Shown here: in pieces, positions 1-64,000 of the stretch
Layout: each line of letters begins with the position of its first letter
How positions within the stretch are numbered: position 1 is the stretch's first letter
Source of the DNA: an uncultured Chthonomonas sp.
Lineage (GTDB): Bacteria > Armatimonadota > Chthonomonadetes > Chthonomonadales > CAJBBX01
Length of the DNA: 64,000 nt
Assembly (NCBI GenBank): GCA_903885605.1
Contig: CAISJD010000192.1
Coordinates: 1,063-65,062 of the forward strand
Direction: 5' to 3'
Notes under the pieces: model-generated
What the model was told of the DNA's origin: nothing
Seen by the model: the letters and a program-made list of their open reading frames with translations, nothing else
Database searches by the model: none
Position numbers and translations under genes: made by a program

Positions 1-1
1 C

Positions 2-646
2 AAGCTGCCCGACCGCCAGCTCTCCTGCGCGCCGGCCTCGTCGCCGGAGGGGCAGGACTACCTGGCCGCCATGGCGTGCGCGGCCAACTTCGCCTGGGCC
101 AACCGCCAGGCGATCGGCCACAGAGTGCGCAAGGCCGTGACGCATCTCTTCCGCAAGGTCTCCGGCCCGTCGGTGCGCGTGGTCTACGATGTGGCGCACA
201 ACATCGCCAAGATCGAGGAGCATGGCGGGCGCCGGGTGCTGGTGCATCGCAAGGGGGCCACGCGGGCATTCGGGCCGGGCCACCCCGAGATCCCCGCCGA
301 CTACCGGGCCATGGGCCAGCCCGTGCTGATCCCCGGCAGCATGGGCACCTGCTCCTACGTGCTGGCGGGAGTGGCGGGCACGGGTGAGCTCTCGTGGGCG
401 AGCACGTGCCACGGCGCGGGCCGGAGCCTCAGCCGCACCGCCGCCAAGCAGGCCACCACGGGCTCCGACGTGCGGCGCGAACTGGAGGCACAGGGCATCG
501 TGGTTCGCGGCGCCACGGGCCAGGGACTGGCCGAGGAGGCGCCGCTGGCCTACAAGGACGTGGACGTGGTCGTGGGCGCGGTGGAGACGGCCGGGCTGGC
601 CCGCAAAGTCGCCCGCCTGCGGCCGCTGGGGGTCATCAAGGGATGA
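2..646 (+). CDS. rtcB: RNA ligase RtcB, C-terminal part (5' end outside window)
   Basis: Frame 2 is open from the window edge ([36 protein letters not shown]...). RtcB hallmarks are present: [18 protein letters not shown] and C-terminal LRPLGVIKG. Stop TGA at 644-646. Confidence 0.85.
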
Positions 647-1236
647 AGCCCTGGATCGACACGGCGCCCTTCCACGCGCTGAACGTGGGCGCGGGCAACC
701 GGGCGCTGGACGCCTTCTTCCCCTTCCTCACGTCCATGCACCAACAGGGCTGGTTCATGGCGCTGGCCTGCATCGGAGCGGCCGTCGCGCTGTGGCGGGG
801 CTCGCCTCGGGCGCGCGTATGGGTGCTCTGTGCGCTGGTGGCTGTGGGCGTCGCCGACGCCGGCGCGGCCAAGGGCGTGAAGAAGGTCTTCCCCCGCGCG
901 CGGCCGTGCCACCGCACGGTGACCGGCGCCACGGTCGTGCCGGATGTCCGGCAGGCTCCCGGATCGGACTGCCCCGGCTCACCCTCGTTCCCGTCGAACC
1001 ACGCGGCCAACATGATGGCGCTGGGCACGGTATGCTGGTGGATGACGCGGCGACGGAGCCGATGGGCCCCGCTCTGGTTCCTGCTGCCGCTGGTTATCGG
1101 TTACACTCGAATCTATCTGGGTTACCACTACCCATCGGATGTCCTGGGCGGCTGGCTGATGGGGGCCGCCGTGGCGGCGCTGACGCTCTGGGCCGCCGGG
1201 CGGATACCTGCGGCCTATGCCGCACTGAGGGAGTAG
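643..1236 (+). CDS. PAP2-family membrane phosphatase (phosphatidic acid / undecaprenyl-diphosphate phosphatase-like)
   Basis: ATG at 643 overlaps the rtcB stop (ATGA). Several hydrophobic helices. PAP2 signature motifs KKVFPRARP (KxxxxxxRP), PSNH and YLGYHYPSD. The longer ORF from 394 overlaps rtcB and is Arg/Gly-rich junk. Confidence 0.75.
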
Positions 1237-1243
1237 CGCGGAG

Positions 1244-3169
1244 ATGCTTGCCATGATCGCTGCCACACTAGCACTGGCCCAGACGGCCCCTGTGCAGCCG
1301 CCGACCTTCTGGGTCACGTCGAGCCTCGACAACGTCTTCCGCGATGCCCGCCCTCCCTCGGCGGCGGCGCCGGTACCCGAGATGACAGCGGGCGCGGTGG
1401 CGTCGGCCGCGTCGGGCCAGGCGGGGGTCTTCCTGACGGCGTTCAAGGGCCAGACCGTCTCGGCGCAGATCGTCCTCCTCTCGGACGACGCGCCCAACGA
1501 AGCGGGGCTGCCCACCTCCTCCCCGCTCAAGGCGCCCGCCGGGAAGCCGATGCCGGCCACGGTATTCCGAGCGGCCTTTGTGGACTACGTGCGGGTGGAG
1601 AAGAACAGCACCGCCACGCCAGCCCCAGAGCTGGCACGCAAGGCGCCGGACGATTTCCCCGACCCGCTCAGCGACGCCGCTACCTGCGCCCTGCGGCCGC
1701 GCCAGGCGCAGCCCGTCTGGGTCGCCTACTCCGTGCCGCGGAACGCCGCTGCGGGCGACTACGCAGGCGAGATCACGGTCCCGCTATCGGCCGGCGCCCT
1801 GCGCGTGCCGGTGCGCCTCACGGTGCTGGATGCGGCCCTCCCCGCCGACACGCGGCTCAAGGTGACGGTCTGGATGGACCACAACAGCCTGGCCAAGCGG
1901 CTCAACGCTCCCATGGACACCGAGGCTTTCTGGACCGCGCTGACCCGCACGGCCGCCATGATGCGCGACCACCACCAGAACGTCATCCTCACGCCCTGGT
2001 CGCTCATCGGAGCCACCCGCGGAGCCGACGGCAAGCTGCGGCTCGACTTCGCGCGGTTCGACCGGTGGGTGGAGATCTTCCTGGCCAAGGGCTTCCAGGG
2101 CATCGAGATCTCGCACATGGGCGGCAGGAAGAACGGCCAGTGGGAAGACACGGAGTTCGTCTCCTACCCCATGGCGGCCACCGGGCCGGATGGCGGCAAG
2201 CCCCAGTCGGCGGAGCTTGAGGAGTGGCTGCCCCTGCTGCAGGAGCACCTGAAGCAGCGCAACTGGCTGACCAGGTCGATTATCCACGTGGCGGACGAGC
2301 CCATCGACGTCAACGTGGCCTCCTGGCGGCAGCTTGCCCGGCGGGTGAAGAGGGCCGCCCCGCAGCTCCGCCGCATCGACGCGGTCCACGTACCCGACCT
2401 GGCAGGCGACCTGGAGGTCTGGGTGCCGCAGCTCAACTACTACCAGCAGTGGGAGAAGCGCTTCGAGCAGGCCCGCGCGGCCGGTTCGGAGATCTGGTTC
2501 TACACGGCCTGGGTCCCACAGGGCCGCTTCCCCAACCGGCTGATGGACTACCCGCTCATAAAGACGCGTATGCTCCAGTGGCTCAACTACACCACGGGCA
2601 CGACCGGGTACCTGCACTGGGGCTTCAATCAGTGGGAGGTCCCGTTCCTTCAGTTCGCGCCGGGCGACAACGCCATCGTCTACCCCGGCGACGGCGTACC
2701 GAAGTCCAGCCTCCGCTACGAGGCCATGCGCGAGGGCATCGAGGACCACGAGATGCTCTGCATGCTGGAAGACCGGCTGGGCGCCACGGCCAAGCGGTTG
2801 GGACTGCCGCAGGTGGACGCACGCAAGCTGGCGCTGGAGTTCGCCCGGCAGGCCGCTGCCGGTTACGAAACCTACACGCGCAGCCCTGATCGGCTGGAGG
2901 CGACGCGGGCGGCCATCGGGCGCGCCATCGTCTCGCTGGACGGCCCGGTGCCCTGCGCCATCCTGGCGCGGCAGGCCGAAGGCGGCGAGGTGGAGATCAC
3001 CGGGTTCGCCCGGCCGGGCGCCGTGCTATCGGTGGCGGGCATGCGCGCCGCCGCCGGGTCGGATGGCCGCTTCTCGCTGGCCGTGGCCGCCGGCGGCACT
3101 GCCATGGCCGTGGAGGTGGTTCTGGATCGGGCGAAGCTCATTGTGCAGACGCCGGTCGTGGGCGGGTAG
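1244..3169 (+). CDS. DUF4091 / GH123-like glycoside hydrolase family protein, secreted
   Basis: N-terminal signal-like MLAMIAATLALAQTAP. The C-terminal half resembles the DUF4091 domain (WFYTAWVPQGRFPNRLMDYPLIKTRMLQWLNY..GYLHWGFNQW...IVYPG...SLRYEAMREGIEDHEML). Confidence 0.6.
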   Translation: MLAMIAATLALAQTAPVQPPTFWVTSSLDNVFRDARPPSAAAPVPEMTAGAVASAASGQAGVFLTAFKGQTVSAQIVLLSDDAPNEAGLPTSSPLKAPAGKPMPATVFRAAFVDYVRVEKNSTATPAPELARKAPDDFPDPLSDAATCALRPRQAQPVWVAYSVPRNAAAGDYAGEITVPLSAGALRVPVRLTVLDAALPADTRLKVTVWMDHNSLAKRLNAPMDTEAFWTALTRTAAMMRDHHQNVILTPWSLIGATRGADGKLRLDFARFDRWVEIFLAKGFQGIEISHMGGRKNGQWEDTEFVSYPMAATGPDGGKPQSAELEEWLPLLQEHLKQRNWLTRSIIHVADEPIDVNVASWRQLARRVKRAAPQLRRIDAVHVPDLAGDLEVWVPQLNYYQQWEKRFEQARAAGSEIWFYTAWVPQGRFPNRLMDYPLIKTRMLQWLNYTTGTTGYLHWGFNQWEVPFLQFAPGDNAIVYPGDGVPKSSLRYEAMREGIEDHEMLCMLEDRLGATAKRLGLPQVDARKLALEFARQAAAGYETYTRSPDRLEATRAAIGRAIVSLDGPVPCAILARQAEGGEVEITGFARPGAVLSVAGMRAAAGSDGRFSLAVAAGGTAMAVEVVLDRAKLIVQTPVVGG

Positions 3170-3190
3170 GGGGCGGGGCTCAGGCTCCGC

Positions 3191-3793
3191 TCACCACCAC
3201 CACCACCAGGGGCTGGACCAGCCGCCGCCACGCCAGCCATCGGTGTCCATGCGCGCGTCCATCTCTTCCCAGTCCGCGGCGCCTCTGGAGGCCCGGATGA
3301 GGATCACCACGCCCACGGCCGCCGCCAGGAGCAGTGCGCCGCAGTAGACGAAGTCGATCCACGCCGGGCGCGTCCATGGCTCCATGTGCCGGTTGTAGCG
3401 AGAGCCCGCGCTGACCATGGTGGTGAGCGACATGCCCAGGCCGCCCCGGCTTGCGGCTCCAATGGCGGGGAGTACGGCGTAGATCGAGTAGATCGTCAGG
3501 CCCGCGCAACCACAGGCCCAGAGGAAGCGGCGCCACGAGCTGTTGAGCCCCAGGCTGAAGCGCAGATCGCGGCTCCGCTGCTTGTCCTGGCCGGCCGCCA
3601 CATCGGCCGCCATCAGCTCGGCACGAAGGTCGACCAGGTCCGGATGACCGGGGTAGCGGCCGTCCAGCATCGCCAGCAACGCCCGGGCCTGCTTCCTGCG
3701 TCCCTGCCGGATCAGGAGGTGGACCCGCGCCGCCTGCGGGACGGCGTCGTTCAGGTCGGCGCGGCCGGAGGAGTATCGCAAGGGGCCCGCCAT
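3191..3793 (-). CDS. hypothetical membrane protein with C-terminal penta-tryptophan tail
   Basis: ATG at 3793. Two predicted TM helices (FLWACGCAGLTIYSIYAVLPAIGAA; IDFVYCGALLLAAAVGVVILI). Ends ...GGGWSSPWWWWW*. No family recognised. Confidence 0.45.
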   Translation of the reverse strand: MAGPLRYSSGRADLNDAVPQAARVHLLIRQGRRKQARALLAMLDGRYPGHPDLVDLRAELMAADVAAGQDKQRSRDLRFSLGLNSSWRRFLWACGCAGLTIYSIYAVLPAIGAASRGGLGMSLTTMVSAGSRYNRHMEPWTRPAWIDFVYCGALLLAAAVGVVILIRASRGAADWEEMDARMDTDGWRGGGWSSPWWWWW

Positions 3794-3800
3794 GGCGTCG

Positions 3801-4364
3801 CTACCTGACCATCCTCAGGACCTGGCGGAACGGGTCGGTGCCCGCCTGCTCGAGCATCTCGTAGATCGCCATCTCGACCGTGGAGATGACGACCCCGGCG
3901 GTCCGCATGCGGTCCAGGGCCGCCAGGCGATTGGCCTCCAGGCGGGAGGAGACGGCGTCGGCGGCCACGTGGACCTGGTACCCCGCCGCCAGCATGTCGA
4001 GCGCCGTCTGGCAGACGCAGACATGGGTCTCAACGCCGCAGATCAGCGCCTGCCTGCGGCCGAGTGCGCGGAGCGTCTGGTGGATCGCCTCGTCGCCCAT
4101 GCAGCTGAAGGTCATCTTGTTGAGCGCCGAAGCGCCGGCCGGCATGCGCTCGGCTACCTGCGCCACCGGCTCGCCCAGCTTGGCGCGGTTCTGCACGGTG
4201 ACGATGGTCGGCACGCCCAGGATGCGCGCCGCGTCCATGAGCCGGGCGCAGTTGGCAGCAACGGCCTCGCCGCCGCCGACGGCTGCCATGAGCGACGGCT
4301 GCACGTCGATCACGAGCAGGAACGCCGTCTCGGAGCGCAATATCTGTGGATTCCTCGTCTGCAT
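3801..4364 (-). CDS. isochorismatase-family cysteine hydrolase
   Basis: LLVIDVQ start of the fold and a conserved catalytic-Cys region LICGVETHVCVCQTALD. AGGAGA SD upstream of the ATG at 4364. Confidence 0.8.
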   Translation of the reverse strand: MQTRNPQILRSETAFLLVIDVQPSLMAAVGGGEAVAANCARLMDAARILGVPTIVTVQNRAKLGEPVAQVAERMPAGASALNKMTFSCMGDEAIHQTLRALGRRQALICGVETHVCVCQTALDMLAAGYQVHVAADAVSSRLEANRLAALDRMRTAGVVISTVEMAIYEMLEQAGTDPFRQVLRMVR

Positions 4365-4373
4365 GGCCGTCTC

Positions 4374-5000
4374 CTACCGCTTGCCCGCGCCGGTGAGCAG
4401 GTTCAGGGCGTCGCGGAACAGGGAGCCGGTATCGGCGTTGGCCGATCCCGCCGCCGTGACCGCCCGATCGGCCGCCCGCCGTGCGTCGGCGCGGCTGTAG
4501 CCAAGGTTCACCAGCGCCTCCACCACGTCCTCCAGAGCCTCGCTTGCGCTGCCGGCCGCAGGCGCCTGCACGCCGGAGACCCGCAGGCCGAAGAGGAACT
4601 CCGCCAGCTTCTCGCCCAGCTCCAGGGCCACGCGCTGCGCCAGCTTCGGCCCCACGCCGGGGATGCGGGTCAGCGCTTTCACATCGCCCGTGGAGACTGC
4701 CCGGGCAAGCTCCTCGGCATCCATGATGCCCAGCATGGAGAGCGCCACCTTGGGCCCCACGCCGGAGACGCCCATCAGCATGAGGAAGACCTGCCGCTCT
4801 TCCGGCGTCCGGAAGCCGTAGAGGGTCATGTCGTCCTCGCGAACCACCATGGTGGTATGGACCAGGAGCTTCCCGCCCATCTCCGGTAGCGACGTGAGGA
4901 CGCTCAGCGGCACGTAGGCCCGATAGCCCACGCCGCCCACGTCCAGCACGATGCTGTTGGCCTCCACGGCGGCCAGCGTCCCATTGAGATGTGCGATCAA
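4374..5000 (-). CDS. ruvA: Holliday junction DNA helicase subunit RuvA
   Basis: (M)IAHLNGTL...VLDVGGVGY...TLYGF....ERQVFLMLMGVSGVGPKVALSML...LTRIPGVGPKLAQRV is the canonical RuvA sequence with HhH motifs. The start codon is TTG at 5000. Confidence 0.9.
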   Translation of the reverse strand: MIAHLNGTLAAVEANSIVLDVGGVGYRAYVPLSVLTSLPEMGGKLLVHTTMVVREDDMTLYGFRTPEERQVFLMLMGVSGVGPKVALSMLGIMDAEELARAVSTGDVKALTRIPGVGPKLAQRVALELGEKLAEFLFGLRVSGVQAPAAGSASEALEDVVEALVNLGYSRADARRAADRAVTAAGSANADTGSLFRDALNLLTGAGKR

Positions 5001-5133
5001 GACCTACCCCCTGCCGCGCGGGACGCCCGACGGGTCGGGTCCCTCCTGCGGCATAAGTATGACGCAGTGCGGCCCCGGTTGCAGCCCCGCGAGGGGCCGG
5101 CCGGGGCCGCGGATACGACACAGAGGCGGTGCG

Positions 5134-5613
5134 TCAGACCTTGCCGTGCATCTCCTTGTCGCCGTAGAGCGTCTGGATGTAGGAGATTTGGCCCTGGTGG
5201 TAGGTCATGTTCCAGTAGGGAGCGAGCATGATCTGGCCGAAGGTCATGACCATTCCCTCGCCCCAGGGGAGGGTCACCGTCTCGCCCAGCTTCTCCTCGG
5301 GGAAGGCCTCGATGGCGGCCTGCAGCGTGTCCGCCGAAGCGGCGAGGGCTGCGCGAGCGGCTTCCGGCGTCGCCAGGGCGGCTTTCGCTGCCGCATAGGC
5401 CTCGTTCTCCATGGCCGGCACGGCCTGGGTGTTGAGGATGGCTGCGAAGAAGGGGTTGATGATGGCGCACTCCTGCACCTGCGACAGGGCGGAGCGGCCG
5501 AGGTCCAGCGGCTGCCAATCCTGGCGGTCGGCGGGCATGGCGTCGAAGTTGATCACGAGGTTGTCGATGGCCGAGCGGTTCATCTGGACCGCCATCTGCT
5601 TGATGATGCTCAC
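5134..5613 (-). CDS. DinB-superfamily (four-helix bundle) protein
   Basis: Size and helical pattern fit DinB/YfiT-like proteins, with C-terminal ...YWNMTYHQGQISYIQTLYGD. GTG start at 5613 preceded by AAGGAGA at 7-nt spacing. Confidence 0.55.
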   Translation of the reverse strand: MSIIKQMAVQMNRSAIDNLVINFDAMPADRQDWQPLDLGRSALSQVQECAIINPFFAAILNTQAVPAMENEAYAAAKAALATPEAARAALAASADTLQAAIEAFPEEKLGETVTLPWGEGMVMTFGQIMLAPYWNMTYHQGQISYIQTLYGDKEMHGKV

Positions 5614-5746
5614 GGGTTGGTCTCCTTAGCCGAGTGGTTTGCCGCGGCTACGGGAATACTACGCGCCATCAGGGCGACAGGTGCCGCCCTGGGGAGCCTG
5701 CTTGCCTCCCCGGGCGCGCTCCGAGGCGCCCGGGGAGGGTTGGTGG

Positions 5747-7738
5747 CTACCTCGCGCCGGCGGTGACGCCCGGCCACTGGTCGGTGCGGAACGGCGACGC
5801 CGGCAGGTTGGCCTTGTTGACCAGGTTGCAGATGGGGTTGTTGCCCCACGCGTAACGGACTGCCACGGGGCTCGCGATCCCCGGCGCGGAGACGACGACC
5901 GCGGCGCCCTCGATGCGGGCCTTGGCCCAGACGAACTTGCGGTCGGCCCCGGCGATGGCGAAGCCCTTCAGCTCGCCGCCGCCCCTGGCGGCCAGTCCCG
6001 CGGCATGGGTGAACTTCAGCCGGATGGCGGAACCCGCCTTCTGCATCCCCGAGTAGACGGGGCCGCTATACTCCAGCGTCTTGCCGTAGGCGATGTTCAG
6101 GGCCGACAGGGCCAGCCGCAGGCCCACATCCTGCTTGTTCTTCGGGTGGATGTCCTGCGCGTCGCCGATGTCGATGGCCACGGCCATGCCGACCCTGGGC
6201 GTCTTCTGCGCGGTCATCAGCTGGGCCTCGCGAAGCTCGGGCCACGGGTCGGCCTTCGGCTGCTCATCCACGGCCATGAAGTTGGCGAGCTGCACGATGA
6301 AGAAGGGGAACTCCTGCTTCCACTGGGTGCGCCAGTCGGCGATCATGGTCGGAAGGAGCGTGCGGTACTGGTAGGCGCGGCCGGCGTTGCTCTCGCCCTG
6401 ATACCAGATCACCCCCTTGATGCCGTAGGGGACGAGCGGCGCGATCATGCCGTTGTAGAGCACCGTGGCGATGTTCGGGTTGCTGTCCATGCGGGCGGGC
6501 ATGGGCTTGGTCTGGGCCATGGGCGTGGTCGTCGTGTAGGACCAGACGCCCGCCAGGCCCACGGCGTCGGATCCCTCGGGCTCAAGCCGCATCTGGTAGG
6601 CCGCGCCGCAGATGCCGCCGGGGCCCGATGTATCGAGGATCCGCACGGCCACCACGTTGGCGTCGGCCTTCAGGACGCCGGCGGGCACCTTGTAGCTGCG
6701 GTTCTGATCCCACACGGCGGCCGAGCCCACGGCAACGCCGTTGACGAAGGTCGTGTCGATGTCGTCGATCGGGCCCAACGAAATCTGGGCGGGCTTGCCG
6801 GCGGCGGAGGCGGGCAGCCCAAACTCGCGGCGGAACCAGGCCACGCCGTCATAGCCTGATAGCTCGCTGTCGTTCCAGTTCTGCGGCACGCGCATGCTCT
6901 TCCAGCCGGAGGTGTCCAGCGTCAGGGACTGGTACCCCTTGGCCGATCCGGTGTCATTGGCGGCCCACCACTGCTCCATCTGCTTCTCGAAATCCGATGT
7001 CTTGGAGCCGGCGCTCTTCACGTTGGCCACGGCGGCGCGGAAGTCGGGCATGGTCTGGAGCGCCGCGGCGCTGGTCCACGCCTCGGCGATGGTGCCACCC
7101 CATGAGGAGTGGATCAGGCCGATGGGCACGCCCAACTCCTTCTGCAGCTTGCGGCCGAAGAAGTAGGCCACCGCCGAGAAGCCGCCGGCGGTCTCGCTGA
7201 CGCTGGCAGGGGAGCAGGCCGACCAGACGCCCAGCAGGCCGTCCGGGACCACCGGCACCAGTTCGCGGGGCTCAAGCGCCACGGTGTCCTGCACGGTGTA
7301 GAGGCGGATGTTCGGATGGTTCGCGCCCGCGATTTCGGCCTCGGGGTAGTTCACGCTGCCGATGCTCATCTGCATGTTGGACTGGCCGGAGCAGAGCCAG
7401 ACATCGCCCGCGGCCACGTTCTTCAGCGTCACGGCCTGCGGACCCTTGACGGTCAGCGTCAGGTTTGTCGCGGCCTGCAGCGGCCCCACGCGGACCAACC
7501 ACTTGCCGTCGGCCGCGGCTTTGCCGGCCACGGTCTTGCCCGCCACCGTGACGGAGACGGCGGCTCCGGGCGTGGTCCAGCCCCAGACGGGAGCCGGCGC
7601 GCCGCGCTGCAACACCATGTTGTCGGTGAACAGGGGATGGAGGAACGGCTTCCGGGCCTGCTGGGCGTTCGCCGACGGCGCGGCTGAGAACGCCAAGACG
7701 GCCAGCGCGGCGAGGGTTGCCGCCTGTCGGTGCTTCAT
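5747..7738 (-). CDS. sialate 9-O-acetylesterase family carbohydrate esterase, secreted
   Basis: Signal peptide MKHRQAATLAALAVLAFSAAPSANA. SGNH-type motifs GDVWLCSGQSNMQMS and IHSSWGGTIAEAW, with a second esterase-like half (VIWYQGESN). Confidence 0.8.
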   Translation of the reverse strand: MKHRQAATLAALAVLAFSAAPSANAQQARKPFLHPLFTDNMVLQRGAPAPVWGWTTPGAAVSVTVAGKTVAGKAAADGKWLVRVGPLQAATNLTLTVKGPQAVTLKNVAAGDVWLCSGQSNMQMSIGSVNYPEAEIAGANHPNIRLYTVQDTVALEPRELVPVVPDGLLGVWSACSPASVSETAGGFSAVAYFFGRKLQKELGVPIGLIHSSWGGTIAEAWTSAAALQTMPDFRAAVANVKSAGSKTSDFEKQMEQWWAANDTGSAKGYQSLTLDTSGWKSMRVPQNWNDSELSGYDGVAWFRREFGLPASAAGKPAQISLGPIDDIDTTFVNGVAVGSAAVWDQNRSYKVPAGVLKADANVVAVRILDTSGPGGICGAAYQMRLEPEGSDAVGLAGVWSYTTTTPMAQTKPMPARMDSNPNIATVLYNGMIAPLVPYGIKGVIWYQGESNAGRAYQYRTLLPTMIADWRTQWKQEFPFFIVQLANFMAVDEQPKADPWPELREAQLMTAQKTPRVGMAVAIDIGDAQDIHPKNKQDVGLRLALSALNIAYGKTLEYSGPVYSGMQKAGSAIRLKFTHAAGLAARGGGELKGFAIAGADRKFVWAKARIEGAAVVVSAPGIASPVAVRYAWGNNPICNLVNKANLPASPFRTDQWPGVTAGAR

Positions 7739-7854
7739 GAATGGACCTCCGGTTCGCCTGCGCGTGGAGCGTTGGCTTGCGGCCGCGCAGGAAGCTCTTG
7801 TTGGCGCACACTCCGCGCCTATACGTTGAGGGTACCGCGTGCGCGGCCTTGACG

Positions 7855-9216
7855 CTACCCCGCCGCGCTCCAGACGCCGCGGGCCTCGGCCTCATCGGAG
7901 TACCATCCCGCGCCGATGCCCGCGAGCATGGCGGCTCCGCGCGCTCCCGCGGAGCGTCCGCCCACGGTGATGCTGATCTGCGTGGCCTCTGCCAGGATGC
8001 CCGGCCAGATGGGGCTCGCCGAGGGCCCGCCCACCATGACGGCGCGCCGGAACTCCATGCCGTAGGGCCGTAGCGCCGGGAGCATCTCGCCGAGCAGCGA
8101 TGCGGCGCCCTCCATGACCGCGCGGCTGATGTAGGCCACATCGGCGTCGATGGGCTCCGGCGGCAGGCGCAGGTCGATCTTCAGGCCGCCTGCGCCGGAG
8201 GGAGCCGACGCGGCAGCCTCGTTGAAGAGGGCCAGCCGGTCGGTCCGCCCGGGCGCGATGAGATGGTCGATGTACCAGTCGATCTGCCGGCCGATGCCGG
8301 TGACGGAGAACATGCCCGCCCAGGGCCCGCCCGAGGCGGAGAGGAACGGATCGCAAAGAAGGCCTGCCTCAAGCAGCGGGCCGCGCCGGGCGCAGGGCGT
8401 GAGGCCCACCCACGAAGTACCGCACGAGAGCAGCAGGTCGCCGGGCTCCAGCGTGCCGACCCCGCGGGCGGCCGACGGATGGTCGAACGAGCCCGCCACC
8501 ACCAGTGCGCCGGCGGGCAGGCCCGTGGCGGCGGCGGCTTCCGGCGTCACCGGCCCCAGCGGCATGCCGGGGTCCACCAGCGACGAGAGGCGATCCTCGC
8601 CGGTGCCCAGCCGCCGCAGGTACGGCTGGTGGTACGCGCCGGAGGCCTGATCCACCAGGTAGGAGGTCGTCGCCGTGGAACGATCCATGCGCCATAGGCC
8701 CGTCAGCCGATGCACGAGCCAGTCGGTATCCATGGCGCATCGCCCGGCGGCCTGGTAGGCCTCCGGGCGATGGTGCGCCAGCCAGGCCAGGTGCGCCAGC
8801 GGGAACATGGAGAGCCAGGGCCAGCCGGTCACCGCATGGACTTCGGCGGGGTCGAGCCCATCCAGCGCCGGCGGCGGATCCTGCACGGCGCGCTGGTCCA
8901 TCCAGTTAATGACGGGCGTCAGCGGTGCGCCGGCAGCGTCGGCCAGGAGCGTGTTGCCCGACGCGGCCGACATGGCCAGGGCCGCCACGGGCTCCGGAGC
9001 GGCGTCGGTGAGCCGGCGGATCACACCGCAGACGCGCCCATAGAGCTCCTCGGCATCGGCCTCCACCCAGCCCTCGCGGGGTTTCAGCAGGGCGGTCTCG
9101 ACGCCGGCTTCGGCGAGCATGGCCCCTTCCCGGCCCACCAGGACGCCCTTGACGGCGCTGGTGCCGAGGTCGAGGCCGATGAGGGTGGCTGGCTTGGTCA
9201 CGGCGATCCGCTCCAT
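7855..9216 (-). CDS. FGGY-family carbohydrate kinase (xylulokinase-like)
   Basis: N-terminal IGLDLGTSAVKGVLV and C-terminal FGGY_C pattern MVGGPSASPIWPGILAEAT...GAAMLAGIGAG. Start moved to ATG 9216 (MERIAVTKPATLIGLDLG), because the 25 upstream codons are R/P-rich. Confidence 0.8.
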   Translation of the reverse strand: MERIAVTKPATLIGLDLGTSAVKGVLVGREGAMLAEAGVETALLKPREGWVEADAEELYGRVCGVIRRLTDAAPEPVAALAMSAASGNTLLADAAGAPLTPVINWMDQRAVQDPPPALDGLDPAEVHAVTGWPWLSMFPLAHLAWLAHHRPEAYQAAGRCAMDTDWLVHRLTGLWRMDRSTATTSYLVDQASGAYHQPYLRRLGTGEDRLSSLVDPGMPLGPVTPEAAAATGLPAGALVVAGSFDHPSAARGVGTLEPGDLLLSCGTSWVGLTPCARRGPLLEAGLLCDPFLSASGGPWAGMFSVTGIGRQIDWYIDHLIAPGRTDRLALFNEAAASAPSGAGGLKIDLRLPPEPIDADVAYISRAVMEGAASLLGEMLPALRPYGMEFRRAVMVGGPSASPIWPGILAEATQISITVGGRSAGARGAAMLAGIGAGWYSDEAEARGVWSAAG

Positions 9217-9323
9217 CGGGACGGGCAGACGTGGCAAGCGGCCACAGCCCACATGGGACTGCGGCCGCCTACCGGACGGAGAAGCCCACACGGGCCTCTC
9301 CGGGTCAGTGCAGTGCGACGGGC

Positions 9324-9596
9324 CTAGCGGCCCATACCAGGCGCACCGCCGCCAAGCATGGGGCGAGGCGGCGTCTTGCTCTGCGCCTCTCCCATGCCCG
9401 GCAACGTCACGGACATAGGCGGCGGGGAGCCGGACCCGCCGGCAGACCCGGTGACCGGCGCCGGCCCGCCGCCGGTCGCGATCGGCGGCGGCGTGTTGTC
9501 CTTACCGACACCCACCGTCTTGAGGATCACCACGGCGCAGAGCACCAGGATGACGATCACGGCGGGGATGACGATCTTTGGATCGAGGTTCTTCAC
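9324..9596 (-). CDS. small N-terminally anchored Pro/Gly-rich protein
   Basis: MKNLDPKIVIPAVIVILVLCAVVILKTV TM anchor followed by a low-complexity P/G tail. Lies 13 bp downstream of the DUF1559 gene on the same strand. Confidence 0.4.
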   Translation of the reverse strand: MKNLDPKIVIPAVIVILVLCAVVILKTVGVGKDNTPPPIATGGGPAPVTGSAGGSGSPPPMSVTLPGMGEAQSKTPPRPMLGGGAPGMGR

Positions 9597-9609
9597 AAGC
9601 GTACCAGCC

Positions 9610-10368
9610 TTAGATGTCGGACGGATCGTTGTCGAGGTGCCAATGGTGGCCCTTCAGGTACCAGTTGATATCGTAGTTGGCTACGCCCAACTGGGTGGTG
9701 AACGGGATGCGCAGCAGCGACGCATGGCCGTCGAAGAAGACGGCGTTGATGGTCTTGTCGCGGTTCTCGTTGGCGGTGGTCCACATCCAGGGGGTGCCGC
9801 CGCCGTCGTGCCAGGCCTCTTCAACGATCGGCGCCAGGGACGCCGGCCGCTGGACGGAGGCCATGCGCATGGCATGGCGCCATGTGAAGGTGTAGCCGTC
9901 GATGGCGTGGCGGAAGTAGTAGCTGCTGGAGACGGCCCAGGGAATCCAGCGCTCAGCCTGCGCGTCGCTGGGGCAGGTGAAGATCTGGGTGTTCTTGACG
10001 TAGGGGTTCAGAACGCGGACATGGCCGCCCAACTGGCCGTTGGACAGGTAGCGCCGATGGCCCCATGCCTGGATGTGCAGGCCACCGACGTAGCCGTTGG
10101 CGTAGTTGCACATGGGCGCGAAGGAGGCGTCGTCGCGACAGGCCACCGACGAGTCCGGTACAGTCTCGTCGTAGTCCTGCACGTACATCATGAGGCTCAA
10201 GCCGATCTGCTTCATGTTGGAGAGGCAGGAGGTCTTCCTGGCCTGCTCACGGGCGCGGGCAAAGACAGGGAAGAGGATCGCCGCCAGGATCGCGATGATC
10301 GCAATGACGACGAGCAGTTCGATCAGCGTAAAGCCACGCCGACCACGTTGTGCATGCATCAGTCTCAC
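9610..10368 (-). CDS. prepilin-type N-terminal cleavage/methylation domain protein, DUF1559 (H-X9-DG type pseudopilin-like)
   Basis: Class III signal ...RGRRG|[57 protein letters not shown]-terminal FFDGH motif. The ORF is open to 10419. I prefer the GTG at 10368, which is 6 nt after AAGGAG. ATG 10359 and 10419 are alternatives. Confidence 0.75.
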
Positions 10369-10421
10369 ATCCATCTCCTTCGTCGATTTGATGTGCCGGC
10401 GCTCGTTGGCGACGGTCATCG

Positions 10422-11600
10422 CTATAGGCGAGCAGCCCGGCTACGCGCCTTTGCGCGGCCGGGCGGCGAGCACCCGCATGACTCACGGACAACCAGTTGC
10501 GTCGGACAGGTGACGCGACGGGCGACGCCCGTGTACGTTCCCGCCATGCGGTCCAAGAGCAACCTCGCGGCGGTCTGGCCCATCTCGTAGAACGGCTGCC
10601 TCACCGTTGTCAGCGGCGGCTCCATGAGCGCGGCAGCCCCGATATCATCGAACCCGGCTACGGCCACATCGTTGGGCACCCTGAGCCCGCGATCACGCAG
10701 GGCGCGGATCAGGAGCAACGCCAGGCCGTCATTCACCGCGAAGACCGCGTCGGGGATCGCCTCCGCCACGATCCAGCCATCGACGATGCGGGCCATTTCG
10801 GCGTTTGTGCCGGCCGTCGTTCCGCCCATCTCCACGCGGGCCGGCAGTTCATGTGCGTCCATGGCCTCCGTATAGCCGGCGAGCCTTTCGGTGCACGACG
10901 AAGGCTCAGGCTCCAGCGAGATGGCCACGATGCGACGGTAGCCGTCCTGCACAAGATGCTCGACGGCCTCGCGGGCGGCTTGCGCGTTTGGTACGCCTAC
11001 ATAGTCGCAGTCGAGGCCCTGCAGGTACCGGTCTATCTGCACCACGTTGACGCCGCAGGCCACGGCCTCGGCAAGGAGGCTCCGGTTCCGGTCTGTGGGT
11101 TCGGCGTAGATGATGATCCCGCCGATGCCCTTATCTATCAAAGATCGCAGGTGCGCCGCTTCGGTCTCGTGCCGCCTCAGGGCATCCCTCGGCGTCTCGC
11201 ACACGATGAGGTGGTGGTCCTCATACCTCATGATCTCCTGGCAGCCCTGGAATATGGCCGCTGAGCCGTCCCGCGCCATGCCATACACGATCAGCGCCGC
11301 CAACTGCAGCTGGTCCCTGGCCTCCCTGGGCGTCATATGCGGCTCCGGAAGGCCCAGCACGACGGTCCCGCGCCCCTGCTCCGAAGCCACCAAGCCGTCC
11401 TGCTTCAGCACCTCCACCGCCTGCCGGATCGTGTCGCGGCTACACCGAAACTCGGCGGCCAGGTCACGCTCCGACGGGAAGTACTCGCCCACGGCATAGC
11501 CGTAGTCCGCGATGCGGTCCCGCATGATACGAACGACGCGTTGATAGGCCGGAAGCCTGCTCCGCCTTACGGCCGCATCCGCGGTTGGCATCGTCGCCAT
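10422..11600 (-). CDS. transcriptional regulator, GntR-type wHTH fused to LacI/PBP1-type sugar-binding domain
   Basis: N-terminal [53 protein letters not shown] (GntR HTH). The C-terminal part shows a periplasmic-binding-protein pattern ([35 protein letters not shown]). The start is uncertain. ATG 11600 was chosen, and the ORF is open to 11750. Confidence 0.75.
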
Positions 11601-11795
11601 CGTCTGATTCGCCTCGTCCTCAGCGTCCCCTGCATCGTCCTGCCGCCTGCTGGTTCCCACTATGCTGCCTACCACTTTACACCACTTGCAGTCCAGTGTC
11701 AAGCTGCACCTCGACGCCCGGCCGGAATCGCGAGCGGTATACTGGTTCAATCACTCGCTTCAACGCCGAAGCGCCGTCAACGATGGGGAGCAGCC

Positions 11796-13511
11796 ATGGG
11801 CGAAGCAGACGTTGCAGGAGGCGCCGGCGAGCGCCGCGAGACCCAGACCGACTTCATCCGGGAGGCTATCCGCGAGGACCTGCGGAACGGCCGGTTCGAC
11901 CGCGTCCATACGCGCTTCCCGCCGGAGCCCAACGCCTACCTGCACATCGGGCACGCTAAGGCCGTCTGGATCGACTACGGCATCGCGCTGGAGTTCGGAG
12001 GCAAGTTCAACCTCCGCTTCGACGACACCAACCCCGTGCGCGAGGATCAGGAGTTTGTCGATGCCATCATCGAGGACGTCCGCTGGATCGGCGCCGACTG
12101 GGAGGACCGCCTCCTCTTCGCCTCGGACTACTTCGACCAGATGTACGAGTGGGCCTGCGACCTGATCCGCAAGGGCAAGGCCTACGTCTGCGACCTGACC
12201 GCCGACGAGGTGAGCGCCACACGAGGCAGCCTCACCGCCCCCGGCCAGGAGAGCCCCTACCGCGACCGCACTCCCGAGGAGAACCTGGACCTCTTCGCCC
12301 GCATGCGCGCCGGCGAGTTCCCCGACGGCACGCGCACCCTCCGGGCCAAGATCGACATGGCCTCGCCCAACTTCCTCCTGCGCGACCCGGTGATGTACCG
12401 CATCCTCCACTCCGACCACCACCGCCAGGGAGACAAGTGGCGCCTCTATCCCATGTACGACTGGGCGCACGGGCTGGAGGACTCCATCGAGGGGGTCACC
12501 CACTCTCTCTGCTCGCAGGAGTACGAGATCCACCGTCCGCTCTACGACTGGTTCCTGGACGAGCTGGGCGTCTACCACCCGCGCCAGATCGAGTTCGCGC
12601 GGCTGAACCTCTACTACACGGTGATGAGCAAGCGGCGCTTCATTGAGCTGGTCAACGGCGGCCACGTCAACGGCTACGACGACCCGCGCCTGCCCACCCT
12701 GGCCGGGCTCCGCCGCCGGGGCTTCACGCCTGAGGCCATTCGCGAGTTCTGCCGCCGCATCGGCGTCGCCAAGACCGACAGCATGGTCGACGTCGCCGCG
12801 CTGGAAGACTGTGTCCGCGAGGACCTGAACCGCACGTCGCCGCGCATCATGGCCGTACTCGACCCGCTGAAGGTGGTGCTGACCAACTACCCCGCCGGCC
12901 AGGTCGAGCAGCTCGACGTCATCAACAACCCCGAGGACCCCTCGGCCGGAACCCGCAAGGTGCCCTTCGCCGGCGAGCTCTACATCGAGCGCGACGACTT
13001 CCGCGAGGATCCGCCGCCCAAGTTCTTCCGCCTCTCCCCGGGCCGAGAAGTGCGCCTGCGCAACGGCTACTTCATCCGCTGCGAGGAGGTGGTGAAGGAC
13101 GCCGACGGCGGCATCGTTGAGCTTCGCTGTACCTACGACCCGGCCACCCGGGGCGGCGACGCCCCCGACGGACGCAAGGTAAAGGCGACCCTCCACTGGG
13201 TGGCGGCTCCCACCGCGGCCCCCATGGAGGCGAGGCTCTACGACCACCTCTTCGTGAAGCCCGATCCCGACGACGTCGAGCCGGGCCAGACCTATCTCGA
13301 CAACCTGAACCCCGAATCCCTCAAGGTGGTGCGCGGCTTCGTGGAGCCCTCGGCCGCCGAGGCGCAGCCGGGCACGCGGTACCAGTTCGAGCGGCTCGGC
13401 TACTTCTGCATCGACAAGGAGAGCGCGCCCGGCGCCCTGGTCTTCAACCGCACGGTCACCCTCCGCGACGCCTGGGCCAGGATCGAGAAGGCGGCCAAAG
13501 GCGGCAAGTGA
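11796..13511 (+). CDS. glnS: glutamine--tRNA ligase (GlnRS)
   Basis: [13 protein letters not shown]...[20 protein letters not shown] (HIGH motif), [15 protein letters not shown] (KMSKS variant) and the C-terminal anticodon-binding domain. ATG at 11796. The upstream part of the 11337 ORF overlaps the divergent regulator. Confidence 0.92.
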
Positions 13512-13526
13512 GCTGTCGGGTAGCGG

Positions 13527-13555
13527 TTGACAAGCGCCGCGCCGAACGGTAAAAT
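13527..13555 (+). promoter_or_regulatory. sigma-70-type promoter for tRNA-Gln
   Basis: TTGACA (13527-13532), then a 17-bp spacer, then TAAAAT (13550-13555). The -10 element ends 11 nt upstream of the tRNA 5' end. Confidence 0.6.
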
Positions 13556-13566
13556 GACAGTCGCGT

Positions 13567-13639
13567 TGCCGGATAGCTCAGTTGGCAGAGCGGCTGACTC
13601 TGGATCAGCAGGTCTAAGGTTCGAACCCTTATCCGGCAG
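13567..13639 (+). tRNA. tRNA-Gln (anticodon CTG)
   Basis: Hand-folded cloverleaf. Acceptor TGCCGGA/TCCGGCA, D stem GCTC/GAGC, anticodon stem GCTGA/TCAGC with loop CTCTGGA (anticodon CTG at 13600-13602), T arm TAAGG-TTCGAAC-CCTTA, discriminator G. A U1:A72 pair is present and CCA is not encoded. Confidence 0.9.
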
Positions 13640-13659
13640 TACTGACCAGCCTATCAGTG

Positions 13660-13697
13660 AAACGGGATGCTCGCGAGTTCGCGGGCATCCCGTTTCT
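13660..13697 (+). terminator. stem-loop terminator after tRNA-Gln
   Basis: AAACGGGATGC (13660-13670) pairs perfectly with GCATCCCGTTT (13685-13695). An inner CGCG/CGCG pairing is present, and TTTCTG follows the stem. Confidence 0.6.
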
Positions 13698-13736
13698 GCA
13701 TCTCAGGCCGCGCTGAGGACCCACAAGGGGGCGCCC

Positions 13737-16700
13737 GTGCATAGACAGCTCTTCGTGATCGCCGTGCTCCTCCTGACTCGCGCTGTGTCGGCCGCCGAGG
13801 GCAAGCCGGCCGTGGTGGACACGCTCTTTGCCACCGACGACGTCGTGATCGCCACGTCCGTGGTCAGCCCACCCGCGGACCCCGGCGCCGATGCGAGCCC
13901 GCTGATCCAAGCCGCCGTGGACAGCACTGCTACCGGCGGCGGGGGCGTGGTCTTCCTCCGTGCCGGCCGGTACCGGATCGAGCGGCCCCTCGTCATCAAG
14001 GACGGCGTGACGCTGCGCGGCGACTGGACGCCGCCGAGCCGGAGAGGCTGGGAAGGCGGCACCCTCTTGATGCCGACCGCCGGCAAGGGGAGCGCGGAGG
14101 GGCCTCCTGCCATCGGGCTGACCAGCAACTGCGGCGTGCGGGAGATCGCCGTCTGGTACCCGGAGCAGTCTGCCGTCCGGCCCGTGCCGTACCCGTGGAC
14201 CATCGCGACCGTCAGGGCCGCCGGCTCGACCCAGTCCATCGCGAACCCGACCGTGCTGAACGTGACCCTGGTGAACCCCTACCAGGGCGTCTGCATCGGC
14301 CCGCAGACGAACTTCCTCTTCGTGGTGCGCAACGTGTACGGCACGCCGCTCAGGACCGGCCTCTCCATCGACGCCTGTTACGACATCGGCCGCACGCATG
14401 GTGTGCGCTTCAGCCCGCGGTGGTGGGAAACGGCCCGGCTGCCGGGCGCGCCAAAGACGCACGCCTCGCGGACGGCGCTGCGAGCCTTCATGCTCCGCGA
14501 GGCGACGGCGCTGGACCTGGGGCGCGACGAGTGGGGCTACGTGTACGGCGTTGAGATCGACGGCTACCGGACCGGCATTCGGTTGCGGCCCGGCGATGGG
14601 CTCATGAACGGCGTTTTCTTCGGCTGCACCGTGCGCGATTGCGCGACGGCGCTGCAGTTGGACGCCGTCAGCCCGATCGGCATCTCCGCGACCGGATGCA
14701 CGTTCCAGGGCAGGGACTGCGCCGTCGCGGCGCCCGCCTCGTTCGGGGGAGTGGCGCAATTCAACACCTGCACGTTCGCTTCCGGCGGCAGGTCGGCGAT
14801 CACCGGCGGCGGCTCCGGCACGCTCATGTTCCAGAACTGCTCGTTCCGAGCATGGCGGCAGGTGGCCGTCGACGCTACGGCCGGCGCGTTGACTGCCATG
14901 GGATGCTCATTCCAGCAGGCGGGTGCGCACGTCAGGCTCGGGCCGGGCGTCGCTCGGGCCAGGATCATCGGCAATCGGTTCGCCGGGCGGCCCGGGATCG
15001 AGTGCCGGGCGGAGCGCGGCGACGTGCAGGTCTCGCACCGTCCCGTTGCGTTCGCGCGGCCGGACGTGTCGCCGATGCAACTGCCTCCCGATCCCAGGCC
15101 GGCGACGAGGCAGCTCTTCCTCGTGACCGACTACGGAGCGGCGCCGGAGCGTCAGGACAACACAGATGCGTTCCGGCGAGCGCTCGAGGCAGGCGGCCGC
15201 GCCGGCGGCGGGACGGTCTACGTTCCGGCGGGGGTGTACCGACTGGCCGGGCAGATCACCGTGCCTGCGGGGGTCGAACTCCGCGGCTCCTTCGACACGC
15301 CGCACCACACGTTGTGCGCGGGCTCGGCGCTACTGACCACATCGGGACGCGGAAATGCCGAGGGCACGCCCTTCATCCAGCTTCGGTCCGGATCGGGCCT
15401 CCGCGGCCTAACCATCTCGTACCCGGATCAGAACATGACCGGTATTGTGCCGTACCCCTGGGCCGTCAGGGGCCTCGGCCCGCGCTGTTGGGTCATGCAC
15501 GTCAACATCGCGAACGCGTTCCAAGGGGTGGATTTCTGGACCCATCGAAGCGACGGCCACCTCATCCGCTACCTCGACGGCTCGTACTACCAGAAGGGCC
15601 TGTTCGTCAGCAAGTGCCGCGGCAAGGGCTGGATCGACGACGTGCACTTCAACCCGCACTTCGGCTTCTGGGTCGATCCCCGCCTCAAGCCTGTGCCGAC
15701 GGCGAACTGGGACGCTACGATCGAGTATGTGAGGTCCAACCTGATCGGAGTGGCGCTCGGCCGCTGTGACGACGAGCAGGCGCTCAGCACCTTCCTCTAC
15801 GCAGGCCACGACGGCTTGGCGTTCCTGGACGACGGCGGCAGCGCGAAGGCGCGCGTGATCCATCATGGAACCGACACCGGTGAGCGGTGCGTCGCCATTG
15901 AGACCTCCGGCAAGAGCCGCATCACGCTGATCAACCCCCAGCTGGTGCCTCTGGGCCGCCAGGTTGTGGGCGGGATCGTGGTCGGCGAGCGCTTTGCCGG
16001 CGCCGCTTCGCTCTTCGGCTCGTCCATGTGGCCGTCGAGCATCGGAGGGGTGGTCGGCGGGCGCGGCAGCGTGCTGATACAGGGCTTGAACAACCTCAGC
16101 GGCACGATCACGATCCGGGGCGGCCGATGCGCCGTAGAGAACGCCCGGTTCGACGGCGCGCCCGGTCCCGAGATCCGTGTGACAAGCGGATGCAACGCAG
16201 CGCGGCTGATCGGCAACGTGTCAGCGTCCGGCTCTCTCGGGATCGACAACCAGGCGCAGGGACGATGCGTCGCACTGGCCAACTCCCTCGACGTGCCCGT
16301 GAGCCCCGTAGCCGGCATGAGCGTCCTCACCACGGGATGGGAGGCGGCCGATCCGCAGCGCGCGCCCGACCGGGTCGACTCCACGGGGTCGTGGCAGGCG
16401 GGAGTGTCCGGAGCGGCGTGCCGCGTTACGGACCAGGACTGCCGCGTTACGGACCAGGACTGCCGCACCGGCCGACGCGCGCTGCGGATCTCCGGACGAG
16501 CGGACGACCCGGTTCACGCCTACGCCTACTACCGCATACTGGATGGACCCATCGCCGTCTATCGCGATACGGTCCTGAGCTACTGGATCAAGCCGTCCGA
16601 CGAGACCAGCCGACAGGCCGGCATTGATCTGACCTTCACCGACGGCTCCGATCTGCGCTCGTCCTCGGCAACCACCAGCACGGGCGCGAACGTGCATGCC

Positions 16701-17141
16701 GCCAACCCGAAGGGCGTCGTCGGCCAGTGGACCCAGGTCAGCATCCCCCTTGGCCGGTACCTGACGGGCAAGACCATCAGCGCCGTCCTGCTCGCGTATG
16801 ACAGCCGCGGCGGTCACGGCCCCTTCGATGCGTGCATCGATGATCTATCCGTGCAGTCGTCGCTGGCCGGCCGGAACTGGGAGGTGCGAGCCGACCCGGC
16901 GGGCGGCGTGTACCCGGGAGAGGTCCGTGTCGAGCTGAAGGCTACCGGGTCCGCGGCGATCAGGTACACGCTGGATGGAACGTCGCCGCGGCCCGACTCG
17001 CCTCTCTACGGCGGCCCCATTCTGCTGGCCCGTCCCGGCCTGTACGATGTCAGGTTCCAGACGCAGGCGCCGGATGGGCGCCTGAGCGGCTGGGTCGGCG
17101 GAGCGCTGTATGAGGTCGGCAGCCGCGCCATGGGGCGGTAG
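13737..17141 (+). CDS. secreted tandem right-handed beta-helix glycosidase (two pectate-lyase-3-type domains, GH55-like architecture) with C-terminal carbohydrate-binding-like and chitobiase/Hex C-terminal (Fn3-like) domains
   Basis: GTG at 13737 preceded by AAGGGGG. Signal (M)HRQLFVIAVLLLTRAVSAAEG. Two copies of the Pectate_lyase_3 signature (IQAAVDSTATGGGGVVFLRAGRYRIERPLVIKDGVTLRGDW and FRRALEAGGRAGGGTVYVPAGVYRLAGQITVPAGVELRGSF). C-terminal IRYTLDGTSPRPDSPLYGGPI. The track ORF start at 13527 would run through the tRNA. Confidence 0.65.
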   Translation: MHRQLFVIAVLLLTRAVSAAEGKPAVVDTLFATDDVVIATSVVSPPADPGADASPLIQAAVDSTATGGGGVVFLRAGRYRIERPLVIKDGVTLRGDWTPPSRRGWEGGTLLMPTAGKGSAEGPPAIGLTSNCGVREIAVWYPEQSAVRPVPYPWTIATVRAAGSTQSIANPTVLNVTLVNPYQGVCIGPQTNFLFVVRNVYGTPLRTGLSIDACYDIGRTHGVRFSPRWWETARLPGAPKTHASRTALRAFMLREATALDLGRDEWGYVYGVEIDGYRTGIRLRPGDGLMNGVFFGCTVRDCATALQLDAVSPIGISATGCTFQGRDCAVAAPASFGGVAQFNTCTFASGGRSAITGGGSGTLMFQNCSFRAWRQVAVDATAGALTAMGCSFQQAGAHVRLGPGVARARIIGNRFAGRPGIECRAERGDVQVSHRPVAFARPDVSPMQLPPDPRPATRQLFLVTDYGAAPERQDNTDAFRRALEAGGRAGGGTVYVPAGVYRLAGQITVPAGVELRGSFDTPHHTLCAGSALLTTSGRGNAEGTPFIQLRSGSGLRGLTISYPDQNMTGIVPYPWAVRGLGPRCWVMHVNIANAFQGVDFWTHRSDGHLIRYLDGSYYQKGLFVSKCRGKGWIDDVHFNPHFGFWVDPRLKPVPTANWDATIEYVRSNLIGVALGRCDDEQALSTFLYAGHDGLAFLDDGGSAKARVIHHGTDTGERCVAIETSGKSRITLINPQLVPLGRQVVGGIVVGERFAGAASLFGSSMWPSSIGGVVGGRGSVLIQGLNNLSGTITIRGGRCAVENARFDGAPGPEIRVTSGCNAARLIGNVSASGSLGIDNQAQGRCVALANSLDVPVSPVAGMSVLTTGWEAADPQRAPDRVDSTGSWQAGVSGAACRVTDQDCRVTDQDCRTGRRALRISGRADDPVHAYAYYRILDGPIAVYRDTVLSYWIKPSDETSRQAGIDLTFTDGSDLRSSSATTSTGANVHAANPKGVVGQWTQVSIPLGRYLTGKTISAVLLAYDSRGGHGPFDACIDDLSVQSSLAGRNWEVRADPAGGVYPGEVRVELKATGSAAIRYTLDGTSPRPDSPLYGGPILLARPGLYDVRFQTQAPDGRLSGWVGGALYEVGSRAMGR

Positions 17142-17362
17142 GCGATCCGGCCGCGCGGCTACGGCGGACCCGCCGCCAGCAGGAGGGTCACAAGGCTTCG
17201 CGCGGGAACGGTAGCGCGGACGCTCGCGCCGCCGGTTGTCACCGGGAGCCGGTCCTTCGGCTTGCCGGTCAGGTCCGCCACCCCTCGACTTCGACGACCC
17301 GTAGCGGCGCGCCGGGCGCTCGTTCTGGTAGCATGGGGCATCCTCGAAGCAGGAGCCCGACC

Positions 17363-19897
17363 ATGCGCCTCCGCCTCTCGCTGCCGGCGGTCCTCATCGC
17401 CCTGGCCGCCGCCCTCCCCGCTGTAGCCCAGCCGCTCCAGTCCATGCCGCTCAGCACGCTGACCCCGTCGGCGGAGAAGCAGGGCTACGCCGCGGCGGCC
17501 ATGGACAGCGACGTGGTGGGACCGCCCCTGCGCATCGCCGGTCGTGAGTTCGAGACGGGCATCGGCGCCCACGCTCCGTCGGAGATCACCTACGAACTGG
17601 ACGGCGCCTACACGCGCTTCCGGGCCTGGGTCGGCATCGACGATTCGATGATCCCGCACAAGCTCGGCAGCGTGGAGTTCATCGTCACGGTGGACGGGCG
17701 CGAGGCCTATCGGAGCGGCCTGGTGCGCTTCGGCGAGGCGGCCCGGCGCGTGGACGTGGACCTATCCGGCGCGCGGGAGCTGCGGCTGGCGGCCACCGAC
17801 GGCGGCGACAACATCAACGGCGACCACGCCGACTGGGGCGACGCCCTCCTCCTCGGCCCTGCCGCCGCCGCCGATGCGCCGGGCCCGGTCCGCGCGACCC
17901 TCTCCGTCGCGGGCCTGAAGGTGGCGCTGGACGACGACGGCGACCTGGTGGGCCTCGACGGCGGAAGGCATCCGCGCCTCTCGGGCAAGTGGCGGCTGGC
18001 GGGCTTCCGGCCGACCGGTCCGGCCCGCATGCGCCGATCCGGCGGGGGCGTCACCTTCACGCGAGGCTGGTCCGCCGCCGACGGCCGCGCCTGCTCCATC
18101 GCCGTCACCTGGCGGCCCTCAGGCGGCGCGCTGCGCTGGGAGACGGCCGTCACGTCGCAGGGCAAGCCGTGGACCGCCGCGGCGGTCACCACCCTCTCCT
18201 GCGCCGACGCCGCCGACACCCGCGTCTGGGCCGCCTGGTCGGACCCCGAGCGGAAGCCCGGCCGCTGGCGCGACCCGCTGGAGCCCATCGCCTTCGCGTC
18301 GCGCTCGTGGCGCTACGGCAACGTGACGCAGGCGGGGCCGACCGGGGCGGACTTCATCGTGGCGCCGCTGGTCTCGCTCCTCTCGGCTCGCGCCGACCAG
18401 GGCGTGACGCTCCTGATCCCGCCGGACGGCGTGCTGCTGGACCTCTCGCTGGCCCTGACGGCCTCCGGCGACGTGCGCCTGACGCGCACCCGGCACCGCT
18501 TCGGCGGCGGCAAGACCGTCCGGTTCGCCATGGAGCTGGCGCCCCACGAGGCCCACTGGCGCGGCGCGCTGCGGACGCTGACGGCGCGCTACCCGGCCTA
18601 CTTCGACGCGCCCAACCCGCGCGCCCACGAGCTGGCCGGGACGGCGGCCTATTCCGGCTCCGAGCAGCCCGTCGATGCAGACAAGCTCCGGGCCATGGCC
18701 TTCCGCACCAACTGGAAGCTCTCGGACGACTTCCCCTACATGGGCCAGTTCCTTCCGCCCGTGCGCACGCCCGACGAGAAGTGGGCCCGAGCCGCCGACG
18801 AGCCCTGTCCGCCCGGCAAGGAGGCCTGGACCACCGCGCGCCGCATGAACGACTACGCGCGATGGATGAAGGCGCAGGGCTTCCACGTCCTCAGCTACTT
18901 CAACGTCACCGAGTATGGCCGCAACCTCGTCGACCGGCCGGTGGAGCCCGCCCGCGCGGCCGACCCGGCGCTCTGGAAGGACGGCCTCGCCTACCTGAAG
19001 CTGAAGCTGCCCAACGCCGCGCTCAAGCCGGTTATAGGCACCTGCTACAACGCCTGGATCGTCGACGTGGGCGACCCGGCCTACCGCGACTTCATGCTGG
19101 AGCAGGCCCGCCGCAACATCGCCCTGCTGCCCGACACCGACGGCGTGTGCATCGACCGGCTCGACTGGCTGCGCCTCTACAACCCGGCCGGCGACGACGG
19201 CGTGAGCTGGGTCAACGGCAAGCCCGCGCGGTCGCTCTACCGCTCCTGGCTGGCCTTCACCGACCGCCTCGGGCCGCTCATGCACGCCGCCGACAAGGTC
19301 ATCTTCGCCAACACCATGACCATGCGACTGGAGCTGTGCCGCCGGCTGGACGGCATCTACACCGAGCACGGCGACCAGGGAGGCGCACTCAACGGGGCGG
19401 CGCTCATGGGCCTCCGCAAACCCGTGCTGGCCTGGACGCTGCCCGGCACGCTGCGCGACCCGGACCCCGACAGCTTCTTCCAGCGGCACCTCTACATGGG
19501 GGCCTTCCCCACGGCGCCCTACCCGTACAACAACCACTGCATTGGGCCGGACGCCTGGGCCGAGAGGTACTACATGGACTACGGCCCGCTCATGGACGCC
19601 ATGCGCGGCAAGCGGTGGGTGCTGACGCCGGGCTGCGTCGAGGTGGCGGGCGGACAGGCGAAGGCCAACCTCTTCGAGACGCCCGAAGGCTGGGCGCTGC
19701 CCGTGGCGCTGGGCGGCGAGGCCACGCAGGCTGTCGTCACGCTGCGCGGCGTCCCGGTGGGCGGCGCCCCCAGAATCACGGCCCTCCACCCCGGCCGCAT
19801 CGCCGAGGAGCCCGTCTCGGCGGTCTGGCAATCCGGCGCGCTGACCCTCCGAGTGCCCCTGCGGCGGGGCTGCGCCATGGTGAAGATCGCGCGGTAG
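17363..19897 (+). CDS. secreted NPCBM-domain protein with uncharacterised (probably glycoside-hydrolase-like) C-terminal region
   Basis: AGGAG 7 nt upstream of ATG 17363. Signal MRLRLSLPAVLIALAAALPAVAQP. NPCBM/NEW2 pattern (LRIAGREFETGIGAHAPSEITYELDG.YTRFRAWVGIDD...GSVEFIVTVDGRE...LRLAATDGGDNINGDHADWGDALL). Confidence 0.65.
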   Translation: MRLRLSLPAVLIALAAALPAVAQPLQSMPLSTLTPSAEKQGYAAAAMDSDVVGPPLRIAGREFETGIGAHAPSEITYELDGAYTRFRAWVGIDDSMIPHKLGSVEFIVTVDGREAYRSGLVRFGEAARRVDVDLSGARELRLAATDGGDNINGDHADWGDALLLGPAAAADAPGPVRATLSVAGLKVALDDDGDLVGLDGGRHPRLSGKWRLAGFRPTGPARMRRSGGGVTFTRGWSAADGRACSIAVTWRPSGGALRWETAVTSQGKPWTAAAVTTLSCADAADTRVWAAWSDPERKPGRWRDPLEPIAFASRSWRYGNVTQAGPTGADFIVAPLVSLLSARADQGVTLLIPPDGVLLDLSLALTASGDVRLTRTRHRFGGGKTVRFAMELAPHEAHWRGALRTLTARYPAYFDAPNPRAHELAGTAAYSGSEQPVDADKLRAMAFRTNWKLSDDFPYMGQFLPPVRTPDEKWARAADEPCPPGKEAWTTARRMNDYARWMKAQGFHVLSYFNVTEYGRNLVDRPVEPARAADPALWKDGLAYLKLKLPNAALKPVIGTCYNAWIVDVGDPAYRDFMLEQARRNIALLPDTDGVCIDRLDWLRLYNPAGDDGVSWVNGKPARSLYRSWLAFTDRLGPLMHAADKVIFANTMTMRLELCRRLDGIYTEHGDQGGALNGAALMGLRKPVLAWTLPGTLRDPDPDSFFQRHLYMGAFPTAPYPYNNHCIGPDAWAERYYMDYGPLMDAMRGKRWVLTPGCVEVAGGQAKANLFETPEGWALPVALGGEATQAVVTLRGVPVGGAPRITALHPGRIAEEPVSAVWQSGALTLRVPLRRGCAMVKIAR

Positions 19898-19915
19898 GGC
19901 TGCCTTCAGGGCGGC

Positions 19916-20004
19916 GTCCGTGGAAGTCCGTGTCCGTCCGTGCTCGTCCGTGCCGCCGTAAGGCCCACACGGACCTCCACGGACGAACACGGACGGACAC
20001 GGAC
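19916..20004. repeat. inverted array of phased heptamers: 4 x GTCCGTG then 4 x CACGGAC, each at 10-bp spacing
   Basis: GTCCGTG starts at 19916, 19926, 19936 and 19946. CACGGAC starts at 19968, 19978, 19988 and 19998. Bases 19926-19952 are complementary to 19978-20004 with one mismatch. The array lies between convergent stops at 19897 and 20025. Confidence 0.85.
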
Positions 20005-20024
20005 GGCCGCCCTTGCCCCGCCCC

Positions 20025-21689
20025 CTACGGCGGCAGGACCTGCAGCTCGTCGATGGTGGGGCCGTCGGTGGCTTCGAGGATGTTCAGCTTGATGCTGCGC
20101 GCCGTGAGGGCCGGGAAGGTGGCCACGTAGTCGGCTGGCATGGTGGTTCCGGTGAGGAGCGTCTTCCACTCGCCGGTGTCTCGGGCCAGCAGCTCGAAGC
20201 GGCGGATGCGCTCGGCGTAGAGGGCCTGCTGCAGGACGCGTACCTTGCCGACGGTGCGCGGCCTGGCCAGGTCCACCTGCAGCCATGCGCTGTGGGTGCC
20301 GGCGTCGGTGGCCCAGCGCGAGGCCGGATTGTCGTCGATGGCGGCCTCGGCGGAGTACTCCTCCATGTTCTGGAAAACGTTGCTGGCCGTGGCCTTGCCG
20401 TTGGCGCTCAGGGCTCCCGCCACGGTGATGGGCTTGATGGACGCCGCCGGGCGGTCCAGGTGGAGGGCGATGATCGTGTCGATGGCGCGACGCGTGGAGC
20501 GTGGCGCCGTGATGCGGAGGCCCTCGGCGGTCTGCTTCACGCGGGCGAGACCGCCCGTCACCACGGTCCAGCCCCGCACCCGCGCGGGTAGCGCCGGCAG
20601 CGTCACGGCGCCGTCGGCCCAGCGCATCAGGTGGAGGTAGATGGTCTTGTCGCGGCGCGTGGAGGCGCCCCAGGCTCCCGGCCGGTAGGGACCGCCGCGG
20701 GTGGCGTAGACTGTCTTGCCGAAGCTCCCCAGCCAGCGGCCCATCTCGGCCAGCCGCTTCACCTGCCGCGCCTCGATCTCGCCGGTGGGCATGGGGCCCA
20801 CGTTGAATAGCAGGTTGCCGTCGCCGCCGGCGCACTTCACCAGCGTCTGGAGGCACTGCGAGAGGGGCTTCATGGCGTCGCCGGGCTTCCAGGCCCACTG
20901 GTTGCAGATCGTCATGCAGGTCTCCCAGGGTCGCGAGTCCTGGTAGGCTCCGATGGTCTGCTCGGGCGTGTCGAAGTCGGCGGGCACGGCGCTGCGGTTG
21001 TTGATGAGTATGTCCGGCTGCAGCATCCGCGTGAAGTCCACCACGCGCTTGCCGCGCTCGGGCGAGAAGCCCTGCGGGACGTCGAACCACATGACGAGCA
21101 ACGGCCCGTAGTTGTTGATCAGCTCGGAGACCTGGCTGCGCAGGTAGACCTCGTAGCGGTCGAGGCTCGGGTTGGGCTTGTTGGTGCTGCCTCCGGGGCT
21201 GCCGTAGGGGAAGTCGGGGTGGCGCCAGTCGCAGACCGAGTGGTAGGTCCCGAACGCCAGCCCGCCCTTGCGGCAGGCCTCGGCCAGCTCCTTCACCACG
21301 TCGCGCTTGAAGGGCGAGCCCATGATGTTGTGGTCGGTCTGCTTGGTGTCGAACATGCAGAAGCCGTCATGGTGCTTCGTGGTGAAGACCATGTACTTCA
21401 TGCCGGCGGCTTTGGCGATGCGCACCCACTCGTCGGCGTTGAATGCCGTGGGGTTGAACTGCTTATAGAGCGCGTCGTACTCGGCCTGGGGCACGTCGGC
21501 CCCGCGCGACCAGCCGATCTCCGTGCCCTTGATGCTCACGGGGCCCCAGTGGATGAACATCCCGAACCGCGCATCGCGCCACCACTGGAGCTTCGCCGCG
21601 TTGGGCGCCGGAACCCCGGAGGCCGCCTGACCCGCGGCGGGAAGCCCGAGGACCACCGCCAAACCCACTGCCGCCAGCGCCCTGATCAT
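20025..21689 (-). CDS. alpha-L-fucosidase (GH29) with C-terminal F5/8 type C (discoidin) domain, secreted
   Basis: WWRDARFGMFIHWGPVS and MVFTTKHHDGFCMFDTK are GH29 signatures. The C-terminal ...AIDDNPASRWATDAGTHSAWLQVDL is discoidin-type. The ORF is open to GTG 21698, but that GTG abuts GGAGG. ATG 21689 has 8-nt spacing and is preferred. Confidence 0.88.
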   Translation of the reverse strand: MIRALAAVGLAVVLGLPAAGQAASGVPAPNAAKLQWWRDARFGMFIHWGPVSIKGTEIGWSRGADVPQAEYDALYKQFNPTAFNADEWVRIAKAAGMKYMVFTTKHHDGFCMFDTKQTDHNIMGSPFKRDVVKELAEACRKGGLAFGTYHSVCDWRHPDFPYGSPGGSTNKPNPSLDRYEVYLRSQVSELINNYGPLLVMWFDVPQGFSPERGKRVVDFTRMLQPDILINNRSAVPADFDTPEQTIGAYQDSRPWETCMTICNQWAWKPGDAMKPLSQCLQTLVKCAGGDGNLLFNVGPMPTGEIEARQVKRLAEMGRWLGSFGKTVYATRGGPYRPGAWGASTRRDKTIYLHLMRWADGAVTLPALPARVRGWTVVTGGLARVKQTAEGLRITAPRSTRRAIDTIIALHLDRPAASIKPITVAGALSANGKATASNVFQNMEEYSAEAAIDDNPASRWATDAGTHSAWLQVDLARPRTVGKVRVLQQALYAERIRRFELLARDTGEWKTLLTGTTMPADYVATFPALTARSIKLNILEATDGPTIDELQVLPP

Positions 21690-21964
21690 AAGATGCACCT
21701 CCTGTGCGGTGGCCGCACGGCCGACCTGAAGCTCGTCATACCGGAGTGGCCGTATCCCACCGGCGCATCCCAGAGGCTACCCCGACACGGTTCAAGAGCG
21801 CCACTTCCCTGGAACAGGAGAGCGGCTCCCATGGCCCGCATAGACGATGGTCTGTCCCCCCAAACTGAGGCACGGGATCAAGACGCGACGATGCCGTCGT
21901 GGGAGGCACGGCGGAATGGGCACGTTGCGCTGCCCAGACCTGGACCGCACGGGCCCGCCGTCCC

Positions 21965-22873
21965 TCAGCCCATCTGCCGCAAGATCGCTTCGATGCGGCT
22001 GATGGCCTCCATCTCGTGCGCCTCGGCTTCGGACAGGTGCGCCAGCTTGGCCTCGGGGGCGGTCCCTTTGTCGGCGCAGGATTGGAGCAGGGAGCCGATG
22101 GCCGCGTAGTGGTCCGCCAGGGGCGCGGCGGCCGACGGGTCGGGGAGCAGCGGGGCTATCTCCCGGAGGTACTCGGCTGCCCTGGTGCGCGACTCGGACC
22201 AGACCATGCCGTTCCACCAGCAGCCGTGGCCCGTGCCGTGGCCGGCCTCGACGGCGGACTTCCAGTTGGCGTAGGCGTCCGGACCCATGCCGTAGTCGCC
22301 CGCGCTGTGTGCCGCGGGGTTGCGCCAGAGGTCGACCGCATAGGCGAGGGCGGCTTGTGCGGCGGCGCGGTGGGCCAGGATGCGGCCCCGGCGGAAGACG
22401 TAGAAGTTGATATGGACCTCGTCGCCCAGCTCGGACCATGTGCCGTACGTGAGGCGGGCCGGCGGGAAGTCGTGCCCCGGCCAGGGCTGCGCGGTGCGGA
22501 AGCCGGTGTCGTCGCAGGCGGTGATGAGCTGGAACTCCATGTTGATCAGCATGCAGGGCTCGCGGCTCTCCAGCGCGTCGCGCAGTTGGGTCTCCACGTT
22601 GTCACGCTCATTGGGGGCGCTTCCGGCGTGGAAGAAGCCCAGCGAGGCCGTGTGGAGCCCCACGTTCTCCAGCAGCGCGAAGATCGGCGCCCGGTCGAAG
22701 CAGTAGGGCCCGCTGGGGCAGAGCTGGTTGTGGATGTTCATGGCGAAGGCGTGCCCGGAGGCGCCGTAGGTGAAGGCGTCCGTCACGCCGATGCCGTAGT
22801 GGTCCAGCGCGCCCCGTACCGCGCCCATGAAGGTGCTGCTGAACGGGGCCTGGTGCAGATGATCCAGTTGCAT
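21965..22873 (-). CDS. hypothetical protein (302 aa), no family recognised
   Basis: Strong SD (GAGGAGGAG) before ATG 22873. Normal, non-R/P-biased composition. Sits in a same-strand string with the GH127-like and fucosidase genes. Confidence 0.5.
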   Translation of the reverse strand: MQLDHLHQAPFSSTFMGAVRGALDHYGIGVTDAFTYGASGHAFAMNIHNQLCPSGPYCFDRAPIFALLENVGLHTASLGFFHAGSAPNERDNVETQLRDALESREPCMLINMEFQLITACDDTGFRTAQPWPGHDFPPARLTYGTWSELGDEVHINFYVFRRGRILAHRAAAQAALAYAVDLWRNPAAHSAGDYGMGPDAYANWKSAVEAGHGTGHGCWWNGMVWSESRTRAAEYLREIAPLLPDPSAAAPLADHYAAIGSLLQSCADKGTAPEAKLAHLSEAEAHEMEAISRIEAILRQMG

Positions 22874-22905
22874 GGCATCTCCTCCTCAGACGGCGGCGTC
22901 GGGCC

Positions 22906-24771
22906 TCACCTGAGCCGCCAGTAGTCGATGGGGCTGCGATCCTCATGGAGCGGCGTGGGCCGCGGCTCCACGTCGGCCAGCATGTGCGAGCGCTGATAGA
23001 GCCTGCCGGGGCCTTCTTCGCCGTAGAAGAGCTCGACGCGCTTCTTCTCGAAGTCGGAGAAGCCGCTCTTCGGCATGCGGCCCACGGGCTCCATGCGCAC
23101 CACCGTATCGCCCTTCCAGGTCACGCGGTAGGTGTAGCGGTTGAAGCCGCCCTGGGTCTTGGCGCCGGCCTCCTTCATCAGCGGGTACCAGACCTGCGCC
23201 TTGCCGGTCGACTTGCGGTTGCCGATGGTGACCTTCTCGGTGCGGGTGGGCAGCGGGTAGCGCGCCTCGATCATCTGCCCGGCCCGGGCGCCGGCGATGC
23301 GCAGGAAGCAGCCCGTGGCGGCGGCCTCGACGGGCTTGCCGTCGATGGTGACCGTCACCTCCTCGTGGCAGGTGAAGTCCGGGATGCGGACGCGGACCTC
23401 GCAGTCGGCCTTCAGGTCGATGTGCAGGAGGCCGCGATAGGGCTGCAGGCAGCGGACCTCGGCCTGCGGAAGGAGCTTGTCGAGGTGCATGTTGACGCAG
23501 AGGACGCCGTCGTCGAACCGCGAGGCGTTCTTCCAGGCGATGTAGTAGGCGTGGGTGCCGGAGCCGCCGCAGCAGTTCTGGAAGGCCCGCGTCTTGCCGC
23601 GCAGCTCGGGTCCGCCCCAGTGGAGGAACTCGCGGCAGGCCACGAAGTGCGTGGGCGAGCTCCAGCCGGCGTAGGCTCCCACCATGCGCTCGCCCACATC
23701 GCGGTGCGTGAACTGCTCGGTGTCCTTGCTGCCCGGGTCGGAGACGAGCCACGAGTTGTCCACGGCCTGGCTCTCGGCGAGCTGGTTGCGGACGAGGCGC
23801 TCGATGCCGGCCCAGTACTCGGGGTGCCCGTTGTTGGCCAGCGTCGCGCCGATGCCGATGTAGTCCATGAGCGAGCAGGTCTCGCAGGCGATGACGTCGC
23901 CCTGGCGGTCGACCACCTCGGGCAGGAAGCCGAAGCCGGGGTCCAGCGAGCGGAGGTACCGGTATGCGCCGTCCACGCGGCTGAAGAGGACGGGGTCCTT
24001 GACGTAGAGCGCGTAGTCGGCCATCCCCACGAGGCCGCGGGTGAACATATGCATGTGGCCGCCGCGGGGGTAGGTGTTGTCATCCTGGATGATGGGCGCC
24101 TTCTCCGTCACCAGCCGCACGCATTCGCCGGCGTAGGCCACGGCGGGCTCGTACTTGAGGCTCCGGGCGGCCGCCATGAGGCTCTTGATGACGAAGCACA
24201 TGAAGCCGGGGTTGTCGTTGCGGACCCTGGGGAAGCCGTCCACCATGCGCCGGATGACGGCGGCGAGCTCGGGCTTGGGCGCGTCGTCGTAGACCGTGAC
24301 CAGCGCGTAGAGCGTCAGGGCGTAGTCGCCTGGGTCGGCCGTGCGCTCGCTGAAGCCGGTCTTGGGCCGCGTGAGGAGGCCTGTGTCGGGGTCGATGTAT
24401 CCGAGCGCCTTGCGGAGCCAGGGCTGCTCGCTGGTGGAGGCGCGGCCCGTCATCTGCCTCGCCATGACGGCGCCCTGCAGGGCCCGGGTCATCACATCGC
24501 CAAAGTCGGGCCAGTCGTGCGCGGCCTCGGCGGGCGTCTCCCAGAAGACGTTGAAGTAGGGCAGGTGGTCGGCGTCGACCATGCGGTCCAGGTAGTTGAA
24601 GGCCCGGCGGGCGTAGGTCTCCAGCGCGAACGTCTCGTGCAAGGCTCTCTCCTTGTCGGCGGCGGGCACGGCGCGCACCGGGGCGGCAGACATCGCGGCA
24701 ACCAGCGCCGGCAGCAGCAGCATGGTTCCGCGTAGGAAGGCCGAACTCCTGCGGCGGGGCGAGGACATCAT
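22906..24771 (-). CDS. secreted DUF1680 / GH127-like (beta-L-arabinofuranosidase-like) glycoside hydrolase
   Basis: Signal MMSSPRRRSSAFLRGTMLLLPALVAAMSAAPVRA. E-x-C (VIACETCSLMDY) and adjacent Cys-Cys (FQNCCGGSG) resemble the Glu/Cys3 zinc-site layout known from GH127 HypBA1. The start ATG overlaps the upstream stop (ATGA at 24768-24771). Confidence 0.55.
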   Translation of the reverse strand: MMSSPRRRSSAFLRGTMLLLPALVAAMSAAPVRAVPAADKERALHETFALETYARRAFNYLDRMVDADHLPYFNVFWETPAEAAHDWPDFGDVMTRALQGAVMARQMTGRASTSEQPWLRKALGYIDPDTGLLTRPKTGFSERTADPGDYALTLYALVTVYDDAPKPELAAVIRRMVDGFPRVRNDNPGFMCFVIKSLMAAARSLKYEPAVAYAGECVRLVTEKAPIIQDDNTYPRGGHMHMFTRGLVGMADYALYVKDPVLFSRVDGAYRYLRSLDPGFGFLPEVVDRQGDVIACETCSLMDYIGIGATLANNGHPEYWAGIERLVRNQLAESQAVDNSWLVSDPGSKDTEQFTHRDVGERMVGAYAGWSSPTHFVACREFLHWGGPELRGKTRAFQNCCGGSGTHAYYIAWKNASRFDDGVLCVNMHLDKLLPQAEVRCLQPYRGLLHIDLKADCEVRVRIPDFTCHEEVTVTIDGKPVEAAATGCFLRIAGARAGQMIEARYPLPTRTEKVTIGNRKSTGKAQVWYPLMKEAGAKTQGGFNRYTYRVTWKGDTVVRMEPVGRMPKSGFSDFEKKRVELFYGEEGPGRLYQRSHMLADVEPRPTPLHEDRSPIDYWRLR

Positions 24772-25761
24772 GCCAGCCCCGGCAGCATGGCCGCGGTGAC
24801 GGCGTCCAGCAGCGGCTCGCCGCGCAGGATGCGGCCCAGTTCGTCGAGCATCCGGTCGCCCAGCAGACCCACCTCGCCCTGGATGGCGCCGGCGAGGTGC
24901 GTGCTCACCTGAACGTTGGGAAGGCCCCAGAGCGGCGATGCGGGAGGCATGGGCTCAGGGTGCGTCACATCCAGCAGGGCGGTGAGGTCGGGCCGTTCGG
25001 CCATGACGGCGGCCAGGTCTCCCTCGTTCACGGTGCGCCCCCGGCCGGTGTTGATGAAGCAGGCGCCGGGACGCAGGGAGCGGAGCAGGCGCGCATCGAT
25101 CAGCCCCGCCACCTCGTCCTTGTCGGCCAGGTGGTTGGAGACCACGAAGCCCTGGGCGAAGGCCTCCTCCACGGCGACCTTCTCGACGCCCAACGAGGCG
25201 GCCCTCTCGGCGGCGAGGAAGGGATCGAAGACCAGCAGGCGCAGGCCCAGCGGCCTCAGCAGGTCGATCACGGCGCAGCCCACGGCCCCTGCCCCCAGGA
25301 GCGCTACGGTCTCGCCGCACGAGCCCGGCCCCATGAAGGCCTGCTGCCAGACGGCGGGGTCGGCCCGGTACTCCCGCACGTTGCGGAAGTAGCCCTTCAG
25401 CGCCAGCAGCGTCTGCGCCAGCACCGTGCGGGCCACGGGCGCGGCGTTGGCGCGCCATGCGCTGGAGACGGCGACGCCCCGCTCCAGCAGCGGCGCGGCG
25501 AAGGGATGCACCGACCCGGCGGCGTAGAGCACGGCCCGCAGGCGCGGCAGGCGGTCCAGGTCGGCCGCCTCCAGCCGGGGCATGCCCCAGGTGGAGAGGA
25601 TGGCCTCCACGCCGGCCAGTTCGCCCAACCGATCGCGCACCTCGGCGGGTTCGACGTGGAGCGGCGGCAGGCCGGTCATCTCCTCGATGCGCTTCAGCCG
25701 GCCGGGTCCGTAGACGCGGTCGACGAGGCGCCGGGGCGCCAGCAGGGCGGTGGTGAGCATG
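24768..25761 (-). CDS. D-isomer-specific 2-hydroxyacid dehydrogenase family protein
   Basis: AAGGAG SD before ATG 25761 (MLTTALL...). NAD fold GETVALLGAGAVGCAV and catalytic region FINTGRGRTVNEGDL...ALLDVTHPEP. The track ORF extension to 26234 is low-complexity. Confidence 0.8.
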
Positions 25762-25905
25762 GGCGGTATCTCCTTCTCACGGGCAGGTTCGCCGCGTGCG
25801 CCGATGATCCCTTCGCGCCGTATGCAGGACTCCCGGGCGCCCACGCAGAATGATGCATGCGACACGACGCGGCACCGGACGCCGCGTGCCAAGGGAGCCA
25901 TTGCC

Positions 25906-27210
25906 ATGCACGAAAGCAGCGAGAACGGCGCCACGCGCCGGGAGTTCATTGAGAGCACGGGGAAGGTGGCGGGCGTCGCGGCGCTGGCCGGCATGCTCCC
26001 CGTGGGCGTCCATGCGTCCCCTGCCGCCGACAAGATCAAGGTGGGCCTCGTGGGTTGCGGCGGGCGCGGCACGGGCGCGGCCATGCAGGCGCTCTCGGCC
26101 GATCCCAGCGTCAACCTGGTGGCCGTGGGCGACGCCTTCAAGTCGCAGGTTGACGGCGCGCTGGCCGCGCTGAAGGGCGAGGCCTCCGTGGCCGCCCGCG
26201 TGGATGTGGCCGCCGACAAGCAGTTCGTGGGCATCGACTGCTACAAGGGCGTGATCAACTCGGGCATCGACGTGGTGCTCCTGGCCTCGCCGCCCGGCTT
26301 CCGCCCACGCGAGATCCGCTATGCCGTCGAAGCCGGCAAGCATGTCTTCGCCGAGAAGCCCGCGGGCACCGACCCGGTGAACGCCCGTAGCGTCATCGAG
26401 TCCGCCGCCATCGCGGAGCAGAAGAAGCTCTGCTTCGTCGCCGGCTATTGCTGGCGCTATGATACGCCCCGGCGCGAGTTCTACAAGCGCGTGCTGGGCG
26501 GCGAGCTGGGCGAGATTCGCCACGTCCACGCCACCTACATCACCGGCCCGGTGAAGCCCATGCCCCCTGCCTCCGAGCGGCCGGCGGGAATGGGCGACGT
26601 GGAGTGGCAGGTGCGCAACTGGTACAACTTTGCCTGGCTCTCCGGCGACGGGTTGGTCGAGCAGGCCTGCCACAGCGTCGATAAGATTCTCTGGGCGTTC
26701 AACGACCAGCCGCCCCTCCGATGCGTCGGCACCGGCGGCCGGGTGAACCCCAACAACGAGGGCAACATCTTCGACCACATCGACGTGTTCTACGAGTGGC
26801 CCAACGGCGCCCGCGCCACCATGGCCCAGCGGCAGATCAACGGCTGCAAGTCCGACAACTCGGACTACCTGGCAGGCGCCAACGGCTACGGCATCATCAG
26901 CGGCGGCAATGTCGCCATCAAGGCCGGCGCCGGATGGGCTTGGAAGGGCAACTCCAAGTCCATGTACCAGATCGAGCATGACGAGCTCTTTGCGGCCATC
27001 AAGGCGGGCAAGACCATCAATGACGGCAAGCGAATGGCCATCAGCACCATCGCCGGCATCATGGGGCGCATGGCCGCCTACACCGGACAGGAAGTGACCT
27101 GGCAGCAGGTGATGGAGTCCGGATGGGACCTCTTCCCCAACCCGCTGACGTGGGACATGAAGCTGGCCATCGATCCCATGGCCCAGCCGGGCAAGACGCC
27201 GCTACGCTAA
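25906..27210 (+). CDS. Tat-exported Gfo/Idh/MocA-family NAD(P)-dependent oxidoreductase
   Basis: AAGGGAG before ATG 25906. Twin-arginine signal TRREFIESTGKVAGVAALAGM. Rossmann start KVGLVGCGGRGTGAA and the EKP motif (VFAEKP). Confidence 0.8.
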   Translation: MHESSENGATRREFIESTGKVAGVAALAGMLPVGVHASPAADKIKVGLVGCGGRGTGAAMQALSADPSVNLVAVGDAFKSQVDGALAALKGEASVAARVDVAADKQFVGIDCYKGVINSGIDVVLLASPPGFRPREIRYAVEAGKHVFAEKPAGTDPVNARSVIESAAIAEQKKLCFVAGYCWRYDTPRREFYKRVLGGELGEIRHVHATYITGPVKPMPPASERPAGMGDVEWQVRNWYNFAWLSGDGLVEQACHSVDKILWAFNDQPPLRCVGTGGRVNPNNEGNIFDHIDVFYEWPNGARATMAQRQINGCKSDNSDYLAGANGYGIISGGNVAIKAGAGWAWKGNSKSMYQIEHDELFAAIKAGKTINDGKRMAISTIAGIMGRMAAYTGQEVTWQQVMESGWDLFPNPLTWDMKLAIDPMAQPGKTPLR

Positions 27211-27271
27211 AGGACCCTCAGGCCTCCGTCGCAAGCCGGAGGCCTTGCCCATGGACCGGAGGGGCGCCGAT

Positions 27272-28105
27272 ATGCTGAACTTCACAGTGAACGCTGAGAC
27301 CTGCACACGGTGCGGCGAGTGTGCGCTGGACTGCCCGGTGCGCATCATCGAGCAACCCGGCGAAGGCGTGCCGTACATCAAGCCTGAGGAAGAAGATGAC
27401 TGCATGCGGTGCCAGCACTGCCTGGCGGTCTGCCCGGTGGGGGCCATCTCCATCCTGGGCAGGAACCCCGAGCAGAGCCTCCCGCTGGATCCCGCAAAGC
27501 TGCCCACGCTGGAGCAGATGGGCCTCCTGGTGCGTGGCCGAAGGACGTGCCGCCGGTACCTGGATGTAAACGTCGACCCTGACCTGCTCTCGGGCATCCT
27601 GGCGCACCTCTGCCACGCGCCCACGGGCGTGAACCGGCAGGAGCTCACCTTCCGCGTCATCGACGACAAGGAAGAGATGCGCAAGATCCGGGAGACGACG
27701 CTGACCAGCGTCCTGGCCGCACGCGAGGCGGGGACGCTGCCCGAGGGCGCCGCCTACCTGCACAGCGTGGCGGCGCGGTTCTACTCGAGGAAGCTGGACA
27801 TCCTCTTCCGCGGAGCGCCGCACGCGCTGATCATCTCAGCCCCGGCAGATGCGCCCTGCCCCGAGCAGGACGTGACGCTGGCTCTGGCCTACTTCGAGCT
27901 CATGGCGAACAGCGCGGGGTTGGGGACCGTCTGGTGGGGCCTCCTCAAGATGGCGCTGGGCGCCCTGCCGGAGCTGAAGCCGCTCTTCGGCATCCCCGAC
28001 GGGCATGTCTACTACGCCATGCTCTTCGGCGTGCCGGCCTTCCGTTACCAGCGCACGACCCAGCGCGACGGGCTATCGCCCATCGTGAGGATCACCGCGC
28101 CGTAG
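27272..28105 (+). CDS. 2x[4Fe-4S] ferredoxin domain fused to nitroreductase-family domain
   Basis: CTRCGECALDCP and CMRCQHCLAVCP cluster motifs, followed by the nitroreductase pattern (RRTCRRY..., ...LALAYFELMANSAGLGTVWWG). GGAGGGG lies 7 nt upstream of ATG 27272. ATG 27251 and TTG 27245 are alternative starts. Confidence 0.75.
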   Translation: MLNFTVNAETCTRCGECALDCPVRIIEQPGEGVPYIKPEEEDDCMRCQHCLAVCPVGAISILGRNPEQSLPLDPAKLPTLEQMGLLVRGRRTCRRYLDVNVDPDLLSGILAHLCHAPTGVNRQELTFRVIDDKEEMRKIRETTLTSVLAAREAGTLPEGAAYLHSVAARFYSRKLDILFRGAPHALIISAPADAPCPEQDVTLALAYFELMANSAGLGTVWWGLLKMALGALPELKPLFGIPDGHVYYAMLFGVPAFRYQRTTQRDGLSPIVRITAP

Positions 28106-28115
28106 GGCGGCAGGG

Positions 28116-28613
28116 CTAGCCGGCGGCCTGCTGCTCGGCCACGCGGACGGCAGCCTCGATGAACGGGAGGAGCTTCACCACGACGGGGCCGGCGCTGTAG
28201 GGGTTGATTCGGGCAAAGGAGTGCTCGACGGGGGCCGTGACGACGCCGGCGGCCTCCCAGGGGTACTCAGCGTTCGGCCCGTCACCCGCAAGCGCGGGCG
28301 CCAACGCTTCCAGTTCGCTCGCGACACCTGCAATGGAGCGGAGGTACGCCCGAAACTGCAGCGATGAGGTGCCGCAGGCCTCGCGCATTCCGGGCACCAG
28401 GTGCGCCGACTGGACGAACCTGGTGAAGGCCCGGTGTGTATGCGCCAAGGGCTCGTGCCGGCACGCGAAGCCCTTGGCGAGTTTCTCCGCCGCCATCTGC
28501 AGGTAGTGGAGCGGGTGGCACGCGGCTATCCCGTCCATGGCCATGAGCCGTTGCGCCACATCGAAATCGGACCGGGCCTGCAGGAAGAAGGCACGACGCC
28601 AATCGGCCGCCAT
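28116..28613 (-). CDS. hypothetical protein, HEPN-like helical domain
   Basis: The N-terminus WRRAFFLQARSDFDVAQRL....HYLQMAAEKLAKGF matches the typical HEPN helix-1 to helix-3 pattern. A possible R-x5-H motif is present (RHEPLAH). Starts 4 nt after the upstream stop. Confidence 0.4.
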   Translation of the reverse strand: MAADWRRAFFLQARSDFDVAQRLMAMDGIAACHPLHYLQMAAEKLAKGFACRHEPLAHTHRAFTRFVQSAHLVPGMREACGTSSLQFRAYLRSIAGVASELEALAPALAGDGPNAEYPWEAAGVVTAPVEHSFARINPYSAGPVVVKLLPFIEAAVRVAEQQAAG

Positions 28614-28617
28614 CCGG

Positions 28618-28932
28618 CTAGGAGCGCTGCCAGATCAGCAGAGCATCGCTCCAGTCTCCCCAGCCATCCGGCGGCCGGACCTTCTGGTCCTCCTCGGGAC
28701 GTATCATGGCGATCCCGAAGCCGATCGGAATGCCGTGCGCGGGTACGCTCCCGAAGTAGAAGGCCGTGGCCTCGCCGTCGTGGGTAGGCAGTACCGTGCC
28801 GGCGACCTCCACCAGCCGGACCTGGTCGTCGGCAGGGAACAGGTAGATGCGCTGGAGGTCTGGATCCGCTTCCTGGTGGTATCTCACCAGTCGGGAGGCG
28901 GCTTCGGCTATGCTGGGTGTGGCTGTGACCAT
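28618..28932 (-). CDS. hypothetical small protein (104 aa)
   Basis: AGGGGGA SD 5 nt before ATG 28932. Balanced composition. No family recognised. Tightly coupled to the HEPN-like gene. Confidence 0.4.
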   Translation of the reverse strand: MVTATPSIAEAASRLVRYHQEADPDLQRIYLFPADDQVRLVEVAGTVLPTHDGEATAFYFGSVPAHGIPIGFGIAMIRPEEDQKVRPPDGWGDWSDALLIWQRS

Positions 28933-28959
28933 GGGGTTCCCCCTGTTCGGGCCGCCCGG

Positions 28960-29409
28960 CTACTCCATGCCCTCGCTGGCGGCCTCCGGAGCCTTGCGCC
29001 CCTCGCCCACGCCGTCGTCCGGCGGTCCGGCCACGGCCGGCGTCTGCCTGAATCCGGGTTGGCGCTGCGTCTCGGTCCGCCGTTGCCCGGGTTGCGCCAT
29101 GGGCCCGGCGCCGCCCGGCACCACCGTGGGACCGGAGGGCTTGCCCACGGTGACCTGCTTGGGCGTCGTGACGTCGAGCGTGTTGGAGCCCTGCTTCTTT
29201 ATCTCAGCGACCTGGTAGAGCATGAAGCCGATGAGCGAGGCGAAGATCACCACCACCAGCGCCACAATCCGGGTGTTCTCGGCGCGGCGCAACTGGGCGG
29301 GCGTGGGCCCGCGCCGCTTGCGGCGTGACGCGCTTTCGGAGCGGATGATCAGGCCTGCGTCGCCCTGACCGGCGTCGCCTTCGGTGTTGTCGTCGAGATC
29401 GATGCGCAT
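28960..29409 (-). CDS. hypothetical single-pass membrane protein
   Basis: Acidic N-terminus, basic stretch RRKRRG, then TM helix IVALVVVIFASLIGFMLY, then a P/G-rich tail. First gene of a three-gene minus-strand cassette. Confidence 0.4.
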   Translation of the reverse strand: MRIDLDDNTEGDAGQGDAGLIIRSESASRRKRRGPTPAQLRRAENTRIVALVVVIFASLIGFMLYQVAEIKKQGSNTLDVTTPKQVTVGKPSGPTVVPGGAGPMAQPGQRRTETQRQPGFRQTPAVAGPPDDGVGEGRKAPEAASEGME

Positions 29410-29504
29410 GGGACTTCCCCCGGGGCTCGCCCCGGCGGGGCGGGTGTCGCTCGGGTAGAGTATACCAACCTTGGCCTCCGACGGGGCCGACGCAGGAGGC
29501 GTGG

Positions 29505-30227
29505 GTGAAGCAGCCCCTTATAGGTATCTCGTGCAGCGTGTTCGCCAACGACGCAGGCCAACCGGCCGGCGACCGGCTCGTGTGGGCCTACGCCCGGGCC
29601 GTGGCCGCGGCGGGCGGCGTCCCGGTCCTGCTGCCCAACCTCGCTGTCGACTTCGAAGCGCTCATGCAGCGGCTCGACGGCCTGCTCCTCGCCGGCGGAG
29701 AGGACATCTGCCCGGAGCGGTACGGCGAGGCCGAACGCCACCCGAAGGTGGTGGTGACGCCGGCGCGCGACGACCTGGAAATCCCGCTGGCCCGACTGGC
29801 GGTGGAGCGGGGCCTCCCCGTGCTCGGCATCTGCCGCGGCATCCAGCTCCTCAACGTGGCGCTGGGCGGCACGCTCTACCAGGACCTGCCGGACCAGCGT
29901 CCGTCGGCCGTCGCCCACCGGCAGGCCGATGCCCGGCACCTCGGCACGCACGCCTTCGTTCCTGAGGCGGACAGCCGCCTGGCGGCCCTGATCGGCCCAG
30001 AGCCGCTCCGGGTGAACACGTTCCACCACCAGGCCGTGCGGGACGTGGCTCCGGGCCTGGTGGTCTGCGCCCGGGCCGAGGACGGCCTCATCGAGGCGGT
30101 GGAGACCACAGACGGACGTGTGGTGGCCGTGCAGTACCACCCCGAGGACATGGCGCCGGTCTGCCCGCGGTCGGCGGCGCTCTTCGCCGGGTTGATCGCG
30201 ACGTGCCGCGAGGAGGGTAGACGCTGA
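29505..30227 (+). CDS. class I glutamine amidotransferase / peptidase C26 (gamma-glutamyl-GABA hydrolase-like)
   Basis: GTG 29505 lies 5 nt after CAGGAGG. Nucleophile elbow GICRGIQLLNVALGGTLYQDL, with later His/Glu region VQYHPE. Confidence 0.8.
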   Translation: MKQPLIGISCSVFANDAGQPAGDRLVWAYARAVAAAGGVPVLLPNLAVDFEALMQRLDGLLLAGGEDICPERYGEAERHPKVVVTPARDDLEIPLARLAVERGLPVLGICRGIQLLNVALGGTLYQDLPDQRPSAVAHRQADARHLGTHAFVPEADSRLAALIGPEPLRVNTFHHQAVRDVAPGLVVCARAEDGLIEAVETTDGRVVAVQYHPEDMAPVCPRSAALFAGLIATCREEGRR

Positions 30228-31171
30228 TGGCGACGCAGGCGCTGCGGCTTCGGCCGAAGGTGAAGAACGTGGTCTGGGGCGGCGACTGGCTGCTGACGGC
30301 GCTGGGGCGCACACCTGAGGCCCCCGGCCCCGTGGGCGAGAGCTGGGAGGCCTGGTCGGGCTCCGAACTCCTCAACGGCCCCGACGCCGGCGCCACGCTG
30401 GGCGACCTATTCGCCGCCGGGCGCCGCGACCTCTTCGGCCCAACCGTGGACCGCTACCCGCGCTTCCCGCTCCTCGTGAAGTTCATCGACGCCCGCGAGA
30501 ACCTCTCGGTGCAGGTGCATCCCACCGATGCGCTGGCCATGGAGCTGGAGCGGCACCCCTTCGGCAAGACCGAGTTCTGGTACATCGTCGCCGCCGAGCC
30601 GGGCGCTGAGATCCTCTACGGCCTGGCGGATCGCGAGCTGACCGCCGAGGCCCTTGCCGACGCAGTGGCCGGTAACGATGCCGCCTCGGTCTGCTCCAGG
30701 GTTCCAGTGCGGGCCGGCGACGTGGTGGATATCCCCGCCGGAACGGTGCACGCCCTCACCGCCGGCGTCGTGGTCTATGAACTGCAGCAGGACTCGGACA
30801 TCACCTACCGCCTCTACGACTGGGGGCGTGTGGGCCGCGAAATCCACATCGAGAAGGGGCTCGCCTGCATCGATCCGGCGCGCAAGGGGCTGCGCGTGGG
30901 GCGCCCGGAACCGCAGGGCGACGGCCCACTCCGGCGTGCGCCGCTGCCCTCCAGCCACGTCTTCGGCTCGGAGCTGCTGGAGGTGGCCGGTGCCGTGGAC
31001 CTGGCGCCCGCTGCCGACGGCTTCGCCCTGCTCAGCGTGGTGGACGGCTCGGGAGGCCTCGACGGCGAGCCATTGGCCATGGGCGACACCGCGCTCCTGC
31101 CGCCTGGCCATGTCGCGCATCTGGAGCCCGGACCAGCGGGTCTGCGCTTGGTTCGCGGCTGGGCGCTCTGA
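30227..31171 (+). CDS. manA: type I mannose-6-phosphate isomerase
   Basis: WGG..L, FPLLVKFIDARENLSVQVHPTD, KTEFWYIV and AGTVHAL are class I PMI metal-site motifs. The ATG overlaps the upstream stop (TGATG). Confidence 0.75.
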   Translation: MATQALRLRPKVKNVVWGGDWLLTALGRTPEAPGPVGESWEAWSGSELLNGPDAGATLGDLFAAGRRDLFGPTVDRYPRFPLLVKFIDARENLSVQVHPTDALAMELERHPFGKTEFWYIVAAEPGAEILYGLADRELTAEALADAVAGNDAASVCSRVPVRAGDVVDIPAGTVHALTAGVVVYELQQDSDITYRLYDWGRVGREIHIEKGLACIDPARKGLRVGRPEPQGDGPLRRAPLPSSHVFGSELLEVAGAVDLAPAADGFALLSVVDGSGGLDGEPLAMGDTALLPPGHVAHLEPGPAGLRLVRGWAL

Positions 31172-31193
31172 GCGCGCAGGAAGGATAGCCGCC

Positions 31194-32540
31194 ATGCCCG
31201 TTCGCAGGCTCCGCCGCATCCTGCAGCCCTTCCAGCAGTTCGTCCGCATCGAGGCGTTCAGCGGCATCGTGCTGCTCGCGGCCACGGTGGCGGCGCTGGC
31301 CTGGGCGAACTCGCCCGCGGTGGGCCTCTACCATCGCCTGCTCGACCTGGAGATCGTCGCCGGCGCGGGCCCGCTCCGCCTCGCCAAGCCGCTCCACCTC
31401 TGGGTGAACGACGGCCTCATGGCCGTCTTCTTCTTCGTGGTGGGACTGGAGATCAAGCGCGAGGTCATGGGCGGCGAGCTGGCCACGCCCCGCAAGGCGG
31501 CGCTGCCGGTGGCGGCGGCGCTGGGCGGGATGGTGGTCCCGGCGCTGATCTACGTCTCATGCAACCTCGGCGTGCCGGAGGTGCGCGGCTGGGGCGTGCC
31601 CATGGCCACCGACATCGCCTTCGCGCTGGGCGTGCTGACCCTCGCCGGTCCGCGCGTCCCCTTCGCGCTGAAGGTCTTCCTGACCGCGCTGGCCATCGTC
31701 GACGACATCGGGGCCGTGGCCGTGATCGCCCTCTTCTACAGCCACGGCATCTCGCTGCCGGTGCTGCTGGCGGGCGTTGGGCTACTGGGCCTCTCGTTGG
31801 CCGCCAACCGGGCCGGGGTGCGGAGCCCATTGGCCTACACGCTCATCGGCATCGCGGCGTGGCTGGCCTTCCTGCAGTCGGGCGTCCACGCCACTGTGGC
31901 GGGCGTCCTGCTGGCCTTCACGGTGCCTGCCTCCACGCGCATCGACCGAGGGGACTTCCGCGACCGCGTCTCCGAGAGCCTGGCCGAACTGGGGCGCGGC
32001 GGCTCGACCGGCCCGGGGCTCGACACGCGGGAGCAGGCCGCCGTCTACGCCCTGGAGCGCGCCTGTGAGGAGGTCCAGACCCCCCTGCAGCGGATGCAGC
32101 ACGCGCTGCACCCCTGGGTCTCCTACGGCATCATGCCGCTCTTCGCGCTGGCCAACGCCGGGGTCTCCTTCGCGGGCCTTGACGCCTCGGGCCATGCGGG
32201 GGTGCCGCTGGGCGTCATCCTGGGCCTGCTGCTCGGGAAACCCATCGGCATCACGCTCTTCTCCTGGCTGGCGGCGCGGCTCCGGGTGGCCGAGCTACCC
32301 GCCGACGTGACGTGGATGCAGCTCCACGCCGCGGGCTGGCTGGGCGGTATCGGCTTCACCATGGCGGTCTTCATCGCGGGGCTCGCGTTCGCCGATGCGG
32401 CCCTGCTGGCCACGGCCAAGGTGGCGATCCTCTGCGCCTCGACCCTGGCGGGCGTCGTGGGCTTCACATTGGTCCGCCGGGCCGGCGGCTCCGGTACGAT
32501 CGCGGCCGACCCGGCAGAAGCCGATCCTACGGCACCGTAA
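31194..32540 (+). CDS. nhaA: Na+/H+ antiporter NhaA
   Basis: FVRIEAFSGIVLLAATVAALAWANS, LWVNDGLMAVFFFVVGLEIKRE and the MATDIAFALGVL..ALAIVDDIGAV signature. AGGAAGGA precedes ATG 31194. The track ORF extension from 30654 overlaps manA. Confidence 0.9.
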   Translation: MPVRRLRRILQPFQQFVRIEAFSGIVLLAATVAALAWANSPAVGLYHRLLDLEIVAGAGPLRLAKPLHLWVNDGLMAVFFFVVGLEIKREVMGGELATPRKAALPVAAALGGMVVPALIYVSCNLGVPEVRGWGVPMATDIAFALGVLTLAGPRVPFALKVFLTALAIVDDIGAVAVIALFYSHGISLPVLLAGVGLLGLSLAANRAGVRSPLAYTLIGIAAWLAFLQSGVHATVAGVLLAFTVPASTRIDRGDFRDRVSESLAELGRGGSTGPGLDTREQAAVYALERACEEVQTPLQRMQHALHPWVSYGIMPLFALANAGVSFAGLDASGHAGVPLGVILGLLLGKPIGITLFSWLAARLRVAELPADVTWMQLHAAGWLGGIGFTMAVFIAGLAFADAALLATAKVAILCASTLAGVVGFTLVRRAGGSGTIAADPAEADPTAP

Positions 32541-35127
32541 GCGTCGAGCTGAAGGAACTGGCGCCAGACTCGGTATCGCCACGGAACTCCGAGAGGATGG
32601 AGTGGGTGCCCGAAAGCGTCCCCGGCGGCACAGTGTAGAGGTATGAGGCGCAGCCTGACGCCTCCGTGACGGCCTGCCCCACCTCCACGCCGTCCACGCT
32701 GAAGGCGAGGGTCTTGCCCGCCAGCCAGGCGTAGTCCGGTAGCCGCCGCAGGTAGCCCCGCAGGTAGGTGCGCTGTCCCGGTCCGGCAGTGCGGTCGATG
32801 GACCAGAGCACGGTGGCACCCTTGGTCACGCGGAGAACGGCAGAACCGGAGCAACCCGCGAAGCCGCCGTCGCCGGCAAAGGTCACCGTCAGCGCATGGT
32901 CGCTGACGCCTTGGGTGGCTATGATCGGCAGCATCGCATGACCGACGGCGTCCGTGACGGCAGACCCGGCGGAGGTCCCGTCAATGGAGAACTCCAGCGA
33001 CTTACCCGGCAGCCAGGTCCGGTCCACTCCATTGCGGAGGTAGCCGCGCAGGTAGACCGGGTAGCCGAGCCGGGCCTCACGATCAGGCGCGTACATGATG
33101 GAGGGCAGGAGCCCCATGTTCAGCCGCATGATGAAGCCGTCGCCGTTGCCCTGGTTCAGGCTGCTGTAGCAGACCGCCGTCGTGGGGAAAGGCTTCGATG
33201 TGGTGCTTCCCGCCACGTAGAGCCGGCCGGCGACGCCCAGCGCCATGCTGTAAGCCGTGTCGTTGCCGGCGCCGCCGAGGTAGCTGGCAAAGGTGGCCCC
33301 GGCACCCACCGGGCTGTAGCGCATGAGGTAGGCATCACCGGTGTTGGCGACGTTGGTCGACTTCACGGCGTCCACGGACACGGGCATGTCAGCGGATGTG
33401 GTGGTGCCCAGCACGCAGACCATGCCCGTGCCGTCGATCTCCACGGCGACCGCCCGGTCGGTCTTGGCGCCGCCGACGATGGATCCAAAGAGAAGGGTCG
33501 AACCGTCGGCGCTGAAGAGGGAGGTGAACCCGTCGATACCGGCGCCCGGGTGCTGGTAGACGCCAGCCGTGGTCGGCGCCGACGCCAGCGTGGTGCTGCC
33601 GCAAGCCAGGAGCCGGCCCGCGCCGTCCACGGCAATGCCTGCGACCTCCTCGGACCCTTGGCCCCCGTAAAGCGATGCCCACTGCACCGAGCCGCCAGGG
33701 CTCATGCGCGCCACGAACCCCTCGAAGAATCCGCTCACGCCGACGTAGTCAGGCTGGAAACAGCCTACCGTGGTCGGGAAGTCATCCGAGTTGGTCCAGC
33801 CACCGAGGTATGGGTCGCCTCCCGGCCCAATGGTGATACAGGTGGCTGCACTGTTGAGTCGGCAGTTGAACTCGTGCCGCCATAGAACAGCGCTGCCGTC
33901 CGTGGCGAACTCCAGCACGTTGGCCTGCAACCGTACCCCTCCGTTCACGAGGTACTGGAAGCTGCCCGCGGCATAGAGGCGGCCGTCGGACGAGAGGGCC
34001 ACCCCGGCAATGGTGTCGGTGTAGGCGCCTCCCCATAGGGTGCAAAAGTCAAGAGCCGTGCCGTCGGCATTCAGCCGCGCCACGAAGCCGTCTGCATTGC
34101 CGGCCGCGGCCGTCTGGTAGGCGCCCGAGGTCGTCGGGAAGTCCCCGGAGAGCGTCTCGCCGCAGACGATGGCCCGACCTGAGCTGTCCAGCGCCAGACC
34201 ATAGGGCTCGTCGTCACTGGAGCCGCCTAGGTAAGTTGAGTAGACCAGCGCGTTGCCGGCGGCGTTGAGCTTGGTGACGGCGACGTTGTAGCCGGTCCCG
34301 GCCGTCGTATCGAAGGAGCCTGGGGTGGTCGGGTAGGTCGGCGAGTTGGTCCAGACCGCCACGACCATGGAGCCATCGGCGGCTACCTTGATGGCCTTGA
34401 CGACATCACGGGTCGGAGCCCCGATGAGGGTGGCGTACTCGACGACAGGGTCGATCACCAACGTCCGCGATGGGTCGTAGGCCGCCACACGGAAGGTCAC
34501 CCGAGCAGGAAGGCCTCGGCGGGCGGGCGTCAGCGCGTAGGACGCGGCCACGGTTTTGCGGTGGCCAGCCGCGATCTGGTAGGCCACCGGCGCCCGAAGC
34601 GTGATGACTCCGAGGCCCGTGCCGATCTCCAGGGCGCCGCCTCGCAGTCGCGCACCGTCCGCCCCTTCCAAGGCCAGCGAGATGCGTGACGGGTCGGCGC
34701 CCGGCCGCAGAACGAAGTCATGCTCGATCCCGCCGTTGGGTAGCCCGTAGTAGACCAGATCGGTGCGCGGGTAGACCTCTCTCGCGCGCACCGCACTGTA
34801 GGTGGGCAACCCCGTGCGCCACGCCCGCCGGTCGCGGCCCAGCAGGTAGCTGACCTTTCCCTCGGTGCGCTCTTGCCCGCGGACCTCAGCCCGGGCGTTG
34901 GCGCCCTGCAGGCGTATGCGGACGGCGGCGCCGGAGCCTCCGCGCGTAGCGGCCACCGCCAGGTGGTCGGAGCCGATGAAGAGCGTTGCCGAGCCTGCCC
35001 GAGCCAGGAACCGTGCCTGCGGGGCGGCTTGCCCGGCATTTGGCTCGAACGTGATCGGCGGCCCCGCGTTCGCACACATGGGGGCTAGAGCTAGCAACCA
35101 CGTCGAAGTGTAGAGCATCTGACGCAT
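32527..35127 (-). CDS. secreted SBBP beta-propeller repeat protein with two C-terminal Ig-like domains
   Basis: GGAGG before ATG 35127. Signal MRQMLYTSTWLLALAPMCANA. N-terminal FEPNAGQ...ARFLARAG domain. Repeated SBBP pattern (YSTYLGGSSDDEPYGLALDSSGRAIVCGETLSGDFPTT, and others). The C-terminal two copies of L.GYLRR.....WL.GK.L.FS.DG...G.AVT...G.A are homologous to the tail of the giant protein. Confidence 0.7.
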   Translation of the reverse strand: MRQMLYTSTWLLALAPMCANAGPPITFEPNAGQAAPQARFLARAGSATLFIGSDHLAVAATRGGSGAAVRIRLQGANARAEVRGQERTEGKVSYLLGRDRRAWRTGLPTYSAVRAREVYPRTDLVYYGLPNGGIEHDFVLRPGADPSRISLALEGADGARLRGGALEIGTGLGVITLRAPVAYQIAAGHRKTVAASYALTPARRGLPARVTFRVAAYDPSRTLVIDPVVEYATLIGAPTRDVVKAIKVAADGSMVVAVWTNSPTYPTTPGSFDTTAGTGYNVAVTKLNAAGNALVYSTYLGGSSDDEPYGLALDSSGRAIVCGETLSGDFPTTSGAYQTAAAGNADGFVARLNADGTALDFCTLWGGAYTDTIAGVALSSDGRLYAAGSFQYLVNGGVRLQANVLEFATDGSAVLWRHEFNCRLNSAATCITIGPGGDPYLGGWTNSDDFPTTVGCFQPDYVGVSGFFEGFVARMSPGGSVQWASLYGGQGSEEVAGIAVDGAGRLLACGSTTLASAPTTAGVYQHPGAGIDGFTSLFSADGSTLLFGSIVGGAKTDRAVAVEIDGTGMVCVLGTTTSADMPVSVDAVKSTNVANTGDAYLMRYSPVGAGATFASYLGGAGNDTAYSMALGVAGRLYVAGSTTSKPFPTTAVCYSSLNQGNGDGFIMRLNMGLLPSIMYAPDREARLGYPVYLRGYLRNGVDRTWLPGKSLEFSIDGTSAGSAVTDAVGHAMLPIIATQGVSDHALTVTFAGDGGFAGCSGSAVLRVTKGATVLWSIDRTAGPGQRTYLRGYLRRLPDYAWLAGKTLAFSVDGVEVGQAVTEASGCASYLYTVPPGTLSGTHSILSEFRGDTESGASSFSSTLTVP

Positions 35128-35320
35128 GGTGACCTCCATCAGACCAAAGGTCCGCGACGGCGATCCGTCGGGCACTGGAGTAGTAAGCAAACACCGCGCG
35201 GACTGTTCACAATGCCCTACCGCGGCGCCATGCCATGCTACGTGCAACCCCTCAATGGCGCAAGGTGGAGGATGGCCCATGGCTGGGCGGCCCCAGGTAC
35301 GCAGGAGCCAGGAGCCAGAC

Positions 35321-37279
35321 ATGGAATATGCAGTCGGCTCGCGCGTCTACAGAGCGGGAGGACGGTACAGCGTGACGGATGCGGAACTGGTCGGGCGGGC
35401 GCTGGCAGGTGAGGTGGACGCGTACAGCTTACTCGTTACTCGTCACCAGGCCGCGGTGGCCCGGGTATGCCGGGGCCTCTGCGGCTCGGACCCCGATGCC
35501 GATGAGCTGGCGCACGACGCGCTGGTCGATGGCTTCCTGAAGCTGCCGCACCTCCGCGCGCCGGAGCGGTTCGGGGCATGGATCCGGACCGTGGCGCTCA
35601 ACCGGTGCCGGCAGTGGCACCGCGAAAGGGCGAGGCTGACGCCGCTGACCGAGGAGGCCGCCGACGCCCTCGTGGCCCCGGCGGACGATCCATTGGACCA
35701 CACCGCCCTGGCACACGCGGTCTTCGCGCTGTCGCCCGCCCACCGGCTCGTCCTGATCCTCCACTACTGGGAGGGGCTCCCATACGCCGACATCGCCGCA
35801 TTCACGGCCCTGCCCATCGGCACGGTGATGAGCCGGCTCCATCGCGCACGAGCCAATGTGAGGAAGGCAATGGAAACAATGGACGCGAGCTTCACACCGA
35901 CCGCCACGCCGGACCTCCGGTGCGAGGTGGACGCTGAGATCCGGCTGATGCTCTCGATGGTGGAGAAGGAGCCGGCCCTGCGCGGCCGACTGGCTGTCCT
36001 GCTGGCCCGGTCTCCGAGCCGCTTCTCGGACCTGATCCGCGGGGCCGACGCGGCCGGGGCGCGGGATGTGGCGCTACTCCTGCCGAGGCTCGGCGCCGGG
36101 GCGGCGGACCGGCTGCTGGACTGGTCGACGAGCGCGGAGGACGCCCTGCGCCAGGGCTCACTGGCGGCGCTTCGGGCGGTGGCCTCGACCCCGGCGCAGG
36201 TGGCCGAGCGGTCGGGCACGGCGCGCGTGGCCTCGCGGGCGCTCTATCTGGTGGTGGAACGTATCCTCGTCGCGCAAGACGATGACCCCTCCCGACGCGC
36301 GGGGCTGTTGCTCGACCTCCTGGGCCAGGCGGGCAAGGACGACCGGGCCGCCCTGCTTCTCACCGGCGCGCTGGTGAGCCTGGGCGAGCCCGCGCTCGAC
36401 GCACTCGTCAGAGCTATGGCTCCGCTTCGCACCGCCAGGGAGCTGCACGGCTGCGGCGACACGCTCTACGCCGCCTGCCGGTTCGGGTCGCGGTTCGGCG
36501 CGCAACTGGCTCCGTCGCTGCATGGAGATGGGCCGCTGGCCGTGCCGGTGGGCGTTGCCGCGGCCGAGGGGCTGGGCCGGGCGCTGCGGATGTGGTCCGA
36601 CATCGGGAAGCCGGACGAAGCGGGACGCCGCGCCGACTGCCGCCACCGCCGGAAGTGGGCGCCCCCCGCCGAGGCCGACCGTTCGCCCGCGGCGCTTGCC
36701 GGGCTGGCCGATGCGTTGGCGGCGCACGCCGCTGGACCTGCGGGCGAGGACCGGCAACGGGCCATACGCGCGCTGGGCATGCTGCCGGTGACCGAGGGGC
36801 TCGACGCGCTTCTCGCCGCCACCCGTTCCGACTGCCCGCGCACGCGGCTGACCGCTATCCGCGCCCTGGGCGACCGAGCCGACGCAGCCGCGGAGCCGCG
36901 CCTGGCCGAGCTTGCGGAGGGCGCATCCGGCGACGAGCGGGCGGCGGCGCTTCAGGCGATGGGCGGGCTACGCAACCGCGGTGCGGCCGGGACGCCGGCG
37001 CCGGCTGTCGGGTTCCGCATGGCCGATCTGGTGCGCGACGGCGCCCAGCCCGCCGGCAACGTATCGGTGGAGGTGGCACTGGCGGCCATCGGCGAGGACC
37101 GGGAGTACGACGAGCCCGAGGTCACCCGCGTCATCGCCTCGGCCTGCTGGGACTACTCCACCGTGCGCCGGTACCTGATCGAGGAGGGGCTGATGCAGCG
37201 CACCCGCGGCCGTTACACGTTCACCGAGGCCGGCCGGATCGCATGGAGGGTGGAGCGCGCCATCGCTGCGGCGCCATAG
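35321..37279 (+). CDS. ECF-type sigma-70 factor fused to a long HEAT-repeat-like C-terminal extension
   Basis: AGGAG x2 before ATG 35321. Region 2 (DELAHDALVDGFLKL....FGAWIRTVALNRCRQWHRE) and region 4 (LSPAHRLVLILHYWEGLPYADIAAFTALPIGTVMSRLHRARANVRKAM). These are followed by ~460 aa in the same frame with HEAT-like repeats (AIRALGML...; RLTAIRALGDRADAAAEPRLAELA) and a wHTH-like end (YLIEEGLMQRTRGRYTFTEAG). No TM segment. Confidence 0.7.
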   Translation: MEYAVGSRVYRAGGRYSVTDAELVGRALAGEVDAYSLLVTRHQAAVARVCRGLCGSDPDADELAHDALVDGFLKLPHLRAPERFGAWIRTVALNRCRQWHRERARLTPLTEEAADALVAPADDPLDHTALAHAVFALSPAHRLVLILHYWEGLPYADIAAFTALPIGTVMSRLHRARANVRKAMETMDASFTPTATPDLRCEVDAEIRLMLSMVEKEPALRGRLAVLLARSPSRFSDLIRGADAAGARDVALLLPRLGAGAADRLLDWSTSAEDALRQGSLAALRAVASTPAQVAERSGTARVASRALYLVVERILVAQDDDPSRRAGLLLDLLGQAGKDDRAALLLTGALVSLGEPALDALVRAMAPLRTARELHGCGDTLYAACRFGSRFGAQLAPSLHGDGPLAVPVGVAAAEGLGRALRMWSDIGKPDEAGRRADCRHRRKWAPPAEADRSPAALAGLADALAAHAAGPAGEDRQRAIRALGMLPVTEGLDALLAATRSDCPRTRLTAIRALGDRADAAAEPRLAELAEGASGDERAAALQAMGGLRNRGAAGTPAPAVGFRMADLVRDGAQPAGNVSVEVALAAIGEDREYDEPEVTRVIASACWDYSTVRRYLIEEGLMQRTRGRYTFTEAGRIAWRVERAIAAAP

Positions 37280-37362
37280 GGTAACCTCCCGGCATGGGAT
37301 GGTCGGGGGCCTGCCGTTCGGGGCGAGGCCGAGGCCCGGCCCGTAACCGTGGAGGAGGGACG

Positions 37363-38391
37363 ATGCCGCAGGAGTTGAGGGTGGGCCTCATCGGCTGTGG
37401 GGCCATGGGGCAGGCGCACGCCGATATCTGGCTCCGGACGCCGGGCGCGCGCCTGGCGGCGGTCTTTGATACCGTCGCCGAGCGCGCCGGGGACGTGGCC
37501 GCACGATGCGGTGCGACACCGTTCGGCGACCTGGCGGCCATGCTCGCCTCGGGCCTCATTGACGCCGTCTCCATCGCGACGCCGTCCGGCCTCCATGCCG
37601 ACCAGGGGCTTGCCGCGGCCGAGGCAGGCCACCATGTGGTCTGCGAGAAACCCCTCGACCTGAGCATCGGAAAGGCCGACTGCCTCATCCATGCCTGTCG
37701 GAGCCGGGGATTGGCCCTGGCCTGCGTGCTCCAGCGCCGCACCTTCGCGGGAACACAGGCCGTGACGCAGGCGATCCACCGAGGGCGCATGGGCCGGCTG
37801 CTCTCGTGCAGCGCCTCCATAAAGTGGTGGCGCTCGCAGGAGTACTACGACGCCGCCGGCTGGCGCGGAACCTGGGCGCTGGACTGCGGCGTGCTGGCCA
37901 ACCAGGCGATCCATGCCATCGATCACCTCTGCTGGATGGCCGGTCCCGTGGCCGAGGTGGAGTACGCCTGCCTCGGCACCGTCGGCCATGCCATGGAGGC
38001 CGAGGACCACGCGCTGGCCGTCGTGCGCTTCGAGAGCGGCTGTCGCGGCGTCATCGAGGCCACCACCTGCTGCTCGCCCGCGCTCTGCTCACGTGTGGAG
38101 GTCTACGGCCAGCGGGGATCCGCCTCGTTCGACGACGCGCAGGTCGTCTCCTTCGGCATCGACGGCGCCGACGCAATCGCCGAACTGCCCACCGAGACCG
38201 CCAGCCTGGGCGGCCGGGCCGAGCCCATGGCGATCAATATGGCCGGGCACGAGGCCATCTTCGCCGACTTCGTGGCGGCGGTCCGCGACGGGCGTCCGCC
38301 CATGGTCACCGGCGAGGATGCCCGCGCGGCCGTCGATGCGCTGAACAAGATCTACCGCATGGCGGTCCCCGGCCAGAAGCTGGGCACGTGA
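37363..38391 (+). CDS. Gfo/Idh/MocA-family oxidoreductase (cytoplasmic)
   Basis: GGAGGAGGG before ATG 37363. LRVGLIGCGAMGQAHA Rossmann start and the HVVCEKP motif. Confidence 0.8.
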   Translation: MPQELRVGLIGCGAMGQAHADIWLRTPGARLAAVFDTVAERAGDVAARCGATPFGDLAAMLASGLIDAVSIATPSGLHADQGLAAAEAGHHVVCEKPLDLSIGKADCLIHACRSRGLALACVLQRRTFAGTQAVTQAIHRGRMGRLLSCSASIKWWRSQEYYDAAGWRGTWALDCGVLANQAIHAIDHLCWMAGPVAEVEYACLGTVGHAMEAEDHALAVVRFESGCRGVIEATTCCSPALCSRVEVYGQRGSASFDDAQVVSFGIDGADAIAELPTETASLGGRAEPMAINMAGHEAIFADFVAAVRDGRPPMVTGEDARAAVDALNKIYRMAVPGQKLGT

Positions 38392-38451
38392 CCCCGCCGG
38401 GCGGTATGCTACCTGCACCGCTCCACCACTGCAAGCTTCCGGAGGCCCGCC

Positions 38452-40062
38452 ATGCTCACGCCCGCCACGCCGCCTGTCGAAACGCCCCGCCGGCCGAACA
38501 TCGTGCTGATCATCACCGACGACCAGGGCTACGGCGACGCCGGCTGCTACGGCAACGACCGGGTTCGGACGCCCAACCTCGACCGCATGGCCGCCGAGGG
38601 CGCGCGGTTCAGCCGGTTCTACGTCTGCCCGGTCTGCTCACCCACGCGGGCGGGGGTGATGACCGGACGGTGGAACTACCGCACCGGCGTGGTGGACACC
38701 TTCCTGGGCCGCTCCATGATGCGCCCCACCGAGGTGACGCTGCCGGAGTTGCTCCGCAAGGCCGGCTACCGCACGGGCCTCTTCGGCAAGTGGCACCTGG
38801 GCGACAACGCACCCATGCGACCCATGGACAAGGGCTTCGACGAGGCGCTCTGGAACAAGGGCGGCGGCCTGACCCAGCCCGCGGACCCCGAGGGGAACAG
38901 CTACACGGACCCGGTCCTCTACCGCGGCGCGCGGGCCGAGCAGCAGAAGGGATACGTTACCGACGTCATCACCGATGCGGCCCTCTCCTTCATGAAGCGC
39001 AACCGCACACGGCCTTTCTTCCTCTACCACGCCACCGTGGCGCCGCATACGCCGCTGGAGGTCCCCGACGCCTGGGTCGAGCCCTACCGCAAGGCGGGGC
39101 TGGACGAGGAGACCGCCCGCGTCTACGCCATGGTGGAGAACATCGACACCAACGTGGGACGCCTGCTCGAAGGCATCAGGGAGATGGGCATCGACCGGGA
39201 GACGCTGGTGGTCTTCGTAGGCGACAACGGCCCGGCGCACACCCGGTTCAACGGCGGCCTGCGCGGCCTGAAGGGAAGCCCCTACGAGGGAGGCGTCCGG
39301 GTGCCCTGCGTGGTGAGGTGGCCCGGATCGGTGCCGCCGGCCGTCATCGACACCGCCGGAGCCAACGTGGACCTGCTGCCCACGCTCGTGCAGATGGCCG
39401 GAGCCACGCCGCCGGACGGGCTGCGCCTCGACGGCCGGAGCCTGGCTCCCCTGCTCCGAGGCGAGAAGCCGCCCTGGACCGAGCGAACCCTCTTCTACCA
39501 GTGGCACCGCGGCGACGAGCCACGCCGCGGCGAGAGCTACTGCGCCATCGGCAGCCGATACAAGCTCGTGAATGGGACCGAGCTATACGACCTGCAAGGC
39601 GACCCGGCCGAGGCGCACAACCTGGCGGCGGAGATGCCCGACAGGGCGGCCGACCTGCGGCGGCAGTACGACGCCTGGTTCGACGACGTCTCCTCGCAGG
39701 GCTACGAGCCGCCGCGCATCCTGATCGGCTCGGACCGCGAGCGCCTCTCGACGCTGACGCGCCAGGACTTCCGCGGCCCGACCGCCTCGTGGGCCGAGGG
39801 CGCCGTGGGCTACTGGGAGGTGGAGGCGGCCGCGCCGACGCGGGTGGACGTGCGGGTGGCAATCTGGCCGATCACGACGACTGGACGCGTCCACGTGCGC
39901 GTGGGCGGCGTGGAGCGGGAAGCGTGGGCACGCCCGGGCGCCAAGACCTGCACACTGCGGTGGATTGAGATGGTCGGCGGACCGGCGCGGCTGGAAGCCT
40001 GGTGCGAGGCCGGCGGCAAGACGCAGGGCGCGCGCTACCTGGTGGTGCAGCGATCCCAATAG
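38452..40062 (+). CDS. arylsulfatase (formylglycine-dependent type I sulfatase)
   Basis: GGAGG 6 nt before ATG 38452. PNIVLIITDDQGYGD and the C-x-P-x-R signature VCSPTRAGVMTGR, plus GLFGKWHLG. No obvious signal peptide. Confidence 0.85.
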   Translation: MLTPATPPVETPRRPNIVLIITDDQGYGDAGCYGNDRVRTPNLDRMAAEGARFSRFYVCPVCSPTRAGVMTGRWNYRTGVVDTFLGRSMMRPTEVTLPELLRKAGYRTGLFGKWHLGDNAPMRPMDKGFDEALWNKGGGLTQPADPEGNSYTDPVLYRGARAEQQKGYVTDVITDAALSFMKRNRTRPFFLYHATVAPHTPLEVPDAWVEPYRKAGLDEETARVYAMVENIDTNVGRLLEGIREMGIDRETLVVFVGDNGPAHTRFNGGLRGLKGSPYEGGVRVPCVVRWPGSVPPAVIDTAGANVDLLPTLVQMAGATPPDGLRLDGRSLAPLLRGEKPPWTERTLFYQWHRGDEPRRGESYCAIGSRYKLVNGTELYDLQGDPAEAHNLAAEMPDRAADLRRQYDAWFDDVSSQGYEPPRILIGSDRERLSTLTRQDFRGPTASWAEGAVGYWEVEAAAPTRVDVRVAIWPITTTGRVHVRVGGVEREAWARPGAKTCTLRWIEMVGGPARLEAWCEAGGKTQGARYLVVQRSQ

Positions 40063-40066
40063 GCGG

Positions 40067-41581
40067 CTACGGCCGCAGCGCCACCTCGTAGGTCGTCACC
40101 GACAGGGGCGGGATCACGTCCTCGAAGCGTCCGCCGGATACGGCGAAGGCCGGCAGGGGCCGCTCGTCCCATGCGCCGTCTGGGCCGTCGTCCCTGGTCC
40201 GCCACGCCTGCACGGGCGCTCCGACCGTGCGGAAGCCCGCGAGGTCGAAGGCGTAGGGCCGGGGCTCCTTCGCGTCGTTGTGCACCACGAGGGTCAGGCG
40301 GCGACGGTCACGGCTCACGGCGGCCAGCGTCCAGTCGTCGCCCGAAGCCACCAGCTTGTCGCCGGGCAGGATGTGCGCGGTGAACTGGCGTATGGCCGCC
40401 AGCTTCTTCGTGGCGACGAACTCGCCGGGCTTGAGCGTGCGGCCCTTGTACTCCACGTCCGCGTCGAAAGCCGCAGCGAAGACGCCGTAAGTGAAGTGCC
40501 ACCAGAGGCAGTACTGCAGCGGCTCCACGGGCTGCCAATAGACCCAGGCGTCGCACCGCAGGTTCTTGATGTCGCTGACGATGGAGCGCGTATCGGGCAG
40601 GGCGCAGCGCATATCGTCCGGCGCGAAGCCCAGGTTCTCCCACTCGCGGTGGCTCACCTCGGACATCCAGAGGCGCTTGATGCCGCTCTTGCGCGCCAGG
40701 TCGCGCAGCCGCTTCTGCCAGTCCCAGTTGTTGTAGGCGTGGACGTTCAGGCGTCCGATCCAGCGCGGGTCCAGGCCGTCGCCCGGCGGCCTGGCTGACG
40801 GCGGGCGGAGCAGGTAGTCCAGCGTGGCGTGGCCGTCGGCCGAGCCGTTCTCGTCAGACGCGGCCAGGAGCCTGCGACGCCCTTCGCGGGCGATCTCTGC
40901 GTGGAGTGCGCGGATCACCTTCGCCTGCAGGGGGCGCTCGATCTTGCAGCCCTCCTGCCCGCCCTTGGCGCCGTCCCACCACCATGCTGAGGGCTCGTTG
41001 AAGGGCTCCACCGAGGCGAAGCGCACGCCGGCCTCGCGTTCGGTCCGGCGGGCGGTCTCCATGAGCCACTTCGCGAAGGCGCCGGCCTCCTCGGGCTTCA
41101 GGTTCTCCGCGGCCTTGTCCCCGCCGCGGCTGTTGCCGTTCTTCAGCATCCAGTAGGGCGGCGAGTTGGCGAAGAGCTCGAACGTGTCCGCGCCGAAGCG
41201 CTTGGAGAGCTTGAGGCACTCGATCTGGGCTCGGTCGCGGGCGGCGTCGAATGACCCGTCGCGCTCCAGGCAGGGCAGCACCCGGCCGCCGATGCGAAAG
41301 GGCTTGGGGTCTGCCGAGGGCTCGGTCCCGCCGGCGTTGTACCGCGCGATGGTGAGGCCCAGGCAGCCCGCATCGCGGGAGAAGAGGCGACGGCACAGCT
41401 CCGTCCGCGCCGCGTCGGGCCAACCCGCGGTGGCCACGGCCCACCAGCTGAGGCTCGTGCCCCAGCCCTCCCATCGGGCCACCTCCACGGCGGCGGGGTC
41501 GGGACGAACGGTGCGCGGCCCGGCGGCGGCGGGCGTCTGGCCGGCGGCAAGCATGGCGGCGATCAGTGGCAGGGCGAACAT
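40067..41581 (-). CDS. glycoside hydrolase family 30-like (O-glycosyl hydrolase), secreted
   Basis: Signal MFALPLIAAMLAAGQTPAAA. EGWGTSLSWWA, ARYNAGG, SPPYWM and SVEPFNEP are typical GH30 motifs, with a C-terminal beta-sandwich. Confidence 0.7.
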   Translation of the reverse strand: MFALPLIAAMLAAGQTPAAAGPRTVRPDPAAVEVARWEGWGTSLSWWAVATAGWPDAARTELCRRLFSRDAGCLGLTIARYNAGGTEPSADPKPFRIGGRVLPCLERDGSFDAARDRAQIECLKLSKRFGADTFELFANSPPYWMLKNGNSRGGDKAAENLKPEEAGAFAKWLMETARRTEREAGVRFASVEPFNEPSAWWWDGAKGGQEGCKIERPLQAKVIRALHAEIAREGRRRLLAASDENGSADGHATLDYLLRPPSARPPGDGLDPRWIGRLNVHAYNNWDWQKRLRDLARKSGIKRLWMSEVSHREWENLGFAPDDMRCALPDTRSIVSDIKNLRCDAWVYWQPVEPLQYCLWWHFTYGVFAAAFDADVEYKGRTLKPGEFVATKKLAAIRQFTAHILPGDKLVASGDDWTLAAVSRDRRRLTLVVHNDAKEPRPYAFDLAGFRTVGAPVQAWRTRDDGPDGAWDERPLPAFAVSGGRFEDVIPPLSVTTYEVALRP

Positions 41582-41713
41582 GGGACTTAGTGTAGCAGGC
41601 GAGCCGGGAGCCGCCGGCTGAAGCGGACGGGTATGGACGGCGCGAAGTCGCCTGCCGGTGACGCCATGGCGGTTGGGCAGGTGAGTGACCTATACTGAGG
41701 ACGGAGGCCAACC

Positions 41714-42871
41714 ATGACACCCGTGCAACTCGCCGCCGTCTACCGCCACGCGCTGATGGAGGATTCGCTCCCCTTCTGGTTCCCGCGATGCGTCGATGCC
41801 GAGCATGGCGGCTTCATCCACTGCCTGGACCGCGACGGCTCGGTGCTGGACACAGACAAGTCGATCTGGGCCCAGGGGCGCATGGCCTGGATGCTCCTCA
41901 CCCTTTACAACACCGTGGAGCGGAGGCCCGAGTGGTTGCAGTGGGCCGAGGCGGCGCTGGGCTTCCTGGAGCGCCACGGGTTCGACGAGCGCGGGCGCAT
42001 GTACTTCCACGTCACCCGCGAGGGCCGGCCCATCCGCATGCGGCGCTACGCCTTCAGCGAGTCGTTCGCGGCCATCGCCTACGCCGCCCACGCACGGGCC
42101 ACCGGCAGCGAACGGTCCGCCGAGAGGGCGCGGTCGCTCTTCCAGGCCTTCACGCGGTGGAGCTTCACGCCGGGGCTTATGCCGCCCAAGTTCACCGGCG
42201 AGCGCCCAACGGAGGGGATGCCGTCGCGGATGATCACGCTCGTCACAGCGCAGGAGCTGCGCCTGAACCTGGGCGACGGCCCCGACCTGCGCGCATGGAG
42301 CGACCGCTGCCTGGAGGAGATCGAGACCCTCTTCGTGAAGCCCGACCTCCGCTGCGTCATGGAGTGCGTGGCGCCGGACGGGTCGATCCTGGACCACTTC
42401 GACGGCCGGATGCTCAACCCCGGCCACAGCCTGGAGGGAGCCTGGTTCATCCTCGAGGAGGGACGCCACCGCGGCGACGGCCGCCTGATCAAGCTGGGTT
42501 GCGACATGGTGGACTGGATGTGGGAGCGCGGCTGGGACGCCGAGCATGGGGGCATCTTCTACTTCCGCGACGTCTACGGCAAGCCGGTAAGCGAGTATTG
42601 GCATGATATGAAGTTTTGGTGGCCCCATGATGAGGCGCTCATCGCCACCCTCATGGCCTGGAAGCTCACCGGCGAGGCCCGCTTCATGGAGCGCCACCTG
42701 AGGCTGCACGAGTGGTCCTTTCGCCACTTCGCCGACCCGGAGCATGGGGAGTGGTACGGCTACCTGCACCGCGACGGGAGCGTCTCAAACACCATCAAGG
42801 GCAACCTGTGGAAGAGCTTCTTCCACCACCCGCGGGCCATGTGGCTCTGCGCCCGGCTGGCGGCCGATTGA
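41714..42871 (+). CDS. N-acylglucosamine 2-epimerase (AGE) family isomerase/epimerase
   Basis: LPFWFPRCVDAEHGGFIHCLDRDGSVLDTDKSIWAQGRMAWML, EHGGIFYFRD and FWWPHDEALIA fit the (alpha/alpha)6 AGE family pattern. Confidence 0.8.
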   Translation: MTPVQLAAVYRHALMEDSLPFWFPRCVDAEHGGFIHCLDRDGSVLDTDKSIWAQGRMAWMLLTLYNTVERRPEWLQWAEAALGFLERHGFDERGRMYFHVTREGRPIRMRRYAFSESFAAIAYAAHARATGSERSAERARSLFQAFTRWSFTPGLMPPKFTGERPTEGMPSRMITLVTAQELRLNLGDGPDLRAWSDRCLEEIETLFVKPDLRCVMECVAPDGSILDHFDGRMLNPGHSLEGAWFILEEGRHRGDGRLIKLGCDMVDWMWERGWDAEHGGIFYFRDVYGKPVSEYWHDMKFWWPHDEALIATLMAWKLTGEARFMERHLRLHEWSFRHFADPEHGEWYGYLHRDGSVSNTIKGNLWKSFFHHPRAMWLCARLAAD

Positions 42872-42926
42872 CGGGCCGGCGACGCCTGTGCCAGACTCGC
42901 CAACCAAACGCCGGGGGGACGAACCG

Positions 42927-44231
42927 ATGACATCCAGCCGACGCTCATGGCCGCTCCACACGCGCATCCTCGCCGGCCTTCTCCTCGGGGCGCTGGCGGG
43001 CGGCCTGGCCCAGGCAATCCTCGGGCAGTCGCACCCCGGCCTCCAGTGGACCGTCAAGCAGGTGGCCCAGCCGGTGGGCCAGGTATTCCTGCGCATGATC
43101 TTCATGATCGTGGTGCCGCTGGTCTTCTCCGCCCTGGCCATGGGAGTGGCTGAGATCGGCGAGGCGCACCGGATCGGCCGGGTGGGCGCCCGGTCGCTGC
43201 TGCTCACGCTCCTGCTCAGCGGCATCGCGGTGGGGCTTGGGCTGGTGGCGGTCAACGCCGTACGGCCCGGCGACGGCGTCTCGCCCGAGCGCAGGGCGCG
43301 GCTGACGGCCCTCTACGCCGATGCCGACGCGGCGAAGAAGCGCGTGGACGACGCCAAGTCCAGCGTCACATTCGTGGATGGGCTCGTGGAGATCATCCCC
43401 AGGAACCCGGTGCAAGAGGCGGCTCGGGCGCTGGAGGGTGGTCTCCTGCCGCTCATGTTTTTCGCGCTCGTCTTCGGCCTGGCCCTGAGCGCCGTAGGTC
43501 AGGAAGCATCGGCGCCGTTACGGGCGGTGCTGAACTCGCTGTTTGCCGTGAGCCAGAGGGTCATCGACTTCGCCATGCGCCTGGCGCCCGTGGGCGTCTT
43601 CGCGCTGGTCTTCTCCACCTCCGCCACGGTGGGGGTCGAGGCCGTAGCAGCCCTGGGCAAGTACGTGGCGCTGGTCCTGGTGACGCTGGCCATCCACCTG
43701 ACGGTCACCTACAGCCTGGCGCTGCGGCTCATAGCCCGTCAGAGCCCGATCGACTTCTTCCGCCGGATTCGCAGCGTCATGCTGACGGCCTTCGCCACGG
43801 CCTCCAGCAACGCCACGCTGCCCGAGGCCCTCCGCGCCGCCCGCGAGGAGCTGGGGCTGCCCCGGGACATCAGTACATTTGTCCTCACCGTGGGCGCCAC
43901 GGCGAACCAGAACGGAACCGCGCTCTTCGAGGGGATCACGGTGCTCTTCCTGGCGCAGTTCTTCGGCGTGCCGCTCAGCCTGGGCCAGCAGTTGCGGGTG
44001 ATGCTCCTCGCCATCCTGGCAGGCGTGGGCACCGCAGGAGTGCCTGCGGGCTCATGGCCCATGATCGCCCTGATCCTCATGCGCGTCGGCGTGCCTGCCG
44101 AGGCCATCGGCATCGTGCTGGGCATCGACCGCATCCTTGACATGAGCCGGACCGTGCTGAACGTCACAGGCGACCTGACCATCGCCGCCTGCGTCAGCGC
44201 GATGGAGGAGCGGAGCGCCGCCAAGGCCTGA
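42927..44231 (+). CDS. dicarboxylate/amino acid:cation symporter (DAACS family)
   Basis: MTSSRRSWPLHTRILAGLLLGA..., SSNATLP, GATANQNGTALFEGI and NVTGDL motifs. The track ORF start at 42744 overlaps the preceding gene. Confidence 0.85.
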   Translation: MTSSRRSWPLHTRILAGLLLGALAGGLAQAILGQSHPGLQWTVKQVAQPVGQVFLRMIFMIVVPLVFSALAMGVAEIGEAHRIGRVGARSLLLTLLLSGIAVGLGLVAVNAVRPGDGVSPERRARLTALYADADAAKKRVDDAKSSVTFVDGLVEIIPRNPVQEAARALEGGLLPLMFFALVFGLALSAVGQEASAPLRAVLNSLFAVSQRVIDFAMRLAPVGVFALVFSTSATVGVEAVAALGKYVALVLVTLAIHLTVTYSLALRLIARQSPIDFFRRIRSVMLTAFATASSNATLPEALRAAREELGLPRDISTFVLTVGATANQNGTALFEGITVLFLAQFFGVPLSLGQQLRVMLLAILAGVGTAGVPAGSWPMIALILMRVGVPAEAIGIVLGIDRILDMSRTVLNVTGDLTIAACVSAMEERSAAKA

Positions 44232-44274
44232 CGACGCACGCAGGGCAGGCGCAGATGAAGCGAAGGAGACGCCG

Positions 44275-46644
44275 ATGCACGGACTGGCCGACGGCAGACG
44301 ACACACCAACCGACCGCGCATCGGCTTCGCATGGGTTACGGCCGCGTTGGCCTGCGCGACCGCCCCTGGCCTGATCCGCTGTGCAGGGGCGACGCCGGCC
44401 CGCGTCGTCTTCCTGGCGCCCGTGACGAGCCGGGCGTCGTCGGGCGATGACCTGTTCCTTGCCGCCGTGCCCGCCGCCACGGTGGCGGGAGGCAAGCCGA
44501 TCGTCTGCGCCGTCGACCCGGCGTCGCCGTGGCGGCCCGAACTGATCGACTATCTCGGCCGCTACAAGCCGTCACGCGTCGTCTGGCTGGGGCCCGCGCC
44601 TGCGGTTGCGCCGCCGACGACCATGACGCTGAAGGTGATCCCCGTAACTACGGCGATCGATGGCGCTTGCCGGTTGGCGGCTGCCTACTGGCGCAGGAGC
44701 GCCCGGGCGGTCGCCTACCGCACCGATGATCGCGCATCGGCGCTCGCCGCCTCAGTGCTGGCCGCACGCTTGGGCGCGCCGCTCTTCCCCTGTCCGCCCG
44801 GCGCCCTGCCCGAGGGCGTGCAGGCGAGCCTCGCGCGGCTGGGCGTCACGAAGCTGCTCTCGGTCGGCGCGCAGCCCGTGGCTCCGGTGGGCAAGGTCCG
44901 CTTCAGTGTGGAGCGCCTCCCCGATGCCCTGGCGGTCGCGCGCCGCCTCGCCACGGAGCGGCTGGGCGTCGACTATCTGGCGGTCACGCACCCGCTTGGC
45001 GGCGGAGTGGCCGATGCGCCGCGCCTCTCCCTCGCCGCCGTGTTGCTGGCCGCGGGCCGGGGCGGGGCGGTAGTCCCCCTGACGTTCGGCACCGTCTGGA
45101 AGCGGCGCTTCCCGGCCGGCGAGCCCGTCGCCACGCCTCCCGACGGCGCGCGGCCGAGCGCTGCGGGCCATCGGACCGGCACGGTGGACCTCGGCGCCCG
45201 TTGCGCCTTCGTCGCGGGCCAGGATGCAGCCGACGGCAGGTGGTGGGCCCAGTTTGACCTGGACGGCGACGGCCGCTTCGACGGCGTCGGTGAAAGCCCG
45301 ATCCGCACCGGCGGCGTGGTCGCGATCGGCGGCGCACGGTTCGTCGTCGATGTCGATGTGCTGGAGAACGAGCGCGGCAGGTCCGTCTGGCTGACCAGCC
45401 CTACGCCTCCCGACATCACCGAGCTGCTGGCGAAGTACCGTAAGGCCGTCCGCGCCCATCCGCGCTACCTCTGCCTGGTCGGCTGGCCCGGCGTCGTGCC
45501 TCTAGCCATCACAAGCGACGGGCACGGGGTGGACGCCGACGTCGTGACCGACCATCCCTACGCCCAGACGGACGCCGACCCGTTCGTCGATGTGGCCTTC
45601 GCGCGGTTCGTGGCCGAGGACGCGGCGGCAGGAACGCTGCTGGCCTGCCGGAGCCTGACCTTCAACGAGGTACGCGACCCCGAGCAGGGCGCGTCCTACG
45701 CCACTGCCGAATGGGCCGAGCAGAACGGCAGCCCGCTGGAACTCGCCGGCCTGCGCTTCGCCGGGCGCCACGACGGCGCATCGACGATCAAGCCGGGCTC
45801 GCCGCTGACCCGCGTCGGCGCGATCCTCCACGACTCGCACGCCATGTGGACCGTGCTGGGCAGCACCTACGCGTGGGACTCCGACGTGCTGCTGGCTCCC
45901 TGCATCGTCGTCTCGGGCGGCTGCTCTCCGGCGTCGCTGGATCAGGACGAGGGACGACGCTCGGTGGCGACGCGGCTGCTGCGCAACGGCGCGGTCGCCT
46001 TTGTCGGCGGTGCGCGGCGCTGCGTGGCCCAGAGCGCCCTCTATCGGTCCGAGCTGTGGAACGCGCTGCTCGACGGCCAGACGCTGGGAGAGGCGCACCG
46101 GACGGCGCTGAACCGCTCCATGGTCGCCATCCTGGAGAAGGGCGAACAGGAGCGCGGCTCCTACCGCTACCAGCAGGACCACTTTGCGGCGTACGGCGAC
46201 CCGGCGCTCGACCTGCGGCTGCGCAGGTCCGCGTCTGCTCCCGTAGCCCGCGTGAAGGTGAACGGAACGCAGGTGGAGGTGTCGGCCCCGGCCGCCCTGG
46301 CGCGCACGGAGTACGCCCCACTCCCCGAGTGGAAGTGCCGCTTCCCGAAGCTCTGGACGTGGAACGGCCTCGGGCTCGGCACGGAGTCGAGCTGGTGCGG
46401 CGACCGCTACGATGTGGATGACCTGCTCATGACCGTCGAGGTGCGCTCCAAGGCCCGGTACACCCGTGTCGAGCCGCTCGAGAAGGCGACCCCGCCTCTC
46501 GGCTGGACCGGCTCGTTCGCCGTCGATGAGCACGCCGACGGCACCCGCTCGGTCTACTGGCGCTGCCGCTTCACAAGCTTCGACATGACCACCGGCCAGG
46601 TCCGCAGCCAGGTCGGCAAGCTCGGCTTCCGGCTACTGCGGTAG
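44275..46644 (+). CDS. hypothetical secreted protein with gingipain/peptidase C25-like (caspase-fold) C-terminal region
   Basis: GAAGGAG 6 nt before ATG 44275. ...VVTDHPYAQTDADPFVDVAFARFVAED resembles the C25 'Ya..d.d..pd..vGR' segment. Candidate His (ILHDSHAMW) and Cys (VVSGGCSPASLD) are present. Confidence 0.5.
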   Translation: MHGLADGRRHTNRPRIGFAWVTAALACATAPGLIRCAGATPARVVFLAPVTSRASSGDDLFLAAVPAATVAGGKPIVCAVDPASPWRPELIDYLGRYKPSRVVWLGPAPAVAPPTTMTLKVIPVTTAIDGACRLAAAYWRRSARAVAYRTDDRASALAASVLAARLGAPLFPCPPGALPEGVQASLARLGVTKLLSVGAQPVAPVGKVRFSVERLPDALAVARRLATERLGVDYLAVTHPLGGGVADAPRLSLAAVLLAAGRGGAVVPLTFGTVWKRRFPAGEPVATPPDGARPSAAGHRTGTVDLGARCAFVAGQDAADGRWWAQFDLDGDGRFDGVGESPIRTGGVVAIGGARFVVDVDVLENERGRSVWLTSPTPPDITELLAKYRKAVRAHPRYLCLVGWPGVVPLAITSDGHGVDADVVTDHPYAQTDADPFVDVAFARFVAEDAAAGTLLACRSLTFNEVRDPEQGASYATAEWAEQNGSPLELAGLRFAGRHDGASTIKPGSPLTRVGAILHDSHAMWTVLGSTYAWDSDVLLAPCIVVSGGCSPASLDQDEGRRSVATRLLRNGAVAFVGGARRCVAQSALYRSELWNALLDGQTLGEAHRTALNRSMVAILEKGEQERGSYRYQQDHFAAYGDPALDLRLRRSASAPVARVKVNGTQVEVSAPAALARTEYAPLPEWKCRFPKLWTWNGLGLGTESSWCGDRYDVDDLLMTVEVRSKARYTRVEPLEKATPPLGWTGSFAVDEHADGTRSVYWRCRFTSFDMTTGQVRSQVGKLGFRLLR

Positions 46645-46673
46645 CCGCGGTGCCCCCCCTGGGAAAGACTGCC

Positions 46674-47147
46674 ATGGCCACGCTTCGCATCATTGAGCGC
46701 GAGATGACGGACGTTGAGTTCGCTCGCATGAACGCCGGGTTCGACGAGCATACGGTCGAGCATGGCGGCCGGGTCGAGGTCTCGGAGCGGTTCGGCTTCG
46801 TCGCTATGGACGGCCCCGCCTTCGTCGGCTGCTCCAGCGGGCTGGCGTACAGGTTCGACGCGGGCTACAGCCGGTGGTTCTACCTGTCGGACCTCTTTGT
46901 CGAGCAGCCCTGCCGCGGGCAAGGCCTCGGCGCCGCGCTACTCACGGCGCTGGAGGAGCGTGTAGCACCCCTGGGCGTGGAGGAGATATGGACGTGGACC
47001 GCCGGCTACGAGGCGCCCGGCTTCTACACCCGCATGGGGTACCGGGTCTTCGCGGAGATGGATCGCTGGTACCCCGGCGGCGAGAGCCGCTTCGGGTTCC
47101 GCAAGACGCTCGGGACCGGGCAGGCCGGAACAGGGAGATTCGCGTGA
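46674..47147 (+). CDS. GNAT-family N-acetyltransferase
   Basis: Acetyl-CoA motif A LFVEQPCRGQGLGAALLTALE, and later GFYTRMGYRV. GTG 46650 is an alternative start. Confidence 0.65.
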   Translation: MATLRIIEREMTDVEFARMNAGFDEHTVEHGGRVEVSERFGFVAMDGPAFVGCSSGLAYRFDAGYSRWFYLSDLFVEQPCRGQGLGAALLTALEERVAPLGVEEIWTWTAGYEAPGFYTRMGYRVFAEMDRWYPGGESRFGFRKTLGTGQAGTGRFA

Positions 47148-49063
47148 CCTGGCCCCTCGGCGCAGCCATCCTTGCCCTCCTTCCCAGCCCTGCTCGGGCG
47201 GAAGCCCGCATGCCGAACCTGGCCGTCGTCGCCTTCTCAGCGGAGGCAGGCAACAGCCGCGTCGAACTCCCTGGACCCGGCCTGGGACGAGTCTCCGGCG
47301 AGGCCATGCTGGGCACGGCCTACCGCGTGCGCTGGCTCCGCGAAGGTAGCGAGTGGCGCATACGGGCGACGCGCACCGACCGGACCAAGGTTTGGCGGCT
47401 GGCCCTGGAGGCCCGGTACCCCTCAACGACCACAGCCCTGACGCCGTGGCACTTCACGCTGCCCGTCCGTGTGCCCCTGGCGCCGATCGCGCGCAGGGGA
47501 CAGGCATACTGGGTCTGGACCATCGGCGTCCCGTCGAGGCTGGTCTCCGAGGCGCCGGATGGCCGAGCCGCGCTGACACCCATCACGTCGTCGCACCACG
47601 GCTTCTGGATCCTCGGCGAGGCCGACGGCACAACGTCCGCTCAGTTCGGGCTGGACGCGTGGGAGGTGAACGCCTCGACCGAGATGGCATTCCGGCTTGG
47701 CCCCGCGGCTGCAGCCCAACCGGCCGTGACGCCGCCGCCCGGCCCATCCACCCTCAAGGGCTTCCTGCGGGTGGACCGACAGGGCTGGGCCTTCACCGAC
47801 GCTGCCGGCAAGCCGATCCGGATGATGGGCCGCAACCAGCACGACTTCGTCTCCCTGACCCGGAAAGAGCAGGTCGCGTTGTTGCGGGGGATGCGCGCCA
47901 ATGGCATGAACACCCTGCGGATCCTGGTGCAGGACCCGCTCTTCCGGCCGCTGCCCGGCGTCTGGAATGGGGAGGCGATCCGCAGGCTCAGGCAGGCGCT
48001 GGACCTCTGCGCGTCGTTCGGCATTCGCGTCGTAATCTGCCTGGAGCTCAGCGGCTGCGGCTACCAGTACAGCATCTCTCAGCACGCCTCGCCCTGCTGG
48101 TCGGACCTGTACGTTCTTCCCGAGGCCCGCGTCTGGTATGCCGACATGGTGGACAAGGTGGTGAGGCCGCTGAGGACCCATCCCGCCGTGGCCGCCTGGG
48201 ATGTCACCAACGAACCGGACATGCCGCCCGACCCCGCCTCGCGTGTCCAGGCCGAGGCCTTCCGGGCCTGGCGGGCGGCCAACAGGCCCTCCGGCGGGCC
48301 AATGCCGCTCCCCACCGTGGCCGAGTACGAGGCACAGAACACAGAGGCAGGGCGGGACTACTGGGCGTGGTCTTCCTCCGCCCTCGCGGACGCCGTGATC
48401 GCCCGCGCCCGCATGGTGCGCCGCGCCGACCCGAACCACCTGATCACGCTCAGCGCCTGGGATCCGCGCCTGCTTCGCGGCCACAAGGGCGCCGAGGCCT
48501 TCGACTACTGGTCGCCGCACACCTACGACCTCTGGCTCAACGGGCCAGTGATCGAGAAGCACCTCCTCGGACTGGTGCTGGGCCAGCGGAATGCCCTGCC
48601 GGACCGCCCGCGCCCGGTGGTGATCGAGGAGTTCGGCATGAGCGAGGCGCCCGACCGCCCCGAAGCGCTTCGTGCCGAGCATGTCCGGCAGTTCCTGGCC
48701 GCCGCGGCGAAGTTCCGTGCAGGCGGCATCCTGCACTGGTGGGACATGGCCCCGGCGCTGCTGGAGCCCTACCGCACCGCGCCGGCCATGGCGCCGCCCC
48801 TCGCCGGCAAGCCGCTGGCGATCTGGCTACCGCCCTCGCGCTATGCGTCCACCGTCATCTACAGCCGGTACATGGATCGCCGGAAGTGGGAGGAGGCGCT
48901 CTGGAAGGCGGTAGAGGCAGGCTACTCGCCGCGGTTCATCGCCGCGCCGTCCGAGGCGTCGGGGATGGCCGCACTACTGCAGCTCGACGAGCCCGCGCCG
49001 GGCGACGAGGCTGCCTTCGCAGCCGGAACAGGGCTTCCCGCATGGGCGCCCATGCCTCGGTAG
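47144..49063 (+). CDS. secreted clan GH-A (GH5-like) glycoside hydrolase with N-terminal unknown domain
   Basis: GTG 47144 overlaps the GNAT stop (GTGA). Signal-like (M)TWPLGAAILALLPSPARA. GMNTLRILV, WDVTNEPD (acid/base) and VVIEEFGMS (nucleophile) are present. Confidence 0.6.
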   Translation: MTWPLGAAILALLPSPARAEARMPNLAVVAFSAEAGNSRVELPGPGLGRVSGEAMLGTAYRVRWLREGSEWRIRATRTDRTKVWRLALEARYPSTTTALTPWHFTLPVRVPLAPIARRGQAYWVWTIGVPSRLVSEAPDGRAALTPITSSHHGFWILGEADGTTSAQFGLDAWEVNASTEMAFRLGPAAAAQPAVTPPPGPSTLKGFLRVDRQGWAFTDAAGKPIRMMGRNQHDFVSLTRKEQVALLRGMRANGMNTLRILVQDPLFRPLPGVWNGEAIRRLRQALDLCASFGIRVVICLELSGCGYQYSISQHASPCWSDLYVLPEARVWYADMVDKVVRPLRTHPAVAAWDVTNEPDMPPDPASRVQAEAFRAWRAANRPSGGPMPLPTVAEYEAQNTEAGRDYWAWSSSALADAVIARARMVRRADPNHLITLSAWDPRLLRGHKGAEAFDYWSPHTYDLWLNGPVIEKHLLGLVLGQRNALPDRPRPVVIEEFGMSEAPDRPEALRAEHVRQFLAAAAKFRAGGILHWWDMAPALLEPYRTAPAMAPPLAGKPLAIWLPPSRYASTVIYSRYMDRRKWEEALWKAVEAGYSPRFIAAPSEASGMAALLQLDEPAPGDEAAFAAGTGLPAWAPMPR

Positions 49064-49132
49064 GCTTCCAGGCGTCCGTCGTCGGCCACAATAGGACGAA
49101 CCATCGACCGTTCGCGAACCGGAGGCGCCTTG

Positions 49133-50077
49133 ATGACCCTTGCCATGAGCCTTGCCGCCGCCCTGGCGCTCTGCGCCCTGACGGGAGCCGCATCCGCCGA
49201 GCCCGGGCCGCCGAAGACCTACCGCAACCCGATCCTCAATGCGCCGGGCGCCGCCGACCCCACCGTGATCCGCTACAAGGGGCTCTACTACCTCTACCCC
49301 ACGCTGGATAGCCGGGGCTACGACGTCTGGACCTCGAAGGACCTGGTGAACTGGACGCCTCGCGGCAAGTGCTACACCGACGCGCGCGGCGGCGTCTGGG
49401 CGCCGGATGTCTTCTACAACGCCAGGGGCGACAAGCGCTTCTATCTCTACTACACCGCGGACAACCCGAAGGGCGGCAAGCTCGTGGGCGTGGCCGTGGC
49501 CGACGGGCCGCTGGGGCCGTTCGTCGACAAGGGCGTGCTGGTGGAAGGCGCCATCGACGCCCACCTGGTGCGCGACGACGACGGCAAGTGTTACCTCTAC
49601 TACGTGATGCTGCCGGGCGGCTTCCGCATCATGGTCTCGCCCATGGCCGACCTGCTCACCCTCACCGGCGAGCCGCGCCTCTGCATCAAGCCGGAACTGC
49701 CCTGGGAGCGCGCCGACGGCGAGGTGACCGAAGGGCCGTGGATGATCAAGCGGAAGGGCGTCTTCTACCTGATGTACTCGGGCAGCGGCGCCATGGGTCC
49801 GGACTACGCCATCGGCTACGCCACGTCGAAGTCGCCCCTGGGCCCCTTCGTGAAACACCCCGGCAACCCCATCGCCCACCGGGGAGGCGGCATCTACGGG
49901 CCGGGGCACCACTGCGTCGTTGCAGGGCCGGACAAGCGGCTCTGGCTGGTCTACCACCAGAAGAACACGGACCGGCGCGACTGGGACCGCTTCCTCGCCA
50001 TCGACCCGCTCTGGTTCGACGATCAGGGCGTCATCCACGCCCGCCTCTCGCGCGGCACCGACGAGCCCGCGCCGTAG
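49133..50077 (+). CDS. glycoside hydrolase family 43 (beta-xylosidase / alpha-L-arabinofuranosidase type), secreted
   Basis: GGAGG 7 nt before ATG 49133. Signal MTLAMSLAAALALCALTGAASA. YRNPIL..PGAADPTVIRYKGLYYLY and WAPDVFY show the five-bladed propeller pattern. Confidence 0.85.
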   Translation: MTLAMSLAAALALCALTGAASAEPGPPKTYRNPILNAPGAADPTVIRYKGLYYLYPTLDSRGYDVWTSKDLVNWTPRGKCYTDARGGVWAPDVFYNARGDKRFYLYYTADNPKGGKLVGVAVADGPLGPFVDKGVLVEGAIDAHLVRDDDGKCYLYYVMLPGGFRIMVSPMADLLTLTGEPRLCIKPELPWERADGEVTEGPWMIKRKGVFYLMYSGSGAMGPDYAIGYATSKSPLGPFVKHPGNPIAHRGGGIYGPGHHCVVAGPDKRLWLVYHQKNTDRRDWDRFLAIDPLWFDDQGVIHARLSRGTDEPAP

Positions 50078-50137
50078 GTCTGGATCTCCGGCCGCCGGGC
50101 GGAGCGCGTTTGCCCGCCCGGTGGCCATTGATGGAGC

Positions 50138-53100
50138 TTACGGAACCACGTTGAACGCGGCGTTGGCCGAGGCGGACGAGTACCACGCGTCGCCCGCGAA
50201 GGCGGCGGTGGCCGTGTGGGCTCCCAGCGCCTCGCCGGCGGGCATGGCCCAGGTGGCGCTTGCCCAGCCGTCGGCGGCCACCGTGCCGCTCCCGACGCCC
50301 GTGCCGTTCACGCTGAAGGCGATGCTCTTGCCGGGCAGGATGACGTAGTCCGGCAGGCTGCGGACGTAGGCCTTCAGCAGGTGGTTGGTCCCCTTCTTGG
50401 CGGAGCGGACGTAGGGCCAGATGTAGATGTCGCCCTTGGTGACGGTGAGCTTGCCGTTGTTGGCCGAGGCCACGTAGCCGCCGTCGCCGGCCCACTCGCT
50501 GCGAACCGTGCGGATGCCCGCGCCAGAGCCCTCCGGCACCGTGTAGCCGAGCTGGGCGTAGCCCGCCGCGCGGGTCACGTCCGAGCCCAGCACGGAGCCG
50601 TCCACCTTGATCACCATGGTCTTGCCCCCCACCGGCGTGTTATTCAGCAGGTAGAGGTAGGCCTTGAGCACCGTGTACGTCTTGACCTTGGCCGTGCGGT
50701 CGACCACGTAGACCTTGGTGGCCAGGGTTTGGGCCGTCAGCTTGCCCGTGGTGACGCTGGGTCCATACTCCACGTCGCCATCGAACCGGGCCTGGATGGT
50801 CCGGCTGGCTGGCCCATCGCTGATCACCCAGGTCAGCGCGGCCTGGCCGTCGGCGTCCGTGACGGCCGAGCCCACGTCGACGCCCTCGACGCGGAACGCC
50901 ACCGTGCGGCCGCTGAGCCAGGTGTTGTCGGACAGGCGCTTCAGATACCCCTTCAGCGCGATGGAGGTGGTGATGACGCCGGTGCGGTCCGGCGCGTAGA
51001 TCGACGTTCGCGGCCGGTCTGACGCCACGAGCGCCGTGTTGTTGTCCTCGCGGCCCTCGGCAATGGCGTTGCCGGGGTCGGCGACCACGCGGATCTGGGC
51101 CACGTTGACGCCCGCCATGACGGGCACGTCGATCCGCTGGGTGATGAAGCCCGCCAGGCTCGGCACGGTGGTCGAACCGAGTTGCACTACGCCGGGCGTT
51201 CCCGGCACGCCGGTGTAGGCCGCGACCACCAGGTCCGAGAGCGTGTCGAAACTCCGGTTGGTCACCGTGACGTGGGCCGTGCCGGTTCCGTCCCAGTTCC
51301 ACTCGAAGGTGGCGTCAGATGGGTCCACTGCCACGTCGGGCTGGGTCGATACCTCGCCCCAGTAGATCGTGCCCGCCGTGCCGTCGCACCCGTCGGCGCC
51401 GATGCCGCCCGCAGCGGTGACCGTGCCACCCGGGAAGCCCGTTCCGGCGACGCACCGCACGGCTATCCGACCGCCGCCGCCGCCGCCCGCCCGGACTTCG
51501 GGGTGCTCGTCGTGATGTGCAGCGCCTCCGCGAGCTCCGATGAGGCCGGAGCCGGAGAGCGTGGTGCAGGCGATCCGCACACTGCCGCCGGAGCCCGCAC
51601 CCGCATTGGCGTTCGGGTTGCCGTCGGAGATGATGGAGCCGTTCAGCAGGAGCGTGCCCCGGACCGTGACCGCGACGATGCCGCCTCCCGATGAGCCGGG
51701 AATGGCGTCGCCGATGTTGGAGCCGCCGCCGCTGCCCCAGTCGGCGGGCCAGGTGGGCGCGCCGTAGGGGGCGTAGGGGTTCCCGCCGCCGATCCCTCCG
51801 TAGGTTGCGCCGTCACCCGCGCTGTAGTCCCCATGCCCCGGGCCGCTGCGGTTGCCGTTGCCCATGCCCGTGGCGTCGATGGATGCGCCGGCCGCCACCG
51901 TGCAGTCCTGGCCGATCCAGATCTCCACGCCGCGGTTGTCCATCTGCTGGCACCGCAGCGTCGAGCCCGACTCCATCAAGAGGCTCCGCAGGGACATGCC
52001 GGCCACCGATGTGGAGAGCGTCATCGTGGCGTTGCGTATGCGCAGGTCTACGTCCGGCATCTCCAGCACGGGCTGCAGGACCGGACCGATCAGGACCCCG
52101 TTGTCGAATGCCAGCGTCGCAGTGCTGTCGCCCTGCCTCCGGCGGTAGATCGAGCCGGGCCCGCCGTCCATGGAGGAGCCGTTGAGCGCGCCTGCACCGC
52201 CCCGGCACTCTACCGTGCCGGCGAATGCGTCAGCCCCGTAGCTCAGGGCGATGCGCCCGCCGCCGCCGCCGCCTGCCATCCATCCCGCAGGCAGTGCGGA
52301 GATATCCGGCGAGCCGCCGTTGGCCGTGACGACGCCGGACCCCATGAGGGTGCCGACGCTCAGGAGTACCGAGCCGCCCGCTCCGGCGCCCACGTTGGCG
52401 GGGCCGGCTCCGTCGGCGCGGATGGCGCCGTCCAGGAGTAGCGTGCCCGGCACGGTGAGGCGTATGCGCCCTCCGCCTGCGCCGCCGGGATAGGCGTCGC
52501 CTACGTTGGATCCGCCGCCGCTACCCAGGTCTGAGGGCTCGACGATTGAGGCGTAGGCCCACTGGCCGTTCCCCGCGCCGGAGCCGCCGTGGGTGGCTCC
52601 GTTGCCGGCGCTGTATGTGCCCCCGCCAGGGCCGGAGCGGCTGGGGTAGCCAAGGCCGGTCACGTCGATGGAGCCGCCGGACTGGACGGTCAGGTTCTGT
52701 CCGACGGTCGCGCGGAGGCCGAACGAGCCGCTGGGGAGACAGGTGAGCGTTGTGTTCGGACCGAGCGTCAGGCTGCGGGCGTTGAGCCCGTCGGCCTCGT
52801 CGGAAAGGACCATGACCGCGCCGCGCACGACGAGGTCGGCCTCGGGCCGCGCGAAGGCCACCTGGTAGATCGCGCCGATGGCGCCGCCGTTGTCAAAGGT
52901 CAGGTTCGCCGCGGTCGCTCCGGTCTGCAGCGTATAGATCGAGCCGGGGCCGCCGTCGGCCACCGAGGTGTCGAAGAAGCCGCGGCCGCCCTGGGCGGAT
53001 ACCATGCCCGTGAACGCGGTCGATGCGTAATAGAGCGCCACGCGCCCGCCGCCGCCGCCGCCCGCCTGCCAGCCCGCGGGCAGGGAGGTCACGTCCGGCG

Positions 53101-56100
53101 TGCCGCCGTCGGCGGAGATGACGCCGTTGCCGCTGAGCGATCCGACGGTGGCGTAGATGGAGCCGCCCGAGCCGCCGCCTGTGTTGGGCGCACTGCCTCC
53201 CTCGGCCAGGATGGCGCCGCTGTTGGCCAGCGCGCCGTGTACGATCAGGCGTATCTTCCCGCCGCCCGCGCCGCCGGGGTAGGCGTCGCCTACGTTCGAG
53301 CCGCCGCCGCTACCGAAGTCGGTGGGCTCGACGATGGAGCCGTACGCCCATCGGCCGTTGCCGGCTCCCGAGCCGCCGTAGGTGGCGCCGTTGCCTCCGC
53401 TGTAGTCGCCGCCGCCCGGGCCCTGCCGGCTGGGGTAGCCCGCGCCGGTTACGTCGAGGGAGGCCGATGCTGCGACCGTCAGGTCTTGCCAGACCGTCAG
53501 CCGCAGGCCGGGGTCGTTGGCGCCGAGGCATGTGATCACGCTACCCTCGCCGACGGCGAGATTGCGGGCGCCCATGCCGGCGGGATCGGGCGATAGTGTC
53601 ATCACGGCGCCCAGCACCGTCACGTCCGTGTTCGGCATGTCGAAGACCGGCTGCATCACGTTGCCGACCTGCCCGTTGTTATCGTACAGCAGAGTGGATT
53701 GGGTCTCCCCGTTGCGCTGCATGAAGATCGTGCCCGGTCCGCCGTACAGGGGCGTGGTGTAGATTCTCCCCGCGCCGCCGCGAGCGTCCATGCGGCCCGC
53801 GAAGGTGTTGGCGTCGTAGTGCGCCGCGATCCGTCCGCCGCCTCCGCCGCCTGCCGGCCAGCCTTCGGGCAGGGCGGAGACGTCAGGCGACCCGCCCACG
53901 GCCTCGATGAGGCCCGAGCCGGCCAGGGAGCCGACCTTCAGGTGGATAGAGCCGCCGGAGCCGCCGCCTGCGTTAGCCGGGCCGATCCCATCCGATAGGA
54001 CCGAGCCTTCCACGGTGAGGGCGCCGGCGACGGTCAGGTCCACCAGCGCGCCGCCGGAGCCGCCCGGCCATGCGTCGCCGACATTGGGTCCGCCGCCGCT
54101 GCCCAGGTCGGTCGGCGCCTCGATGCTGCCGTAGACCCAACGGCCGTTGCTGGCTCCCGATCCGCCGTAGGTCGCGCCGTTGCCGGCGCTGTAGTCGCCG
54201 CTACCCGATCCCTGGCGGCTGGGATAGCCCAGTCCGGAGCCGTCCAGTGAGCCGCCGGGTCCCACCGTCAGGTCCTGCGCGGTGGTGATCTTAATGCCGT
54301 CGGCCGTGGCCTGCTGGCACAGGATCACAGAGCCGGCATCAACGGTCAAGTTCCGCACGCTCAGGCCGGCCGCATCGCTGGAGAGCGTCATCACGGCGCC
54401 CTTGATCGTCATGTCCAGATCGGTCATGGCGAAGACGGGCTGCAGCACCGGACCGGTCAGCGCGCCGTTGTCGAAGAGCAGTGTGGCGAAGGCCGCGCCG
54501 GACTGCCGCATATAGAGCGTGCCCGGCCCGCCGACCGCTGCCGTGCTGTTGACGCGCCCATGCCCGCCGCAAGCCTGGTAGGCGCCGGTGTAGTTGAGGG
54601 TCTGGTACTCGATGCCGATCCGCCCGCCGCCGCCGCCGCCGGCCAGCCAGCCGTCGGGCAACGCCGAGGTATCCGGCGAGCCGCCGACGGCCGAGATCAG
54701 GCCTGAGCCCGCCAGCGTGCCCACGGCGAACCGCAGGCTGCCGCCGGAGCCGCCGCCGGCGTTGGCCGGGCCGATGCCGTCGGCGCGGACCGAGCCGTCC
54801 ACGGTGCAGACGCCGCCCACCGTGATGCCGGCGATGCCGCCGCCCGGGCCGCCCGGCCATGCGTCGCCCACGTTGGGTCCGCCGCCGCTACCGTAGTCGA
54901 CCGGAGCAGTGAACGAGCCATAGGCCCAGCGCCCGTTGCCGTAGCCCGAGCCGCCATAGGTCGCTCCGTTACCGGCGCTGTAGTCGCCGCCGCCGGTTCC
55001 CTGCCGGTTCGGATGCCCCGTACCGTTGACATCGATGGAGCAGCCCGCATCCACCGTCAGGTCTCCGGAGACCTGCAGCGGAAGGCCGAACCCGTCCACT
55101 GCGGGACAGGTTGCCTCGGCGGCGGTCATGAGCCGCATGTCGGCCACCTGGATGGGTCCGCTGCTGCAGCTGAAGCAGATACGCGCCATGGCGAGCGTCA
55201 GGTCGGCGTCGGGAAGGGCCACGGCCGCGTGCTGGGTATAGCCGAAAGCCGGGCCGTTGTTGAACTCGACTGTCTCGTGCGACGTGCCCAGCCCGTGGCA
55301 GTAGACGGTGCCGGGGCCGCCGTTGCATGCAGCCGTCCCGTAGACGCCCAGGCCGCCGCGGGCCTGCATCTGGCCGCTGAACGTGCTCGTGGTCCAGGTC
55401 ACGGAGACCCGGCCGCCGCCGCCGCCGCCCGCCCGCCAGCCGGGGGTCATCCCGGAGACGTCCGGCGTTCCGCCGTTGGCTACGAAGGTTCCATCCCCCG
55501 CCAGGGTCGTCGCGCTCAGGCGGATCGAGCCGCCCGCGCCGCCGCCCGCGTTGGCCGGGCCGATGCCGTCGGAGCGGATGTTGCCCTCCACCCGGCAGAG
55601 GCCGCCCACTGTCAGGTCGATAAGCCCGCCTCCCGTGCCTCCCGGCCAGGCGTCTCCGAGGTTCGAGCCGCCGCCCGAGCCGTAGTCGGCGGGCGCGGTG
55701 ACGGAGTCATTGGCCCACCTCCCGCTGTCGCCGCCTGTGCCGCCGTGCGTGGCTCCGTTACCGGCGCTATAGTCACCGTTGCCGGGGCCGTTTCGGCTCG
55801 GGTACCCATGGCCCGAGGCGTCGATCCGGCTGCCGCTCTCGACCGTGAGGTCGCCGGAGACGGCAATCTGCAGCGCAGGTCCGGCCGGTGCCACGACGCC
55901 GCTGTCGCGGACGAGCAGGCTGGCGTAGGATGCCCCTCCTCCTCCGCAGTCGATGGTCAGCGTACAGCCGGTGACGATGATCGGCTCGCCGGTGTACGAG
56001 CCGGCCGGTATCGTGGTGTCGCTGGTGAACTCCACGGCCTGCGCGATGCCCGGGGCCAGGCCCACCAGGCAACAGAGCGCGGCAACGGCGGCCCGTAGCC

Positions 56101-56128
56101 GCCCGATCTTCGAGATGACATGCAGCAT
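50138..56128 (-). CDS. giant secreted protein (1996 aa): six 263-aa glycine-rich repeat modules + CARDB domain + three Ig-like domains
   Basis: GGGAGAG 7 nt before ATG 56128. Signal MLHVISKIGRLRAAVAALCCLVGLAPGIAQA. Six modules each contain DLTV..G.SID..G.GYPSR.GPG.GDYSAGNGATYGG...GSGGG.NVGDA.PGG.GGG...GPANAGGG.GGS....GGGGGGR. CARDB-like segment aa ~1596-1702 (...VVADPGNAIAEGREDNNTA). Three Ig-like repeats follow to the C-terminus. The track ORF (to 57292) continues upstream only as R/P/H-rich sequence overlapping the next gene. Confidence 0.75.
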   Translation of the reverse strand: MLHVISKIGRLRAAVAALCCLVGLAPGIAQAVEFTSDTTIPAGSYTGEPIIVTGCTLTIDCGGGGASYASLLVRDSGVVAPAGPALQIAVSGDLTVESGSRIDASGHGYPSRNGPGNGDYSAGNGATHGGTGGDSGRWANDSVTAPADYGSGGGSNLGDAWPGGTGGGLIDLTVGGLCRVEGNIRSDGIGPANAGGGAGGSIRLSATTLAGDGTFVANGGTPDVSGMTPGWRAGGGGGGRVSVTWTTSTFSGQMQARGGLGVYGTAACNGGPGTVYCHGLGTSHETVEFNNGPAFGYTQHAAVALPDADLTLAMARICFSCSSGPIQVADMRLMTAAEATCPAVDGFGLPLQVSGDLTVDAGCSIDVNGTGHPNRQGTGGGDYSAGNGATYGGSGYGNGRWAYGSFTAPVDYGSGGGPNVGDAWPGGPGGGIAGITVGGVCTVDGSVRADGIGPANAGGGSGGSLRFAVGTLAGSGLISAVGGSPDTSALPDGWLAGGGGGGRIGIEYQTLNYTGAYQACGGHGRVNSTAAVGGPGTLYMRQSGAAFATLLFDNGALTGPVLQPVFAMTDLDMTIKGAVMTLSSDAAGLSVRNLTVDAGSVILCQQATADGIKITTAQDLTVGPGGSLDGSGLGYPSRQGSGSGDYSAGNGATYGGSGASNGRWVYGSIEAPTDLGSGGGPNVGDAWPGGSGGALVDLTVAGALTVEGSVLSDGIGPANAGGGSGGSIHLKVGSLAGSGLIEAVGGSPDVSALPEGWPAGGGGGGRIAAHYDANTFAGRMDARGGAGRIYTTPLYGGPGTIFMQRNGETQSTLLYDNNGQVGNVMQPVFDMPNTDVTVLGAVMTLSPDPAGMGARNLAVGEGSVITCLGANDPGLRLTVWQDLTVAASASLDVTGAGYPSRQGPGGGDYSGGNGATYGGSGAGNGRWAYGSIVEPTDFGSGGGSNVGDAYPGGAGGGKIRLIVHGALANSGAILAEGGSAPNTGGGSGGSIYATVGSLSGNGVISADGGTPDVTSLPAGWQAGGGGGGRVALYYASTAFTGMVSAQGGRGFFDTSVADGGPGSIYTLQTGATAANLTFDNGGAIGAIYQVAFARPEADLVVRGAVMVLSDEADGLNARSLTLGPNTTLTCLPSGSFGLRATVGQNLTVQSGGSIDVTGLGYPSRSGPGGGTYSAGNGATHGGSGAGNGQWAYASIVEPSDLGSGGGSNVGDAYPGGAGGGRIRLTVPGTLLLDGAIRADGAGPANVGAGAGGSVLLSVGTLMGSGVVTANGGSPDISALPAGWMAGGGGGGRIALSYGADAFAGTVECRGGAGALNGSSMDGGPGSIYRRRQGDSTATLAFDNGVLIGPVLQPVLEMPDVDLRIRNATMTLSTSVAGMSLRSLLMESGSTLRCQQMDNRGVEIWIGQDCTVAAGASIDATGMGNGNRSGPGHGDYSAGDGATYGGIGGGNPYAPYGAPTWPADWGSGGGSNIGDAIPGSSGGGIVAVTVRGTLLLNGSIISDGNPNANAGAGSGGSVRIACTTLSGSGLIGARGGAAHHDEHPEVRAGGGGGGRIAVRCVAGTGFPGGTVTAAGGIGADGCDGTAGTIYWGEVSTQPDVAVDPSDATFEWNWDGTGTAHVTVTNRSFDTLSDLVVAAYTGVPGTPGVVQLGSTTVPSLAGFITQRIDVPVMAGVNVAQIRVVADPGNAIAEGREDNNTALVASDRPRTSIYAPDRTGVITTSIALKGYLKRLSDNTWLSGRTVAFRVEGVDVGSAVTDADGQAALTWVISDGPASRTIQARFDGDVEYGPSVTTGKLTAQTLATKVYVVDRTAKVKTYTVLKAYLYLLNNTPVGGKTMVIKVDGSVLGSDVTRAAGYAQLGYTVPEGSGAGIRTVRSEWAGDGGYVASANNGKLTVTKGDIYIWPYVRSAKKGTNHLLKAYVRSLPDYVILPGKSIAFSVNGTGVGSGTVAADGWASATWAMPAGEALGAHTATAAFAGDAWYSSASANAAFNVVP

Positions 56129-56360
56129 CGATCTGCTCTCCCGGCGCCGTAGCAGGGCGCCATGCAGGACGCGTAGGCCGTCATCGGCCCGGTCGCACGC
56201 CCCGCCTTCACTTGGTAGAGAGCGCAACGCCGGATCGTGATAGGCCGTTGGGCTCCATGCACGCCGAGAGCGCTCAATGCCTTGCTTCTTCGGCATCTTG
56301 GCGGTGATTCCTCCGTCCCTGGAAGGCCACGAGCGCCGGGCTACCGGGGATCGTGCGCGC

Positions 56361-56410
56361 AAAGGGGGCCTGCATACTGCCACGCTGAGCGCAGCAGTAC
56401 GCAGGCCCCC
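56361..56410 (-). terminator. stem-loop terminator after the sulfatase-like gene
   Basis: On the minus strand, GGGGGCCTGCGTACTGC...GCAGTATGCAGGCCCCC forms a 17-bp stem with one G:U pair, followed by TTTG. It lies 33 nt downstream of the stop at 56443. Confidence 0.5.
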
Positions 56411-56442
56411 TGATCCGGCAGGATGGACGGGGCGGCGCGCCC

Positions 56443-57849
56443 CTACTTCCGGGCCTCGCTCTGGAGCTTGGCGGCCTGGTTCGGGTCGCCGATGTGCATC
56501 GTGTCGTAGGCCTGCTGCGAGGTCTTGAAGGGGCCGACGCCGGCGTGGCCGTGCCAGTCGCCCTGGTGGTGCATGGGGTTGGGCAGGCCGGTCTCGGCCT
56601 CGCGCCGGGCGATCCAGGCGTCCATCTGCGCACGGAGGTAGGCGACGACCTCGGGCTGCGCCTCGGCCACGTTCTCGTTCTCCTCCGGGTCGGTGATCAG
56701 GTTGTAGAGCTCGACCTCGGGCTTGAAGTGGAAGTCCGGCTCCAGCGCCACCATGAGCTTCCACTCGGGCGTCCGCCAGCCGTGCTTCCGCATCCACGTG
56801 CACTCCGTGATGTAGAAGCTGCTGTCGTGGGACGCCTCCTCGCCGCGCACCATGTCCATGAGGCTCGTGCCGTCGAAGGCGCAGCCGGGGGCCTCGATCT
56901 CGGCCAGCTCCAGCAGCGTGGGGACGAGGTCCTTGTGCTGGTTGTAGCCTGAGAGGCGGACGCCCGCGGGCACCTTGGCCGGGTAGCGGATCACCAGCGG
57001 CACGTGCAGGGTGCAGTCGTACATGCCGTGGTGGTCGAACCAGCACTCGTGGTCGTAGAGCGTCTCGCCATGGTCGGAGTTGATGACCACGATGGTCTCG
57101 TCCAGGATGCCCATCGTCTCCATCGCGGTGAAGATGGCCTGGATGGAGGCGTCCATGTAGGCGACGGCGCCGTCGTACTGGGCGATGACGTAGTCCTTGT
57201 CCGCGATGCCCGGCGGCATCCATGCGGCGAAGAAGTCGCAGAAGGGCTTGAAGGTCATCACCGGGTCCATGGACTTGTTGGCCGGGTCGCACTCGTCGCC
57301 GTGGTAGAAGGCGCGCTCATAGGGCGCCGGCGGCAGGTAGGGCGCGTGCGGGTCCATGTGGCGCAGGAGCATCATGAAGGGCTTGTCGTCGGCGGCCAGG
57401 CGCTCCATCTCGGGGATCGCCACGGCGTTCAGGTTCTCGGCCTTGGGGCTGCGGCCTTCGTTCCAGCTACCCCAGCCGGCGAACTCCAGGTACTTGTCGA
57501 AGCCGCGCGAGGCCGGGTTGCCGCCGAAGCCGACGCAGGTGGTGTTGTATCCGGCCTCCTTGCAGATTTCGGCCAGGGTCTTCACTCCGTCGCGGATGCC
57601 GCCCTGGTGGCGCAGCGCAACGATCTGCGTGCCGAAGCAGTCCATGCCGGTGAGCATGGAGCCGTAGCCGCTGGTGGTGGGGATGTGCGCGCTGAAGGTG
57701 TTCTCGAAGACTGCGCCCTCTTCGGCGAAGACGTCCATATGCGGCGTGGTGAAGCGCGGATAGCCGTAGAGGCTCATGTGATCGGCCCGCAGCGAGTCGA
57801 TCCCGATGACGAGGATGTTGGGCTTGCGGCCCGAGCCTGATGAAGCCAT
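56443..57849 (-). CDS. sulfatase-fold (alkaline-phosphatase superfamily) hydrolase/transferase lacking the C/S-x-P-x-R motif
   Basis: MASSGSGRKPNILVIGIDSLRADH..., and the C-terminal part is typical of the sulfatase fold (NSDHGE). The formylglycine position reads IPTTSGYGSMLTG, with Thr where Cys/Ser is expected. Only the last 468 codons of the 1201-aa track ORF look like protein. Confidence 0.8.
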   Translation of the reverse strand: MASSGSGRKPNILVIGIDSLRADHMSLYGYPRFTTPHMDVFAEEGAVFENTFSAHIPTTSGYGSMLTGMDCFGTQIVALRHQGGIRDGVKTLAEICKEAGYNTTCVGFGGNPASRGFDKYLEFAGWGSWNEGRSPKAENLNAVAIPEMERLAADDKPFMMLLRHMDPHAPYLPPAPYERAFYHGDECDPANKSMDPVMTFKPFCDFFAAWMPPGIADKDYVIAQYDGAVAYMDASIQAIFTAMETMGILDETIVVINSDHGETLYDHECWFDHHGMYDCTLHVPLVIRYPAKVPAGVRLSGYNQHKDLVPTLLELAEIEAPGCAFDGTSLMDMVRGEEASHDSSFYITECTWMRKHGWRTPEWKLMVALEPDFHFKPEVELYNLITDPEENENVAEAQPEVVAYLRAQMDAWIARREAETGLPNPMHHQGDWHGHAGVGPFKTSQQAYDTMHIGDPNQAAKLQSEARK

Positions 57850-57957
57850 GCGGTAGTTCTCCCTATGGTGCGCCGAGCCGGCGGGCCCGGCCGCGTTGGT
57901 GGCGGATATGCGGCGGGCCAAAGTTCGCCACGGAGGCCCCGCATACCTCCCCGGTTG

Positions 57958-57997
57958 GTGAGGGGCTGAAGGGGTGAACGGGTGAGGGGGTGAGGGG
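57958..57997 (+). repeat. 5 x 8-bp tandem repeat GTGAGGGG (G-quadruplex-type G-run tract)
   Basis: GTGAGGGG CTGAAGGG GTGAACGG GTGAGGGG GTGAGGGG, read directly. Five G-runs of at least 3 are separated by 3-5 nt. The tract lies in a divergent intergenic region. Confidence 0.85.
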
Positions 57998-58008
57998 ATG
58001 CGCCGGGC

Positions 58009-58035
58009 GTCCGTGCCGGTCCGTGTTCGTCCGTG
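58009..58035 (+). repeat. 3 x GTCCGTG heptamers at 10-bp spacing
   Basis: GTCCGTG occurs at 58009, 58019 and 58029. This is the same heptamer and phasing as the 19916-20004 array. It ends 31 nt upstream of ATG 58066. Confidence 0.85.
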
Positions 58036-58065
58036 CCGGAGGTACGATACCGGCGGGAGGGCGCC

Positions 58066-59058
58066 ATGCGGGACGAGGCAGGCAGCGGCTCGGGCGGTGC
58101 GCGGCAGCCGAAGGCGCGGCCCATCGCCTGGCGCGCGGCCGAAGGGCTCCTTCAGCGCGCTGCGGCCGACGGCTGTGTTGCCGATGCCGACCTGCAGGCC
58201 GTCCTTGCGCTGCTCCTCCGGCCGAACGGCTGGCGCTACCGGGCCCGCGCGCGCCTCATCCAGCAGCTGACGCGCCTGCAGTTGAGCGCCGAGCAGCGGC
58301 GGACGGTGGCCGCGGCCGTGCTGCGGATTGCCGCCGAGGACGCCCATGCCGACCAGGCGGGGCGGTTCGCGCGGTGGGCGCTGCTCTCGGCGGCGGTGTC
58401 GCTGCTTCTGGTTCTCTACTTCGACTTCTCGTATGCCAACCGGCTGCTCGACTGGCTCTACGCGTTGGCCACCGGGCTGCTGGGCGCCGTGCCCATGGCC
58501 GTGATCGTGGCGCCCGTGGCCGAGCGGTCCGAGGCGGTTCGCCGTGCCGCCGTGCGTGCCGCGGCCATCGACGCCGTCGGCATGGTCCCCTCGCCCGAGG
58601 CCGCGCCGATGGTGGCGGCCGCCTGCCGGCAACGGGGCATCACCGGCCGCGTCGCCCGCAGGTCGCTCCCGACGGTCCTGGCGACGCTCCGCACCGAGCA
58701 CTATCGGCCCGGCGAAGGCCGCCTGACGCCCGACCTCTGCCGCCTCCTGCCGGGCGCCGACGCCGGCCTGCAGCGCGACATCCTGCGCGCGCTGGAACGG
58801 GTCGGCGACGGACGCGGGGTCGAGGCCGTGGAGGCCTTCGTGGCGCGCACCCACTCCGACCCTCTGGCCGCCCGCGCCCGCGAGGTGGCGGCCCTCCTCC
58901 GCCAGAGGCGCGCACACGAGCGCCAGTCCACCACGCTCCTCCGCCCGACCGAAGCCCCCAACGACCCCGCCGCGATCCTGCTCCGCCCCGCGCCGTCGGG
59001 AGGCGCGAACGCCGAGGCCGAGCTGCTGGTCCGTCCCAGCGCCGCGCCGGAGGAGTGA
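58066..59058 (+). CDS. hypothetical membrane protein with HEAT-like repeats
   Basis: GGGAGG 5 nt before ATG 58066. Two TM helices (WALLSAAVSLLLVLYFDF; LATGLLGAVPMAVIVAPV). The C-terminal ILRALERVGDGRGVEAVEAFVARTHSDPLAARAREVAALL is HEAT/PBS-lyase-like. Confidence 0.45.
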   Translation: MRDEAGSGSGGARQPKARPIAWRAAEGLLQRAAADGCVADADLQAVLALLLRPNGWRYRARARLIQQLTRLQLSAEQRRTVAAAVLRIAAEDAHADQAGRFARWALLSAAVSLLLVLYFDFSYANRLLDWLYALATGLLGAVPMAVIVAPVAERSEAVRRAAVRAAAIDAVGMVPSPEAAPMVAAACRQRGITGRVARRSLPTVLATLRTEHYRPGEGRLTPDLCRLLPGADAGLQRDILRALERVGDGRGVEAVEAFVARTHSDPLAARAREVAALLRQRRAHERQSTTLLRPTEAPNDPAAILLRPAPSGGANAEAELLVRPSAAPEE

Positions 59059-59163
59059 GGAGGTGAGGTCTCCCGTGTTAGCCAAGGTATCCCCCGCGCA
59101 CGCAGGACTCATTGGCCCCTGCGCCGAACCTCCGTTGGCCCGCCGCGGGCACAGGAGGTCGCC

Positions 59164-60447
59164 TTGAACGTCTCTGCCCGTTCCATCCTCGCGTTTGCCG
59201 CCCTGGCCGCACTGCCTGTCGGCTGCCGCGCCGCCGACGACATCGTCGTCTGGCAGCGGTCGGCCTCGGAGACGGTGCTGTACGATGCGCGGCCGGAGCT
59301 GGGCATCGGAATGCACGCCTTCACGCCGCAGCAGGTCGCCTTGCTGAAGCCGCTGGGCATCCGCTTCGTGCGGCTCACGCTCTACTGGAACCAGATGGAG
59401 CCCGCCGCCGAGGGGCAGTACGCGCCGGACTATTTGAAGGCGTGGGACGGCCACGTGCGCCTCGCCGGTGAGCAGGGCGTCGAGCTGGTGGCCGTGGTCC
59501 ACGCGCCGCCGCCCGGCCTCGACTGGGCGCACAAGGAGCAGGCCTACGAGCGCTTCGCCCGTTTCATGGCGGCCATGGCCAAGCGTTACCCGTCGGTGCG
59601 CTACTGGGAGCTCTTCAATGAGATGGACGGCGCCTTCACGGACCTCTTCGGCGCCAACGAGAAGGGTCTCGGGATGCTGGAGCGCGGCAAGCTCTACGCC
59701 CGCATGCTGAAGCTGGCATACCCGGCCATTCGGACGGCCAACCCCAGCGCGTGGGTGCTCACCGGAGGCATGACCGACTTCCAGGAGTTCCCGCGCGGCA
59801 TCTACGAAGGCGGCGGCAAGGAGTACTTCGACATCCTCGCCATCCACACCTACGGCGTTCCCGTGACCTGGTCGTTCATTGACCGCGGTAAGACCGTCCG
59901 CGAGATCATGCGATCCTACGGCGACGGCGATAAGCCGCTCTGGAACACGGAGTTCGGGATCGACGGAGGCAACGTCATCGCCGCATGGGGCTACCCGCAC
60001 GCCGAGAAGCCGCCACGCGACGACGCCCAGGTGCTGGACCAGACGCAACTCGACCAGTGGCGCGAGTGCATCGAGTGGAACGCAAGGAACCGGCTCTACC
60101 AGAAGATCCTGCCCTACCAGCTCGCCGCAGGCAACGAACGCGACGACGCGGAGGGCAAGATCAAGGAGCGCATCAAGCTGCCCGCCGGCCGAACGATCGA
60201 TGACTACGGCTTCGGCATCCTGCGGGCCGACGGCAAAGCGCCGCGCCCCACCTACGACTGGATTGCCCGTACGCAGCCAAACGCCGCTATCCGGGCCAGG
60301 CCGAAGCTGAAGTCCGACGTCACGTTCAATCCCATCTTCGGGGCGCTACCGGCCGGCGCGGCCCCGGTCCAGTGGCACAGCCAGGCGACCATCAAAGGCG
60401 CCGAGGTGGACAGCCGCGCTCCCACCCGGCTGGCTCCGGCGCGGTAG
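59164..60447 (+). CDS. lipoprotein, clan GH-A TIM-barrel glycoside hydrolase (GH5/GH39-like)
   Basis: TTG 59164 lies 5 nt after AGGAGG. Lipobox AALPVGC. IRFVRLTLYWNQMEP, YWELFNEMD (acid/base NE) and PLWNTEFGID (nucleophile) are present. Confidence 0.6.
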   Translation: MNVSARSILAFAALAALPVGCRAADDIVVWQRSASETVLYDARPELGIGMHAFTPQQVALLKPLGIRFVRLTLYWNQMEPAAEGQYAPDYLKAWDGHVRLAGEQGVELVAVVHAPPPGLDWAHKEQAYERFARFMAAMAKRYPSVRYWELFNEMDGAFTDLFGANEKGLGMLERGKLYARMLKLAYPAIRTANPSAWVLTGGMTDFQEFPRGIYEGGGKEYFDILAIHTYGVPVTWSFIDRGKTVREIMRSYGDGDKPLWNTEFGIDGGNVIAAWGYPHAEKPPRDDAQVLDQTQLDQWRECIEWNARNRLYQKILPYQLAAGNERDDAEGKIKERIKLPAGRTIDDYGFGILRADGKAPRPTYDWIARTQPNAAIRARPKLKSDVTFNPIFGALPAGAAPVQWHSQATIKGAEVDSRAPTRLAPAR

Positions 60448-60507
60448 GACGGGCGCGCAAATCCGGCGTGATGCTAAGGAAATCCGCGAGGAGGCCGCCC
60501 AAACCAC

Positions 60508-60536
60508 TGGACAAGACGCGCTTTCGCGGCTAGACT
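60508..60536 (+). promoter_or_regulatory. candidate sigma-70 promoter upstream of the DUF1559 gene
   Basis: TGGACA (60508-60513), a 17-bp spacer, then TAGACT (60531-60536), followed by ATAGAAT. This would give a ~155-nt leader. Confidence 0.3.
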
Positions 60537-60697
60537 ATAGAATGACGTATCAGCAGGCGTCAGCGCCGACGCCTCTGCACTGGGGCAGCGGTGACAGCTA
60601 CGAGCCTTGCGCTCGATGATGTCGCATCGCTACCGCTCTTCGCCCCGTGGCGCACAAGGGTCCAAGCGACCCATTACACTCCAGAGGAGAGTACTCA

Positions 60698-61486
60698 ATG
60701 TCCCACAAGAGGTCGGGTTTCACCCTGATCGAACTGCTGGTCGTGATCGCCATCATCGCGATCCTGGCCGCGATCCTCTTCCCTGTCTTCGCGCAGGCTC
60801 GCGAGAAGGCCCGCTCGGTCGTCTGCCTCTCCAACACGAAGCAGATCGGTACCGCAGTCCAGATGTACGCCCAGGACTACGAAGAGACCATTGTTCCGTG
60901 GATCACCTGCGGCGCCAGCCTCGGCTGCGGCACGCCGACCCAGGCCGAGCGCCTCTGGACCGGCAAGCTCCAGCCGTACATCAAGAACGGCGGCCAGCCC
61001 GGCCCCACCGGCATGTTCAAGGACCCCGGCTACTCCGACGCCAAGCTCTTTGAGGCGGCCGACAGCGTTGAGTGCGACGGCCCCGGCGGCCTGGCCCCCT
61101 ACTTCCCGGCCACAGCCCGCTATGCCGACTACGGCTTCGCCTGGCATCAGGCCGCCATGGTCGGTTCCGGCACCCAGGTTGACCCCTACTGGCAGTATCC
61201 CGGTTCCTACTCCTACCCGGCCGCCTACGGTCCCGTGACCCGCGCCCTGCCTGAGATCAAGCGCCCGGCCGAGACCGCCATCGTTACCGACGGTATCACC
61301 AACGTCGGCGGCGGCTACTTCATCATCACCTTCGGCTGCGAGGCCGCGGCGATGCACACCGGCGGCGGCAACCACACCTTTGTGGACGGCCACTCCAAGT
61401 GGCTTGCCCGCAACTCCGAGCGCTACCTGGCCCAGACCGCCAGCGGCGCCTGGTTCAAGCGGTACTTCACGTTCCCGCTGGAGTAG
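60698..61486 (+). CDS. prepilin-type N-terminal cleavage/methylation domain protein, DUF1559 (H-X9-DG type pseudopilin-like)
   Basis: GAGGAGAG before ATG 60698. MSHKRSG|[57 protein letters not shown]-terminal FVDGH motif. Confidence 0.8.
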
Positions 61487-61495
61487 GCATCTCTC

Positions 61496-61717
61496 ATGCC
61501 ATCGGACATCCGGCGGAAGCTCAGTCTGAGGGTGGCGTTGCCGCTCTGTCTCCTGGCCTGCTGCCTGGCCGGTCTGGCCGGCTGCGGCAAGGAGAAGCCC
61601 GAGCCGACGGTGCCCGGCTACTACGAGGGACCGATCAAGTCGAAGAACGAGGTGGCTCCAGGGCCGGGCGGCGCCGAGGCGAAGCCGGGCGCGAAGGGCG
61701 CATCAGTAGGCGAGTAG
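61496..61717 (+). CDS. small lipoprotein (73 aa) with GYYEGPIKSKN motif
   Basis: Lipobox LAGLAGC (Cys30). P/G/K-rich tail. Starts 9 nt after the DUF1559 stop. Confidence 0.5.
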   Translation: MPSDIRRKLSLRVALPLCLLACCLAGLAGCGKEKPEPTVPGYYEGPIKSKNEVAPGPGGAEAKPGAKGASVGE

Positions 61718-61798
61718 GTTGAGTGCCGGTTCGCCGCGCATCGTACGCACAAGGATGTGCCAGGGGTGCGCGGCGGGTCGGATACGGAACGGGATGCC

Positions 61799-62065
61799 AT
61801 GCGATTGCAGCGTAACCACTTCATCTTGTTGGGCGCACTGATCGTCCTCGCCGTGGTTTTAGCGATAACCATGCGTCCGGGCAAGAAGGTGCAAGCCACT
61901 CCGTCCCAGTCGGGTTACTATTCGGGGCCCATGCGCAACAAGAACAACCCATCAATGTACACCACCGAAGATGGCAAGGTGGTCCCCCCGCCTTCCGGCG
62001 CCTCCACGTCGTCGGAGTGGTCCGAGTCGACCGTGACCAAGTCAGGGGCGATCAAGACCAACTAG
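61799..62065 (+). CDS. small N-terminally anchored protein (88 aa) with GYYSGPMRNKN motif
   Basis: MRLQRNHFILLGALIVLAVVLAIT TM anchor. Shares the GYYxGPxxxKN motif with the preceding lipoprotein. The start is uncertain (ORF open from GTG 61757). Visibly lower GC than its surroundings. Confidence 0.4.
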   Translation: MRLQRNHFILLGALIVLAVVLAITMRPGKKVQATPSQSGYYSGPMRNKNNPSMYTTEDGKVVPPPSGASTSSEWSESTVTKSGAIKTN

Positions 62066-62093
62066 CCTCCGCCACTCCGGTTCAGTTGCAGCA

Positions 62094-62132
62094 AAGGCGC
62101 CCTCCGTTCAACCCGGCGGGCGCCTTCGTTTT
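62094..62132 (+). terminator. rho-independent terminator between convergent genes
   Basis: AAGGCGCCC (62094-62102) pairs with GGGCGCCTT (62118-62126), followed by CGTTTTG. On the other strand an A-run precedes the stem, so it could act for both the small-protein operon and the helicase. Confidence 0.6.
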
Positions 62133-62146
62133 GCCTGCTCCTTACG

Positions 62147-63544
62147 CTACCGTGCGCCGCGCATGGCCGCTCGGGACTGGTCAATGTCCGGCGGCCGGAC
62201 GCCCTCGGGTCGGCTCCTCCGCGGCGGCCTGGGCTGGGCGACCTCGGCGACCGGCTCGGCGCCGCCGACGCGGATCGCCGCGAACCGCTCCTGGAGAGCC
62301 ACGCGCTCAGGACCGCGGCGGCGGGCGGGCTTGTTGGCGGCGTATGCGGGACGCGGAGCCTGTTCGCGCGGCGCACCCCAGTTCTCGAGGCTACCGGAGG
62401 GCGTATGCTCCTCCATGCCGTCCACGCGTACGCGTGGCAGCCGCTTGTTCACCAGCTTCTCAATCTGCTGCAGGAAGGGGATCTCCTCGCCGCAGACCAG
62501 CGAGATGGCCGCGCCTTGCGTCCCGGCCCGGCCTGTGCGGCCGATGCGGTGGACATAGTCCTCGGCGACGTTGGGCAGGTCGAAGTTTATGACATGCGGC
62601 AACTGGTCGATGTCCAGCCCACGCGCCGCGATGTCGGTGGCCACCAGCACACGCGCCCTGCCCGCCTTGAAGTCGCTCAGGGAGCGGATGCGCTGGTTCT
62701 GGCTGAGGCTACCGTGGATCGGCACGGCATTGATGCCGGAGTGGTCCAGGTGCTTGGCCAGCTTGTCGGCGCCGTGGCGAGTGCGAACGAAGACCAGGGC
62801 GCCCGCCCCGACCTCGTTGCCCAGCAGGTGGACCAGCAGGGCCTTCTTGCCCTCCTTGGTCGCCGGGTAGACGCACTGCTCGACGAGGTCGCTCTCCACG
62901 GTCTCCCGAGGGGCTTCCACGGTGGCCGGGTCGCGCAGCAAGCCGGATGCCAGGCCCCGCACCTCGTCGGTGTAGGTCGCGGAGAAGAGGAGGCTCTGGC
63001 GCTGGGTCGGCAGGAGCTTGAGGACGCGGCGGATGTCGGGCAGGAAGCCCATGTCGAGCATCCGGTCCGCCTCGTCGAGCACCACAGTCTCCACGGCGCT
63101 CAGGTCGACGGAGCGGCGCTCGGAGTGGTCTAGCAGGCGGCCCGGGGTGGCCACCAGGATGTCGACGCCGCGAGCCAGGGCGTCCAGCTGGCTCCGCATT
63201 CCCACGCCGCCGTAAACGACGGCGGAGCGCACGGGCAGGAAGCGGCCGTACTCGCGGATGCTCTCTTCCACCTGCGCGGCCAGCTCACGGGTGGGGGTCA
63301 CGATGAGGGCGCGAATCATGCGGCGTCCGCGGCCGGTGGGAGGTCCGCCGGCGGTGAGCCGCTGCAGGATGGGGAGCACGAAGCCCGCGGTCTTGCCGGT
63401 GCCGGTCTGTGCGCCGGCCATCACGTCGCGGCCCTGAAGCACCAGCGGGATGGCCTGAGACTGGATGGGGGTGGGCTCGGTGTAACCGGCCTTGGCGACG
63501 GCGCGAAGCAGCTCGGGCCTGAGGCCGAGTTCATCAAACGACAT
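62147..63544 (-). CDS. rhlE: DEAD-box ATP-dependent RNA helicase (RhlE-like)
   Basis: MSFDELGL..., Q motif TPIQ, AQTGTGKT, VLDEADRMLDMGF, SAT and HRIGRTGRAG. Basic C-terminal tail. ATG at 63544, and upstream ORF codons are not helicase-like. Confidence 0.88.
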   Translation of the reverse strand: MSFDELGLRPELLRAVAKAGYTEPTPIQSQAIPLVLQGRDVMAGAQTGTGKTAGFVLPILQRLTAGGPPTGRGRRMIRALIVTPTRELAAQVEESIREYGRFLPVRSAVVYGGVGMRSQLDALARGVDILVATPGRLLDHSERRSVDLSAVETVVLDEADRMLDMGFLPDIRRVLKLLPTQRQSLLFSATYTDEVRGLASGLLRDPATVEAPRETVESDLVEQCVYPATKEGKKALLVHLLGNEVGAGALVFVRTRHGADKLAKHLDHSGINAVPIHGSLSQNQRIRSLSDFKAGRARVLVATDIAARGLDIDQLPHVINFDLPNVAEDYVHRIGRTGRAGTQGAAISLVCGEEIPFLQQIEKLVNKRLPRVRVDGMEEHTPSGSLENWGAPREQAPRPAYAANKPARRRGPERVALQERFAAIRVGGAEPVAEVAQPRPPRRSRPEGVRPPDIDQSRAAMRGAR

Positions 63545-63756
63545 GTTGGGAGAAGTCTCCTGAAGCTGTCCAAGCCCCGCGCAGAGGCGCAGGTCCGGCT
63601 TCGGACGCTTCGAGTTGGGTGCAAAGGTCGGGGCTGTCCAATGGGACGCCTCGAGCGAGCTGAGGGCGCAAACCGGGGTGCGACACGAAGCAGCGATGCA
63701 CGGGGGAGGTACGTCACGTCCATTATGGCACATCTGGTCGGGTATTGCGCGCAGCG

Positions 63757-64000
63757 CTACAGGCCGTGCTCCGTCCGGGCGATGATGGCCTCCTGCAGGT
63801 CGCGCTCCAGCGCCACGAACCGCGCCGAGAAGCCTCCCACCCGGACGATGAGCCCGGCATGGGCCTGCGGGTCGGCCTGTGCGGCGCGGAGGGCGGCGGC
63901 ATCCACAACGTTCACCTGCAGCTGCTGGCCGCCGAGGCCGAAGTAGCCTGCGAAGAGGGCCGTAGCGCGGTCGATGGAGCCCGGGTCGTCGGGCCGCAGC
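63757..64000 (-). CDS. glycyl-radical enzyme (pyruvate formate-lyase family), C-terminal 80 codons only
   Basis: My own translation of the minus strand gives ...FAGYFGLGGQQLQVNVVDAAALRAAQADPQAHAGLIVRVGGFSARFVALERDLQEAIIARTEHGL*. It contains the glycyl-radical signature RVxG[FY]SA.F..L....Q.EII.RT. Stop TAG at 63757-63759. Not in the supplied ORF track because there is no in-window start. Confidence 0.6.
   Translation of the reverse strand, partial: LRPDDPGSIDRATALFAGYFGLGGQQLQVNVVDAAALRAAQADPQAHAGLIVRVGGFSARFVALERDLQEAIIARTEHGL

Follow-up and report, generated by a model that had tools for sequence, protein, structure and literature searches.

The window, by which we mean the whole stretch of 64,000 nucleotides analysed, belongs to an Armatimonadota chromosome of 70% GC. 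Its longest inverted repeat is a 106-bp imperfect palindrome (19908-20013) that fills the spacer between two convergent, glycosidase-type genes (Table 1). Gaps of 10 nt on the left and 11 nt on the right separate the palindrome from their stop codons, while the heptamer arrays that form its core lie 18 and 20 nt from these codons. Its building blocks are eight copies of one seven-base word at a period of exactly 10: on the forward strand, GTCCGTG starts at 19916, 19926, 19936 and 19946, and CACGGAC at 19968, 19978, 19988 and 19998, just where an earlier reading of the sequence alone (the sequence-only reading) had placed them. The element spans 19908-20013 because an 8-bp G+C clamp (19908-19915/20005-20013), absent from that reading, closes the stem. 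Other convergent pairs in the window are mostly separated by gaps of 21 nt or less and carry no hairpin.

Table 1. Coordinates of the palindrome, the genes beside it and the second array, numbered along the window.
Feature	Position	Strand	Evidence or remark
Upstream convergent gene, 854 aa, NPCBM/NEW2 domain	17333..19897	+	PF08305, E = 5e-42; GC3 = 0.95
Stop codon of upstream convergent gene, TAG	19895-19897	+	Orthologue of the gene called in relatives
Left half of G+C clamp, AGGGCGGC, closing the hairpin base	19908..19915		Pairs with 20005-20013 in RNA and DNA folds
Left arm, 4 x GTCCGTG, exact 10-bp spacing; spacers GAA, TCC, CTC	19916..19952	+	
Apical loop CCGCCGTAAGGCCCA	19953..19967		Sequence and fold
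Right arm, 4 x CACGGAC, exact 10-bp spacing; spacers CTC, GAA, GGA	19968..20004	+	
Right half of G+C clamp, GGCCGCCCT	20005..20013		RNA and DNA folds
Stop codon of fucosidase gene	20025-20027	-	
Downstream convergent gene, 557 aa, alpha-L-fucosidase with F5/8 type C domain	20025..21698	-	PF01120, E = 4e-80
Solo array, 3 x GTCCGTG, 10-bp spacing; spacers CCG, TTC	58009..58035	+	No inverted partner

Structure and turnover of the window element

Within the 10-bp unit GTCCGTGNNN, no part is complementary to another, and pairing arises solely between the two opposed arrays. RNA folds reach -88.0 kcal/mol (+ strand, z = -7.2) and -97.6 kcal/mol (- strand, z = -7.9), the DNA fold reaches -49.6 (z = -6.4), and 0 of 200 shuffles fold as well. 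Within the apical loop, a 3-bp mini-stem is predicted between 19955-19957 and 19962-19964, and its cap, GTAA (19958-19961), follows the GNRA pattern on the + strand only. The alternative register proposed earlier, 19926-19952 with 19978-20004, extends over 27 nt at 96% complementarity. Since the in-register and shifted folds are modelled at -79.9 and -72.2 kcal/mol with the clamp, 'slippery' is a fair description of the hairpin predicted on both strands. The hairpin is followed by the tails GGCCGCCCTTGC (+ strand) and GCCGCCCTGAAG (- strand); neither strand carries a T tract, and a terminator pattern scan returned 0 matches. Lacking a T tract and having the polarity that is rare in the family described below (GTCCGTG first, with the A-rich arm on the 3' side), the window copy does not bear out the suggestion of a bidirectional terminator in the canonical intrinsic sense. 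Three open reading frames that cross the array (17989-20130, +; 18119-19990, -; 19906-21090, -) are spurious, as had been suspected, and the peptide HGRTRTDTD is simply 19978-20004 read as CAC GGA CGA ACA CGG ACG GAC ACG GAC.

A second array, of three direct copies at 58009, 58019 and 58029, was likewise correctly reported. It ends 30 nt upstream of an in-frame ATG at 58066, the start of a 330-aa gene with a GGGAGGG ribosome-binding site, and the 216 nt around it have no excess structure (z = 0.16). The heptamer occurs 25 times in the window against 15.7 +/- 3.9 in shuffles. Eleven of the 25 copies lie inside the two arrays, and the remaining 14 are single, as previously stated, at a count compatible with chance. 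When runs of at least three GTCC/GGAC units with a phase of 9-11 bp are sought, the window yields five matches, all within the two arrays, and shuffles yield 0.1.

The locus changes quickly between close relatives, which were reached through fucosidase homologues whose proteins are 95-99% identical (one is named as from Armatimonadetes; the exact protein is not on record). In strain L183 (99% amino-acid identity), one unit has been lost and one spacer differs, and the contig of L180 breaks within the array. Another hairpin, composed of 9-bp units, takes its place in relatives that are 95-96% identical, and replacement of the whole spacer is seen among relatives 95-99% identical.

A family of phased decamer arrays in about 15 phyla

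The unit [A]CACGGAC[NN], or GTCCGTG on the other strand, recurs in phased arrays of three or more copies at no fewer than 119 genome loci and in 37 viral contigs; the genome-locus counts are lower bounds, and the taxa are a sample among the matches listed, perhaps biased by their order. We refer to the family as the decamer-array element and write a four-unit tandem as (ACACGGACNN)4. Among the matches listed, the heptamer is found at 10-bp spacing in about 15 phyla, and the carriers are mostly Acidobacteriota, Lentisphaerota, Hydrogenedentota, Planctomycetota and their relatives. A related Armatimonadota metagenome-assembled genome (MAG), JAPLCQ01, holds three more copies (L029, L095 and L121, the last at 14674), array density in the lineage of the window is 3 in about 100 kb, and several MAGs carry multiple loci. 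In the cultured Marinobacter halophilus JCM 30472, the element (L090, 1840-1936) lies downstream of topA. An assembly artefact is rejected because arrays are present in this isolate, in the whole-chromosome MAG records OY970373.1 and OY970194.1, and in the independently assembled strain L183.

An all-against-all BLAST of 2,875 ORFs from the 119 loci found no conserved neighbouring gene, returning generally abundant families alone (e.g. GFO/IDH/MocA). No Rfam family matched at gathering score: the window region gave sub-threshold microRNA-precursor (generic hairpin) matches, and the arrays of 19 other family loci gave none. A literature search with the sequence string returned primers and unrelated matches, with no description of the element.

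The spacing is nearly invariant: of the distances between neighbouring copies, 396 are 10 bp, four are 9 bp and one is 11 bp. For the real word at 10 bp, 26 of 37 arrays have non-identical spacers. Three shuffled words give 2/16, 1/3 and 0/1 (Fisher p = 8e-5, real vs shuffled), and the real heptamer at other spacings gives 1/22 (9 bp) and 2/10 (11 bp); arrays in all these controls are nearly all perfect tandem repeats. The 10-bp phasing remarked on in the window is therefore real and specific, as judged by the 9- and 11-bp controls. The array is neither unique, given phased arrays at 119 or more genome loci and in the viral contigs, nor a product of chance, given a 10-bp phase that recurs far beyond the window and variable-spacer arrays that are specific to the word.

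Orthologous loci at 80-86% identity indicate which positions are held. Over two comparisons (L206/L208, where L210 matches L206, and L187/L204), heptamer columns are the same in 73 cases and different in 3, whereas spacers and loop stand at 42/16 and flanks at 80/43, together 122/59 (Fisher p = 1.3e-7). At the level of sequence, this comparison shows the heptamer to be constrained independently of pairing. Degenerate phased units keep the GGAC positions best (83-94%), and the flank profile of the arrays contains decaying units alone. Spacer complementarity, at 65/147 against 47.9 +/- 5.8 in shuffles, is in modest excess, and the spacers are therefore taken to be mostly internal loops.

Arrays usually begin 5-50 nt past the stop codons of unrelated, Pfam-verified genes, and the flanking pairs are convergent in 28 cases, co-directional in 39 and divergent in 12 (genes in these loci are crude ORF and GC3 calls with Pfam spot checks). 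An inverted partner is present in ~42% of arrays, nearly always with CACGGAC first, the partner lying downstream in 50-54 cases and upstream in 0-2. The remaining ~58% lack a partner within 130 nt, and therefore no hairpin is possible there. In copies with CACGGAC first, the head is rich in A and the tail in T, and those from low-GC genomes carry canonical T7 tracts. The reverse polarity is represented by the window element together with some 20 copies from metagenomes, and the ratio of the two polarities is drawn from different collections. True GTCCGTG-first hairpins on metagenome contigs of 66-69% GC likewise lie 4-30 nt after stop codons, some within co-directional pairs, and have no nucleotide similarity to the window. 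The many-phylum family, the constraint on the heptamer, the polarity rule that the window copy violates and the fast turnover of its locus all go beyond the sequence-only reading.

Readings of the array

We tentatively favour, at somewhat less than an even chance, an element whose hairpin forms at the 3' end of transcripts, consists of a decamer unit that is sequence-specific and prone to slippage, and defines and protects both mRNA 3' ends. Both convergent transcripts would enter the element and fold in the cell as a very stable hairpin of 7-bp helices and small internal loops with no U tract. The hairpin would set the two mRNA 3' ends and shield them from 3'-to-5' exonucleases, and it may also aid factor-dependent termination, which would lessen antisense read-through into the opposite gene. 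Because selection keeps the heptamer independently of pairing, we infer a sequence-specific factor, a protein on DNA or RNA, that would read the units. The tandem build would let units be gained, lost and re-registered through slippage. In favour of this model we count the stability and two registers of the palindrome, its place between two stop codons, the many loci of the family and their gene-end context, the specificity of word and spacing, the constraint on the heptamer, the T-rich tails of CACGGAC-first copies as a link to termination, and the differences between strains and relatives. Several observations count against this 3'-end model. A hairpin alone leaves the heptamer sequence and the exact 10-bp spacing unexplained; the window copy has no T tract, arrays are often partnerless, and spacer complementarity is modest. 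The orientation of solo arrays relative to genes is only weakly biased (18:10 at 3' ends, p = 0.18), and a strand-asymmetry test for RNA-level selection finds no difference in fold energy between sense and antisense in co-directional contexts (10 vs 6, p = 0.44).

Many of the same observations would be accounted for by an array that works as DNA, which we consider possible, though on the unlikely side. A sequence-specific protein would occupy the heptamers, all on the same helical face, and oligomerise along the array, two inverted arrays would join two filaments at the gene boundary, and the hairpin would be a by-product; candidate binders include a nucleoid-associated protein, a global regulator, a transcription roadblock or a topoisomerase-positioning site. 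The exact 10-bp spacing, a conserved heptamer with free spacers specific to that period, and drift of spacers and loop around the constrained word all point this way. So do the 58% of arrays without partners, the existence of both polarities, the small orientation bias of solo arrays, and the position of the solo array at 58009 and of the L121 array upstream of gene starts. This is also how the nearest counterpart in print, the paired tandem-repeat sites of Geobacter metallireducens, has been interpreted (PMC2700814). However, no known protein is a candidate, the 119 loci have no conserved neighbouring gene, the near-absolute polarity of paired elements and their T-rich tails resemble terminator logic, and the strong preference for positions just past stop codons is unlike an ordinary operator. 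The cooperative protein-binding array and the mRNA-end hairpin, both raised by the sequence-only reading, stay live.

A broader proposal, which we regard as unlikely, would make the phased heptamer array a platform for a widely conserved sequence-specific nucleic-acid-binding factor that marks gene boundaries across phyla (Acidobacteriota, PVC phyla, Hydrogenedentota, Armatimonadota, Nitrospirota, Myxococcota and others). Its roles could be, for example, factor-mediated termination, insulation or topological control. Arm polarity would then be a terminating/non-terminating switch, with CACGGAC-first elements with a T tail and GTCCGTG-first elements without one as its two versions.

Polarity and turnover also bear on a non-autonomous mobile element of MITE or foldback type, which is improbable. 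Here the arrays would be subterminal transposase sites, the polarity would reflect terminal inverted repeats, and gene ends would be tolerated insertions. Three unlinked loci of the Acidobacteriota MAG CAVVXL01 (L086, L111 and L117) do have a common consensus longer than the heptamers, the hairpin unit forms tandem clusters (L188, L190, L194, L217), whole spacers are replaced between close relatives, and one heptamer reaches many phyla and viral contigs. The near-absolute polarity is compatible with terminal inverted repeats, yet GTCCGTG-first elements exist: set against the 50-54 to 0-2 of the family, the window element and about 20 copies from metagenomes are reversed. Elsewhere, copies within one genome differ in spacers and loops (L018, L027 and L031, from one MAG), unlike recent MITEs, and orthologous copies last through 14-20% divergence with their heptamers kept. 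No transposase adjoins any array or lies in the window, and neither an empty site nor, in an unsystematic look, a target-site duplication was seen.

Far less probable is an RNA-protein platform, in which RNA of the CACGGAC strand would sequester a GGA-binding protein or come under its control, in the style of CsrB/RsmZ or the TRAP triplet arrays. CsrA and RsmE bind the consensus (A/U)CANGGANG(U/A), which the transcribed CACGGAC strand matches. The commonest unit, ACACGGACGA, fits this consensus, GGAC is the best-kept part of degenerate units, and L034 contains dozens of irregularly spaced CACGGA motifs across 1.9 kb. Variable-spacer arrays are also absent from all six Actinomycetota loci among the matches listed, and that phylum is not known to encode CsrA. 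Against these points, the motif match is post hoc. GGA is buried in the stem of paired elements, including every GGA of the window hairpin, and in L034 its unpaired probability is 0.35 as opposed to 0.38 overall, which amounts to no preference. Solo arrays have no clear sense-strand bias, and a tblastn search with CsrA found no match in the window or in any fetched locus.

Least probable, and disfavoured, is a functionless, microsatellite-like 10-bp tandem repeat duplicated in inverted form: copy number does differ between strains, some long solo arrays (L011, L016, L037, L042 and L062) have spacers that are identical or 30-bp-periodic, as is typical of recent slippage, and all six actinomycete matches are perfect repeats, but conservation in orthologues is specific to the heptamer, it is in variable-spacer arrays specifically that the real word at 10 bp outnumbers its shuffled and 9- or 11-bp counterparts, one word recurs in about 15 phyla, and position and polarity follow consistent rules.

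One word at one spacing beside gene ends in so many phyla suggests a common gene-boundary signal. Very few short words are known to be common to several bacterial phyla besides Shine-Dalgarno sequences, parS, DnaA boxes and some operators, and those that are known each point to a conserved reading machine. A word of 7-8 nt with a strict 10-bp phase, free spacers and stop-codon adjacency in about 15 phyla therefore implies a reader and a gene-boundary mechanism that are not described in Rfam or in the literature searched. The carrier phyla are mostly poorly studied and rich in uncultured members, and M. halophilus makes the question testable in the laboratory. The arrays also matter in practice: metagenome assemblies break at them, as in the strain whose contig ends there, spurious ORFs arise from them, and since they vary between strains, annotation is affected and they could be used to tell strains apart.

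Comparison with known systems

Several known systems have features in common with the decamer-array element. CACGGAC-first members resemble bidirectional intrinsic terminators in their G+C-rich stem, A-rich 5' and T-rich 3' flanks and position after stop codons, and low-GC members add the T7 tracts. The window element is likewise a G+C-rich stem-loop directly downstream of a gene, but it has no U-rich tract 3' of the stem and is of opposite polarity, and solo arrays cannot form stems. Terminator stems, moreover, are normally not conserved in sequence. The DNA uptake sequences of Neisseria and Haemophilus (DUS/USS) occur as inverted pairs that double as terminators, with one copy per arm, and are lineage-specific and tied to competence. 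What they have in common with the decamer arrays is a short word that is maintained for something besides pairing and is often found in inverted pairs downstream of genes; they differ in having a single copy per arm instead of phased tandem arrays.

Promoters and replication origins are the setting of phased direct-repeat operators (e.g. the CtsR heptad repeat, OmpR/PhoB-type sites, plasmid iterons), which usually have 2-4 copies and are specific to a regulator and lineage. Like the decamer arrays, they place a heptamer and a short spacer about once per helical turn, with the word conserved and the spacer free; unlike operators, which are not known to lie after stop codons, decamer arrays sit past them. 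Many close copies of a short motif also recall CsrB/RsmZ and TRAP arrays, and the decamer unit contains ACANGGA. In contrast to CsrB/RsmZ, however, GGA is base-paired rather than exposed in loops, no Rfam match reaches gathering score, and there is no sense-strand bias.

REP, BIME and REPIN sequences of E. coli and Pseudomonas are intergenic and mostly downstream of genes, with proposed roles in mRNA stabilisation, termination and supercoiling (PMC3733652). Their REP units are species-specific stem-loops of 20-40 bp that leave a GTAG or CGTC tag unpaired (Di Nocera et al. 2013, PMC3733652). The decamer-array family is similar in consisting of short repeats in many dispersed copies downstream of genes, between convergent or co-directional ORFs, with inverted pairs that fold into larger hairpins. 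The decamer unit, by contrast, is non-palindromic and in tandem, with a palindrome arising solely from opposed arrays, and its heptamer is constant across phyla, whereas REP differs between species. The window element has no GTAG and contains CGTC solely as part of CGTCCGTG, in a paired region, and no RAYT gene is present among the Pfam-scanned genes of the window. Membership in REP/BIME is thus rejected on unit structure and tag (PMC3733652); of the REP/BIME-like family suggested by the sequence-only reading, a dispersed, gene-end-associated repeat family stands, and REP/BIME in the defined sense does not.

The 'global regulator binding sites' of Geobacter metallireducens consist of 3-5 short tandem repeats, mostly in pairs on opposite strands at variable distance (Aklujkar et al. 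2009, PMC2700814). They are dispersed and intergenic, including positions within operons, and their units, GTTGCTYN, TCTCCGTS[Y] and MTYCTGA, are 7-9 nt long (PMC2700814). Unlike these, the decamer element comprises GTCCGTG plus 3 nt at a period of 10 nt, and the Geobacter sites are described from one genome, with no cross-phylum conservation, phasing test or polarity rule reported (PMC2700814). TCCGT alone is common to the class 2 unit TCTCCGTS[Y] and GTCCGTG. In architecture, the likeness is that of paired arrays, seen in the window element and in ~42% of the family.

A phased palindrome between convergent genes

The spacer between two convergent genes in the window (G+C ~70%) contains the longest inverted repeat of the stretch, a palindrome whose left arm carries four copies of the heptamer GTCCGTG and whose right arm carries four of its complement CACGGAC, with 3-nt spacers between copies. 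All eight copies, and three further direct copies elsewhere, are confirmed where a sequence-only reading had placed them. A G+C clamp closes the stem, giving an element length of 106 bp. The heptamer occurs 25 times in the window versus 15.7 ± 3.9 in shuffles; the remaining 14 copies are single and as numerous as composition predicts. The heptamer arrays lie 18 and 20 nt from the two convergent stop codons. Other convergent pairs in the window mostly overlap or have gaps of at most 21 nt, with no hairpin.

Features in and around the two heptamer arrays of the window
Feature	Position	Strand	Remark
1204-aa pectate-lyase-like ORF	13527-17141		
21-bp tandem repeat	16419-16466		perfect, TGCCGCGTTACGGACCAGGAC x 2.3
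NPCBM-domain gene	17333-19897	+	TAG stop; palindrome starts 10 nt further on
Palindrome	19908-20013		
G+C clamp, 8 bp	19908-19915 with 20005-20013		closes stem
Left arm, 4 x GTCCGTG	starts 19916, 19926, 19936, 19946		
Right arm, 4 x CACGGAC	starts 19968, 19978, 19988, 19998		
Alpha-L-fucosidase gene	20025-21698	-	palindrome ends 11 nt short of its stop codon
2384-aa ORF	50138-57292	-	C-terminal Big_3_5
Imperfect palindrome, 37 nt	56350-56424		76% complementary, arms 1 nt apart
Purine-rich 8-bp tandem unit GGTGARGG	57957-57997		5 copies
Second array, 3 x GTCCGTG	starts 58009, 58019, 58029		no partner, no excess structure
330-aa gene	ATG at 58066		no Pfam match

As RNA, the element folds at -88.0 kcal/mol (z = -7.2) on the plus strand and -97.6 kcal/mol (z = -7.9) on the minus strand, and as DNA at -49.6 kcal/mol (z = -6.4). 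The shifted pairing register proposed from the sequence is also present (27 nt, 96% complementary); with the clamp it reaches -72.2 versus -79.9 kcal/mol in register, a cost of only 7.7 kcal/mol. As had been remarked, mechanical ORFs cross the array, and its right arm translates to HGRTRTDTD. No intrinsic terminator turns up at the element in a consensus scan, and this copy is not a canonical one; with no T tract on either side, the bidirectional terminator suggested earlier is unsupported in its canonical form.

The gene content of the window is ordinarily chromosomal, including many glycoside hydrolases, a sulfatase, RtcB, DUF1559 prepilin-like proteins and a class I (Glu/Gln-type) aminoacyl-tRNA synthetase, and no transposase, RAYT or CsrA is found among its genes. 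Metagenome proteins match the fucosidase at 95-99% identity; one is named by its source as Armatimonadetes, and one is encoded in MAG GCA_026392115.1 (JAPLCQ01). The second array ends 30 nt before the ATG of the 330-aa gene, and the GGTGARGG repeats directly upstream of the array occupy the spacer preceding that gene. The start of the 2384-aa ORF, which has many CCG/GCC triplet runs and a sole recognised domain, faces this region; the imperfect palindrome lies in its 5' part. The 21-bp repeat in the pectate-lyase-like ORF is in frame (7 aa) and includes ACGGAC and AGGAC.

A constrained word in strict phase across phyla

Exact matches to three GTCCGTG copies at 10-bp spacing occur at no fewer than 119 loci when one genome per GTDB species is scanned, and on 37 viral contigs of IMG/VR, so the anticipated dispersed repeat family exists. 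Among the matches listed, with taxonomy taken from record titles, loci with non-identical spacers number at least 32 in Acidobacteriota, at least 14 in Lentisphaerota, at least 9 each in Hydrogenedentota and Planctomycetota, at least 6 in Verrucomicrobiota (including Kiritimatiellae), at least 5 in Nitrospirota and at least 4 in Myxococcota, with fewer in Armatimonadota, Gemmatimonadota, Spirochaetota, Desulfobacterota, Sumerlaeota, WOR-3 and Proteobacteria. The actinomycete (6/6), archaeal (1/1) and Chloroflexota (1/1) matches listed are perfect tandem repeats, which we take to be unrelated microsatellites. JAPLCQ01, the MAG related to the window, has further copies at loci L029 (8 units), L095 and L121 (at 14674); L-numbers denote loci fetched from genomes or metagenomes for comparison. 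Cultured Marinobacter halophilus JCM 30472 carries a CACGGAC-first element of 5+2 units between topA and a convergent gene (L090 1840-1936), providing an experimental handle on the family.

Both the word and its 10-bp phase are specific, the phase as the sequence-only reading implied. In one viral collection, with the three-copy design throughout, GTCCGTG at 10 bp gives 37 loci, 26 of them with non-identical spacers, versus 1 of 22 at 9 bp (nearly all perfect tandem repeats) and 2 of 10 at 11 bp. The shuffled words GTGCCTG, GCTGTCG and GGTCTGC at 10 bp give 16, 3 and 1 loci, of which 2, 1 and 0 have non-identical spacers. Among the genome matches listed, neighbouring copies are spaced by 10 bp (n = 396), 20 bp (n = 26), 9 bp (n = 4) or 11 bp (n = 1). 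On the CACGGAC strand the third spacer base is A in 62% and spacers are purine-rich, making the unit [A]CACGGAC[NN]; where units have degenerated but stay in phase, their GGAC positions are kept best (83-94%).

The conserved thing is the word, which is constrained independently of pairing. In two orthologous metagenome sets (L206/L210 versus L208, 86-91% identity; L187 versus L204, 80%), heptamer columns are 73 same and 3 different, spacers and loop 42 and 16, and flanks 80 and 43; for this comparison Fisher's p is 1.3e-7. Opposed hairpin spacers are modestly complementary (65/147 Watson-Crick matches versus 47.9 ± 5.8 in shuffles), so the structure consists of 7-bp helices with small internal loops between them.

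Unlinked loci of one Acidobacteriota MAG (L086 4452-4619, L111 1962-2128, L117 1877-2030), and also L088 3360-3527, have a consensus in common that extends beyond the heptamers, CAGGGAC AGCGACGAG, loop, CTCGTCGCT GTCCCTG TTC (GTCCGTG NNN)3 rTCTGCC, pointing to a dispersed sub-family whose ends are defined. In low-GC loci the outermost unit regularly has GC before it (GC-CACGGAC ... GTCCGTG-GC), often beside an A or T tract (L007, L012, L015, L017, L021, L025, L096, L110, L199, L212), suggesting an element with a defined 9-nt terminal unit.

Gene ends, arm polarity and turnover

By crude ORF and GC3 calls with Pfam spot-checks, the arrays are intergenic and typically start 5-50 nt past stop codons. 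Their flanking genes are unrelated (GFO/IDH/MocA oxidoreductase, GH16, MacB/FtsX, MerR, PFK, NIPSNAP, S9 peptidase, TopA, RecQ); among the matches listed, 28 pairs are convergent, 39 co-directional and 12 divergent. On the CACGGAC strand, a partner of at least 60-70% complementarity lies within the next 130 nt downstream in 50-54 of the 126 arrays listed, versus 0-2 upstream; ~58% of arrays are solo, and their orientation with respect to genes is only weakly biased (18:10, p = 0.18). Exact paired arrays listed are CACGGAC-first in 32 cases versus one GTCCGTG-first, the window copy. Even at 70% GC, CACGGAC-first elements are A-rich at the head and T-rich at the tail, with true T7 tracts in low-GC genomes (L190, L038), and look like bidirectional intrinsic terminators. 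Whole CACGGAC-first hairpins also form tandem clusters with a period of ~74-92 bp and a T tract after each (L188 1-250, L190 1-250, L194 2600-2926, L217 2970-3780; also L205, L214, L215), an arrangement resembling BIME clusters.

The GTCCGTG-first polarity of the window copy is genuine, though rare. Metagenomes yield 34 loci with this arrangement, ~9 being junctions between tandem CACGGAC-first hairpins and ~20 true GTCCGTG-first hairpins, mostly on contigs of 66-69% GC. The latter have 3-4 units per arm, a 6-17-nt loop and no T tail, lie 4-30 nt past stop codons, and in some cases fall within tight co-directional gene pairs, where termination would be unwanted. We infer one unit type with two uses: CACGGAC-first with a T-rich tail would terminate, and GTCCGTG-first without one would form a non-terminating stable 3' hairpin. 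In a ~1.9-kb non-coding region of a Vicinamibacteria MAG (L034 230-2050, CAWDCH010000016.1), CACGGA, CGCGGA and TACGGA motifs occur by the dozen at irregular spacing, in two converging halves that repeat the element's polarity on a large scale.

The spacer turns over fast. A strain whose flanking gene product is 99% identical (L183) retains the element, but of the left arm two units and GCTCGTG are left, and a single spacer of the right arm reads CCA where the window has CTC; in another 99% strain (L180) the contig end falls inside the array. Relatives at 95-96% (L120 7036-7136, L181, L182) have a different hairpin in the orthologous spacer; its 9-bp units (ATGGGACNN x 3 against GTCCCATNN x 3) show GGAC-first polarity, and in L121 5648-5721 the GTCCCAT arm alone survives. 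The spacer keeps the element's style, units in tandem around a GGAC core, seen also in other fetched arrays (CAAGGACNN, CAGGGACAN, CATGGACNNN, GGTGGACGG).

Interpretation and comparison with known systems

The element is real and non-random, and its kind, an intergenic palindromic repeat at gene ends, is known; conservation across phyla and strict phasing are unexpected. The rules of position and polarity speak for a role at the 3' ends of transcripts. Strict phase, free spacers, a constrained word and the abundance of solo arrays speak for a sequence-specific reader of DNA or RNA; the two are compatible. The family, its phasing, the heptamer constraint and the polarity rule are direct observations; we infer that the element is transcribed, that it folds in vivo and that a reader exists. 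Our leading, still tentative, reading is that the window copy would form a hairpin without a U tract at the 3' ends of both convergent transcripts, could be a barrier to exonuclease, possibly helps factor-dependent termination, and may be built from a slippage-prone unit recognised by some factor. The phasing and solo arrays are also consistent with a purely DNA-level binding array; the gene-end rules point to transcripts, and we consider this alternative rather unlikely.

A MITE-like selfish element would be consistent with dispersed copies whose consensus extends beyond the heptamers; we judge this origin improbable. Neither a transposase nor a conserved neighbour gene turned up beside the arrays. 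The REP/BIME likeness first proposed does not hold, as the defining REP features (palindromic unit; GTAG or CGTC tag) are absent. The CACGGAC unit resembles the CsrA/RsmE consensus, but the hairpins have their GGA in paired positions, GGA has no preference for the unpaired state in L034 with its many motifs, and csrA was not found in any fetched sequence; a GGA-binding RNA platform seems highly improbable. A neutral repeat, set beside the heptamer constraint, is the least credible reading.

Rfam has no family at gathering score for the element or the family loci scanned. In co-directional contexts the sense fold is no more stable than the antisense one. The nearest published description found concerns Geobacter metallireducens, whose paired tandem-repeat sites have 7-9-nt units on opposite strands at variable distance; the authors' guess was binding of unidentified global regulators (PMC2700814).

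Follow-up and report, generated by a model that had tools for sequence, protein, structure and literature searches.

A family of ECF sigma factors with a fused HEAT-repeat and DUF2087 winged-helix extension, a candidate anti-sigma module in cis

Within the 64 kb stretch of DNA analysed here (the window), one gene would encode a functional ECF (group 4) sigma factor whose sigma2-sigma4 core is permanently joined to a module of some 450 residues, made up of a helical region, PBS-type HEAT repeats and a DUF2087 winged helix, and this protein would transcribe its own gene. The explanation that accounts best for the evidence, with a probability of about 60%, is that of an autoregulated ECF sigma factor whose fused solenoid and winged helix stand in for a separately encoded anti-sigma factor. 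The family sharing this conserved sigma-extension architecture is apparently undescribed: a literature search found no paper on an ECF with HEAT, DUF2087 or armadillo. The main text of the ECF classification paper (Casas-Pastor 2021; PMC7826278) names SnoaL, TPR, Cys-rich, DUF1835 and TM helices as extension types, with neither HEAT nor DUF2087 among them. The features of the locus are collected in Table 1.

Table 1. Features of the sigma locus and of the two secreted proteins with Ig-like tails. Here and in the text, residues of the sigma protein are counted from ATG 35321 (652-aa version).
Feature	Position	Strand	Evidence or remark
DUF7948/SBBP beta-propeller protein, 866 aa	32527..35127	-	Pfam DUF7948 E 6.5e-51, SBBP E 1.6e-20
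Two C-terminal Big_3_5-like Ig domains of the propeller protein	32530-33099	-	Big_3_5 E 7e-6 and 2e-6
Divergent intergenic region, propeller start to revised sigma start	35128..35371	.	aligned with L001 and L012
ECF-type autoregulatory promoter (predicted)	35323..35347	+	-35 GGAATA 35323-35328, 14-nt spacer, -10 GCGTC 35343-35347
Shine-Dalgarno-like GGGAGGA	35356..35362	+	9 nt before GTG 35372; kept in L001 and L012
ECF sigma factor gene with fused C-terminal extension	35372..37279	+	revised, probable GTG start; 635 aa and stop
Sigma region 2	35432..35635	+	Pfam Sigma70_r2, residues 38-105, E 2e-11
Sigma region 4	35708..35866	+	residues 130-182; Pfam Sigma70_r4_2 E 2.2e-12, Sigma70_r4 E 4.2e-9
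Family-specific all-helical region	35912..36700	+	residues 198-460; AF2 helices, pLDDT mostly >90
HEAT (PBS-lyase type) repeats	36713..36961	+	residues 465-547; Pfam HEAT_2, E 4.2e-9
DUF2087 winged-helix domain	37067..37270	+	residues 583-650; Pfam DUF2087, E 5.5e-11
Three C-terminal Big_3_5 Ig-like domains of the giant secreted protein	50141..51013	-	gene 50138-56128

An earlier note, made from the letters alone, had described a gene running in one frame from sigma regions 2 and 4 into a long extension with HEAT-like repeats and a wHTH-like end, and this description holds: the open reading frame is unbroken up to its stop at 37279, and the four Pfam families Sigma70_r2, Sigma70_r4_2 (residues 130-178), HEAT_2 and DUF2087 (residues 588-632, 42.9 bits against a gathering cut-off of 22.4) all score over their curated cut-offs. 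Since Pfam finds only Sigma70_r2 and Sigma70_r4_2/r4 among the sigma regions, with regions 1 and 3 absent, the protein belongs to the ECF (group 4) sigma factors, and NCBIfam TIGR02937 (sigma70-ECF) matches it with 58.8 bits against a cut-off of 42.9. Its nearest PDB sequences are AlgU, RpoE, SigE and SigW (E 5e-14 to 5e-11). It falls into none of the named ECF subfamilies or equivalogs (SigE-strep, RpoE, SigW, SigM etc.), the best of these models, TIGR02983, reaching 91.2 bits against 141.55, and the other subfamily, equivalog and hypothetical-equivalog models of NCBIfam listed for the protein lie far under their own cut-offs. The helical region is without a sequence match in Pfam or PDB; it opens with the most conserved helix of the extension, EVDAEI..LL...ERLSV.L..SPER, and the family alignment shows little or no variation at A205, E206, I207, L210, R223, L224 and P232. 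A PDB search with a profile of the extension matched HEAT proteins only (alphaRep, MTH187, bilin-lyase HEAT proteins) and no anti-sigma domain, and anti-sigma Pfam families such as zf-HC2 or RskA are not among the matches of the protein at E up to 0.1. As had also been claimed, there is no transmembrane segment, the highest Kyte-Doolittle 19-residue mean being only 1.6 and lying within sigma4.

No fewer than 62 protein clusters, spread over about ten phyla and with proteins of 650-730 aa, carry the full architecture as full-length fusions at 26-86% sequence identity, and Sigma70_r2, Sigma70_r4_2, HEAT_2 and DUF2087 were found in each of the 62 full-length members scanned with Pfam. In all 62, that is, a conserved extension of more than 50 aa occurs together with the core, which is what characterises the fused-extension ECFs. 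A search with the extension only returned 244 representative clusters, mostly of 690-730 aa, in which the match begins at residues 175-195. Moreover, scanning GTDB genomes with a degenerate DNA pattern for the winged-helix signature yielded 24 loci, among them loci of Armatimonadota, Hydrogenedentota, Latescibacterota, Phycisphaerae, Brocadiaceae, Gemmatimonadota, Myxococcota and others; an open reading frame matching the family HMM was present at 23 of them and covered the model in full length at 13 of these 23. Could the fusion nevertheless be an artefact, in which an ordinary ECF gene and the independent gene behind it are run together by a frameshift or assembly error? The gene is indeed split into open reading frames of 437 and 231 aa in the related MAG L012 (P0003), and another related protein, P0004, ends in a low-complexity tail. 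Yet the 652-aa protein is identical on 8 contigs, the AF2 model is confident over the junction region, and split versions are exceptional and most simply read as assembly errors. The worry, voiced in the earlier note, that such an error divides the frame is thus not borne out, as the fusion is conserved across many phyla, and we regard an artefact as extremely improbable.

The motif tGGAATA-N14/15-GC(A/G)TC precedes 16 of 17 distinct family genes, in most of them lying 17-66 nt before the aligned start and in many phyla; exact matches were seen at 12 distinct loci in addition to the window, each locus having exactly one. In the window itself GGAATA-N13-16-GCRTC has a single exact match, at the sigma gene, where 0.11 would be expected by chance, and a position weight matrix gives the sigma-gene promoter a score of 27.2, compared to 13.8 for the next best site in the window and 10.6-16 for the maxima of shuffled sequence. 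Autoregulation of ECF genes was judged by a bipartite promoter upstream with an AAC/AAT -35 and a CGT/GTC-type -10, and a conserved promoter of this type lies upstream of the sigma gene at 16 of 17 loci. From position and conservation of the motif we infer that the sigma factor transcribes its own gene. Positive autoregulation is typical of ECF sigma factors. This sigma factor may likewise transcribe the genes downstream of its own on that strand, those for the oxidoreductase and the sulfatase. In several family promoters the -35 region extends to a near-palindrome, GGAATATCC or GGAATATTCC, and the alignment of the family promoters contains no further conserved element outside the -35 and -10 blocks. 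A scan of 32300-38600 for sigma-70 promoters and terminators found none over shuffle level. For a conserved intergenic block (TGCCATGCTA..GTGCAAC) a sigma-54 reading was considered and dropped because, by inspection, the -24 element lacks its GG.

The promoter also bears on where the protein begins. The ATG at 35321 is overlapped by the promoter-like motif and falls inside the conserved -35 element, which makes GTG 35372 the likelier start, preceded by a Shine-Dalgarno-like sequence. The related protein P0004 starts at the equivalent VTD..., as does the family HMM alignment, and synonymous to non-synonymous changes stand at 1:3 and 2:5 in codons 1-17 from ATG 35321, against 22:12 and 21:13 in codons 18-110. 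The ATG at 35321 is thus probably non-coding and GTG 35372 probably the true start, giving a 635-aa protein. Of the divergent pair 193 bp apart that had been described, the divergence stands and the distance changes, the gap being 244 bp with this start. This intergenic region holds the sigma promoter on the + strand and no sigma-family motif on the - strand.

How could a fused extension control its own sigma factor? The full-length AlphaFold (AF2) model is one compact body (pLDDT 88.8, pTM 0.88), and the prediction, which had been proposed as a way to see whether the extension docks onto regions 2 and 4, suggests that it may do so, as a single rigid body with an anti-sigma-like packing of sigma2 and sigma4. 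The arrangement of sigma2 and sigma4 in the model resembles that in SigW-RsiW (5wuq; TMt 0.65, rmsd about 6 A) and RpoE-NepR (5uxx; TMt 0.58), whereas the fit to RNAP-bound ECFs is poorer (TM 0.38-0.45, rmsd 22-27 A). The likeness to sigmaE/RseA and AlgU/MucA is weak (TMt 0.45-0.48), so that the label of an anti-sigma-bound conformation is true for some complexes only. The C-terminal domain, modelled separately as the last 87 aa (pLDDT 95.1), is predicted to fold as a MarR-like winged helix, its best Foldseek matches being the winged helices of SarZ, MarR, Sso10a and PadR (TMq 0.55-0.61, rmsd about 3 A); D611, R616, R617, R627 and G638 within it are invariant in the family alignment. In the resting state the solenoid and the winged helix would pack on sigma2 and sigma4 and keep them in the compact arrangement of sigma/anti-sigma complexes, and by holding them there the extension would be an anti-sigma factor in cis. 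The core would be freed for binding to RNA polymerase once the solenoid or the winged helix senses a signal in the cytoplasm, candidates for it being a ligand, another protein as partner, or redox at the conserved cysteines. The proposal of the earlier note that the extension is a regulatory, anti-sigma-like module is in this way supported indirectly, by the co-conservation of extension and core in 62 of 62 members, by the lack of an anti-sigma neighbour at 20 family loci and by the AlphaFold model. For the known extension-bearing ECF groups the current view is that the extension touches the core and sets its activity (PMC7826278; PMC3426412).

In ECF41 and ECF42 the extension is also required for activity, according to literature cited in PMC7826278, and a purely inhibitory role is hence not assured here. 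As has been reported for ECF42 and its TPR extension, the extension might be needed for activity and not be inhibitory, with the DUF2087 winged helix binding DNA or RNA near the target promoters or the solenoid recruiting a co-factor. We hold such a positive role to be possible and somewhat unlikely. It would agree with the winged helix being the most conserved part of the extension, where W642 and R643 join the five invariant residues and the recognition helix carries an invariant TRR motif, with the predicted DNA-binding fold, and with the growth of the -35 to a near-palindrome in several family promoters. DUF2087, moreover, has been linked to putative transcription regulators, is often fused to DNA-binding domains and was proposed to bind nucleic acid (PMC7113386). 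The promoter alignment, however, offers no additional conserved element beyond the -35 and -10 blocks, and the compact model is easier to read as an off state; the positive and the inhibitory role are also not mutually exclusive. A more speculative reading, which we consider unlikely, makes the family a new ECF group whose sigma factor brings along a sensor of its own and a third head for reading nucleic acid. The HEAT solenoid would keep sigma2/sigma4 clamped up to the arrival of a cytoplasmic cue, upon which the winged helix would free the core or else bind DNA or RNA beside the GGAATA(TCC) -35. The cue might be a ligand, or it might be redox or metal binding at C50, C386 and C609, the conserved cysteines. 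The result would be a device for signal transduction and promoter recognition in one protein, spread over about ten mostly uncultured phyla.

In the window the sigma gene is surrounded by the genes for the propeller protein, NhaA, a GFO/IDH/MocA oxidoreductase and a sulfatase, so that the absence of an adjacent anti-sigma gene, as first reported, is confirmed. At 20 family loci neither an anti-sigma domain nor a recurrent adjacent gene was detected by sequence or Pfam, and no Pfam family occurs in more than 2 of 60 neighbour open reading frames; as in other fused-extension ECFs, no anti-sigma gene is part of a conserved neighbourhood. Neighbour genes were defined as GC3-filtered open reading frames and scanned with Pfam; greedy longest-ORF calling picks spurious high-GC shadow frames. 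A small downstream open reading frame of 215-250 aa at several loci was considered as a conserved partner and rejected, the proteins being unrelated (YdjM-like, methyltransferase-like, TetR-like and others).

The secreted SBBP propeller protein was correctly recognised from the sequence, with Pfam finding DUF7948 and SBBP repeats and the N-terminus resembling a signal peptide by inspection (MRQMLYTSTWLLALAPMCANA), and so was the Ig-like tail that it shares with the giant protein, whose gene has its ATG start at 56128 and encodes a signal peptide. The two C-terminal domains of about 95 aa in the former and the three in the latter are 35-42% identical (BLASTP E 1e-33), and an HMM built from the five copies, when run on the window translated in six frames, matches only these two proteins. 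Taken whole, the giant protein matches Pfam Big_3_5 (PF16640) with 42.3 bits, over the cut-off of 35.5, as does its last copy with 38.9; the copies of the propeller protein, with 26.9 and 28.5, stay under it and have Big_3_5 as their sole match. Only one of the five copies passes the gathering score alone, the copies having diverged in sequence. A database search with a profile of the tail returned 11 short Big_3_5 fragments, and all relatives carry PF16640. Judged by these sequence matches, the shared tail looks like a generic, divergent Big_3_5 Ig-like domain. Tandem Repeats Finder detected no DNA-level repeat in the giant gene.

From adjacency and shared tail a functional sigma-propeller pair had been proposed, with a sigma-controlled set of Ig-tailed surface proteins and the tail as their common anchoring or display module. 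The divergent adjacency is retained in relatives at about 85% identity, and the tail domains are truly shared, within the window by only these two secreted proteins. Synteny at 85% identity says little, however, and the pairing was seen only in these syntenic relatives: distant members have unrelated neighbours, with no recurrent DUF7948, SBBP or Big_3_5 protein. The family motif occurs in the window only at the sigma gene, the best other weight-matrix match is at shuffle level, and a common -35/-10 pair, suggested as the sign of joint control, was not found over shuffle level upstream of the propeller or giant gene. The two upstream regions share one 10-mer and one 9-mer at differing spacings, consistent with chance at 70% GC. 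Neither does the tail look like an anchor: the NCBIfam matches of the propeller protein include none for the sorting signals T9SS CTD, PEP-CTERM or LPXTG, and by inspection both proteins end in ...TVP or ...VVP with no hydrophobic or charged tail. We therefore consider the surface-protein set very unlikely; the propeller gene looks like a lineage-specific neighbour outside the sigma system, its link coincidental, and on present evidence an annotation of propeller or giant protein as regulon members is not warranted.

ECF sigma factors count among the major signalling systems of bacteria, and the fused extensions of ECF41, 42, 44 and 56 showed that a sigma factor can carry its own regulator. 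The family adds an extension that is much larger and structurally different, an alpha-solenoid with a winged helix, and would provide DUF2087 with its first functional context. As the promoter motif is unusually clean across phyla, hypotheses on the family are directly testable, and sigma factor and promoter would offer a compact, orthogonal pair for synthetic biology.

Among known systems, the closest in organisation are the extension-bearing ECF41 (SnoaL-like, e.g. M. tuberculosis SigJ), ECF42 (TPR), ECF56/SigG1 (SnoaL_2) and ECF238/CorE2 (Cys-rich), with which the family shares a sigma2-sigma4 core, a group-specific conserved extension and the lack of a nearby anti-sigma gene, the fold predicted here being compact. 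In contrast to theirs, the extension is far bigger, with about 450 aa, and is an alpha-solenoid of PBS-type HEAT repeats with DUF2087, in which Pfam finds no SnoaL, TPR or Cys-rich motif; SigG1 (7qh5) is a weak structural match (TMt 0.36). With the class I anti-sigma complexes SigW-RsiW and RpoE-NepR the protein shares a similar predicted sigma2/sigma4 arrangement, whereas its inhibitor would act in cis and has a fold other than the four-helix anti-sigma domain; the likeness to sigmaE-RseA (1or7) and the MucA complexes is weak, as described above. The propeller protein is unremarkable among SBBP propeller/Big_3_5 proteins except for the divergence of its Ig copies. Finally, DUF2087 (PF09860), above its cut-off in the sigma protein, is shared with BtmL of the bottromycin cluster, but BtmL is a stand-alone protein of 20 kDa with an ArsR-like N-terminus, whereas here the domain follows HEAT repeats at the end of a sigma factor.

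The ECF sigma gene encodes a bona fide ECF core to which a solenoid and a winged helix are fused throughout its family, it is accompanied by no partner gene, and a conserved promoter precedes it. The earlier note had described an uninterrupted ORF with sigma, HEAT-like and wHTH-like parts, no transmembrane segment and no adjacent anti-sigma gene, and this description proved accurate. Within the window, which has a G+C content of about 70% and uncultured Armatimonadota MAGs as its nearest relatives, the plus-strand ORF ending at 37279 is free of interruptions, and its product contains four Pfam domains (see table). A transmembrane segment is absent, as the 19-residue hydropathy mean peaks at 1.6, in a buried sigma4 helix. 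The genes flanking the sigma gene and the divergent propeller gene encode NhaA, a GFO/IDH/MocA oxidoreductase and a sulfatase, with no anti-sigma factor among them. Against NCBIfam the generic sigma70-ECF superfamily is the sole assignment (58.8 bits, cut-off 42.9), all subfamily and equivalog models listed for the protein being far under their own cut-offs.

Coordinates of the features discussed; residues are counted from ATG 35321, and positions refer to the window unless a locus is named
Feature	Position	Strand	Description
Sigma70_r2	residues 38-105	+	Pfam, over curated cut-off
Sigma70_r4_2	residues 130-178	+	Pfam, over curated cut-off
HEAT_2	residues 465-547	+	Pfam, over curated cut-off
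DUF2087	residues 588-632	+	Pfam, over curated cut-off
C50	35468-35470	+	sigma2
C386	36476-36478	+	mid-solenoid, ALCR.GTRF motif
C609	37145-37147	+	winged helix
Family promoter motif	35323-35347	+	window copy
Intergenic block	35230-35275		between propeller start and sigma promoter
Propeller	32527-35127	-	866 aa, DUF7948 + SBBP repeats (Pfam); signal peptide by inspection
Convergent 3' overlap	32527-32540		14 nt; nhaA-containing ORF (+, ends 32540) and propeller gene (-, ends 32527)
Giant protein gene	50138-56128	-	start ATG 56128
L012 split sigma orthologue	L012:4350-6336	-	437-aa and 231-aa ORFs
L013 ECF sigma	L013:178-2892	-	904 aa, 3-keto-disaccharide-hydrolase domain
L013 short ORF	L013:2963-3430	+	155 aa
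L013 ECF sigma	L013:3459-5708	-	749 aa

How widely is this fusion conserved? Identical copies of the sigma protein are found on 8 contigs; of its relatives, one at 85% is syntenic and complete in length, and one at 34% (P0005, 690 aa) covers 97% of the query. With the extension alone (residues 190-652) as query, 1.84 billion representative proteins yielded 244 matches, most of them in proteins 690-730 aa long and starting at residues 175-195, so that an ECF core precedes the extension. Sigma70_r2, Sigma70_r4_2, HEAT_2 and DUF2087 occur in all 62 full-length members, which align end to end; the possibility that the ORF is a frameshift or assembly artefact was thus rejected and the fusion is real. 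Loci bearing the winged-helix signature were sought in GTDB genomes with a degenerate DNA pattern, which retrieved 24 from groups including Armatimonadota (among them the cultured Capsulimonas and Chthonomonas), Hydrogenedentota, Latescibacterota, Phycisphaerae, Brocadiaceae, Gemmatimonadota and Myxococcota. The family HMM is matched by an ORF in 23 of these loci and covered over its full length in 13 of the 23. In the 84%-identical Armatimonadota MAG JAPLCQ010000081 (L012) the orthologue is split in two, probably by an assembly frameshift, and this gene and the truncated relative P0004 are exceptions best explained as assembly errors. In its deposited record the 437-aa piece is called simply an 'RNA polymerase sigma factor'.

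Two further observations concern the family's sequences. Three cysteines, C50, C386 and C609, are invariant or nearly so and may constitute a redox or metal site. In a Verrucomicrobiota MAG (L013), the short ORF flanked by two further long ECF sigma genes carries the family's DUF2087 winged-helix signature in its last ~70 aa; it may be the remains of a gene, or else a DUF2087 partner that serves ECFs as a separate protein.

What could the extension do? AlphaFold2 modelled the full sigma protein, using the 62-sequence alignment, with a pLDDT of 88.8 and a pTM of 0.88, a value that for a 652-residue multi-domain protein implies a confidently fixed inter-domain geometry of the prediction. In the model the extension is all-helical to residue ~555 and continues into an H-H-H-beta-beta-H domain. 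Compared with the PDB by Foldseek, the sigma part resembles anti-sigma-bound SigW/RsiW (TMt 0.65, rmsd ~6 Å) and RpoE/NepR (TMt 0.58, rmsd ~7 Å), followed by the likewise anti-sigma-bound RseA and MucA complexes (TMt 0.45-0.48) and several RNAP-bound ECFs (TMt 0.38-0.45, rmsd 22-27 Å). Foldseek likens the extension to armadillo and HEAT solenoids, and by sequence PBS-type HEAT proteins are the only PDB matches of its profile, residues 190-460 and DUF2087 finding none in that search. Modelled alone, the last 87 residues reach a pLDDT of 95.1 and best match the winged helices of SarZ, MarR, Sso10a and PadR (TMq 0.55-0.61), a predicted fold that confirms the wHTH-like end noticed earlier. Conservation of the extension peaks in the helix directly after sigma4 (A205, E206, I207, L210, R223, L224, P232) and in the winged helix (D611, R616, R617, R627, G638, W642, R643, E645).

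That the extension is a regulatory module, as had been suggested, is plausible in the light of family, context and predicted structure. It would replace the anti-sigma factor, acting in cis, and would keep sigma2 and sigma4 compact and polymerase-incompetent until a cytoplasmic cue is sensed. As the main alternative, the extension, and especially its winged helix, might be mainly a positive or DNA-binding element: DUF2087 has been proposed as a nucleic-acid binder (PMC7113386), and the extensions of ECF41 and ECF42 are in part elements of this kind (PMC7826278). We regard this as rather unlikely to be its main role, and inhibitory and positive functions can coexist. To a self-transcribing sigma factor whose extension stands in for an anti-sigma factor in cis we assign a probability of about 60%.

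Self-transcription is suggested by the promoter. Alignment of the upstream regions of family genes across different phyla revealed a shared motif, tGGAATA-N14/15-GC(A/G)TC, which is present in 16 of 17 distinct family loci and in most loci ends 17-66 nt before the HMM-aligned start. The strict pattern matches 12 distinct loci and the window, once each, at the upstream position, with 0.11 matches expected by chance per 64 kb. The window copy lies such that ATG 35321, previously taken as the start codon, is part of the -35 element CATGGAATA. A comparison of the window with its relatives L001 and L012 shows both promoter blocks, -35 and -10, to be conserved and the spacer to vary. Over the 17 codons after this ATG non-synonymous differences are in excess (synonymous:non-synonymous 1:3 and 2:5), and the following 93 codons show the reverse pattern (22:12 and 21:13). 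GGGAGGA precedes GTG 35372, where both P0004 and the family consensus begin. While the sigma gene itself is confirmed, its start is therefore moved to GTG 35372, likely the true one on this sequence evidence. A GGAAT-type -35 with a CGTC/CATC-type -10 is ECF-like, by likeness to SigR/SigH-type promoters, and the motif has the features typical of an ECF sigma under positive autoregulation. The sigma factor would accordingly transcribe its own gene, from a start predicted near 35354, and may also transcribe the oxidoreductase and sulfatase genes, which lie at 37360-40062, ~80 nt past it, with no terminator detected between. In L006, L010, L021 and L001 the -35 element extends into a near-palindrome, GGAATATCC or GGAATATTCC. 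This symmetry may be accidental; it might also mark where a dimeric or a second DNA-binding element, the winged helix for instance, binds.

Does the sigma factor also control surface proteins? The earlier note had proposed a functional divergent pair and a sigma-controlled surface regulon, neither of which is borne out, as the family motif is missing upstream of the propeller and giant genes and no neighbour is conserved. With a PWM of family promoters, the window copy reaches 27.2 bits and the runner-up in 64 kb 13.8, the latter within the shuffled-control range (10.6-16). An ECF-like element was sought upstream of the propeller (244 nt) and of the true start of the giant gene (350 nt), and none was found. 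Across 20 family loci no sequence-conserved neighbour was found, and any one Pfam family is shared by at most two of 60 neighbour ORFs, with anti-sigma, DUF7948, SBBP and Big_3_5 all absent. Only relatives at ~85% identity show the sigma gene paired with the propeller gene, and there whole-region synteny is expected anyway, making the pairing weak evidence. The intergenic block (CCATGCTA..GCAACCCCT..TGGCGCAAGGTGGAGG), conserved in L001 and L012, may serve the propeller gene as promoter or leader; a sigma-54 site there was rejected.

The tail domain common to propeller and giant protein does hold up: the last two ~95-aa domains of the former align with the last three of the latter at 35-42% identity (E 1e-33). 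Big_3_5 is the best Pfam match of all five copies and the sole match for three, and an HMM of the five, run on the window translated in six frames, found no further copy. Propeller, giant protein and tail are ordinary secreted-protein features. From its true start, with signal peptide MLHVISKIGRLRAAVAALCCLVGLAPGIAQA, the giant protein has ~1996 aa, not 2384, comprising six ~260-aa Gly-rich repeats (GNGATYGGSG...GGGxNVGDAWPGG...), a CARDB-like stretch and the three Big_3_5 domains. In its gene, no tandem repeat at the DNA level was detected by Tandem Repeats Finder (minimum score 100, longest period 500).

Fused C-terminal regulators are already known in ECFs, with ECF41, 42, 56, 238 and others among the 19 groups given in PMC7826278. 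By Pfam and NCBIfam the sigma protein belongs to none of the groups tested, and it may yet fall into an existing but obscure ECF group. Full-text literature searches turned up no publication in which ECF sigma factors are connected with HEAT repeats or DUF2087. Unlike ECF41, 42, 56 and 238 the sigma protein lacks SnoaL, TPR and Cys-rich motifs, but it is predicted to work as they do, through a regulator fused to its C-terminus.

Follow-up and report, generated by a model that had tools for sequence, protein, structure and literature searches.

Within the 64,000-nt stretch of DNA analysed here (the window), a stop-to-stop open reading frame at 50138..57292 on the minus strand harbours a gene for a very large, glycine-rich protein (21% Gly over its whole length). 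The ATG at 56128 gives a product of 1996 aa with the N-terminus MLHVISKIGRLRAAVAALCCLVGLAPGIAQA↓VEF, in which a basic n-region is followed by the hydrophobic core AAVAALCCLVGLA and by AQA↓VEF. Based on this canonical tripartite pattern, the protein is probably exported by the Sec route. Six long modules, a CARDB-like domain and three Ig-like domains follow (Table 1), an architecture which the preliminary description of this locus had proposed, together with the signal peptide, and which was borne out by our analysis. The CARDB model (PF07705) reached 25.7 bits (gathering score 22.7) when aa 1600-1715 were scanned alone and 19.6 bits in the full-protein scan, while Big_3_5 (PF16640) reached 38.9 bits (gathering score 35.5) for the last domain; the other two Ig-like domains scored below the threshold. 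The protein terminates at the third Ig-like domain and has no sorting tail.

Table 1. Features of the gene and its product; aa numbers refer to the 1996-aa protein.
Feature	Position	Strand	Basis
CDS, 1996-aa protein, stop codon included	50138..56128	-	ORF reading; public gene call P0001 is the identical protein
Shine-Dalgarno-like GGGAGAG, 7 nt upstream of ATG	56136..56142	-	Read directly from sequence
Putative Sec-type signal peptide (aa 1-31)	56036..56128	-	Canonical tripartite pattern
Module 1 (aa 33-295)	55244..56032	-	Module alignment and profile matches
Module 2 (aa 296-558)	54455..55243	-	Module alignment and profile matches
Module 3 (aa 559-821), AF2-modelled	53666..54454	-	AF2
Module 4 (aa 822-1084), AF2-modelled jointly with module 3	52877..53665	-	AF2
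Module 5 (aa 1085-1347)	52088..52876	-	Module alignment and profile matches
Module 6 (aa 1348-1610)	51299..52087	-	Module alignment; comparison with P0004
(GGC)5-6 run encoding GGGGGG, one of six	54623..54640	-	Sequence
CARDB-like domain (aa ~1650-1698 matched)	51035..51181	-	Pfam
Ig-like domain 1, Big_3_5-like, below gathering score	50711..50983	-	Pfam
Ig-like domain 2, Big_3_5-like, weak	50426..50710	-	Pfam
Ig-like domain 3, Big_3_5, above gathering score	50141..50425	-	Pfam

The module profile matched the window six times over its full length, with an E value of 1e-65 to 1e-74 for each copy. A D[LC]TV anchor is found at aa 93, 356, 619, 882 and 1408, and at aa 1145 it is replaced by NLTV. 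Thus, all six positions and the 263-aa spacing reported previously for a DLTV anchor hold, along with their nucleotide coordinates, which follow from 56128 - 3(n-1), while the motif itself reads NLTV in the fifth copy and DCTV in the sixth. Extra DLTV copies are present inside modules at aa 171 and 697. A second motif, GNGAT/GDGAT, recurs at 123 + 263n in all six modules, and GGGGGGR is located at aa 234, 497, 760, 1023, 1286 and 1548, with four intervals of 263 aa and a last one of 262 aa, exactly as described before. In the 263-aa register, ungapped pairwise identity between modules is 32-59%. When the five DLTV-to-DLTV units were aligned globally without constraint, all pairs were gapless at 44-62% identity, so that the proposed absence of indels across diverged copies is correct for these units and fails for module 6, which contains small indels. 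This module is the most diverged one (32-43% identity), has its positional orthologue in the last module of the relative P0004 and acts as a C-terminal cap. At the other end, the N-terminal ~60 aa of module 1, which differ from the later modules by a 3-aa indel, act as a cap as well.

At the DNA level the modules are 46-67% identical (46-57% at third positions, at a GC3 of 0.86-0.90), their longest common exact word is 25 nt, and TRF detected no 789-bp tandem repeat. The repeats are thus old. The sequence is metagenome-derived and contains a 4.7-kb internal repeat region, which could suggest that the six copies arose by repeat collapse or expansion during assembly. However, in addition to the low DNA identity, the identical 1996-aa protein is present on 7 contigs, with three ENA samples among their sources, an 87% relative on at least 18 contigs, and the 86-87% orthologues in two other metagenome-assembled genomes (MAGs) are also 1996 aa long and align without a gap. 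Since the same or nearly the same protein recurs in so many independent assemblies, the array is not an assembly artefact; this explanation is effectively refuted and retains next to no probability.

The GGGGGG stretches of the modules are encoded by (GGC)5-6 runs, five of which start at 55429, 53851, 53062, 52273 and 51487, in addition to the one listed in Table 1. In that one, the natural variant P0258 has one Gly fewer. Six Gly per run are kept in all modules and in orthologues, and since (GGC)n tracts are prone to slippage, this suggests purifying selection on the length of the glycine arc.

The module was previously not recognised as a named bacterial family, and our searches agree: Pfam-A scans of the whole protein (E<=1) and of 40 modules (E<=10) and a comparison with NCBIfam yielded no family for it, apart from a marginal DUF5649 match in the N-terminal coils of one relative, and a profile of the 40 modules found 0 PDB sequences at E<=10. 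The family itself is large, with 15,091 cluster representatives at E<=1e-3 and 10,315 at E<=1e-10 (clusters at 50% identity) in Armatimonadota, Verrucomicrobiota, Planctomycetota and others. Its profile contains three arcs, GG.GGG-strand, GGGSGGS-strand and GGGGGGGR-strand, at fixed spacings of ~39, 33 and 27 aa, and these three core coil lengths are constant family-wide. In the relatives, the arrays are fused to Ig-like, Big_5, dockerin, CarboxypepD_reg or caspase domains, and these partners point to a probable extracellular location.

The preliminary description had considered a solenoid with a fixed number of turns and had proposed to model one and two modules. AF2 predicted module 3 with a pLDDT of 96.4 (pTM 0.93) and modules 3 and 4 together with a pLDDT of 95.8 (pTM 0.92), as very confident beta-strand coils that fit the solenoid idea. 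In the module 3 model, strands occupy module residues 2-71 and 137-256; the ~65 glycine-rich residues between them (72-136) are neither helix nor strand by DSSP and have a pLDDT of 94-97. Since the strands cross the module junction without a break, the prediction favours one rigid, uninterrupted solenoid over a beads-on-a-string arrangement. Foldseek found no significant fold match in the PDB for the one- or two-module model (E > 0.07, TM <= 0.33). The nearest folds, all non-significant, were those of the right-handed beta-helix proteins Ag43 (4kh3; E 0.07, the best match of the two-module model), EtpA, TibA and IcsA, of tailspikes and of pectate lyases. The invariant residues across modules are almost all Gly; where another residue is conserved, it is small, hydrophobic or of the ladder type (L, V, I, A, F218, N216, N259, R208, P114, Y108). 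This conservation pattern argues for a structural role.

As a second possibility, a lattice of the polyglycine-II type, known from the glycine-rich domains (GRDs) of eukaryotes, had been named. The glycine-rich part of each module would then form a helix bundle akin to that of the ALK/LTK GRD, phage gp38 or snow-flea antifreeze protein (Gly_rich, PF12810), with a flat ligand- or receptor-binding surface. Runs of at least six Gly followed by hydrophobic strands, the high Gly content and an extracellular location, probable in our case, are common to these proteins and ours. The 65-residue stretch described above would suit such a bundle, as would weak BFVD fold matches to glycine-rich, uncharacterised proteins of phages and giant viruses (E 3e-4 to 1e-2, TM about 0.4) and the appearance of the gp38 RBD of phage PP01 in the PDB list at E 5.3. 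However, no similarity to the ALK/LTK GRD or to polyglycine-II proteins was detected in sequence, profile or fold. The hhalign comparison of the module profile with the ALK GRD (7lrz) gave a probability of 0.3%, none of the 40 modules matched Pfam Gly_rich at E <= 10, the PDB sequence search was empty, and Foldseek returned no ALK, LTK or sfAFP match, with the gp38 match being non-significant; ALK/LTK GRD chains were present in the PDB set used for both profile and Foldseek searches. Further, the invariant Gly pattern of the arcs, G-x-G-x-G-G, leads straight into a beta-strand, which seems to suit beta-arcs better than the i, i+3 periodicity of polyglycine-II helices; in contrast to polyglycine-II proteins, the Gly runs here are arcs that open the solenoid strands. 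Thus, the lattice proposal remained unsupported, and we regard a polyglycine-II bundle as very improbable. RTX-type repeats do not fit either, as HemolysinCabind (PF00353) gave no Pfam match and the glycine arcs are without the conserved Asp of GGxGxDxUx repeats.

The gene is located in a glycan-degradation neighbourhood, next to a sulfatase gene (same strand, upstream) and genes for GH43, cellulase-like / GH5-like, GH30 and GlcNAc 2-epimerase proteins, and the sulfatase gene is retained beside the 86% orthologue. Together with the putative beta-helix class of the model, this raises the possibility that the modules are catalytic or carbohydrate-binding beta-helices comparable to pectate lyases, PL6 lyases or tailspike depolymerases, and that the protein is a multivalent glycan-processing enzyme working with the neighbouring sulfatase, GH43, GH5-like and GH30 proteins. 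Polysaccharide lyases and tailspikes are indeed among the top fold matches, and aromatic residues in the glycine-rich part are conserved in the clade (DYSAG, GRWAYGS, GDAWPGG, GW.AGGGGGG). However, these fold matches are not significant (E > 0.07, TM <= 0.33), the Pfam searches given above yielded no Beta_helix (PF13229), PbH1, NosD or pectate-lyase match, and no acid/base constellation that could be catalytic is conserved across 810 modules. Moreover, the neighbourhood is not kept in more distant relatives. CAZyme genes are scattered in large numbers through Chthonomonas-type genomes, and therefore gene proximity is weak evidence for an enzymatic role, which we consider rather improbable. The protein does not look like an enzyme, and since no conserved operon partner was found in the neighbourhoods of the gene and its relatives, it seems to be encoded by a stand-alone structural gene.

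Based on these observations, the 1996-aa protein probably forms a rigid rod outside the cell, or a stalk similar to that of fibrillar adhesins, from stacked beta-solenoid modules. In a Chthonomonas-like member of the Armatimonadota, it would be a Sec-exported fibrous protein, extracellular or at the cell surface. Each 263-aa module would form a beta-solenoid with about three short N-terminal coils, the ~65-residue glycine-rich excursion and three to four C-terminal coils, each of the latter starting with a glycine arc (PGGSGG, AGGGSGG, AGGGGGG, GGPG) that leads into a long strand. Six modules arranged head to tail would give one continuous rigid rod of ~25 nm, an estimate that assumes 8-10 coils in each module and 4.8 A for every coil, and the CARDB and Ig-like domains would provide a flexible stem or the binding end. 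Such a rod may serve as a stalk or an adhesin-like surface structure, which projects something or itself binds a long repetitive surface, possibly glycans.

Beta-helical modules in tandem are recognised as one type of stalk among the fibrillar adhesin-like proteins (Monzon et al. 2021, PMC8286594). Our protein shares with them the signal peptide, tandem stalk-type modules and Ig-like domains, and its six modules and three Ig-like domains agree with the tandem stalk domains of that definition. In contrast, the at least one known adhesive domain which the same definition demands was not found by Pfam, and the module is not a Pfam stalk family. The Pfam scan also revealed no cell-wall or outer-membrane anchor and no C-terminal sorting signal; an orthologous MAG carries lpxK and Kdo-transferase genes, so the lineage contains LPS. 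Beta-helix adhesins and autotransporter passengers (Ag43, TibA, IcsA, and TPS proteins of the EtpA/FHA type) are similarly long and secreted, with stacked beta-strand coils, a rigid rod and tandem stalk repeats, the coils being predicted in our case. Unlike them, the protein has by Pfam no C-terminal beta-barrel translocator, N-terminal TPS domain or PATR/AIDA repeat, and no TpsB-type (ShlB/POTRA) gene is among the neighbours, so that the features of type V secretion are missing. Instead of a 19-32-aa coil repeat, it is built of a 263-aa super-module of about 8-10 coils, each with the 65-residue glycine-rich excursion, and the TM-scores to these adhesins are only 0.1-0.33.

The exact period had been taken as a sign of a rigid structural constraint, and a freely varying module length in homologues as an argument against it. 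Across the family, module length does vary, from 245 to 292 aa (median 260), so 263 aa is not a family constant; this variation falls into three segments only, and the three core coils keep their lengths. Nevertheless, in the clade containing P0001 and P0004 the lock on 263 aa is real and persists through the split between the two. Among homologues outside this clade, 42 of 1285 within-protein and 17 of 3562 between-protein unit pairs at 40-60% identity were gapless, and no protein with at least four units was fully gapless. Of 120 relatives, 108 had no uniform unit. The absence of indels in the clade is thus statistically unusual and far beyond the family norm. The exact period probably results from the tight arcs, dependent on glycine, that make up nearly all turns. 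Tight arcs alone, however, fail to account for the tolerance of indels in three segments of most relatives, and in the P0001-P0004 clade these three loop regions are probably under purifying selection as well.

Alternatively, the rods could be subunits of a periodic assembly, such as a surface lattice, a sheath or fibres that self-associate laterally in the manner of Ag43, in which equal module length and surface keep staggered neighbours in register and thereby lock the 263 aa. In line with this, the lock covers loops which are variable in most relatives and persists at 44-62% identity, copy number varies (6, 5 or 4) among relatives at unchanged unit length, and a second, unrelated verrucomicrobial clade with fused caspase domains has its own near-lock at 257 aa. 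The best Foldseek match of the two-module model was to the self-associating Ag43, yet it was not significant. Further, the many relatives without a uniform unit imply that lattice formation is not a family property, and indels in solenoid loops leave the axial repeat unchanged, so that register alone needs no exact residue count. We therefore consider a periodic assembly unlikely, and retain the single rod as the preferred explanation. It is tempting to speculate further that a solenoid with an embedded ordered glycine lattice represents a new fold family absent from the PDB which builds giant rods in several phyla, and that locked-period rods (263 and 257 aa) assemble in register with the module as a molecular ruler, although we regard this as a rather long shot.

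The identification of this module family is important for several reasons. More than 10,000 clusters of very large secreted proteins from environmental phyla are built from a module without a Pfam or NCBIfam model or a solved relative, and defining the family would annotate a sizeable block of the "dark matter" of bacterial surface proteins. Because of its very high AF2 confidence, the module is a well-behaved target for structure determination. In addition, arrays that allow no indels can be compared here with close relatives in which indels are tolerated, a natural setting in which to study the cause of this difference. The module is a real, uncharacterised building block of bacterial surface proteins and probably not a eukaryote-like polyglycine domain, and the gene most likely encodes one of the main surface or extracellular structures of a glycan-degrading freshwater Chthonomonas-like bacterium.

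The ATG at position 56128 is the biologically sensible start of the 1996-aa product, 21% of which is glycine, and the public gene call for this locus (P0001) gives the same protein. This ATG has a Shine-Dalgarno-like motif in front of it, and the product begins with a canonical leader of the Sec type, read from the sequence as MLHVISKIGRLRAAVAALCCLVGLAPGIAQA before VEF. The GC content is about 72% across 49-57 kb, where long spurious ORFs abound on both strands, many of them in overlapping frames. Among these are the in-frame 5' extension of the P0001 gene, comprising 388 codons, and a 1201-aa ORF in which the sulfatase gene is swallowed; unfiltered ORF lists for this region are misleading. 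A scan of the locus for promoters and terminators detected none. The features with their coordinates are listed in the table.

Coordinates of features at the P0001 locus and in related loci
Feature	Coordinates	Strand	Remarks
Stop-to-stop ORF	50138-57292	-	ORF scan
Spurious in-frame 5' extension	56129-57292	-
Shine-Dalgarno-like GGGAGAG	56142-56136	-	precedes the ATG
(GGC)5-6 runs	55412-55429, 54623-54640, 53834-53851, 53045-53062, 52256-52273, 51470-51487	-	near-perfect trinucleotide runs, each coding GGGGGG
Sulfatase gene	56443-57849 (window); 8276-9682 (locus L001)	- (window)	upstream of the P0001 gene, same strand, 315-bp gap
Prepilin-type N-methyl protein	about 60.5-61.5 kb		approximate, from gene order; about 4.5 kb upstream
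tRNA-Gln (CTG)	13566-13640	+	sole tRNA in the window
Locus of the paralogue P0006	8001-12332 (locus L002)		GCA_026392115.1, contig JAPLCQ010000152.1 (Armatimonadetes MAG)
Verrucomicrobial clade with near-locked 257-aa period			P0009, P0011, P0015, P0036, P0052, P0060, P0097

On its other flank the P0001 gene is accompanied by GH43 and cellulase-like genes, and more genes of glycan metabolism are found nearby. Beside the six-module orthologue with 86% identity (P0003) only the sulfatase, which there seems to be divided between two ORFs (299 and 160 aa), and an ORF of 325-330 aa without annotation are kept. Beyond the sulfatase kept in this orthologue, no conserved neighbourhood was found: a four-module paralogue in the same MAG as P0003 (P0006; 1443 aa, 47% identity, periods of 256-260 aa) has an unrelated neighbourhood, and so do the more distant relatives. 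No gene for a secretion or assembly partner is evident near the P0001 gene. Also encoded in the window is a prepilin-type N-methyl protein of 262 aa, which matches SBP_bac_10 (DUF1559-like) weakly and is typical of type II secretion or pseudopilin-like families in PVC/Armatimonadota.

The motif positions in the protein bear out the anchors of the preliminary description, with one correction. D[LC]TV is found at aa 93, 356, 619, 882 and 1408, while aa 1145 carries NLTV instead; GNGAT or GDGAT motifs recur at aa 123 + 263n, and GGGGGGR at aa 234, 497, 760, 1023, 1286 and 1548. With a profile made from diverse family members, six full-length modules were detected in the ORF and none elsewhere in the 64-kb window. 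The C-terminal part consists of a CARDB-like segment, which exceeds the Pfam threshold only if scanned alone, and three Ig-like domains of the Big_3_5 type; a C-terminal sorting tail is absent. That the six-copy array arose as an assembly artefact has a negligible probability, since the identical protein is present on seven contigs from several samples, a relative with 87% identity on at least 18 contigs, and the orthologues carried by two further MAGs have the same length of 1996 aa and align without gaps.

We agree with the earlier failure to place the module in a named family. Neither Pfam-A (searched with the whole protein, 40 modules and four relatives) nor NCBIfam (searched with the whole protein) contains a model matching the module in this protein, and the only Pfam match below an E-value of 0.01 among 40 diverse modules was a marginal one to DUF5649 (E 0.0011) in the N-terminal coils of a relative. 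Searching the PDB sequences with a profile of 40 modules gave no match at E<=10, no phage relatives were found by tblastn, and a full-text literature search retrieved no description of the module. The family is nevertheless large: an exhaustive profile search over 1.84 billion cluster representatives yielded 15,091, 10,315 and 5,458 proteins at E<=1e-3, E<=1e-10 and E<=1e-30, respectively, many of them 2000-6600 aa long with 4-12 modules. According to the source names they belong to Armatimonadetes, Verrucomicrobia/Limisphaerales/Pedosphaera, Planctomycetota and others. They are labelled "hypothetical" or only after accessory domains (Ig-like domains of the Big_3_5, Big_5 and I-set types, dockerin, CarboxypepD_reg and caspase), which are typical of extracellular proteins. 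The nearest GTDB genome is an uncultured Chthonomonas sp. MAG (87% identity).

The AlphaFold2 model of module 3, computed from a 40-sequence alignment, is very confident, with a pLDDT of 96.4 and a pTM of 0.93; none of the five models falls below 94. Short strands in a coil-like succession (residues 2-71) are followed by a confidently modelled, glycine-rich segment of 65 residues without DSSP assignment (residues 72-136) and by coils made of a long and a short strand (residues 137-256). Each of these later coils opens with a glycine arc (PGGSGG, AGGGSGG, AGGGGGG or GGPG), immediately followed by the long strand. In the model of modules 3 and 4 (pLDDT 95.8, pTM 0.92) the strands are uninterrupted over the junction, which in terms of the model means that the geometry between modules would be fixed and the modules would form one continuous solenoid.

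Foldseek searches of the PDB with the one- and two-module models gave no significant match. The best fold neighbours were right-handed beta-helices (Pel3, EtpA, IcsA, Ag43, TibA, tailspikes and PL6 lyases), all non-significant with E>=0.07 and TM<=0.33. Conserved in the module are glycines in the arcs, small or hydrophobic core residues and Asn/Arg positions of the ladder type, a pattern characteristic of a scaffold and not of an active site; no catalytic constellation was found among the conserved residues. A beta-helix that binds or cleaves glycans, for which one might look to the neighbouring glycan-metabolism genes, is in our view quite unlikely. Matches in BFVD were weak (E 3e-4 to 1e-2, TM about 0.4), with uncharacterised proteins of phages and glycine-rich proteins of giant viruses. 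The only near-significant fold neighbours are A0A6J5KZ69, A0A2I2L380, S4VX73 and A0A7S6NY19_2 (E 3e-4 to 6e-3, TM about 0.4), which are uncharacterised phage proteins and "collagen-like" or PA14 proteins of giant viruses (Orpheovirus, Pandoravirus, Bathycoccus virus). These viral proteins may have a glycine-rich solenoid element in common with the module.

As one possible structure, a polyglycine-II (PGII) lattice as in eukaryotic glycine-rich domains had been proposed. This found no support: the glycine-rich domain of ALK/LTK, although present in the PDB set searched (the ALK fragment was checked against 7lrz), was retrieved neither by the module profile nor by Foldseek, and homology to the ALK domain was ruled out by hhalign (probability 0.3%). 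PGII helices have a three-residue periodicity. The invariant glycine pattern of the arcs is G-x-G-x-G-G and a strand follows directly, so that the arcs would fit tight beta-arcs better than PGII helices. We consider a PGII bundle in the module very improbable; PGII-like packing may occur locally at residues 72-136.

The repeats have diverged strongly, with 32-59% identity between modules in strict 263-aa register. At the DNA level their identity is 46-67%, the longest exact word in common is 25 nt, and Tandem Repeats Finder did not detect the 789-bp repeat. Third codon positions are close to saturation (46-57% identity at a GC3 near 0.88, with a chance level which we estimated at about 40%). 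Therefore the modules stem from old duplications and are not recent copies or products of gene conversion; both were ruled out as the source of the equal lengths, and are also opposed by the five-module relative P0004 (56% identity), the first, second and last modules of which are positional orthologues of those in P0001. Indels were assessed using anchor-defined units and global alignments. All pairwise alignments of the five DLTV-to-DLTV units are gap-free at 44-62% identity, and small indels are present in module 6. Among units from 116 other proteins, gapless pairs at 40-60% identity are rare (42 of 1285 within proteins, 17 of 3562 between proteins), and none of these proteins with at least four units is fully gapless. 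Thus the 263-aa register is exceptional against the family background. This lock is older than the split between P0001 and P0004; the internal modules of P0004 are all 263 aa long.

The rigid constraint to exactly 263 aa suggested in the preliminary description does not extend to the family; even so, the lock is a genuine feature of the clade. In 120 homologues the anchor-to-anchor period is 245-292 aa with a median of 260, and its variation resides mostly in three segments: before the GNGAT-type motif (27-50 aa), after it (35-59 aa) and in the N-terminal coils (66-109 aa). The core-coil spacings of 39, 33 and 27 aa are retained in about 80% of more than 800 modules. A second lineage is near-locked at 257 aa with about 50% module identity; its members, verrucomicrobial proteins about 3300 aa long, carry six modules fused to DUF7619 and a caspase domain (Peptidase_C14). 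The exact length is thus a property of lineages and no law of the family.

The hexaglycine arcs are encoded by slippage-prone (GGC)n tracts. Six glycines are retained in all modules, in all other assemblies and in the 86-87% orthologues, and the sole population variant (P0258, 1995 aa) has exactly one glycine fewer in the run of module 2. This shows that the mutational input is real and is selected against.

The likeliest reading, which we consider fairly probable, is that the protein is an extracellular rigid rod. It would be exported via Sec and fold into six stacked solenoid modules followed by a CARDB/Ig stem, and would function outside the cell as a stalk or as a surface fibre resembling an adhesin. 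Assuming 8-10 coils per module, as suggested by the DSSP pattern of the two-module model, and the standard rise of 4.8 Å per coil, the rod would be about 25 nm long. Lateral assembly of such rods in register would explain the lock best among the readings considered, and is on the whole unlikely.

Giant secreted beta-helical repeat proteins are of a known kind. What is new here is a glycine-rich super-module of 260 aa without a family model or a significant structural neighbour, the period of which is locked in a clade-specific manner. The module makes a promising target for structure determination and a good candidate for definition as a domain family of its own.
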